Shown piece after piece: positions 1-32,796 of a stretch of DNA of 32,796 nucleotides. This stretch comes from Actinomycetota bacterium (lineage in GTDB: Bacteria; Actinomycetota; Actinomycetes; S36-B12). The position numbers and the translations under genes are program-made. The DNA is taken from positions 1-32,796 of the forward strand of contig JBEGLG010000113.1 in NCBI GenBank assembly GCA_041183645.1. Direction: 5' to 3'. The notes under the pieces were generated by a model that was given only the letters and a program-made list of their open reading frames with translations, had not been told where the DNA came from and made no database searches. Every line of letters begins with the position of its first letter. The first letter of the stretch is position 1.

Positions 1-531
1 CCTGACATCTTCGTCATCGGCAAGAGCATTGGCGGCGGCATTCCCTGCGGCGCCTACGGCATTACGGATGACGTGGCCGCGCGCATCCGCGCGAATGAGG
101 AGGCCGATCTCGTCGACGTCGGCGGCGTCGGCGGAACCCTGGCCGGCAACGTGCTGTCGACCGCGGCCATCCGCGCGACTCTGGGCGAGGTACTGACCGA
201 ATCGGCCTTCGCGCACATGATCGCGCTCGCCACTCGCTATCGCGAGGGCGTGGAGGCCACGCTCGTCGAATTCGACATGCCGTGGTCGATCGCGCAGCTC
301 GGCGCTCGTGCCGAGTACCGCTTCACGCGGCCCGCACCGCGTACGGGCACCGAGTCGGCGGCGGCTCACGACGATGCCCTCGAGGAGTACCTGCACCTGT
401 TCATGTCGAACCGCGGCGTGCTGATGACCCCGTTCCACAACATGGCACTGATGTGCCCGGCTACGACGGCCGCAGATGTCGACCTGCACACGGTGCTCTT
501 CCGAGAGGCCGTCGAGCGACTCGTCGGGTAG
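1..531 (+). CDS. Class-III PLP-dependent aminotransferase (glutamate-1-semialdehyde aminomutase-like), C-terminal part; 5' end outside window
   Basis: Frame 1 is open from nt 1 (PDIFVIGKSIGGGIPCGAYG...). The G-K-x-x-GGG Schiff-base lysine segment of class-III aminotransferases therefore precedes the ORF-track start at 73. TAG at 529-531. Strong G/C third-position bias. Confidence 0.8.
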   Translation, partial: PDIFVIGKSIGGGIPCGAYGITDDVAARIRANEEADLVDVGGVGGTLAGNVLSTAAIRATLGEVLTESAFAHMIALATRYREGVEATLVEFDMPWSIAQLGARAEYRFTRPAPRTGTESAAAHDDALEEYLHLFMSNRGVLMTPFHNMALMCPATTAADVDLHTVLFREAVERLVG

Positions 532-542
532 GTGCGAGCATG

Positions 543-577
543 CGAGAGGGGGGCGGTCAGTGACCGCCCCCCTCTCG
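543..577. terminator. Bidirectional intrinsic-terminator-like hairpin between convergent genes
   Basis: cGAGAGGGGGGCGGTCA-g-TGACCGCCCCCCTCTCg: 17-bp perfect inverted repeat, 12 nt after the aminotransferase stop and 10 nt before the stop (588-590) of the minus-strand hydrolase gene. No U-tract, which is usual in actinobacteria. Confidence 0.75.
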
Positions 578-587
578 TCACTGCTGA

Positions 588-1844
588 CTAGTTGGTGACC
601 AGCACCGGATCGGCCGTGGTGACCTTCTTGGCACCGAGCTGCTTGCAAGTGCCATCGAGGCTGCACTCCTTGGCGTACGAGGCGTTCAGCTTGATGCTCT
701 TCGCGGTACCGCTGTCGGTGTAGACCACCTGGAACTTCTTGCCACCCTTGGTGAAGTTGCAGGTGACATTGGTGCCCTTGGTGGGGCAGCCATTGAAGGT
801 CGCACCCACGATCCACTTCTGCAGGGTCTGGTAGGCCATGGCGCCCGGGGTGTTGTTGTACATCTGGATACCCCACAGGTCGTTGTACGGCTCCCAGCGG
901 TACCAGTACACGCGGCTGATGTTCAGTCGCAGTGCATCGAGGTAGGTGCGCGCGACCCAGTCAGCAGCCTTGGATCCGTCGAGATCAACATCGGGGTTCT
1001 GCGGACCAGGGCCCTTCAGGCCGAAGTTGTTCTCGGTATCCCAGAGCGGCTTCTTGGGGGCACCGGCCGCGGTGAGAGCGTTCTCCCACATCGTTGCCAG
1101 CGCCTCGCGATCGACCGGAGTTCCGAGGCTCGCGGGGTAGGTGTGAGCGGCCCAGACATCGACGGGCCAGTTGTAGGCCTTCAATGCGGCGAGGTACTTG
1201 GGGTAGAACTTCTGGAACGGGCCACCAAGACGCGTGCCCGTGCTCGGTGCCACCACAGTCGCGCTCGGATCAATGCGCTTGATGATGTCGTAGGCATGCT
1301 TCGTGAGGTCGGCCATGTCTTGAGCGCTACCGGTGGAGAAAGTGGCGAGATTGGCCTCGTTCCACGGCTGGTACGCGGTGATCTTGCCCTTGTAGCGAGT
1401 GACGACCTGCGTGACCCAGTTATCCCACCAGGCGATGTCGCGCGGCATGCCGGCTGCGCCGGGCTGGGGGAGTGCGGTCGGGGACGGATCGTCAGTGGCC
1501 CAGGCGGGAGTGCCGGCGAGCACCATCAGGATGTCGTTCACGCCGTGGGCCTTCGACGTGGCCACTGCGGTGTCGAGTGCAGTCCAGTCGAACACGCCCT
1601 GGGTGCGCTCGATATTCGCCCAGGAGGTCTTGTTGTCCCACAGGCGCAGTGAGCCGAAGCCGATGGTCGGCCACTCGCCTACCTCTGCGTTGTAGACGTG
1701 CATGCCGAAGAGGCTGTCCTTGATGACAGTGCCCTTCGGAGTTTGAGTAACTGCCTGTGCCGGGGCAGCGAGGCCGATGCTGGTCAGCAGGGTCGCCGAT
1801 GCGGCGACGAGGGCAAGTGTGCGAAGTGGGGTGCGAAATGACAT
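588..1844 (-). CDS. Secreted clan GH-A (TIM-barrel) glycoside hydrolase, family not resolved (GH5/GH39-like)
   Basis: Sec signal peptide MSFRTPLRTLALVAASATLLTSIGLAAPAQA. YQPWNEANL (acid/base Asn-Glu motif of clan A) and PLWDTENNF (candidate nucleophile Glu). GATGGGG SD-like sequence before the ATG. Only 15 nt downstream of the preceding gene. Confidence 0.65.
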   Translation of the reverse strand: MSFRTPLRTLALVAASATLLTSIGLAAPAQAVTQTPKGTVIKDSLFGMHVYNAEVGEWPTIGFGSLRLWDNKTSWANIERTQGVFDWTALDTAVATSKAHGVNDILMVLAGTPAWATDDPSPTALPQPGAAGMPRDIAWWDNWVTQVVTRYKGKITAYQPWNEANLATFSTGSAQDMADLTKHAYDIIKRIDPSATVVAPSTGTRLGGPFQKFYPKYLAALKAYNWPVDVWAAHTYPASLGTPVDREALATMWENALTAAGAPKKPLWDTENNFGLKGPGPQNPDVDLDGSKAADWVARTYLDALRLNISRVYWYRWEPYNDLWGIQMYNNTPGAMAYQTLQKWIVGATFNGCPTKGTNVTCNFTKGGKKFQVVYTDSGTAKSIKLNASYAKECSLDGTCKQLGAKKVTTADPVLVTN

Positions 1845-1859
1845 GACCCCATCGTGCCA

Positions 1860-3383
1860 TTACTCCGCGAAGGCAATCGCCACCAGGGTGATGTCGTCGC
1901 GGGTCCACTCGGTGCTGCGCTCGCGCATGGCGGAGAGAATTCGCTCCAGCGTCTCTGACGGTTCACCTCGCACCTCGGCGGGCAAGGACAGCAGCTCGCG
2001 AAGGAGATCCTCGGTCTCAAGCGATCGGCCGTCGACTGTTGTCCCCTCGATGAGTCCGTCGGTGAACGAGATGAGCACATCACCCTCGCGAGTCGTGGTC
2101 TGCATGCATGTCCAGGTAGCGTCGAGGGACGAGAGCAGGGGTCCGGTGGGCTCGAGAGCCGTGGTGACGTCATCGCGTCCGATGAGAAGAGCCGGGTGAT
2201 GGCCGGCATTCGCCCAGCGAATCGAGTGATCGGCCTGGTCGATCAGCAGGATGATCACCGTGGCGAAGGTGCGCGAGTCACGCAAGGCCTGATGAGCGAG
2301 GCGCAGTGCTGCATCCGGCTGCGCACCCGAGGCGAGCGCTGCTCTCAGGAGCGTGCGCACCTGCATCGCCATCAGCCCTGCGACGGCGCCGTGACCGGCG
2401 ACATCGCCGATCACCACGGCAAGACGATGACCCGGGCATTCGAGGGCATCCCACCAGTCGCCGGCGATGACACCCTCGGCGGAGGACATTCGTCCGCTCA
2501 GGGCTAGCCCCTGCGGCAGATCCACGGCGCCGGGGCTCATCGACGCGCGCAGGGCCTCGGCCAGCGGGGCATCCTGCGCGAGTCCGCCGCGGGCCGCGCG
2601 GGCCTCGTCGATCTCGCGCACCAGCCCGCGGCGCAGGGCCTCGGCGTCGAGGGCCACGGACTCGAGCTCGGGTGGGCCTGTAGCGGCAATCGGATGCAGA
2701 TGCCCCGGTTCCTCGGCGGCTTGCTGAAGATCGCCGCGAATTCGGGTGAGCGGAATGAGCACCCAGCGCCGCAGGCCGAGGTAGTAGGCGAGCAGCAGGG
2801 CAAGAACGAGCAGACCGGAGAGCAGCAGCATCACGCCGAGAATGCGCAGGAAGTCGAGCAGGGTGATGCTCGCGTTCAGGCGGCGTTCGTCAACAGCGTC
2901 CTGGAGATCCTGCGTCGTCTGCGTCATCGCGGCATAGGTCGACCAGGCCGCCTTTGAGTCGGTGACTGACTTCGCCTTCGTGGCATCGCCTGCATCCATG
3001 GCGGCGAGGACGGGAGTCCCGTCTGCGTCGATCCAGGCTGCCTGGGCGAGCCGTGACTTCTCGGCCAGCGGCCGGATCTCCGGCGCGGCATCGAGCCGCT
3101 GCACGATCTGGTCGATGAGAACCTCGGCGCGCTCGACCTGACGCACGTAGTCCCGGCGGCTGGCTGCGCGATCCAGGAGGACGTAATCCGAGAGGGAGGC
3201 CGATGCACTGACCTGCGCGAGCACGAGAGCCTCGACAGCATCGGCGGCAGGAGTGATGCGAGTGCGGATCGCGTTGCTGGTCGCGTATGTCGCGGTGAAT
3301 TGGCTCAGCACGATGCCGGTGGCAATGACGACTCCGAGCGCGCCGAGAATCGCTGCGATCAAGGCGCGTCGTCTCAGGCTCAC
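1860..3383 (-). CDS. Membrane sensor PP2C/SpoIIE-family phosphatase (extracytoplasmic helical sensor, HAMP, PP2C)
   Basis: GTG start. TM1 ALIAAILGALGVVIATGIVL, about 150-aa helical (CHASE3-like) region, TM2 ILGVMLLLSGLLVLALLLAYYL followed by a HAMP-like segment. PP2C metal-binding blocks GDWWDAL, VVIGDVAGHGAVAGLMA, ISFTDGLIE, DDITLVAI. Confidence 0.8.
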   Translation of the reverse strand: MSLRRRALIAAILGALGVVIATGIVLSQFTATYATSNAIRTRITPAADAVEALVLAQVSASASLSDYVLLDRAASRRDYVRQVERAEVLIDQIVQRLDAAPEIRPLAEKSRLAQAAWIDADGTPVLAAMDAGDATKAKSVTDSKAAWSTYAAMTQTTQDLQDAVDERRLNASITLLDFLRILGVMLLLSGLLVLALLLAYYLGLRRWVLIPLTRIRGDLQQAAEEPGHLHPIAATGPPELESVALDAEALRRGLVREIDEARAARGGLAQDAPLAEALRASMSPGAVDLPQGLALSGRMSSAEGVIAGDWWDALECPGHRLAVVIGDVAGHGAVAGLMAMQVRTLLRAALASGAQPDAALRLAHQALRDSRTFATVIILLIDQADHSIRWANAGHHPALLIGRDDVTTALEPTGPLLSSLDATWTCMQTTTREGDVLISFTDGLIEGTTVDGRSLETEDLLRELLSLPAEVRGEPSETLERILSAMRERSTEWTRDDITLVAIAFAE

Positions 3384-3398
3384 GCGCTCACCGTAGCG

Positions 3399-5561
3399 TC
3401 AGGGAGTCGGTGTCGACGCTGACGCGGCTTCGACAATGGCGTCCGCGACGCCGGGCTCGAGCAGGAGTGAGCCCTCGAGGCTCAGGTGGGTCTCGTCCTG
3501 ATAGAACACGACGCCATCCTTGGCCGTCGCGCACGTCGTTCCGTCGCAGACATAGGGAAGGGCATCGAAGATCACGGTGCCGGGGTACTTCGCGGCGACC
3601 GCGGTCTCGGCGTCGAGTGCGGGCTTGCGATGGGCGATCGCCTCGGCCTCGTCGAGTGTGTAGGCCTTCGACCCGAATGCCTGCGCGAAGATCGAGTGCT
3701 GGTCGACGAACTCCGGGAACTCAGGCACGGCACCGATGATCACGACACCGATGCCCGCAGCGCGAAGCGGAGCCACGACATCGTCGATTCCCTGCTTCCA
3801 GAGCTTCGCTGCCTCGGATGTCGAGCCCGCCATGCCGCCGCTCTTCGTGGCCGCCGTGCGCCACCTGATCTCGGGATGCACGTAGCCGGCCGAGCGATTC
3901 GCGATGACCACCACTGCGGGCTTGGTGTCGAGTGCGAACTTCAGTGCGGACTTCTGCCAGGCGCGGCAGGGGTGATCATGCGAGCCACTCGATTCGCGTC
4001 CGAGGAAGGGGCAGCCCGTGTTGCTCGAGACGAAGGTGCGATAGCCGAGTTTCTCGTCAGCGGCGATGACCGCATCGGCAAGGGCGTAGGCCTGCGAGTC
4101 GCCGAGCATCAGCACGGTGGAGGTACCGGTGCCGAAGCTGCAGGTGGCGGGAGCGATGTCGGTGTTCACGCATCCGCGCGCGACTGCAGCATGCTGATTG
4201 CGCAGGTCATTGGTCGTGGTGTCTGCGGTGACCGCCTCGCCATCGCTGACGGCAGTGGTGGCCGGTGCCGCCGGTGCGCCATCGCCCGTGGCGACGCTCG
4301 CGCTCGACGCGACGGGCGACGCGGCCCCCCAGTGCTGATTCGCGCCGACGAGGAGCCCGATGCACAGGGCGAGCGGAAGACCGCTGGTGGCGAGGATGAC
4401 CAGCGCGCTGCGCACGCGGGTGCGAGGCCGAAGTGCGCGCATCGGCTGCTCGAGGAAGCGATAGGAGAGCAGTGCGGGAATGAGGGATCCGGCCGCGGCA
4501 GCGACAAGGACCCACGGCTGACTCGGCCAGATCACGCCGGCGAAGACGATCAGCGGCCAGTGCCACAGGTACCACGAATACGAGATGTCGCCGATGAACG
4601 TGAAGGGGCGCCAGGCGAAGGCGCGGCTCACCATGGTGTCGCCCTGGGATCCCGCCCCGATGATCAGGCACGTGCCGACGACGGGGAGAAGGGCGAGCCA
4701 TCCCGGGAACGGCATCGAATCATTGATGCCGAATGCGGCGTAGAGCACGAGTGCGACTCCGAGGAAGCCGCCGAGCTCACGCCACTTATGCGCAATGTCG
4801 GGCATGCGAGCAAGGGCCAGTGCGAGCAGGGCGCCGATGCCGAACTCCCATGCGCGAGTGATCGGGGAGTAGAAGGCGAAGGTCTGCGCGCCGCCGAAGA
4901 ACGACGTCATGCCCTCGAGGAGGCCACTGCCGAATGTCCAGGCAATCGCGAGTGCGAAGGATCCTGCGGTCACGAGCAGGACGATCAGGAAGGGCAGTCG
5001 TAACGGTCGGCGGGCTCTGCGACCGAGATACCAAGCCAGGATCAGCAGACCGGGGAAGACGAGATAGAACTGCTCCTCGACCGAGAGCGACCAGGTATTG
5101 AGCAGCGGGTTGTGCACTGCTCCGGCGGCGAAGTAGTCGCCTGCCGCATGACCGATCACGAAGTTGGCCGACAGGAGCAGTGCGCCGATGCCGGTGGCGG
5201 CGGTGGTCTGCTGGTCTCCGTAAGGGCCTTGCAGGAAGAAGGAGCCGATCGCGACGACTCCCACGACAAGAGCCAGGGCGGGGGTCAGCCTCAGGAAGCG
5301 ACGGAAGTAGAAGGTGCCCATCGCGATCCGGCCTGTCTGTGCCCGCTGCCGCAGGAGCATGGCGGTGATCACGAAGCCCGAGATCGCGAAGAAGACGTCG
5401 ACCCCGGTGAAGCCCCCGGACACCGGGAGCCGGGCATGGAAGAGCACGACCAGGGTGACGGCGAGGGCACGCAGGCCCTGGATATCCGGGCGCCGGGAAC
5501 TGCGCTCGCCCATGGGCAGGGCAGAGATCGGGTCCGGGGAAGCCACGGGCCTATCTTCCAC
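3399..5561 (-). CDS. Acyltransferase-3 (OafA/YrhL-type) membrane O-acyltransferase fused to a C-terminal SGNH hydrolase-like domain
   Basis: DIQGLRALAVTLVVLFHARLPVSGGFTGVDVFFAISGFVIT is the acyltransferase-3 N-terminal signature. About 10 TM segments, an Ala/Ser/Thr-rich linker, then LMLGDSQAYA (SGNH block I). GTG start at 5561; internal ATG at 5513 is an alternative. Confidence 0.8.
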   Translation of the reverse strand: MEDRPVASPDPISALPMGERSSRRPDIQGLRALAVTLVVLFHARLPVSGGFTGVDVFFAISGFVITAMLLRQRAQTGRIAMGTFYFRRFLRLTPALALVVGVVAIGSFFLQGPYGDQQTTAATGIGALLLSANFVIGHAAGDYFAAGAVHNPLLNTWSLSVEEQFYLVFPGLLILAWYLGRRARRPLRLPFLIVLLVTAGSFALAIAWTFGSGLLEGMTSFFGGAQTFAFYSPITRAWEFGIGALLALALARMPDIAHKWRELGGFLGVALVLYAAFGINDSMPFPGWLALLPVVGTCLIIGAGSQGDTMVSRAFAWRPFTFIGDISYSWYLWHWPLIVFAGVIWPSQPWVLVAAAAGSLIPALLSYRFLEQPMRALRPRTRVRSALVILATSGLPLALCIGLLVGANQHWGAASPVASSASVATGDGAPAAPATTAVSDGEAVTADTTTNDLRNQHAAVARGCVNTDIAPATCSFGTGTSTVLMLGDSQAYALADAVIAADEKLGYRTFVSSNTGCPFLGRESSGSHDHPCRAWQKSALKFALDTKPAVVVIANRSAGYVHPEIRWRTAATKSGGMAGSTSEAAKLWKQGIDDVVAPLRAAGIGVVIIGAVPEFPEFVDQHSIFAQAFGSKAYTLDEAEAIAHRKPALDAETAVAAKYPGTVIFDALPYVCDGTTCATAKDGVVFYQDETHLSLEGSLLLEPGVADAIVEAASASTPTP

Positions 5562-5611
5562 CCCCGACCATGAGGGCTGACACCGTCCTCAGGCCGGGCC
5601 CAGGGATGGTC

Positions 5612-5631
5612 GGTGGGACGAAGGTCCCGAG
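5612..5631. promoter_or_regulatory. Candidate DosR/DevR-type operator (GGGAC-N4-GTCCC) upstream of cydA
   Basis: GGTGGGACGAAGGTCCCGAG compared with the M. tuberculosis DosR consensus TTSGGGACTWWAGTCCCSAA. Both pentamer half-sites are perfect with correct 4-nt spacing, about 15/20 overall. It lies 84 nt upstream of the cydA ATG. TATTCG (5654-5659) and TTGACT (5637-5642) are nearby promoter-like hexamers. Confidence 0.55.
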
Positions 5632-5711
5632 AAGTGTTGACTCTTGCCGCGTGTATTCGGTGCGTACCCCCAGGAGTATGGAATCGCTGAATACCAACGA
5701 AGGGTCAGATC

Positions 5712-7118
5712 ATGGGTGCGCTCGATCTCGCACGCTGGCAATTTGCCATCACCACCGTCTATCACTTCCTGTTCGTGCCGCTCACCCTCGGAACCGTCTG
5801 GTTCGTCGCGGGCTTCCAGACGGCTTACGTGCGAACCGGCAAGGAGAAGTACCTCAAGCTGACGAAGTTCTTCGGGAAGCTCTTCCTGATCAACTTCGCC
5901 ATGGGCGTGGTGACCGGCATCGTGCAGGAATTCCAGTTCGGCATGAACTGGTCCGAGTACTCGCGCTTCGTGGGCGACGTCTTCGGTGCCCCGCTTGCGA
6001 TGGAGGGCCTGCTCGCCTTCTTCCTCGAGTCGACCTTCATCGGCCTATGGATCTTCGGCTGGGATCGACTGCCGAAGAAGGTGCATCTCGCCACCATCTG
6101 GGCAGCGGCGATCGGCACGATGCTCTCGGCCTACTTCATCCTCGCGGCCAATGCCTGGATGCAGCATCCGGTCGGCTACGAGATCAGCGCCACCACCGGT
6201 CGCGCTGTCCTGAACAACATCGGTCTCGTGCTCTTCCAGAACACCGCGGTCATCGCCTTCTTCCACACCATCTCTGCGTCCTTCCTCGTAGCGGGCTCCG
6301 GCGTTGCCGCAATCGGCGCCTGGATGCTGATGAAGGATCGCCAGGTCGACATCTTCCGTCCCGCGGTCAAGATCGGCGCTGTCGTCGTCCTGCTCTCTGC
6401 AGTGGTCGTCTCGATCACCGGTGACATGGACGCCAAGATCATGGTGAAGCAGCAGCCGATGAAGATGGCGGCGGCTGAGGCGCTGTACAACACCACTGAC
6501 AAGGCGCCCTTCTCGATCCTGAGCATCGGCGATGTCTCCGGTTCGAGCGCGACTCCCGTGATCGAGGTGCCTGGCCTGACCTCGTTCATGGCCACCGGCT
6601 CCTTCGACGGCAATGTGCAGGGCATCAACGATCTGCAGGCGCAGTACGAGCAGACCTACGGCCCGGGCAACTACGCGCCCTACGTGCCGGTCAGCTACTG
6701 GGGCTTCCGCCTGATGATCGGCCTGGGCCTCATCGCCGCGGCGTGGGCGCTCTGGGCGCTGTGGCGCTACCGCGGCGGTCGCAATCCGAAGAGCAGGCTC
6801 TTTAACGTGATCAGCATGTTCATCACGCTCGGCCCTCTCGTCGGAATCTCCGCCGGCTGGATCTTCACCGAGATGGGACGTCAGCCCTGGATCGTGTTCG
6901 GCCAGCAGAAAACCGCTGATGCGGTGTCACCGCTTGTCTCGCCCGCTGAGGTGTGGATCTCGATGATCGGCTTCACGCTGGTCTACCTGGTTCTCGCCAT
7001 CATCGAGCTGCGCCTGCTGCTGCGCTACATCCGCGCGGGCGCCCCGGAGAACGTCATCGAGGATCCGTATGACGACTCCAAGAACGACGCCGACAAGCAG
7101 CTCTACTTCGCGTACTGA
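5712..7118 (+). CDS. cydA: Cytochrome bd ubiquinol/menaquinol oxidase subunit I
   Basis: N-terminus LARWQFAITTVYHFLFVPLTLG is the CydA signature (heme b558 His region). 468 aa (short Q-loop type). GAAGGG SD. Followed by cydB. Confidence 0.95.
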   Translation: MGALDLARWQFAITTVYHFLFVPLTLGTVWFVAGFQTAYVRTGKEKYLKLTKFFGKLFLINFAMGVVTGIVQEFQFGMNWSEYSRFVGDVFGAPLAMEGLLAFFLESTFIGLWIFGWDRLPKKVHLATIWAAAIGTMLSAYFILAANAWMQHPVGYEISATTGRAVLNNIGLVLFQNTAVIAFFHTISASFLVAGSGVAAIGAWMLMKDRQVDIFRPAVKIGAVVVLLSAVVVSITGDMDAKIMVKQQPMKMAAAEALYNTTDKAPFSILSIGDVSGSSATPVIEVPGLTSFMATGSFDGNVQGINDLQAQYEQTYGPGNYAPYVPVSYWGFRLMIGLGLIAAAWALWALWRYRGGRNPKSRLFNVISMFITLGPLVGISAGWIFTEMGRQPWIVFGQQKTADAVSPLVSPAEVWISMIGFTLVYLVLAIIELRLLLRYIRAGAPENVIEDPYDDSKNDADKQLYFAY

Positions 7119-7139
7119 TCGAAAGACGAGGAATAGCTC

Positions 7140-8234
7140 ATGGAACTCGTAACTGTCTGGTTCATCCTGATCGCCGTGCTGTGGATCGGATACCTCGTCC
7201 TCGATGGCTTCGACCTCGGTGTCGGAATGCTCCTGCCCTTCCTCGGGAAGGACGACCTTCGCCGTCGAGTCATGATCAACACGATCGGCCCGGTGTGGGA
7301 CGGCAATGAGGTGTGGCTGCTCGTCGCGGGAGGAGCGACCTTCGCGGCCTTCCCGCTCTGGTACGCCACGCTCTTCAGCGGCTTCTACCTGGCGCTCTTC
7401 CTGCTGCTGCTCGCGCTCATCCTGCGTGGCGTGGCATTCGAGTACCGCAGCAAGCACGACTCGGTGAAGTGGCGCGCAGGCTGGGACAAGGCGATCTTCG
7501 TCGGCTCCGTTCTTCCACCGCTGCTCCTCGGCGTTGCCTTCGGCAACATCTTCGGCGGTTCGAAGATTGGTCCGATCGCCGGAACCGCGGCGGACTTTCC
7601 GCTCGCGACCGATGCAGGACCGATCAACTACCTCGGCAACTTCTTCGACCTGCTGCTCAACCCCTTCGCACTCGTGGTCGGCGTGATGCTCGTGCTGGTC
7701 TTCGCCACGCATGGCGCGATCTTCCTGGCCCTGAAGACAAGCGGTGAGGTGCGCGAGGCCTCGCGCAAGGCTGCCGTCAAGGTGGGCGTGGCCGCGGCCG
7801 TGTTCGCCGTGGTCGGCCTGCTGTGGGCTCAGGCCTACTCCGGTCGCGTGGCCATCACGCTGCCGATCGTGCTGATTGCCGCAGTGCTCTGGCTGGCCGG
7901 TATCGGCATGACCCTCAAGGGTCGCGATGGCTGGGCCTTCCTGTTCAGTGCCGGCACCATCGCCCTGGCGGTCACGGCACTGTTCGTCGGGGCATTCCCG
8001 AACATCATGCTCAGCAGCATCGATTCCGCGTTCAACCTCACGGTGCACAACTCGGCAAGCCAGTCGTACACGCTGACCGTGATGACCATCGTCGCGGTGA
8101 TCATGACTCCGATCGTCCTGATCTACCAGGGCTGGACTTATTGGGTGTTCCGCAAGCGCATCAGCACCTCGCAGATCCCTGAGCAGTCAGCGCCGGGCCG
8201 TGCGGACGACCGATTCGCGGCGGCGAAGGGGTAG
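7140..8234 (+). CDS. cydB: Cytochrome bd oxidase subunit II
   Basis: MELVTVWFILIAVLWIGYLVLDGFDLGVGMLLPFLGK...GPVWDGNEVWL is the typical CydB N-terminus. 21 nt after cydA, with a GAGGAA SD. Confidence 0.93.
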   Translation: MELVTVWFILIAVLWIGYLVLDGFDLGVGMLLPFLGKDDLRRRVMINTIGPVWDGNEVWLLVAGGATFAAFPLWYATLFSGFYLALFLLLLALILRGVAFEYRSKHDSVKWRAGWDKAIFVGSVLPPLLLGVAFGNIFGGSKIGPIAGTAADFPLATDAGPINYLGNFFDLLLNPFALVVGVMLVLVFATHGAIFLALKTSGEVREASRKAAVKVGVAAAVFAVVGLLWAQAYSGRVAITLPIVLIAAVLWLAGIGMTLKGRDGWAFLFSAGTIALAVTALFVGAFPNIMLSSIDSAFNLTVHNSASQSYTLTVMTIVAVIMTPIVLIYQGWTYWVFRKRISTSQIPEQSAPGRADDRFAAAKG

Positions 8235-8256
8235 TCAGCACCGCTCAGCACGCGCT

Positions 8257-8284
8257 CAGGCGAACGGGTCCCCTCGTTCGCCTG
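8257..8284 (+). promoter_or_regulatory. Intercistronic stem-loop between cydB and cydD
   Basis: CAGGCGAACG-ggtcccct-CGTTCGCCTG: 10-bp perfect stem (12 bp if G.U and G-C closing pairs are added). It starts 23 nt after the cydB stop and ends 27 nt before the cydD GTG. Confidence 0.5.
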
Positions 8285-8310
8285 TGGCGCGTTCAGAGGA
8301 GAATGAGTAA

Positions 8311-9978
8311 GTGAGACCCCTGGATCCCCGACTACTGCGATATGCCCGCAGCACTCGCGGGTTCATGGTCGCCGCGGTGCTGCTGGGCGTGGTCACGGCG
8401 ATCCTCGTGATCCTTCAGGCACGAGCGCTCTCCACCGTCATTGTCGATGTCACGGCGCATGGCTTCTCCCTCTCCGAAGTGGGTGGCCTCGTTCTCGCCG
8501 TCGCTGCCCTGATGGGTGCACGGGCGGTGCTCTCCTGGGCGACCGAGATCGCCGCCTTCCGTTCCGCCGCGGCGGTGAAGGAGGAACTGCGCACTGCGGC
8601 TCTCACCCACGCCCTGGCGCTGGGACCGAATGGGCCTGCAGGCACGGATCCGGCCGGGGTCACCACGCTGGTCACGCGCGGAGTCGATGCGCTCGATGCC
8701 TACTTCTCTCGCTATCTGCCGCAGCTCGTGCTCGCCGTGATCGTGCCGATCACGGTGCTGCTCACCCTGCTCGGCCAGGACATCCTCTCGACGGTGATCG
8801 TCGCGATCACGATCCCGCTCATCCCGCTCTTCATGATTCTCATCGGCATGTACACCAAGAGCCGGGTCGATCGACAGTGGAAGACGCTCGCGGTTCTCAG
8901 CGGGCATTTCCTTGACCTGGTCGCGGGCCTGCCGACCCTGAAGATCTTCGGCCGGGCGAAGTCACAGGCGGAGGCCATCGCGGCCGTCGGCGATCGCTAC
9001 CGCTCGTCGACCATGGGCGTACTGCGCATCTCCTTCCTCTCCTCGCTCGCGCTCGAACTCCTGGCCACGCTCTCCGTCGCACTCGTGGCGGTCTCGGTCG
9101 GCCTGCGACTCGCCGAGGGGCAGATGGCCTACGGCGTCGCGCTCTTCGTGCTGCTCCTCGCACCCGAGGCGTACCTTCCGCTTCGACTCGTCGGTCAGCA
9201 CTTCCATGCGGCGGCAGAAGGACTCGGCGCGGCGGAACGCATCTTCGCAATTCTCGAGACGCCACTCCCGAGCGACGGCGGAGTCGAGATGCCCTCGGGT
9301 GCCGTGACGATTGACGTCACTGAGCTCGGCTACACGTATGCGGGCCATGATGAGCCGGCACTCGCCCCGACAACCTTCACGGCTCAGCCGGGCACGGTCA
9401 CCGCACTTGTCGGGCTATCCGGTGGCGGCAAGTCGACTCTCATCAATGTCCTGCTGGGCTTTCTTGCCCCGACCACGGGCGACGTGCGAGTCGACGGCAG
9501 CTCACTCGCGGAGATCAGCAGCAGCTCGTGGCGATCCTCGATCGGCTGGGTGCCGCAGTCGCCCGTCCTGATCGCCGACGATCTCACGGAGAATCCGACG
9601 ATCGCGCAGGTCGTGCGTCTGGGCACGCCTGACGCGACGGATTCCGAAGTGCGCACCGCCCTCGCAGATGCGGGCCTAGCCGCGGAGATCTCCGCGCTAC
9701 CGCTCGGGCTCGATACTGCGCTGAATTCCGATGGAAGCGGACTCTCCCGCGGCCAGCACCAGCGCCTCGCGATCGCTCGTGCCCTGGTGCGCCGGCCGCG
9801 CGTGCTGCTCCTTGATGAGCCGAGCGCTGCTCTTGATACCGAGTCGGAGGATGCAGTGGTGGCCGCTGTCTGCGCTGCAGCCGCTCGCGGCTGCACGGTG
9901 ATCGTGGTCGCGCACCGACCGGCACTCGTCGAGATTGCCGATCAGGTCGTGCGCGTGGGAGCGGGGGTACTCGCATGA
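8311..9978 (+). CDS. cydD: Thiol-reductant ABC exporter subunit CydD (TMD-NBD half transporter)
   Basis: Six-TM domain followed by Walker A GLSGGGKST, signature LSRGQHQRLAIARAL and Walker B LLLDEPSAALD. GAGGAG SD 9 nt before the GTG. Position directly after cydAB. Confidence 0.9.
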   Translation: MRPLDPRLLRYARSTRGFMVAAVLLGVVTAILVILQARALSTVIVDVTAHGFSLSEVGGLVLAVAALMGARAVLSWATEIAAFRSAAAVKEELRTAALTHALALGPNGPAGTDPAGVTTLVTRGVDALDAYFSRYLPQLVLAVIVPITVLLTLLGQDILSTVIVAITIPLIPLFMILIGMYTKSRVDRQWKTLAVLSGHFLDLVAGLPTLKIFGRAKSQAEAIAAVGDRYRSSTMGVLRISFLSSLALELLATLSVALVAVSVGLRLAEGQMAYGVALFVLLLAPEAYLPLRLVGQHFHAAAEGLGAAERIFAILETPLPSDGGVEMPSGAVTIDVTELGYTYAGHDEPALAPTTFTAQPGTVTALVGLSGGGKSTLINVLLGFLAPTTGDVRVDGSSLAEISSSSWRSSIGWVPQSPVLIADDLTENPTIAQVVRLGTPDATDSEVRTALADAGLAAEISALPLGLDTALNSDGSGLSRGQHQRLAIARALVRRPRVLLLDEPSAALDTESEDAVVAAVCAAAARGCTVIVVAHRPALVEIADQVVRVGAGVLA

Positions 9979-11765
9979 GCCCGGTGAGAGAACTGTGGAA
10001 GGCCATGTCGGCGCAGCGCACCGAACTGGCGCTCGCGGCATTCGTCGGATTCCTGGCGTCGGCCTCGGCCATTGCACTACTCGGTACGTCGGCCTGGCTT
10101 ATCTCGCGCGCCGCGGAGATGCCGCCGGTGCTGACCTTGAGCGTTGCCGCGGTCATGGTGCGCGCGTTCGCTCTGGGGCGAGCAGTGTTCCGCTATCTCG
10201 AACGCCTACTGGGGCACGATGCGGCATTCCGAGGGCTCTCGCAGCTTCGTGTCAGCCTCTACCGAAGCCTCGAGGCGATCACGCCGAACGGACTCGCGCA
10301 ATTCACCCGCGGCGATCTCATCTCGCGGTTGGGTGCCGATGTCGACACCGCTGTCGACCTGCCGCTGCGCATCGTTCTGCCCTGGGCGCAAGCGATTCTC
10401 GTGTCGATCGGCACGGTGGCATTCCTCCTCTGGCTGTTGCCGACGGCCGGTGTCGTGATCGGCATCGTCGTGCTGCTTGCGCTGACCGTGATGCCCTGGC
10501 TGGTCGGTCGCACCGCCGCGCACGCCGAGGCTCGACTTGCGCCGGGCAAGGCCGCACTCGCGAATGCAGTGCTCGCCTCGCTCACTGCCTCCCCCGACCT
10601 GCTCGTGCTCGGCGCCGATCGGCCCGCGCTGGCAGCCGTGCATGCGCATGACGAGCGCGTGACCTCTCTCGGTCGACGTGAGTCGGTTGCCCTGGGACTG
10701 AGCGGAGGCACCGGCACGCTCTTCCAGGGGCTCGCCGTCGTGGCAGCACTCGTCATCACCATTCCCGCCGTGATCGACGGTCGACTGCCGGCGGTGATGC
10801 TCGCCGTCGCGGCACTTCTTCCGCTCGCACTCTTCGATGTGCTGCAGACCCTGCCGGGCTCCGCACTCGCCTTCCATCGACTTCGCGGGGCCGCGGCACG
10901 CCTGGCCGAGATACACGAGGCGCCGGCCGATGACTCCGCTCAGGCGACGGGTCGACCGGGCGAGTTCACCGGCCTTGTCGTCGACAACCTCCGCGCACGA
11001 TGGTCGGGCGCTGAGGGTGATGCGCTCGCGGGAGTCTCACTCAGCATCGCCCCAGGTGAGCGCATCGCGATCGTCGGACCGAGTGGCTCCGGGAAGTCGA
11101 CCCTCGCGACTGTCCTCATGGGATTCCTCAAGTACGACGGCAGCGCGGTCACGTGCGGCTCCGAGATTCGAGCCCTCGACGGCGACGACCTGCGCGAGCG
11201 AATCGGAATGATGGAGCAGAGCTCGCATATCTTCGACACCACCATTGCCGCGAACCTCCGGCTCGGTCGTCTCGATTCCACCGATGCCGAGGTGTGGGCG
11301 GCTCTCGAGGAAGCGCAACTGGCCGAGTGGGTGCGCGGTCTCCCGCTCGGCCTCGACACGGAGGTCGGCGCCTTCGGCACCCGACTCTCGGGCGGTCAGC
11401 AACAGCGGCTCGCCCTGGCACGCCTTCTGCTCGCGCAGCGCGAACTCGTCATCCTCGACGAGCCGACCGAGCACCTCGATGCCCAGACCGCGGAGCAACT
11501 CGATCGCACGCTGTTCGCGGCCACCGCCTCGCGCACAGCGATCCTCATCACTCATCGCCTGGTCGGTCTCGAGGCCGCTGACCGCATCTACGTACTCGAC
11601 GGCGGCCGAGTGATCGAGCACGGCACGCATGAGGCACTGATGAGTCGCGATGGCTGGTACGCCGCCGCCCGGCGTCGTCAGGATGAGCAGCGCAGCATGG
11701 CAGAGCTCATTGACGTGCTTCCCGTCGGAATCGGCGTGCCCGTGCCCCCGCTCGCGAGAGGATGA
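9975..11765 (+). CDS. cydC: Thiol-reductant ABC exporter subunit CydC
   Basis: ATGA start/stop overlap with cydD (9975-9978). Walker A GPSGSGKST, signature LSGGQQQRLALARLL, Walker B VILDEPTEHLD. Confidence 0.9.
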   Translation: MSPVRELWKAMSAQRTELALAAFVGFLASASAIALLGTSAWLISRAAEMPPVLTLSVAAVMVRAFALGRAVFRYLERLLGHDAAFRGLSQLRVSLYRSLEAITPNGLAQFTRGDLISRLGADVDTAVDLPLRIVLPWAQAILVSIGTVAFLLWLLPTAGVVIGIVVLLALTVMPWLVGRTAAHAEARLAPGKAALANAVLASLTASPDLLVLGADRPALAAVHAHDERVTSLGRRESVALGLSGGTGTLFQGLAVVAALVITIPAVIDGRLPAVMLAVAALLPLALFDVLQTLPGSALAFHRLRGAAARLAEIHEAPADDSAQATGRPGEFTGLVVDNLRARWSGAEGDALAGVSLSIAPGERIAIVGPSGSGKSTLATVLMGFLKYDGSAVTCGSEIRALDGDDLRERIGMMEQSSHIFDTTIAANLRLGRLDSTDAEVWAALEEAQLAEWVRGLPLGLDTEVGAFGTRLSGGQQQRLALARLLLAQRELVILDEPTEHLDAQTAEQLDRTLFAATASRTAILITHRLVGLEAADRIYVLDGGRVIEHGTHEALMSRDGWYAAARRRQDEQRSMAELIDVLPVGIGVPVPPLARG

Positions 11766-13469
<1,704 letters not shown>

Positions 13470-13482
13470 GAGTGCGTGCGAA

Positions 13483-14025
13483 CTAGCCGACAGGCTGCAT
13501 GCGCTGCGCGATCTTCACGAGCTCATTCGCGCCGATGGCATGACCCTTCAGGGTCTCGATCCAGATCTGGGTCGGGCGAAGACCGTTGCCTCCCGAGGGG
13601 AAGATCACCGAGAGGTGACCGCCCCATGTGGCGACATCCTTGGCAGTGCAGTTGTTTGCCGGTTCCGGGCAGTAGGCCTCGATGACTGCCTTGGCACCCT
13701 TGATCCTGGTCGTGTAGACCGTGCGTCCGTTGCCGATGTCGCGGCAGATCGGATTGCCCTCGGTGATGCTGAACTGGCGACCCTTGCTTCCGCCGTACGT
13801 CGTATCGAGTGCGAGCTCGGCGGAGCAGAGGGCATCGGGCTGCATGTTGCCGAAGCTGGTCTGCTTCAGGCCATTCGTGTAGGTCGGCTGGTACACGGTG
13901 TACGTGACACCGACCTGATGATCGGCGTAGTTGTTACCGGAGCCCATGGCATGCGCAGGAACGGCGGCGAATGCGGTGAGGCCGAGAACGGCCGACGCGG
14001 CGAGGGCGAGAACGCTCTTCTTCAT
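13483..14025 (-). CDS. Small secreted protein, function unknown (DUF4367-like by eye)
   Basis: Signal peptide MKKSVLALAASAVLGLTAFAAVPAHA. 4 Cys. VTYTVYQPTYTNGL and C-terminal ELVKIAQRM resemble DUF4367-type proteins. AGGAG SD. 8 nt downstream of the response-regulator gene. Confidence 0.6.
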   Translation of the reverse strand: MKKSVLALAASAVLGLTAFAAVPAHAMGSGNNYADHQVGVTYTVYQPTYTNGLKQTSFGNMQPDALCSAELALDTTYGGSKGRQFSITEGNPICRDIGNGRTVYTTRIKGAKAVIEAYCPEPANNCTAKDVATWGGHLSVIFPSGGNGLRPTQIWIETLKGHAIGANELVKIAQRMQPVG

Positions 14026-14033
14026 GGTGCTCC

Positions 14034-14690
14034 TTAGTTGCGGTGTTCTGACTCGACGGCCATTCGGGCGGCGAGGGCTGCTGCTTGGGTACGACGTTCC
14101 ATGCCGAGCTTGGCGAGCAGGCTCGACACGTAGTTCTTGACGGTCTTCTCGGCCAGGTGCATGGTCTCGCCGATCTGGCGATTGGTGAGGCCGTCGCCGA
14201 TGAGCCCGAGAATGCGGCGCTCCTGGTCGGAGAGTCCGTCGAGGCGATCGTCATGATGCTCGCCCTGTCGCAGCCGCTCGAGCACGCGCTGAGTGGCCGC
14301 GGGATCGAGGAGCGACTTCCCGGCCGCCACCTGGCGCACGGCATCGACGAGGTCATTGCCGCGAATCTCCTTGAGCACGTACCCCGAGGCGCCCGCCATG
14401 ATCGCATCGAAGAGTGCCTCATCGTCGGCGTACGACGTGAGCATCAGGCACTTGACCTCGGGCATCTGCGAACGGATATCGCGGCAGACCTCGACTCCGG
14501 TTCCGTCGGGCAGGCGCACGTCGAGGACGGCAACATCGGGACGTGCAGCGGGAATGCGCGTGAGGGCCTCGGACTTGGAGCCGGCCTCACCCACGACAGT
14601 CATGCCCTTCTCCAGGCCGATCAGGTCGGCGATTCCGCGTCGCACGACCTCGTGGTCGTCGAGCAGGAATACGCGAATGTCATCGGCCAT
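14034..14690 (-). CDS. devR: NarL/LuxR-family response regulator, DosR/DevR-like
   Basis: [19 protein letters not shown]...[17 protein letters not shown] (receiver, phospho-Asp in VLDV). C-terminal [40 protein letters not shown] matches M. tuberculosis DosR ([27 protein letters not shown]), including the DNA-contacting K-x-x-K-N. Confidence 0.9.
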
Positions 14691-14704
14691 GGGTTGATTG
14701 TGCC

Positions 14705-15484
14705 TCAGGGAGTGACGGCGATGTCGGACAGCAGCCGCACGGCGAGGTCAAAGTCACCATCGATGCGCACCCGTGAACGCCAGCCGGTGTCGTCGACCCC
14801 GACGCGCCCGCAGGCGCGGGCGAAGAAGTCGGGCCAGGTCATCGAAATGGTGGTGACCTCCGGGGAGTGGCCGAGGGAGATGACCTCCCCGATATCGGAG
14901 AGCTCGAGGCGAATCGAGTCAGCAGGGCCTTTCGCAAGGGAGGACCAGGCGTGCTCGGTGCCGTCGATGAGCTGGCCCCGCACCACGCTCGCCGCGAGGG
15001 AATCCCATCCCTCGTCGATGCCCAGGGCCATGCGGATGTCCTGGAGGTGTACCCAGGAATCGAGGATTCGTCGGCTCAGCTGACGGCCCAGCGGGGTCTC
15101 CTTCCCGAAGAAGCCGGGGACGAGCGCCTCGAGATCATGGGGACCCGCCTCGATCTGGGCCATGCGTCGCGCGGTGGTCTCGCGCAGTTCGGCCACGACC
15201 TCGGATTGCGGTCGACCTCGGCGGGCATCGACGCCGACTTCGGTGAACCTGCTGAGGTCGCGATCGACCCACGGCATGGACTCCCAATACGGCTGGTGAT
15301 CAGGTCGCGGATCACCGAGCAGAACCTGCTCGATGTCGACGATGTGAGCCACCATGTCGGCGACAGTCCAGCCCTCGCATGCGGTCGGGGTCGACCACTG
15401 CACGGCGCTCACTCGGGATCCGAGGTCAGCCGCATCGTCGAGCACGCCTCGGTCAATGGCCACGAGCTCATCGAAGGTCGTCAT
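14705..15484 (-). CDS. Mycothiol-dependent maleylpyruvate-isomerase-family (DinB-fold, TIGR03083-type) protein
   Basis: [27 protein letters not shown] is the typical N-terminal DinB/MDMPI metal-binding region. Start placed at ATG 15484 (MTTFDELVA...), not 15541, because 15541 would overlap the divergent gene and 15484 is preceded by TACGCT-N6. Confidence 0.7.
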
Positions 15485-15490
15485 GCTCTC

Positions 15491-15496
15491 AGCGTA
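15491..15496 (-). promoter_or_regulatory. -10-like TANNNT box (TACGCT) 6 nt upstream of ATG 15484 (leaderless-type promoter)
   Basis: Minus strand reads TACGCT-GAGAGC-ATG. No SD is possible. Spacing matches the actinobacterial leaderless architecture. Confidence 0.45.
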
Positions 15497-15506
15497 GTTC
15501 GCGTCA

Positions 15507-15512
15507 TAGGCT
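15507..15512 (+). promoter_or_regulatory. -10-like TANNNT box (TAGGCT) 6 nt upstream of ATG 15519 (leaderless-type promoter)
   Basis: TAGGCT-CGTCGT-ATG, with no SD. Mirror image of the box for the divergent gene, 10 nt away. Confidence 0.45.
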
Positions 15513-15518
15513 CGTCGT

Positions 15519-16322
15519 ATGGGAACTCGGGTGGCACTCATTCAGCTGCGCTGCGACTCGGCCGAGCCCAGGGCCGAGCGCATCGAGCGGGCCTTCGCGA
15601 TGGTGCGCGACGCCGCAGCGCGTGCCGACCTCATCGTGCTTCCTGAGCTCTGGAGCACCTGCGCCTTCGACCTCCCGGCGGCCCGCGAGGGTGCCGAGCC
15701 CATCGACGGCCCGCTCGTCACCGCACTCGCCTCACTCGCATCCGAGCTCGGAGTCTGGATCCACGGCGGCTCATTCGCTGAACTCGTCGATGAGTCCACG
15801 CGGCACAACTCATGCGTGCTCTTCGATCCAGAGGGCACCCGTGTCGCGACATATCGCAAGATCCATCTCTTCGGCTTCGCCGAGGGAGAGCGCACGGTGA
15901 TGACCGGCGGCGAGGAGCTCGTCGTCGTCGACACTCCGCTCGGCACGACCGGTCTGGCCACGTGCTACGACCTGCGCTTCCCCGAGCTGTTCCGGGCGCT
16001 CACCGACTCGGGTGCCACGGCCTTCCTGGTGTCCTCGGGCTGGCCGCTGGCGCGCATCGAGCACTGGGATGTCCTGACGCGGGCTCGTGCGATCGAGGAT
16101 CAGGCGTGGGTGATCGCGTGCAATGAAGTCGGCACGCAGGGCAGCGATGGAGTGGTGCTCGGCGGCCATTCGGTCGTCATCGATCCGCGCGGCGCGGTCA
16201 TCGCGCAGGCCGGCGAGAGCGAGGAGATCCTCTACGCCGAGATTGATCCACAGGAGCCCGGTCGCTGGCGCGAGGCATTCCCGGCACTTGCCGATATTCG
16301 TATCGGTACCGACCGGGGCTAG
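15519..16322 (+). CDS. Carbon-nitrogen hydrolase family protein (nitrilase/amidase superfamily)
   Basis: Catalytic triad contexts LIVLPELW (Glu), YRKIHLF (Lys) and GLATCYDLRFPELF (Cys). Confidence 0.85.
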   Translation: MGTRVALIQLRCDSAEPRAERIERAFAMVRDAAARADLIVLPELWSTCAFDLPAAREGAEPIDGPLVTALASLASELGVWIHGGSFAELVDESTRHNSCVLFDPEGTRVATYRKIHLFGFAEGERTVMTGGEELVVVDTPLGTTGLATCYDLRFPELFRALTDSGATAFLVSSGWPLARIEHWDVLTRARAIEDQAWVIACNEVGTQGSDGVVLGGHSVVIDPRGAVIAQAGESEEILYAEIDPQEPGRWREAFPALADIRIGTDRG

Positions 16323-17119
16323 TCGACGGCGAGCGCGGAGGCGCTGCCGATCACGATGACGGGATGCTTCGCGAGGTCGAGCCAGTCCATGACGTGACGC
16401 ATGGCTGACTCATCGATCGAGATGCACCCGGCAGTGGGCACGCCTTTGGATACGTGCAGGAAGATTCCGCCGCCTGCACGCGTGTTAGCCGGCACGCTCG
16501 CATGGCGTATGCCGCGCGCATCGGTCGTGATAACTCCCGTCGGAGCGTTGTAGTCGAGCACTGCCACGTAGTCGTACTGCCGGCCGAGTTTCCACAGATG
16601 CTCGACATATCGCCCGTATGACGACCAGCTCACGGGTGCCGACTGGAAGAGGTTGTACGTGCCGGGTACCCGAGGGTTGTAGGTCCAGGCGTCGTTGGTG
16701 TCGATCTGCACGTAGGGAAGTGCCGTGCCGGGATTCGGCAGGCGTCCGAATGCCGACGTGATGGCATACGTGCCGGCCGGGGTCGTGTTGGTGCTCTGAC
16801 GACGTCGATCGCCGGCGACGATGCCGCGTGCGCCCACGAAAGCGGGTACGTCCTTCTCTATCGCCACCCAGTGACCGTCGGCCGACTTTTCATAGGCACT
16901 CAGTCGCGCGCGCGTGGAGTGATAGTCGGTGCTGGTCACGATGATGACCTGCTGCGCGGACGAGGCGCCGGGAAGATCGCCCGGTGTTGCGGCGGACGCC
17001 TGCGGCGCCAGCACGACTGCCGTGGCGAGAGCGACGAGTGCAGCAGTGGCTCTAGCGAGTGTCACGCTCGGCCAGTCGCGCCAGTCGATCGTTGTAGGCA
17101 TTGAGCTCGGCGTCGCCAT
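16319..17119 (-). CDS. L,D-transpeptidase (YkuD-fold) family protein, secreted
   Basis: GGGIFLHVSKGVPTAGCISID is the His...Gly-Cys catalytic motif. Signal-like ATAALVALATAVVLAPQASA. Start is uncertain: ATG 17185, 17161, 17119 or 17101, or GTG 17065. All overlap the 3' end of the upstream gene (stop at 17052). Confidence 0.7.
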   Translation of the reverse strand: MATPSSMPTTIDWRDWPSVTLARATAALVALATAVVLAPQASAATPGDLPGASSAQQVIIVTSTDYHSTRARLSAYEKSADGHWVAIEKDVPAFVGARGIVAGDRRRQSTNTTPAGTYAITSAFGRLPNPGTALPYVQIDTNDAWTYNPRVPGTYNLFQSAPVSWSSYGRYVEHLWKLGRQYDYVAVLDYNAPTGVITTDARGIRHASVPANTRAGGGIFLHVSKGVPTAGCISIDESAMRHVMDWLDLAKHPVIVIGSASALAVD

Positions 17120-19031
17120 CGCGATCGGCCTGGCGATCCTTGCGCTTGGCCTCGCGATCATCACTGCGCGACCACTGGAAGGCAATGGCGAGGAGCACGA
17201 TCATGCTCGGGATCTCGGCAATGCCCCAGGCCACCTGACCGCCGTTGAGCGAGTCGGCGAGCGGATCGGTGATCCAGTCGGGTCGCACGATTCCGTACCA
17301 CTCGGGTGCGATCGGAGTCGTGCCCATCATCAGGATCACGGCGAAGAACGCATGCACCGACATCGACAGCAGGAGCAGGAGTAGGCGACCCCAGTACGGC
17401 AGTGGCTTCGGTCGGGGATCGATTCCGATGATCACCCAGTAGAAGAGGTAGCCGGAGAGCAGGAAGTGGGCCTGCATGACGATGTGACCGACATGGCTGC
17501 CCATGAGCCAGCCGAATGCCGGAGTCAGGTAGAGGCCGTAGAGGCCGAGGACGTAGACGACGAACACGTAGAACGGGTTCGTGAGAATGCGCGTGATCCA
17601 GCTGTGCAGGAACCACAGGAGCCACTCACGCGGGCCGCGCTCAGGCCCTGTCGAGGGCTTGAGGGCGCGCAGCGCCAAGGTGGCCGGTGCGCCCATGACG
17701 AGCAGGATCGGCGCGAGCATGGTGAGCACCATGTGCTGGAGCATGTGCATGCCGACACTGACGCTCGCGTACATCGAGATACCGCCATTGGTGCACCACA
17801 GCACGACGATCAGCCCGAGGAACCAGCTGATCGAGCGACCGATGGGCCACGCGGCTCCGCGCTTGCGCAGCCGCATGAGTCCGCCGAAGTACAGCGCCCC
17901 GGCGATGAGCACCATGGTGAAGAAGAAGGGCTCGAGATGGAAGCCTCCGAGTACCGACGATGCGGTGGGCGCTTCGGGATACCGATAGCCGAGCAGCGAC
18001 TCTCCGTAGGAGGGAAGCTCGACGGTCAGGCGAGGCGGAGCACTCTGCGACAGCGCGACACCGAGGCCCAACGCGATCGCCATGACAGTGAGTTCGAGTC
18101 CCGCGATGCGGGCGAAGATTGATCGACCGGACTTCGTGCCCGTGGTGGCGGTGATTCGGCGGCGGATCAGCAGGGCGATCACGCCGAGTACCACGATGAG
18201 AGCAGTCTTGATGAGCACCAGCTGCCCGTAGCCCGTCGTCAGGATCTGACCGAGGGTCTCCAGGCGCGTGTACGCATTCGCGATACCGCTGACGGCAAGC
18301 AGCGCCAGGCAGCTGCCCGCGATGATGCCGAAACGCTGGATCGAGCGCCTGAGCGGAAGGTCACCGCGCACGGCATGCAAGGCAAGCGCCAGCAAGCCGC
18401 CGATCCACAAGGTGGCAGCGGCGATGTGGGCCGCCCCGGCTGTCATCGCCAGCGCATGATCGCCGAGCCCCGCGGCATGACCGCCGAGTGCCGGAAGCAC
18501 CGCAGCGAGCAGGGCGAGAATTAACCACGCGGCCCCGGATCCGACCGTGAAGGTTGCCGCGCAGGCGGCGCACACCACGAGGGCCAGGATCGCCATCCCG
18601 AACAGGGCTCGCGTGGTCGGCAGGTCGAAGGCATACGTGGTGAGCACATCGGGACTCAGCGCCTCGGAGAACTGCAGGCCGAGAACATTGCCGACCACGA
18701 ACACGCTCTGCGCGAGCGCGAGAAGTGCCCAGATGAGAGCTGCGACGGCGGCACGCACGAGATCGGTGCGCCCTGCGCGCGAGACCGTGCCGTCCTTCCC
18801 GGATGGATCGAGTACCACCGCCGCGAGCAGGAATCCGATGGTGACGACCGCGGCAATGTCAGTGAGAGTGCGCAGGACAGGGGTGCCCCAGCCGATGACT
18901 GCGCCGACATCGGGAATCCCGACAGGGGGAGCGGCGTACTCGCTGCCGCTCACCACGAGGCCCACGGCCATGGCCGCGACCGCCAGCACGATCAGTGCGG
19001 GGGCGAGCAAGGCGAGCGGTGAGCGCTTCAT
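17052..19031 (-). CDS. Bifunctional CopD-like copper-resistance / cytochrome c oxidase assembly (caa3 CtaG-type) membrane protein
   Basis: 659 aa with about 16 TM segments. The N-terminal half is CopD-like and the C-terminal half is CtaG_caa3-like (MHMLQHMVLTMLAPILLVMGAP, FLHSWITRILTNPF, HFLLSGYLFYWVIIGIDP). Size and architecture match the common actinobacterial fusion. Confidence 0.75.
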   Translation of the reverse strand: MKRSPLALLAPALIVLAVAAMAVGLVVSGSEYAAPPVGIPDVGAVIGWGTPVLRTLTDIAAVVTIGFLLAAVVLDPSGKDGTVSRAGRTDLVRAAVAALIWALLALAQSVFVVGNVLGLQFSEALSPDVLTTYAFDLPTTRALFGMAILALVVCAACAATFTVGSGAAWLILALLAAVLPALGGHAAGLGDHALAMTAGAAHIAAATLWIGGLLALALHAVRGDLPLRRSIQRFGIIAGSCLALLAVSGIANAYTRLETLGQILTTGYGQLVLIKTALIVVLGVIALLIRRRITATTGTKSGRSIFARIAGLELTVMAIALGLGVALSQSAPPRLTVELPSYGESLLGYRYPEAPTASSVLGGFHLEPFFFTMVLIAGALYFGGLMRLRKRGAAWPIGRSISWFLGLIVVLWCTNGGISMYASVSVGMHMLQHMVLTMLAPILLVMGAPATLALRALKPSTGPERGPREWLLWFLHSWITRILTNPFYVFVVYVLGLYGLYLTPAFGWLMGSHVGHIVMQAHFLLSGYLFYWVIIGIDPRPKPLPYWGRLLLLLLSMSVHAFFAVILMMGTTPIAPEWYGIVRPDWITDPLADSLNGGQVAWGIAEIPSMIVLLAIAFQWSRSDDREAKRKDRQADRDGDAELNAYNDRLARLAERDTR

Positions 19032-19039
19032 CGCTCCCG

Positions 19040-19045
19040 ATCATA
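19040..19045 (-). promoter_or_regulatory. -10-like box TATGAT upstream of the CopD/CtaG gene
   Basis: Minus strand reads TATGAT-CGGGAGCG-ATG. Good TANNNT hexamer within the 32-nt gap after fadE. It implies a 1-2 nt leader, or the GGGAG may serve as a very close SD. Confidence 0.35.
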
Positions 19046-19063
19046 GGTCTCGCGGTGAATCGA

Positions 19064-20899
19064 TCAGAAGGAGTCTTCGGCCAGTTCCATGACGTCGAGG
19101 GTGGTGGCCTCGGCGACCGCGCGTTCGCCTGAGATCAGGGGCAGTCGATTGCGCGCGAACCACCGTGCGGTCTCGATCTTGCCCTCGTAGAACAGGCGAT
19201 CGCGCTCGGAGACCTCGCCCTTCAGCGCTCGCTCAGCGACCTCGGCCTGGCGCAGCAGCAGCCAGCCGATCATGAGGTCGCCGGAGGTCATGAGCAGGCG
19301 CGTGGTGTTGAGGCCGACGCGGTAGATCTCCTGTGAGCTCGCCTGCGCCGCCATGGCCCACTGGCCCATGACTCCGACGATGGCCTGGACATCCTCGAGT
19401 GCCTTGCCGAGCAGCTCGCGCTCGACAGCGAACTTGCCTGAGCCATCGTCGCCCTTGACCGTCTCGGTGATCTGCGTGGCAATGAAGAACAGTGCCTTGA
19501 ACTGATCCTTGACCATCTTGCGGAAGAAGAAGTCGAGACCCTGGATAGCGGTCGTGCCTTCGTACAGCGTGTCGATCTTGGCGTCGCGGATGTACTGCTC
19601 GGCGGGATAGTCCTGCAGGAAGCCACTGCCGCCGTAGGTCTGCAGCGCCACGGCGAGCATCTCGTACGAGCGCTCGGAGCCGACACCCTTGACGATCGGC
19701 AGCATGAGGTCGTTGATGCGTACGGCCATGTCGAGATCGATGTCGGCATTGCCGGCCTCGCCCATCTCGATCATGTCCTGCCAGTAGGCGGTGTAGGCAA
19801 TGAGTGCGCGCATGCCCTCGGCATACGACTTCTGCAGCATCAGGCTGCGGCGCACATCGGGGTGATGGGTGATGGTCACCCGGGGGGCCGTCTTGTCCAT
19901 CTGCATCGTCAGATCAGCACCCTGCACACGAGTCTTCGCATACTCGAGTGCATTGAGGTATCCGGTCGAGAGCGTGGCTATGGCCTTGGTGCCCACCATC
20001 ATGCGCGCGTACTCGATCACCTTGAACATCTGCGCGATGCCATCGTGCACATCGCCGATCAGCCAGCCGATGGCCGGCTCCTTCTCGCCGAAAGTCATCT
20101 CGCAGGTGGTCGAGACCTTCAGGCCCATCTTCTTCTCGACGTTGGTGGCGTAAACACCGTTGCGTCCTTGAATTTCACCGGTCTCGAGATCGACGAAGTA
20201 CTTGGGCACCAGGAAGAGCGAGAGTCCCTTGGTACCCGGGCCGGCACCTTCGGGACGAGCGAGAACGAGATGCACGATGTTGTCGGTCATGTCGTGCTCA
20301 CCGGAGGTGATGAATCGCTTGACGCCCTCGATGCGCCACGTGCCATCGCCGTTGTCGAATGCCTTCGTGCGACCGGCACCGACATCGGATCCCGCATCGG
20401 GCTCGGTGAGCACCATCGTGGCGCCCCAGCCGTTGTCGATCATCAACTGGGCCCAGCGCTTCTGGTCGGCATTGCCGAGGCTGTCGACGATGCTGGCGAA
20501 GCCGGGGCCTGACATGAACATGAACGCGGCGGGGTTGGCGCCAAGCAGGAGCTCGCTGGCTGCCCAGCGCAACGACGGCGGAGCGCCGGTGCCGCCAAGG
20601 TGCTCGGGGAGATCGAGGCGCCACCACTCGGAGTCCATCAGCGCGGCGAAGCTCTTCTTGAAGCCCTCAGGCATGACGACTGTCTTGGTCGCAGGGTCAT
20701 AGATCGGAGGGGTGCGGTCAGCCTCGGCGAAGGATTCCGCCAGCGGGCCGGTGGCCAGGCGATCGACCTCGTGGAGGATCTCGCGGGCGGTGTCGACGTC
20801 CATCTCGGCGTACGGGCCCGAGCCCATGCGCTCTCCGGCTCCGAAGACCTCGAAGAGGTTGAACTCGAGATCGCGGACATTGCTTTTGTAGTGGGACAT
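19064..20899 (-). CDS. fadE: Large acyl-CoA dehydrogenase, FadE5-like
   Basis: [18 protein letters not shown]..., [55 protein letters not shown] and [18 protein letters not shown] closely match M. tuberculosis FadE5 (Rv0244c) from memory. Start set at the second ATG (20899), which gives a 6-nt spacer from GAGGA and the MSHYKS N-terminus. The ORF-track ATG at 20905 is 2 codons upstream. Confidence 0.9.
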
Positions 20900-20917
20900 C
20901 GCCATTCCTCAATCGTG

Positions 20918-20933
20918 GTTACTCGCCAGTAAC
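20918..20933. promoter_or_regulatory. 6-4-6 palindrome GTTACT-cgcc-AGTAAC, candidate operator in the fadE / DPA-operon divergent region
   Basis: Perfect inverted hexamers immediately upstream of the fadE SD, 19-34 nt from ATG 20899. Confidence 0.3.
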
Positions 20934-21021
20934 AACATGATGCCCCCCTTTGGTTGCCATTGCAAGCGCTCTGGGCACGGACGGAGCTGGCGTTGCCCCA
21001 AGCGTCGGGAACAATGTCCCC

Positions 21022-21501
21022 ATGACCGCGTCGTGGAGCACCTCGGTGACCCCCGTGGCTCCGCCGCGCGCGGCTAACCCGCGACTTCGCTTCCTTATCT
21101 ATGCAGCCACCGTCACCGGCATCTGGTCCGGCCTGCTCTGCCTGCTGGTTTTCGGCATCGGCCACCTCGCCCACGTGAGCTTCGTAGTCGAGCAGCCCGA
21201 CGGCTCCCTGGCACCGATCAGCTGGCTGGCTGTCTTGCTCGTGCCGCTGCTGGTTGCCTACGTGGCGGCCCTGCTGTCGGCCCTGCTGCGCGGGCGAGCG
21301 CACGGCGGCCGCATTGTCTTCTGGCTGGGCACCGTGCTGGCGATTGCCAGTGCCTACGGACCGCTCTCCCAGCCCATCGGCTGGTCATCGCGTGTCCTGC
21401 TGCTGATCATGCATGCGATCACCTGGGCACTCGTGGTGCCGCAGCTCGCGCGCATCGTGGGCGATTCCGAACCGGGGGCATCCGTTGACCGCAGTGAGTG
21501 A
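21022..21501 (+). CDS. Small 4-TM membrane protein of unknown function, first cistron of the DPA operon
   Basis: MTASWSTSVTPVAPP... followed by four hydrophobic helices. No PAP2 or other catalytic motif seen. Its stop overlaps the next gene's GTG (GTGAGTGA). Start could instead be TTG 20950. Confidence 0.55.
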   Translation: MTASWSTSVTPVAPPRAANPRLRFLIYAATVTGIWSGLLCLLVFGIGHLAHVSFVVEQPDGSLAPISWLAVLLVPLLVAYVAALLSALLRGRAHGGRIVFWLGTVLAIASAYGPLSQPIGWSSRVLLLIMHAITWALVVPQLARIVGDSEPGASVDRSE

Positions 21502-22396
21502 GATCCCCGATCGTTCCGTGGTGGTCGCTGCCGTAGTCGCGATGCGTCCGCGTCAGTGGCTCAAGAATGTTCTCGTCTTCGCAGCGCCGCTGGCCGCAGG
21601 CTCACTCTTCGAGCCAGACGTCCTGATTCCGTCACTCGTCGCCTTCGTCGCGTTCTGCCTGATCTCGAGCTCTACCTACATCATCAATGATCTGCGCGAC
21701 ATCCCGGCAGATCAGCAGCATCCGACCAAGCGCGCAAGACCGATTCCCGCAGGCCACCTTCCCCGCACCGCCGCCGTTGTCGAGGCACTGGTGCTGGCGC
21801 TGCTCGCTGTCGCGATCTCCGCGGCAGTGCGACCCGCGCTCGTCGCAGTCGTAGTCGTCTACTTCATCTTCACCCTGTCGTACTCGCTCTTCCTCAAGCA
21901 CGAGCCCGTCATCGAGCTGGCGCTTCTCGCCATGGGCTTCCTGCTGCGCGCGATTGCCGGCGGTGTCGCCTCGGATCTGCCGATCTCGCAGTGGTTCCTC
22001 ATCGTCGCGGGCTTCGGCTCGCTGTTCATGGCCGCCGGCAAGCGAGCGAGTGAACTGCAGGCCGCAAATGCAGTGGGCGAGGGCACTGCAGTCACGCAGC
22101 GCAAGAGCCTGGCGGGCTACACGCCCGGCTACCTGCGCTTCGTCTGGGGCACCGCCGCCGCCGTCACCATCAGCGCGTACTGCCTGTGGGCCTTCGACGT
22201 CGCGAGCCAGCCTGCCAGCCTGCCGTGGGCAGAGTGGAGCATCGTGCCGTTCGTGCTCGCGATCCTGCGCTATGCCGTGGTGATCGATAACGGTGGCGGC
22301 GAAGCACCTGAGGATGCCGTGCTGCGTGACCATGTGCTGCAGATTCTCGGCCTGGCCTGGATCATCCTGTTCGCACTCGGCGCGCTGGGGGTCTGA
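21494..22396 (+). CDS. Decaprenyl-phosphate phosphoribosyltransferase (UbiA-family DPPR synthase, Rv3806c-like)
   Basis: MRPRQWLKNVLVFAAPLAAG, YIINDLRDIPADQQHPTKRARPIPAG, LLRAIAGGVAS, GSLFMAAGKRASEL and YLRFVW...LRYAV are collinear with M. tuberculosis Rv3806c from memory. GTG 21494 overlaps the upstream stop; ATG 21542 is an alternative. Confidence 0.88.
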   Translation: MSEIPDRSVVVAAVVAMRPRQWLKNVLVFAAPLAAGSLFEPDVLIPSLVAFVAFCLISSSTYIINDLRDIPADQQHPTKRARPIPAGHLPRTAAVVEALVLALLAVAISAAVRPALVAVVVVYFIFTLSYSLFLKHEPVIELALLAMGFLLRAIAGGVASDLPISQWFLIVAGFGSLFMAAGKRASELQAANAVGEGTAVTQRKSLAGYTPGYLRFVWGTAAAVTISAYCLWAFDVASQPASLPWAEWSIVPFVLAILRYAVVIDNGGGEAPEDAVLRDHVLQILGLAWIILFALGALGV

Positions 22397-22397
22397 C

Positions 22398-23792
22398 ATG
22401 AGTACCAAGGCCGTCAAGAAGTCGATCGCACCGGTGAACCCACTGCGGCGCGACGACAACGAGCGACTCCTGACCGGATGGGGCCGCACGGCGCCGAGCA
22501 TGGCGCACGTGGTGCGACCGGAGTCGGTCGACGAAGTGCGTGATCTCGTCGCCAAGGCGGGCGAGCGCGGCATCCTCGCGCGAGGTCTCGGCCGCTCCTA
22601 TGGCGATGCGGCGCAGGCCGGTGGCGGCACGGTTCTCGACATGAGTGCCTTCGATTCGATCGACCTCGACACCGTGCACGGAACCGTGACCGCAGGCTCG
22701 GGCATCAGCCTCGACGCATTGCTCAAGACCCTCGTACCCGCCGGCTATTTCGTGCCGGTGACTCCGGGCACGCGCATGATCACTGTCGGTGGTGCCATTG
22801 CAGCCGACGTACACGGCAAGAACCATCACGTCGAGGGCAGTTTCGGCTCGCATGTGCACGCACTCGATCTCGTCACCGGTCACGGGCGCGTCGAGGATCT
22901 CGCGCCCACGCGCAAGGCAGATCACTTCTGGGCAACCGTCGGCGGCATGGGCCTGACCGGAGTGGTGACCAAGGCGACCTTCGATCTCATCCCGATTACC
23001 AGCTCGCTCATCAGCGTCGACACCGTGCGCTGCCCTGATCTCGACTCGGTGATGTCGAGCATGGTCGAGCACGACGACAACTACCGCTACAGCGTGGCCT
23101 GGATCGACTCAGTCTCGCCGTCGGGCCGAGGTGTCATTACCCGCGGCGACCACGCACCTTCCTCGCAACTCGATCCGAAGCAGGCGGAATCCCCGCTCGC
23201 CTACGATCCGAAGATCGTGGCCACGGCGCCGCCGTTCGTGCCCTCCGGCCTGCTGAACAAGTTCACCGTGCGTGCCTTCAACGAAGCTTGGTTCCGCAAG
23301 GCGCCGAAGAGCCGGCAGGGCGAACTGCAGCCGATCGGCGAGTTCTTCCATCCGCTCGACGGCGTGCAGGAGTGGAACCGCGTCTACGGACCTGGCGGCT
23401 TCATTCAGTATCAGTTCGTCGTGCCCGACTCGGCCGGCTACCTCATCGACTATGCACTCAAGCGGCTGCGCGAAGTCGGAGCCCCGAGCTTCCTGACCGT
23501 TCTCAAGCGCTTCGGCGCCGCGAATCCGGCACCCCTGTCATTCCCGCAGCCCGGCTGGACTCTCGCTGCCGACGTCCCCGCCCGGGTCGAGGGCCTCGGC
23601 GGTGTCCTAGACGAGCTCGATGGTCTCGTCGCGGCGAGTGGCGGACGTCTGTACTTCGCGAAGGACTCCCGTCAGTCACCGGAGATGGTGGCGCAGACCT
23701 ACCCGCGCCTTGCCGAATGGCAGGGTGTGCGTGATCAGATGGATCCTCGCGGCATTTTCACCTCCGATCTCGCGCGACGCCTGTCGCTCTAG
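22398..23792 (+). CDS. dprE1: Decaprenylphosphoryl-beta-D-ribose 2'-oxidase (FAD)
   Basis: LLTGWGRTAPS, GLGRSYGDAAQ, TVGGAIAADVHGKNHH, GFIQYQFVVP, APLSFPQPGW and GGRLYFAKDSR...FTSDLARRL match M. tuberculosis DprE1 (Rv3790). ATG lies 1 nt after the upstream TGA. Confidence 0.9.
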   Translation: MSTKAVKKSIAPVNPLRRDDNERLLTGWGRTAPSMAHVVRPESVDEVRDLVAKAGERGILARGLGRSYGDAAQAGGGTVLDMSAFDSIDLDTVHGTVTAGSGISLDALLKTLVPAGYFVPVTPGTRMITVGGAIAADVHGKNHHVEGSFGSHVHALDLVTGHGRVEDLAPTRKADHFWATVGGMGLTGVVTKATFDLIPITSSLISVDTVRCPDLDSVMSSMVEHDDNYRYSVAWIDSVSPSGRGVITRGDHAPSSQLDPKQAESPLAYDPKIVATAPPFVPSGLLNKFTVRAFNEAWFRKAPKSRQGELQPIGEFFHPLDGVQEWNRVYGPGGFIQYQFVVPDSAGYLIDYALKRLREVGAPSFLTVLKRFGAANPAPLSFPQPGWTLAADVPARVEGLGGVLDELDGLVAASGGRLYFAKDSRQSPEMVAQTYPRLAEWQGVRDQMDPRGIFTSDLARRLSL

Positions 23793-23827
23793 TCGTACTC
23801 ACCGCATCACCAACTCAGGGAGATCAC

Positions 23828-24595
23828 ATGATGGACGCACTCGGCGAGCCGCAGTCGGTTCTGGTACTCGGCGGCAGCAGCGAGATCGCCCTCGAGACGG
23901 TGAAGGCGTTGCCACGCAATCGCCTGCGCAGAGTGCTCCTCGCCGGGCGTCCGAATGCCGCTCGACACGCAGCCGTGGAGTCGCTCACCGCGCTCGGCAT
24001 CGCGGGTGTCGAGGCAGTCGACTTCGACGCCAAGGACACCTCGTCACATGGCGCCGTCATCGATGGCGTCTTCGATGCGAGCGATGTCGACCTGGTCATT
24101 CTCGCCTTCGGTGTGCTCGGCGATCAGGATGCTGCCGAGGCAGATCCGAGCCTGGCGGTCGAGGTGGCCACCACGAACTACACAGGTGCTGTCAGTGTCG
24201 GTCTTCATGTCGCGCGCCGACTGCGCAAGCAGGGCCACGGCGCACTCGTCGTGCTCTCCAGCGTTGCTGCCGATCGCGCGCGTCGCGCGAACTATGTCTA
24301 CGGCTCGACGAAGGCCGGGCTTGACGCTTTCGCTCAGGGCCTCGGCGATGCCCTCCACGGCTCAGGTGCCTCGGTACTCGTCGTGCGCCCCGGATTCGTG
24401 CGCACCCGCATGACCGCCGGCATGCCCGAAGCCCCCATGACCACGAACCCGCAGGATGTTGCCGAGATCATCGTGAAGGCACTGCGCAAGGGCAAGGAGA
24501 CCGTCTACGCGCCGGGCCCGCTGATGTATGTCATGGGCGTCATGAAGAATCTGCCGCGCCCGGTCTTCCGCAAGATCAGCGAGAAGCAGGGCTAG
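23828..24595 (+). CDS. dprE2: Decaprenylphospho-2'-keto-D-ribose reductase (SDR)
   Basis: MMDALGEPQSVLVLGGSSEIALE compared with Rv3791 [23 protein letters not shown]. SDR catalytic YGSTKAG. GGGAG SD. Follows dprE1. Confidence 0.9.
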   Translation: MMDALGEPQSVLVLGGSSEIALETVKALPRNRLRRVLLAGRPNAARHAAVESLTALGIAGVEAVDFDAKDTSSHGAVIDGVFDASDVDLVILAFGVLGDQDAAEADPSLAVEVATTNYTGAVSVGLHVARRLRKQGHGALVVLSSVAADRARRANYVYGSTKAGLDAFAQGLGDALHGSGASVLVVRPGFVRTRMTAGMPEAPMTTNPQDVAEIIVKALRKGKETVYAPGPLMYVMGVMKNLPRPVFRKISEKQG

Positions 24596-24970
24596 TCACT
24601 TCTTAGCGCGCTGCTTGCGATACGTGTCGAGATCGAAGTAGTCGCGCCAGAGGCAGATCTTTCCGTCGCGCACCTTGAAGAGTGCCGCGATCGGGATCTC
24701 GATCCAGGTGCCATCGACCAGGAAGCAGTCGACCCGCTCGTTCATGACGGTGTCTCCCTGCTCGATTTGCTCCAGCACGCGCCATTCGATGTCGGTGGCC
24801 TCTTGCGTGACACCCGCGCTCAGCACCTTGCGCACGCCCTCAGGCCCGTAGACCTTGCCCATCGGCACGTTGTCGTACTCGATGTCGTCGGTGACGAGCG
24901 AGCAGGCGCGATCGAGGTCGCGTGCCTCGCACGCACGCACCAGTGCGGTGACGAGCTCGCCAGGGGTCAT
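24596..24970 (-). CDS. Limonene-1,2-epoxide hydrolase (LEH) family protein (NTF2/SnoaL fold)
   Basis: MTPGELV... 124 aa. DDIEYDNVPMGKVYGPEGV, MNERVDCF and GKICLWRDYFDL align with Rhodococcus erythropolis LEH EDTMYQNMPLPPAYGRDAV, YTERVDVL and GKITGWRDYFDL. All five catalytic residues (Tyr, Asn, Arg, Asp, Asp) are conserved. The start overlaps the P450 stop (ATGA). Confidence 0.85.
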   Translation of the reverse strand: MTPGELVTALVRACEARDLDRACSLVTDDIEYDNVPMGKVYGPEGVRKVLSAGVTQEATDIEWRVLEQIEQGDTVMNERVDCFLVDGTWIEIPIAALFKVRDGKICLWRDYFDLDTYRKQRAKK

Positions 24971-26223
24971 CGATGTACCACGCGCACGGGCAGCTCGAGC
25001 AGGCCGCGCAATCCATAGCTGGGCCCATAGCGAAGTGCGGCACGATCGACGACTTCGAGTGCAGTGACATTCTCGGCGAGTGCGCGAAGTGCCGACGATG
25101 CCTCGATGCGTGCGAGACCGGCGCCGACGCACACGTGAATGCCGTGCCCGAAGGAGAGGTGCTCCTTCACGTTCTCGCGCAGCGGATCGAAGGAATCGGC
25201 ATTCGGGAACACCGACTCATCGCGATTAGCCGAGCTGTAGGCGAGGAATACGGTGCTCTCGGCCGGCAGGTGCACGCCGTGGAAGTCGACATCGCGCGTG
25301 ACTCTGCGCCACAGTCCCATCACGGGGGCTGCCATGCGGATGCCCTCCTCGACCACTCCCTTGCGGAAGGCCTCGTCATCGCGTACGCGATCCCAGATGG
25401 CCGGATCAGACGCACGCATCTCGTCGAGATGGCAGAGGATCTCGCCGAGGGAGCGGATGGTGGTCTCGTTGCCGGCGACGATGAGCTCGCGCACGAGCCA
25501 GACGAGTTCCTGATTGGTCAGGGGAGTCTCGCCCTCCTCCGCCGTGACCAACTGGCTCAGGAGATCCTCGCGCGGATTCGCGCGGCGATCGTCGAGGATC
25601 TCGCAGATGACGGTCTGGAATTCGAGGATGTCGTTCTCCACCTCGATCCATCGCTCAGCCGTGAGCTTGCCGCCGAGCGAGGCATTCGAGGAGTCGGACC
25701 AGCGGCGCAGGTCATCGCGGTACTTATCCTCGATACCCAGGATGCGCATGATCGCCCAGACCGGAAGCGGCACCGTGATGTTCTCGACCGCATCGATCAC
25801 TTCGCCATCGACGAGTCGGGCCGCGATCTGGTCGGCGACCTCGTCGACGAGTGGTTCCATCCAGTTCAGCGATCGCACGGTGAAACTGCGATTGACCATC
25901 TTGCGATAGCGCGTGTGCTCAGGCGCATCGTTGTTGCCGAGCGCAGGCGTGTAGGGGTAACCCTTCGATCGGATCTCGGCGAGCTGATCGGCGATCTCGG
26001 CCGGCGGCTCACTTCGGCGGGCATGCGGCATCAGGTTCGAGAAGAGACCCGGATCCATGAGCGCTTCGCGCACATACGGCCAGGTGGTGACGAAGAAGAG
26101 ACCGGGAGTATCGGGGATCTCGTAGACCGGCGCCTCGGCACGCAGCATGGCGTACGAGGGGAAGGGATTCTGGTAGAACGAATCGTCATGCGGATTCACG
26201 GCGGGGATCGTGGCTGACGTCAT
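24967..26223 (-). CDS. Cytochrome P450 monooxygenase
   Basis: Heme loop FGHGIHVCVGAGLA, I-helix LIVAGNETT, ExxR EEGIRM. Start chosen at ATG 26223 (MTSATIPAVNPHDD...) because it is preceded by TACCGT-N6. The longer ORF-track start at 26271 remains possible. Confidence 0.88.
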   Translation of the reverse strand: MTSATIPAVNPHDDSFYQNPFPSYAMLRAEAPVYEIPDTPGLFFVTTWPYVREALMDPGLFSNLMPHARRSEPPAEIADQLAEIRSKGYPYTPALGNNDAPEHTRYRKMVNRSFTVRSLNWMEPLVDEVADQIAARLVDGEVIDAVENITVPLPVWAIMRILGIEDKYRDDLRRWSDSSNASLGGKLTAERWIEVENDILEFQTVICEILDDRRANPREDLLSQLVTAEEGETPLTNQELVWLVRELIVAGNETTIRSLGEILCHLDEMRASDPAIWDRVRDDEAFRKGVVEEGIRMAAPVMGLWRRVTRDVDFHGVHLPAESTVFLAYSSANRDESVFPNADSFDPLRENVKEHLSFGHGIHVCVGAGLARIEASSALRALAENVTALEVVDRAALRYGPSYGLRGLLELPVRVVHR

Positions 26224-26229
26224 GGCGCC

Positions 26230-26235
26230 ACGGTA
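26230..26235 (-). promoter_or_regulatory. -10-like TANNNT box (TACCGT) 6 nt upstream of ATG 26223 (leaderless-type promoter of the P450-LEH pair)
   Basis: Minus strand reads TACCGT-GGCGCC-ATG. There is no SD before either candidate start. Confidence 0.4.
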
Positions 26236-26345
26236 GGGCAGATTCTGGAGTCCATCAAGAGAAACTGTCATCTTGGGCGGTCTCGGCTAGGGTCTCGCTG
26301 GGCCGTCACGGTCAACACATACGTGAGGCTTAGTGAGGGAGAGCC

Positions 26346-27158
26346 ATGTCGATCAAGCACTCTGCTGAGTCGCTGGTCGAGCGCGGCCTTGAGACCTATC
26401 CCGGCGAAGTCGTCAAGCGCTTCTATGAGCTGCAGCTGACCGACAAGGCCATGGGCCTGGCCGCCCAGGGATTCATTGCACTGCTTCCGATGATCATCGT
26501 CGTAATCTCCGTTGTCCTCAGACAGAACGGAGCAGTCGTCGGCAAGTTCATCATCGACCGCTTCTCGCTCGGTGGTGCCGGTGAAGAGGCAGTGACCGCC
26601 CTCTTCGCCACCTCAGTCACCGTGGCAGCGGTCTCCTGGCTGGCCGTCGTGCTCACCACATTGTCAGCGCTGTCCCTGGCCCGACGACTCGCCTCGGTCT
26701 ATGCCTCGATCTTCGATGCACCCAAACTGCCGGGCCGACAGGTGTGGCGGGCGCTGCTGTGGATCTTGCTTCAAGTGATCATGATCTGCGCCGCAGCCGG
26801 TCTTCGCGACGTCTGGCGACACGGAGGCCTAGCCCTCACCATGCTCGCGGGTCTGCTTCTCGCCGTTCTCTGGGGGGCCGGAGATGCCTTCGGGGTACAC
26901 CTCCTCGTCCCCTCTGTCGGTCGAGGCCAACTGGTCGCTGTCGGCGTCCTCAGTGCAATCGGGCACATCGCACTGTCGATGTGGTCAATCTTCTATATGC
27001 CTCGTGCCTTGGAGTCCCAGGCCGAGCAATTCGGTGCCATAGGTGTCACCTTTGCCCTCTTCACGCTCATCCTCGTAGCGGTCGTGATCATGCTCGTGGC
27101 CCCGCTCATGGTGTCGACGTGGGAGATTCGGAAGCAACGTCACTCGCAGCATCCCTGA
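26346..27158 (+). CDS. Polytopic membrane protein, YihY/BrkB-like (tentative)
   Basis: 270 aa, about 6 TM. The N-terminal amphipathic region followed by GLAAQGFIALLPMIIVV resembles YihY-family starts. GGGAGAG SD. More A/T-ending codons than neighbouring genes. Confidence 0.5.
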   Translation: MSIKHSAESLVERGLETYPGEVVKRFYELQLTDKAMGLAAQGFIALLPMIIVVISVVLRQNGAVVGKFIIDRFSLGGAGEEAVTALFATSVTVAAVSWLAVVLTTLSALSLARRLASVYASIFDAPKLPGRQVWRALLWILLQVIMICAAAGLRDVWRHGGLALTMLAGLLLAVLWGAGDAFGVHLLVPSVGRGQLVAVGVLSAIGHIALSMWSIFYMPRALESQAEQFGAIGVTFALFTLILVAVVIMLVAPLMVSTWEIRKQRHSQHP

Positions 27159-27234
27159 AGGGTCGCGCCCGCTGATAGCGTCTCGCTCCAAATGTGGGCG
27201 CGACGTGCGCCGGTTCCGGAAAGGTGATGTGTCC

Positions 27235-27597
27235 ATGCGAGTGTCGTATGTCGTGCTGTACGTGAATGATGCGGAGCTGTGCCGTCGATTCTGGCTAGAC
27301 CAAGTCGGGATGATCGAGAAGGACCGCAAGCAGGCCGGCGACTTCACGATCGTTCAAGTCGGCTTCGCGGATCAGGACTTTGCCTTCGAACTGGTTCCGT
27401 TGGCCCTGATGGCCGACAATCCCTACGGTCTCGATCTTGCTACGCCCTCCATCGCCCTGCATGCCGATGACCTGGAGACGACTCGAGCGCACTTGATCGA
27501 GCATGGCGTGGAGGCAATGGAGATCGGCGACCATGGCGGAGTGATGAGCTTCGCCTTCAGTGATCCCGAGGGTCGCTGGTTCGCTGTCACGAGCTGA
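27235..27597 (+). CDS. VOC (glyoxalase/bleomycin-resistance/dioxygenase) family protein
   Basis: MRVSYVVLYVNDAELCRRFWLDQVGM...FSDPEGRWFAV is the typical single-module VOC pattern. GAAAGG SD before ATG 27235; the ORF-track GTG start at 27205 is less likely. Confidence 0.72.
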   Translation: MRVSYVVLYVNDAELCRRFWLDQVGMIEKDRKQAGDFTIVQVGFADQDFAFELVPLALMADNPYGLDLATPSIALHADDLETTRAHLIEHGVEAMEIGDHGGVMSFAFSDPEGRWFAVTS

Positions 27598-27601
27598 CGC
27601 A

Positions 27602-27629
27602 TGGAGCGGGTGACGGGATCCGTCGCTCC
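27602..27629 (-). repeat. Degenerate copy of the 3' end of tRNA-Gly (att-like scar / tRNA fragment)
   Basis: Minus strand GGAGCGaCGGaTC-----CCGTCACCCGCTCCA compared with the tRNA 3' part GGAGCGCGGGTTCGATTCCCGTCACCCGCT. On the plus strand, 15 identical nt GAGCGGGTGACGGGA occur at 27604-27618 and 27717-27731. The copy carries CCA; the functional gene does not. Confidence 0.6.
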
Positions 27630-27671
27630 GCTACCGCGAAGCTCCTCCCGATTCCCGACAACTCTTCGGGT

Positions 27672-27717
27672 CGAATAGTGAAGGCCCCCGAGAACCTTCG
27701 GGGGCCTTCACTATTCG
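27672..27717. terminator. 20-bp perfect hairpin abutting the tRNA 3' end (bidirectional terminator-like)
   Basis: CGAATAGTGAAGGCCCCCGA-gaacct-TCGGGGGCCTTCACTATTCG, ending 1 nt from the tRNA-Gly discriminator base. Confidence 0.7.
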
Positions 27718-27788
27718 AGCGGGTGACGGGAATCGAACCCGCGCTCCAACCTTGGGAAGGTTGTGTGATGCCATTTCACTACACCCGC
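27718..27788 (-). tRNA. tRNA-Gly (anticodon CCC)
   Basis: Minus strand GCGGGTG-TA-GTGA-AATGGCA-TCAC-A-CAACC-TTCCCAA-GGTTG-GAGC-GCGGG-TTCGATT-CCCGT-CACCCGC-T folds into a full cloverleaf of 71 nt. CCA is not encoded. Confidence 0.9.
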
Positions 27789-27804
27789 GAGGTGCAGGGA
27801 GATA

Positions 27805-28371
27805 CTACCGAGAGGCGTTGATGGTCTTCGTGAGTGCCGTCAACTGGGTACCCACGGCCGCGAACTTCGCCAGTTTTGCGTCGGCGTCGCGCTTGGCTCC
27901 GAAGGCCTCGAATAGGCCGAGCTTCGGCTGAAGGATCGGCGTCACCTGATTCAGTGCTGCCAGTGCTCGATCATGCGAGGACGTGAAGGCTCGTTCGGCC
28001 GCTCGCGAGGCGGCGAGAACCTTGGTCTTGCTCGCGCCGGAGGCGGCCAGCGACGCGGTGAGTGCGGTGGCGTTCTTCACACCTTCGAGACTGGAATCTG
28101 CCTGGGCAATCAGCGACTTGGCCTGGCCCAACTCGGCCTCGCTGAGTCGATCCCCGTAGTCGCGCACATAGCTGGCCAGCAGGTCGTTCAGGTCTGCGCG
28201 GAAGGCGACGACCGCCTTGGCAGCAGCGGCCGAGGCCTTCACCGACGTCGCATTCACTCCTGCATGAACGATCACCGCGGCCGAGGCTGTCGGGGCGAAT
28301 GCAGGAACGAGGGCTGTGGCGAGAGCAGCGCACAGGGCGGCACTGCAAACGGCTCGGGTGATTCGGCGCAT
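27805..28371 (-). CDS. Secreted Ala-rich alpha-helical protein, function unknown
   Basis: Signal peptide MRRITRAVCSAALCAALATALVPAFAPTASA. The remainder is low-complexity Ala/Leu/Lys-rich and predicted helical. No recognisable domain and no clear SD. Confidence 0.55.
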   Translation of the reverse strand: MRRITRAVCSAALCAALATALVPAFAPTASAAVIVHAGVNATSVKASAAAAKAVVAFRADLNDLLASYVRDYGDRLSEAELGQAKSLIAQADSSLEGVKNATALTASLAASGASKTKVLAASRAAERAFTSSHDRALAALNQVTPILQPKLGLFEAFGAKRDADAKLAKFAAVGTQLTALTKTINASR

Positions 28372-28432
28372 GGGTCCATTGGACCACGTGAAAGCGAATG
28401 CTCCTGCACGGGTCGGTCGTCGACTTTCGCGC

Positions 28433-28438
28433 TAGCCT
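28433..28438 (+). promoter_or_regulatory. -10-like TANNNT box (TAGCCT) 6 nt upstream of ATG 28445 (leaderless-type promoter)
   Basis: TAGCCT-CCTGTC-ATG, no SD. Confidence 0.4.
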
Positions 28439-28444
28439 CCTGTC

Positions 28445-28837
28445 ATGGAGCAGCGCAACGTACTCGGCGGATCACTTGAGGTCTGCAGTCTCGAGCCGCT
28501 GACGGGTTTCTACCGCGATGGCTACTGCAACACCGGCCCCGATGACATCGGTTCGCACACTGTGTGCGCGGTCGTCACGGCTGATTTCCTCGCGCACCAG
28601 GCTCTGATCGGCAATGACCTCTCCACGCCCATGCCGCAGTACGGATTCCCCGGACTCCAGCCGGGTGACCAGTGGGGGGTATGCGCCGGGCGCTGGCTGC
28701 AGAGCTTCGAGGCGGGCGTTGCCGCACCGGTCGTCCTTCGGGCTACCAATGAGGCGGCGCTGGAGTTCGTTCCCCTGGACGCCCTCGTGGATTCGGCCGC
28801 AGATGCCCCCGATGACCTTTCGGGGCTATTGCCGTAA
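28445..28837 (+). CDS. DUF2237 family protein
   Basis: NVLGGSLEVCSLEPLTGFYRDGYCNTGPDDIGSHTVCAVVTADFL is the conserved DUF2237 N-terminal Cys-containing block. Confidence 0.75.
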   Translation: MEQRNVLGGSLEVCSLEPLTGFYRDGYCNTGPDDIGSHTVCAVVTADFLAHQALIGNDLSTPMPQYGFPGLQPGDQWGVCAGRWLQSFEAGVAAPVVLRATNEAALEFVPLDALVDSAADAPDDLSGLLP

Positions 28838-28857
28838 CCGTCGCATCTGCGGGCGAG

Positions 28858-28863
28858 TAATCT
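28858..28863 (+). promoter_or_regulatory. -10-like TANNNT box (TAATCT) 6 nt upstream of GTG 28870 (leaderless-type promoter of dcd)
   Basis: TAATCT-CGTCCC-GTG, no SD. Confidence 0.4.
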
Positions 28864-28869
28864 CGTCCC

Positions 28870-29445
28870 GTGCTGCTTTCAGATCGCGATATCAAGGCCG
28901 AGATTGCCGCGGGCCGTGTTGCCCTCGAGCCCTACACCGAGGCGATGATCCAGCCGTCGAGCATCGACGTGCGCCTGGATCGCTGGTTCCGGGTATTCGA
29001 GAATCACAAGTACCCGTACATCGACCCGAGCCAGGAGCAGCCTGACCTGACCCGCATGATCGAGCCCGAAGGCGACGAGCCCTTCGTGCTGCATCCGGGC
29101 GAGTTCGTGCTGGGCTCGACCTTCGAGGTCGTCAGCCTTCCCGATGATGTTGCCGGCCGACTGGAGGGCAAGAGCTCGCTGGGTCGCCTTGGCCTCCTCA
29201 CTCACTCGACCGCAGGCTTCATCGACCCGGGATTCTCCGGTCACGTGACCCTTGAACTGTCGAATGTCGCGAACCTGCCGATCGTGCTGTACCCCGGAAT
29301 GAAGATCGGCCAGCTGTGCCTGTTCCGCCTGTCGTCGCCGGCCGAGCACCCCTACGGCTCGGAGAAGTACGGCTCGCGTTACCAGGGTCAGCGTGGACCG
29401 ACGCCGTCGCGCTCGTACGCGAACTTCCATCGCACCCAGGTGTGA
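28870..29445 (+). CDS. dcd: dCTP deaminase (actinobacterial type, probably bifunctional dCTP deaminase-dUTPase)
   Basis: [22 protein letters not shown]...[11 protein letters not shown]...GEFVLGST.E....[36 protein letters not shown] is the canonical Dcd sequence. Confidence 0.93.
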
Positions 29446-29453
29446 TCACCCGC

Positions 29454-29497
29454 TCATGACGAAGGCCCCGCGGATATCCGCGGGGCCTTCGTCATGA
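29454..29497. terminator. Bidirectional terminator-like perfect palindrome
   Basis: TCATGACGAAGGCCCCGCGG-atat-CCGCGGGGCCTTCGTCATGA: 20-bp stem between the convergent stops of dcd (29445) and the Fe-S protein gene (29502). Confidence 0.8.
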
Positions 29498-29501
29498 AGA
29501 A

Positions 29502-31700
29502 CTACTTCTTGCTTGCCTCGAGCAGCAGCGTCGCGACATCGAGAACCTCGACGCCTTCGGCAACGCCCTCGGACTGACGAGCAGTCACGGCATCGTTCAG
29601 CATGACCGAGCAGAACGGGCAGCCGACGGCGATCTTCGATGCACCGGTGGCGATGGCCTCATCTCCGCGGTTCTTGTTGATCTGGGTGCCGATCTTCTCC
29701 TCCATCCACATGCGTGCGCCGCCAGCGCCGCAGCAGAAGGACTTGTCGCCGTGGCGAGGCATCTCGACCTTGGTCGCACCGGTCGACTCGATGAGCTCGC
29801 GCGGCGGGACGTAGACGTTGTTGTGACGGCCCAGGTAGCACGGGTCGTGGTACGTGACCGTGGTGCCGACCTCGGAGATCGGGGTGAGACGGCCTTCCTT
29901 CACCAGCTGATTGAGGAGTTCGGTGTGGTGCACGACCTCGTAGTTGCCGCCCAGCTGGGGGTACTCGCGCTTGAGGGTGTTGAGGCAGTGCGGGCAGGTC
30001 ACGACGATCTTGGTCGCCTTGATCTCGTTGAGCACCTCGACGTTCTGCATGGCCTGCATCTGGAAGAGGAACTCGTTGCCGGCACGACGTGCGGGATCAC
30101 CGGTGCAGGTCTCGCCCTCGCCGAGCACCATGAAGTTGACGCCTGCGATGTTGAGTAGCTCGGCGACATTCTTCGTGGTGCGCTTGGCGCGATCCTCGAA
30201 TGCACCGGCGCAGCCGACCCAGAACAGGTAGTCGACGTCAGCGGGAATCTCATCCTCGCCCTCCATGCCGAATACCTTGACCTCGAAGTCGACCTCGGCG
30301 ATCCAGGCATTGCGATCACTCGCATTCATGCCCCAGGGATTGCCCTTGTTCTCGATGTTCTTGAACAGGCCGTTGAGCTCGCTCGGGAAGTCGGTGGCGA
30401 TCATGACCTGGTTGCGGCGCATATCGGCGATGTGATCGATGTGCTCGATGTCGACCGGGCACTGGTTGACGCACGCGCCGCACATCGTGCACGACCAGAG
30501 AACGTCGTCGGCGATGATCGGCAGCTCGGCGCCGGTCGAGCGGTGACCGTCGAAGGTGTAGCCGTCCTCGGCAGCGTGATCGCTGCCCTCGCGCGAGCCG
30601 ATGAACGGGCGCATGACCTCGGTCTGCACGCTCTCGGGAAGCTTCGCGAGGACTTCCTCGTTCACCTCGCCGAGGCCGGGGTGAGTGCCCTTCGCTGCCT
30701 TCAGGTACGGAGCCTGCGCGAACATGGTGTCGCGCAGATCCATCATGAGCAGCTTGGGCGACAGCGGCTTCTCAGTGTTCCAGGCCGGGCACTGCGACTG
30801 GCAGCGACCGCACTCGGTGCACGCCATGAAGTCGACGTAGTTCTTCCAGGTGAAGTCACCGATATGACCCTTGCCGAATGATGCGTCGTCCGGCGGATCC
30901 TCGAAGTTGACCGGCTCGCCCTTGTAGTAGATCGGCAGCAGTGGGCCAAGCGCGTTCGGGCGGCGCGAGGTGTAGACGTTCACCGGTGCAGCACCGATGT
31001 GCAGATGCTTGGAGTTCAGCACGATGAGCAGGAAGCTCAGGATCACCAGGATCTGCAGCCAGATGCCGATCGTCTCGATCGCGACGAGCGTGCTCTCGGA
31101 GAGGCCGTTCATCCACGAGCCGACCCAGTCGGAGACGAATGCGCCGTTCTCGAACGGCAGGTTGCCGAGTGCCGACTGAGCGCCGCGGTAGAGGAACAGC
31201 GTCCAGACAACATTGAAGATCATGAAGAGAATCAGCCAGGCACCCTTGGTGTGCGAGCCGAAGAAGCGCGAGCGGCGGCCTTCCTTCGACGGATCATTCT
31301 TCGCGCGAATGAGGCCGAACATGATGATGCCGACCAGCACGAGCAGTGCGAAGAGATCCTCGGCGAAGCCGACGATGGCCCAGCTGCCGACGATCGGCAC
31401 GCCGAAGTCGGAGATGAACAGCGCGCCGTAGCACTCGAGAATCGTCAGGCCGAGAACGAGGAAGCCCCAGAAGGCGAAGACATGGGCGATGCCCGGGATG
31501 GTCCACTTCAGCAGCTTCTTCTGACCGAGCACCTCGAAGGCCTCGGCCTCGACGCGCTTCGGCACCCCCTTCAGCCGGCCGTAGGCGGGCTTGCCGCTTC
31601 CGGCCAGGGAGATGAGGAACCAGCTCCGGCGGGCGGCGAAGCCCAGGAGCACGACAGTGAGGGCAATGCCGACGACGGCACGAAGAACCATGGAATCCAC
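29502..31700 (-). CDS. Membrane-anchored (Fe-S)-binding oxidoreductase, HdrD/DsrMK-like (Rv0338c-like)
   Basis: N-terminal region of about 230 aa with 5-6 TM. Two ferredoxin-type motifs CTECGRCQSQCP and CTMCGACVNQCP. Two CCG-type Cys-rich domains (VGCAG...TC.GDP; CPHC; DPCYLGRH; CCGAGG; GCPFC). GTG 31700 is preceded by TAGTGT-N6. Confidence 0.85.
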   Translation of the reverse strand: MDSMVLRAVVGIALTVVLLGFAARRSWFLISLAGSGKPAYGRLKGVPKRVEAEAFEVLGQKKLLKWTIPGIAHVFAFWGFLVLGLTILECYGALFISDFGVPIVGSWAIVGFAEDLFALLVLVGIIMFGLIRAKNDPSKEGRRSRFFGSHTKGAWLILFMIFNVVWTLFLYRGAQSALGNLPFENGAFVSDWVGSWMNGLSESTLVAIETIGIWLQILVILSFLLIVLNSKHLHIGAAPVNVYTSRRPNALGPLLPIYYKGEPVNFEDPPDDASFGKGHIGDFTWKNYVDFMACTECGRCQSQCPAWNTEKPLSPKLLMMDLRDTMFAQAPYLKAAKGTHPGLGEVNEEVLAKLPESVQTEVMRPFIGSREGSDHAAEDGYTFDGHRSTGAELPIIADDVLWSCTMCGACVNQCPVDIEHIDHIADMRRNQVMIATDFPSELNGLFKNIENKGNPWGMNASDRNAWIAEVDFEVKVFGMEGEDEIPADVDYLFWVGCAGAFEDRAKRTTKNVAELLNIAGVNFMVLGEGETCTGDPARRAGNEFLFQMQAMQNVEVLNEIKATKIVVTCPHCLNTLKREYPQLGGNYEVVHHTELLNQLVKEGRLTPISEVGTTVTYHDPCYLGRHNNVYVPPRELIESTGATKVEMPRHGDKSFCCGAGGARMWMEEKIGTQINKNRGDEAIATGASKIAVGCPFCSVMLNDAVTARQSEGVAEGVEVLDVATLLLEASKK

Positions 31701-31706
31701 GAGGCG

Positions 31707-31712
31707 ACACTA
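31707..31712 (-). promoter_or_regulatory. -10-like TANNNT box (TAGTGT) 6 nt upstream of GTG 31700 (leaderless-type promoter)
   Basis: Minus strand reads TAGTGT-CGCCTC-GTG, no SD. Confidence 0.4.
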
Positions 31713-31798
31713 CTGCCGCCGTGGGGAGCGGACGAGGCCTAAAGCCGCCTGATGCCCCTATATAGGCGTGAGTCTGCCCACACGGCACGGCAACGTGA

Positions 31799-32796
<998 letters not shown>

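Follow-up and report, generated by a model that had tools for sequence, protein, structure and literature searches.

A palindrome upstream of a cytochrome bd operon (cydABDC) is likely to be the high-affinity primary operator of a tandem pair of DosR/DevR-type sites from which the cydABDC promoter would be activated. The analysis covered a 32,796-bp stretch of actinomycete DNA in its entirety (termed "the window" throughout). That the site acts as a functional DosR-family operator for cydABDC and for the sensor-kinase gene located behind cydC appears highly probable. The full mechanism, in which the regulator encoded nearby is the binding protein and two sites are occupied in tandem, is judged probable on the whole.

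The palindrome reported in an earlier, sequence-only reading of this DNA, i.e. GGGAC and GTCCC flanking GAAG, is present at 5615–5628 (core GGGACGAAGGTCCC) and is enclosed by the 20-mer GGTGGGACGAAGGTCCCGAG (5612–5631); it is designated P here. When both strands of the window were searched, it was the sole exact match to GGGAC-N4-GTCCC, as that reading had concluded by eye. In dinucleotide-preserving shuffles of the window, the exact core occurred on average 0.06 times, and at least one instance was found in 5 of 100 shuffles. Looser matches to the core (two or fewer mismatches) were not enriched in the window (21 vs. 27 expected). This single-window statistic is only suggestive; the strong evidence is comparative. 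A scoring matrix was also built from the M. tuberculosis consensus TTSGGGACTWWAGTCCCSAA. By this matrix, P ranked second in the window (score 13.1, background tail p of 4e-6), and both of the top two matches were intergenic. Binding by DevR depends on G5 and C7 in each half-site (PMC3177182), and the exact core of P includes them. P is located in the 198-bp gap 5′ of cydABDC (5514–5711), and the distance from its last base to the A of the cydA ATG (5712) is 84 nt, in agreement with the spacing given in the earlier reading.

The genes downstream of P were assigned with Pfam. The cydA gene (5712–7118, + strand), already called as such in the sequence-only reading, encodes cytochrome bd subunit I (Cyt_bd_oxida_I, PF01654, E = 2.3e-162). 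It is followed on the same strand by cydB (subunit II; 7140–8234; PF02322, E = 1e-108), and by two ABC-transporter genes whose products each feature ABC_membrane and ABC_tran domains: cydD (8311–9978), for which the position after cydB is conserved, and cydC (9975–11765), which overlaps cydD by 4 nt. The kinase gene (11769–13469, + strand) begins only 3 nt past the cydC stop codon and therefore probably forms the 3′ end of the cyd operon. Upstream of the 198-bp gap, an AT3/SGNH acyltransferase is encoded on the minus strand (3399–5561); its start is likely near 5513, since homologues align from residue ca. 21. A 180-residue, signal-peptide-like protein without a Pfam family (13483–14025, − strand) is encoded between the kinase and the regulator.

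The kinase comprises 566 residues in a GAF-GAF-HisKA_3-HATPase_c arrangement (Pfam) and resembles the haem-GAF sensors DosS and DosT. Its first GAF domain (GAF-A) is 63% identical to that of DosT (2vzw, E = 5.5e-54) and 59% identical to that of DosS. When aligned to the DosT and DosS structures, the kinase was found to keep the proximal His107 (in AGHPVM), the distal Tyr129 (in NLYLT), and the H-box His377; a Gly resides at the position of DosS Glu87, as in DosT. We take His107 and Tyr129 to be the counterparts of the proximal haem histidine (H149) and the distal tyrosine (Y171) of DosS. The regulator (218 residues; 14034–14690, − strand) is a DosR/DevR-like response regulator of the NarL family (Response_reg, PF00072, and GerE, PF00196), and its gene is convergent with that of the kinase, 0.6 kb beyond it. 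It is 63% identical to M. tuberculosis DevR (3c3w) over 206 residues (E = 4.5e-82), and the next-best match in the PDB was VraR (6e-41). Asp57 of the regulator aligns with the phospho-acceptor of DevR, Asp54. The earlier reading had claimed a recognition helix identical to that of M. tuberculosis DevR, and an HMMER alignment to 3c3w confirmed the claim. The DNA-contacting residues in the DosR–DNA structure, Lys179, Lys182, and Asn183, are conserved in the regulator along with this helix. Because of the DevR identity and unchanged helix on the one hand and the DosT-like GAF-A with its haem and H-box residues on the other, the local two-component system is, by sequence, a genuine homologue of DosS/T–DosR. 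The matrix scan of the window revealed no strong box 5′ of the regulator's own operon.

Conservation of the box 5′ of cydA in relatives having the kinase/regulator pair had been set as a test by the sequence-only reading. The comparison was run on a genome set consisting of the best 80 CydA matches (79 loci counted; the cydA upstream regions of Mycobacterium are not among these), and a box was counted if its core had no more than one mismatch and was positioned between −200 and −30 of cydA. The box was conserved: it was found in 22 of the 79 genome loci (5 exact), compared to 1.2 (0.07 exact) in shuffled upstream regions; in other parts of these loci, 0.008 boxes occurred per equivalent stretch. 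In an independent set of metagenome loci, 20 of 77 featured a box (4 exact), with 0.86 expected. The excess 5′ of cydA is thus ca. 20-fold in each of two independent locus sets, with the qualification that the loci are phylogenetically related (ca. ten are from Micromonospora) and represent fewer independent events than the counts suggest. The boxes are located 60–135 nt before the cydA start codon and occur in the two closest metagenome-assembled genomes (MAGs), Micromonospora, Actinoplanes, Asanoa, Catellatospora, Aeromicrobium, Nocardioides, Nakamurella, and Actinospica; in Amycolatopsis and Pseudonocardia, boxes with two mismatches are present in tandem pairs. The consensus of the 21 unique 20-mers, S-GGGAC-C/T-W-W-R-GTCCC-S, is the DosR motif (M. 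tuberculosis consensus, TTSGGGACTWWAGTCCCSAA). The earlier assignment of a DosR-type box to cydA was therefore upheld on two counts: the box is conserved 5′ of cydA in relatives, and the adjacent two-component system is a close DosS/T–DosR homologue.

The window comes from an uncultured organism, and its lineage is poorly sampled, as the nearest CydA proteins in the genome set, those of two MAGs (L001 and L002), are only 76% identical to that of the window; the nearest metagenome CydA is 68% identical. The same organism was encountered in four metagenome contigs (L161–L164, found via the regulator), all of which end short of the cydA upstream region. When the window was compared to L001 and L002, the flanks could not be aligned, and the invariant islands were the core of P, the GAC..GCCG of a second box-like sequence, and the AG-AT of a candidate −10 element. 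The order in both MAGs is P, 8 nt, xGAC-N4-GCCGx, 22–23 nt, and (A/C)AG(G/A)AT.

The second sequence in the window, TTGACTCTTGCCGC (5637–5650), is a candidate secondary box, designated S. Its centre is 22 bp 3′ of that of P. S has mismatches at 4 of the 10 core positions and retains the G and C of each half-site, i.e. all four essential bases. On the window alone, S would be a weak candidate, callable as a box only with the support of the relatives. In the closest of these, xGAC-N4-GCCGx occurs at the identical +22 offset (CGGACCGTTGCCGG in L001 and CGGACTCACGCCGC in L002). More broadly, when all 23 loci having a good box are considered, further box-like sequences are enriched at +22 and +24 bp from the best box: all four essential G/C bases are kept in 22% of the loci at +22 and in 35% at +24, compared to 0–4% at nearly all other offsets (the exceptions being −22 to −24, at 9–17%, and −35, at 13%). 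In total, 13 of the 23 loci, including the two closest relatives, have a second box 22–24 bp downstream of the best one. An arrangement of this kind is known from M. tuberculosis, where DevR promoters contain two or more neighbouring boxes with helical phasing, e.g. at −42.5 and −63.5, and where binding is nucleated at a conserved primary box and extends cooperatively to adjacent boxes of poor conservation (PMC3177182). With regard to such tandem phasing (ca. 21–22 bp), the window offers an S that keeps its four essential bases despite four core mismatches, and the relatives offer the enrichment at +22 and +24.

The candidate −10 hexamer is GAGTAT (xAxxxT; 5674–5679, + strand), which starts 31 nt after the centre of S; the gap between S and the hexamer is 23 nt. 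Its aligned counterparts are AAGGAT (L001) and CAGAAT (L002). In 19 of the 23 loci, an xAxxxT hexamer (TAGTAT in Micromonospora) starts 30–32 nt past the centre of the promoter-proximal box, a spacing that would put the proximal box at ca. −42.5/−43.5. Because the relatives have tandem boxes 22–24 bp apart with xAxxxT 30–32 nt further on, P and S in the window are predicted to be centred at ca. −64.5 and ca. −42.5, respectively, with S overlapping the −35 region. The transcription start site (TSS) of cydABDC and the kinase gene is predicted to be near 5686 (5685–5687, + strand), 7 nt 3′ of the candidate −10. A Shine-Dalgarno-like GAAGGG (5699–5704, + strand), read from the sequence, precedes the cydA ATG. 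A consensus promoter scan of 5450–5760 returned no sigma-70-type promoter; this null result fits an activator-dependent promoter and favours no particular −10. No terminator was found in a scan of the same region. Applied to L001, the same spacing would leave the cydA mRNA leaderless, although a Shine-Dalgarno-like GAAGGA is present there.

A different geometry had been advanced in the sequence-only reading, namely that P is itself the promoter-proximal site (ca. −44.5), that TATTCG is the −10, and that, with a TSS near 5666, one box is enough. TATTCG is indeed located at 5654–5659, the arithmetic is right, and proximal DevR boxes are usually found at −42 to −44 (PMC3177182). The best box is also the proximal one in loci of the Actinoplanes type (L005, L012, L025, and L050). 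However, TATTCG does not end in the T of a −10 hexamer, and no equivalent of it occurs in L001, L002, or other relatives. The 13 loci with a downstream second box argue in the same direction, as does the placement of xAxxxT 30–32 nt past the downstream box, not the best box, and M. tuberculosis promoters activated by DevR require at least two boxes (PMC3177182). We consider this geometry unlikely. The class-II placement of P at ca. −44 is not supported, but the broader idea, that the promoter is activated via a site overlapping its −35 region, probably still holds, with S as that site. A second alternative accepts the function of the box and changes its binding protein: a DosR-family paralogue encoded elsewhere would bind it, and the local pair would control something else. 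Several DosR/DosS paralogues are common in actinomycetes (e.g. SCO3948, which is close to OsdK), and L001, like many Micromonospora, Actinoplanes, and Nocardioides loci, has the box but encodes neither kinase nor regulator within 10 kb. Adjacency is therefore not required, and the binding protein could be encoded elsewhere. Against its applying here, the local regulator has an unchanged DevR recognition helix, the kinase gene abuts cydC, and the pair recurs at cyd across lineages in three arrangements. The kinase follows cydC with a convergent regulator in the window, L002, L004, L018, and L022; in Amycolatopsis (L006, L011, and L013), the regulator gene and cydA are divergently oriented and the gap between them contains the boxes; and the kinase, the regulator, or both are upstream of cydA in L064, L081/82, L131, L141, L144, and L159. 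Nearly all loci with an adjacent regulator feature a box with no more than two mismatches, the exceptions being L022 (three mismatches) and L018 (where a Rex operator takes its place), and further exact boxes are present 5′ of the kinase genes in L029 and L159. On this evidence, a paralogue as the binding protein is improbable.

Binding at P could also have a different consequence, in that the regulator might block the cyd promoter or serve the divergent acyltransferase gene (3399–5513, − strand). The box does reside in a divergent intergenic region, at a distance of ca. 108 nt from the probable start codon of the acyltransferase gene near 5513, and DevR can drive divergent promoters, e.g. tgs1-Rv3131 (PMC3177182). 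Yet the box accompanies cydA even in relatives whose upstream neighbour differs (the acyltransferase of L001 and L002 is over 1 kb distant), and inspection by eye of the minus strand revealed no xAxxxT hexamer at a DevR-typical distance toward the acyltransferase. A box 5′ of the −35/−10 region with −42.5/−64.5 phasing has the geometry of an activator, from which we infer activation rather than repression. Repression or divergent control thus seems very unlikely. Least probable of all is that P is a chance palindrome or a hairpin in RNA or DNA that engages no regulatory protein. One exact match did arise in 5 of 100 window shuffles, and a 5-bp GC-rich stem could fold; nevertheless, this explanation is largely refuted by the ca. 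20-fold excess of boxes 5′ of cydA in both locus sets. In the relatives, the half-sites are conserved, not covarying, and the N4 spacer is variable, a pattern that favours a protein site over an RNA hairpin. P is also 5′ of the predicted TSS, is not followed by a T-run, and was not called as a terminator by the scan.

The preferred reading, with P and S as a tandem operator for the local regulator, would operate as follows. Low O2, NO, or CO would be sensed by the haem-GAF kinase (11769–13469), which would autophosphorylate on His377 and pass the phosphate to Asp57 of the regulator (14034–14690). A phosphorylated regulator dimer would occupy the perfect box at 5615–5628 (ca. −64.5), and a second dimer would be recruited cooperatively to the degenerate box at 5637–5650 (ca. 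−42.5), overlapping a poor −35 region. RNA polymerase would then be recruited to the candidate −10 (GAGTAT, 5674–5679), with transcription starting near 5686. The resulting transcript would carry cydA, cydB, cydD, cydC, and the kinase gene. With the kinase gene on the cyd transcript, induction would raise the level of the sensor as well as that of the bd oxidase, which would constitute positive feedback.

This scheme has much in common with the M. tuberculosis system. In the class I promoters of that organism (e.g. tgs1-Rv3131 and hspX), as predicted here, a primary box with the GGGAC-N4-GTCCC core and a degenerate box are ca. two helical turns apart, with the proximal box at ca. −42.5; the regulators are 63% identical with the same recognition helix, and the kinase here has a DosT/DosS-like haem GAF-A. 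Three differences were noted. The target here is a cytochrome bd operon; the kinase gene is at the 3′ end of that target operon, not after dosR; and dosR is autoregulated in M. tuberculosis, whereas the regulator gene of the window has no strong box 5′ of it. The DosRST system is a heavily studied gas sensor, almost wholly in the context of the M. tuberculosis dormancy regulon; cydABDC is not known to be part of the ca. 48-gene DosR regulon of that organism. Neither "cyd" nor "cytochrome bd" appears in the papers on the mycobacterial DosR regulons of M. abscessus and M. avium. Cytochrome bd is induced by CO in M. smegmatis, as is the dos regulon, and the two were treated as separate responses (PMC8125079). 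No link between DosR/DevR and cyd was found in the searchable literature, although comparative genomics may already have predicted such a link in some non-mycobacterial genome.

Control of cyd in actinobacteria has instead been assigned, in the literature that could be searched, to CRP (M. smegmatis), Rex (Streptomyces), HrrA (Corynebacterium), and RegX3 or PrrAB (mycobacteria). The suggestion in the sequence-only reading of a wiring different from that of M. tuberculosis therefore stands, in that the searchable literature names these other regulators and never DosR. CRP (MSMEG_6189) is reported to activate cydAB in M. smegmatis, and HrrA to act in C. glutamicum (PMC7739888, PMC7337898). These cases are similar to the present one in that the induction of a bd oxidase depends on an activator in actinobacteria under respiratory inhibition or hypoxia; they are dissimilar in their regulators and motifs. 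When a CRP/GlxR site (TGTGA-N6-TCACA) was sought 5′ of cydA in the window, the only match with three or fewer mismatches was the DosR box itself, one base out of register (three mismatches). Rex is reported to control cyd in S. avermitilis (PMC5355995). Rex/ROP in Streptomyces resembles the proposed system in exerting redox/oxygen control over the same operon from a palindromic operator ca. 40–115 nt 5′ of cydA; unlike the DosR type, Rex represses in response to NADH and recognises another motif. No Rex site was found at five or fewer mismatches in 5514–5711, nor at three or fewer in the whole window.

We regard the site as probably adding a target, and with it a wiring not seen before, to a known regulator and motif, with a predicted promoter architecture like that of M. 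tuberculosis. This actinomycete and many of its relatives probably switch on their high-affinity oxidase via DosR. Cytochrome bd tolerates low O2, NO, CO, and H2S, which are largely the signals of DosS/T. A conserved operator pair, along with the attachment of the kinase gene to the operon in several families of actinomycetes, suggests a logic in which respiratory poisoning or hypoxia is sensed and the oxidase is switched, and it suggests a role for the system before its recruitment for dormancy. The interest of the site resides in the breadth of the linkage between cyd and DosRS across Actinomycetota, and control of the bd oxidase may be an old core role. A more far-reaching proposal, which we put forward tentatively and hold to be less likely than the mechanism itself, is that cyd control is an ancient, perhaps ancestral, core function of DosS/T–DosR across Actinomycetota, with the kinase gene built into cydABDC as a feed-forward loop; the cyd-less dormancy regulon of M. 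tuberculosis and the Rex-controlled cyd of Streptomyces, with its orphan kinase, would then be derived rewirings.

Streptomyces offers an informative comparison. A DosS-like kinase is encoded directly after cydC/cydCD in ca. 20 Streptomyces loci. Judged by its position, this post-cydC kinase is probably SCO3948. In S. coelicolor, OsdK and OsdR are orthologues of DevS and DevR that recognise DevR-like sites, and SCO3948 is listed as an uncharacterised orphan kinase; the paper makes no mention of cyd or cytochrome (PMC5069765). OsdK/OsdR is thus an actinomycete system of the DosR type outside the mycobacteria, in a genus whose loci also have the DosS-like kinase behind cydC/cydCD, and the present analysis supplies a hypothesis for the cyd-linked orphan kinase (SCO3948-type). 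The comparison also points to lineage-specific replacement of redox regulators (DosR, Rex, or CRP) at a single promoter. In the Streptomycetaceae (L018, L055, L066, and L074), where no DosR box was seen upstream of cydA, the best match was the Rex operator, TTGTGAA-N4-TTCACAA.

In many Streptomyces, a DosS/DosT-like GAF kinase gene was found directly 3' of cydC, at ca. 16.2–18.2 kb in the loci compared (L numbers denote loci around CydA homologues; here L046, L049, L052, L056, L057, L059, L060, L062, L065, L067, L070, L074, L076 and L079). The encoded kinases are 46–48% identical to that of the window and probably belong to the uncharacterised SCO3948 type of orphan kinase. In the same loci, neither a regulator gene near the kinase nor a DosR box (GGGAC-N4-GTCCC) upstream of cydA was found. 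Judged from these sequences, the Streptomyces arrangement is a cyd-kinase linkage that persists after the loss of the operator. Rex operators (e.g. CTTGTGAATCAATTCACAAG and ATTGTGAACGCATTCACAAG) were located 40–115 nt upstream of cydA in the Streptomycetaceae loci L018, L055, L066 and L074, and in this lineage one redox regulator has taken the place of another at the same promoter. In Kribbella (L037, L039, L041 and L043), a conserved CACGTGACCAGT(A/G)TAACTAC element occupies positions ca. -71 to -96 from cydA, in place of the DosR box.

The surroundings of the kinase and DosR-like regulator genes in the window were also inspected. Between the two lies a gene for a 180-aa protein (13483–14025, minus strand) whose N-terminus resembles a signal peptide and which matches no Pfam family; the gene is immediately 3' of the regulator gene on the same strand, and its position is kept in the same-organism metagenome contigs L161–L164. 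The regulator gene is the second of a pair (14034–15541, minus strand) whose first member encodes a mycothiol-dependent MDMPI/DinB-family protein; because the gap is only 14 nt, the two are probably co-transcribed. A scan of the window revealed no strong DosR box ahead of this operon, and the regulator is thus apparently not autoregulated, whereas the kinase apparently is.

The highest score in the entire window with a matrix built from the M. tuberculosis DosR consensus was 14.2, for GTCGGGAACAATGTCCCCAT (21004–21023), which has one core mismatch. This site is intergenic. It is ca. 108 nt 5' of a FadE5-like acyl-CoA dehydrogenase gene (19064–20905, minus strand), and the ATG of a DUF6069 membrane protein (21022) is placed 2 nt past the end of the site. 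The site may mark another member of the regulon, or it may be placed to repress DUF6069; reading its flanks by eye showed neither a clear tandem box nor a clear -10.

Additional exact boxes cluster less than 10 kb from cyd in several relatives, i.e. in L006 (two boxes 35 bp apart, 21294–21342), L159 (403, 4976 and 7417), L144 (13454) and L131 (16162). This clustering suggests that other DosR-regulon genes adjoin cyd in these genomes. In the closest relative (L001, 9958–10003), the candidate -10, AAGGAT, was set by conserved spacing; its end lies only 7 nt upstream of the ATG annotated for cydA, which implies a leaderless cydA mRNA; however, the same bases also resemble a Shine-Dalgarno sequence, at odds with that reading. 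In Micromonospora (L014, L026, L027, L035, L038, L050, L058 and L061), CTACGAC-N6-7-GTAGTATTTACTACGTCTCGTAGTA is strongly conserved between the proximal box and the cydA start. Its inverted repeats share sequence with both the leader and the candidate -10, TAGTAT. Possible readings of the element are a second operator and a leader-RNA structure specific to Micromonosporaceae.

Elsewhere in the window, a cluster encoding a UbiA prenyltransferase, an FAD/ALO oxidase and a short-chain dehydrogenase (21413–24595) resembles the decaprenyl-phosphoribose/arabinose genes (UbiA-DprE1-DprE2), a possible sign that this uncultured lineage has a cell wall containing arabinan. Near this cluster is a gene for a CopD-CtaG fusion (17052–19031), a cytochrome oxidase assembly protein.
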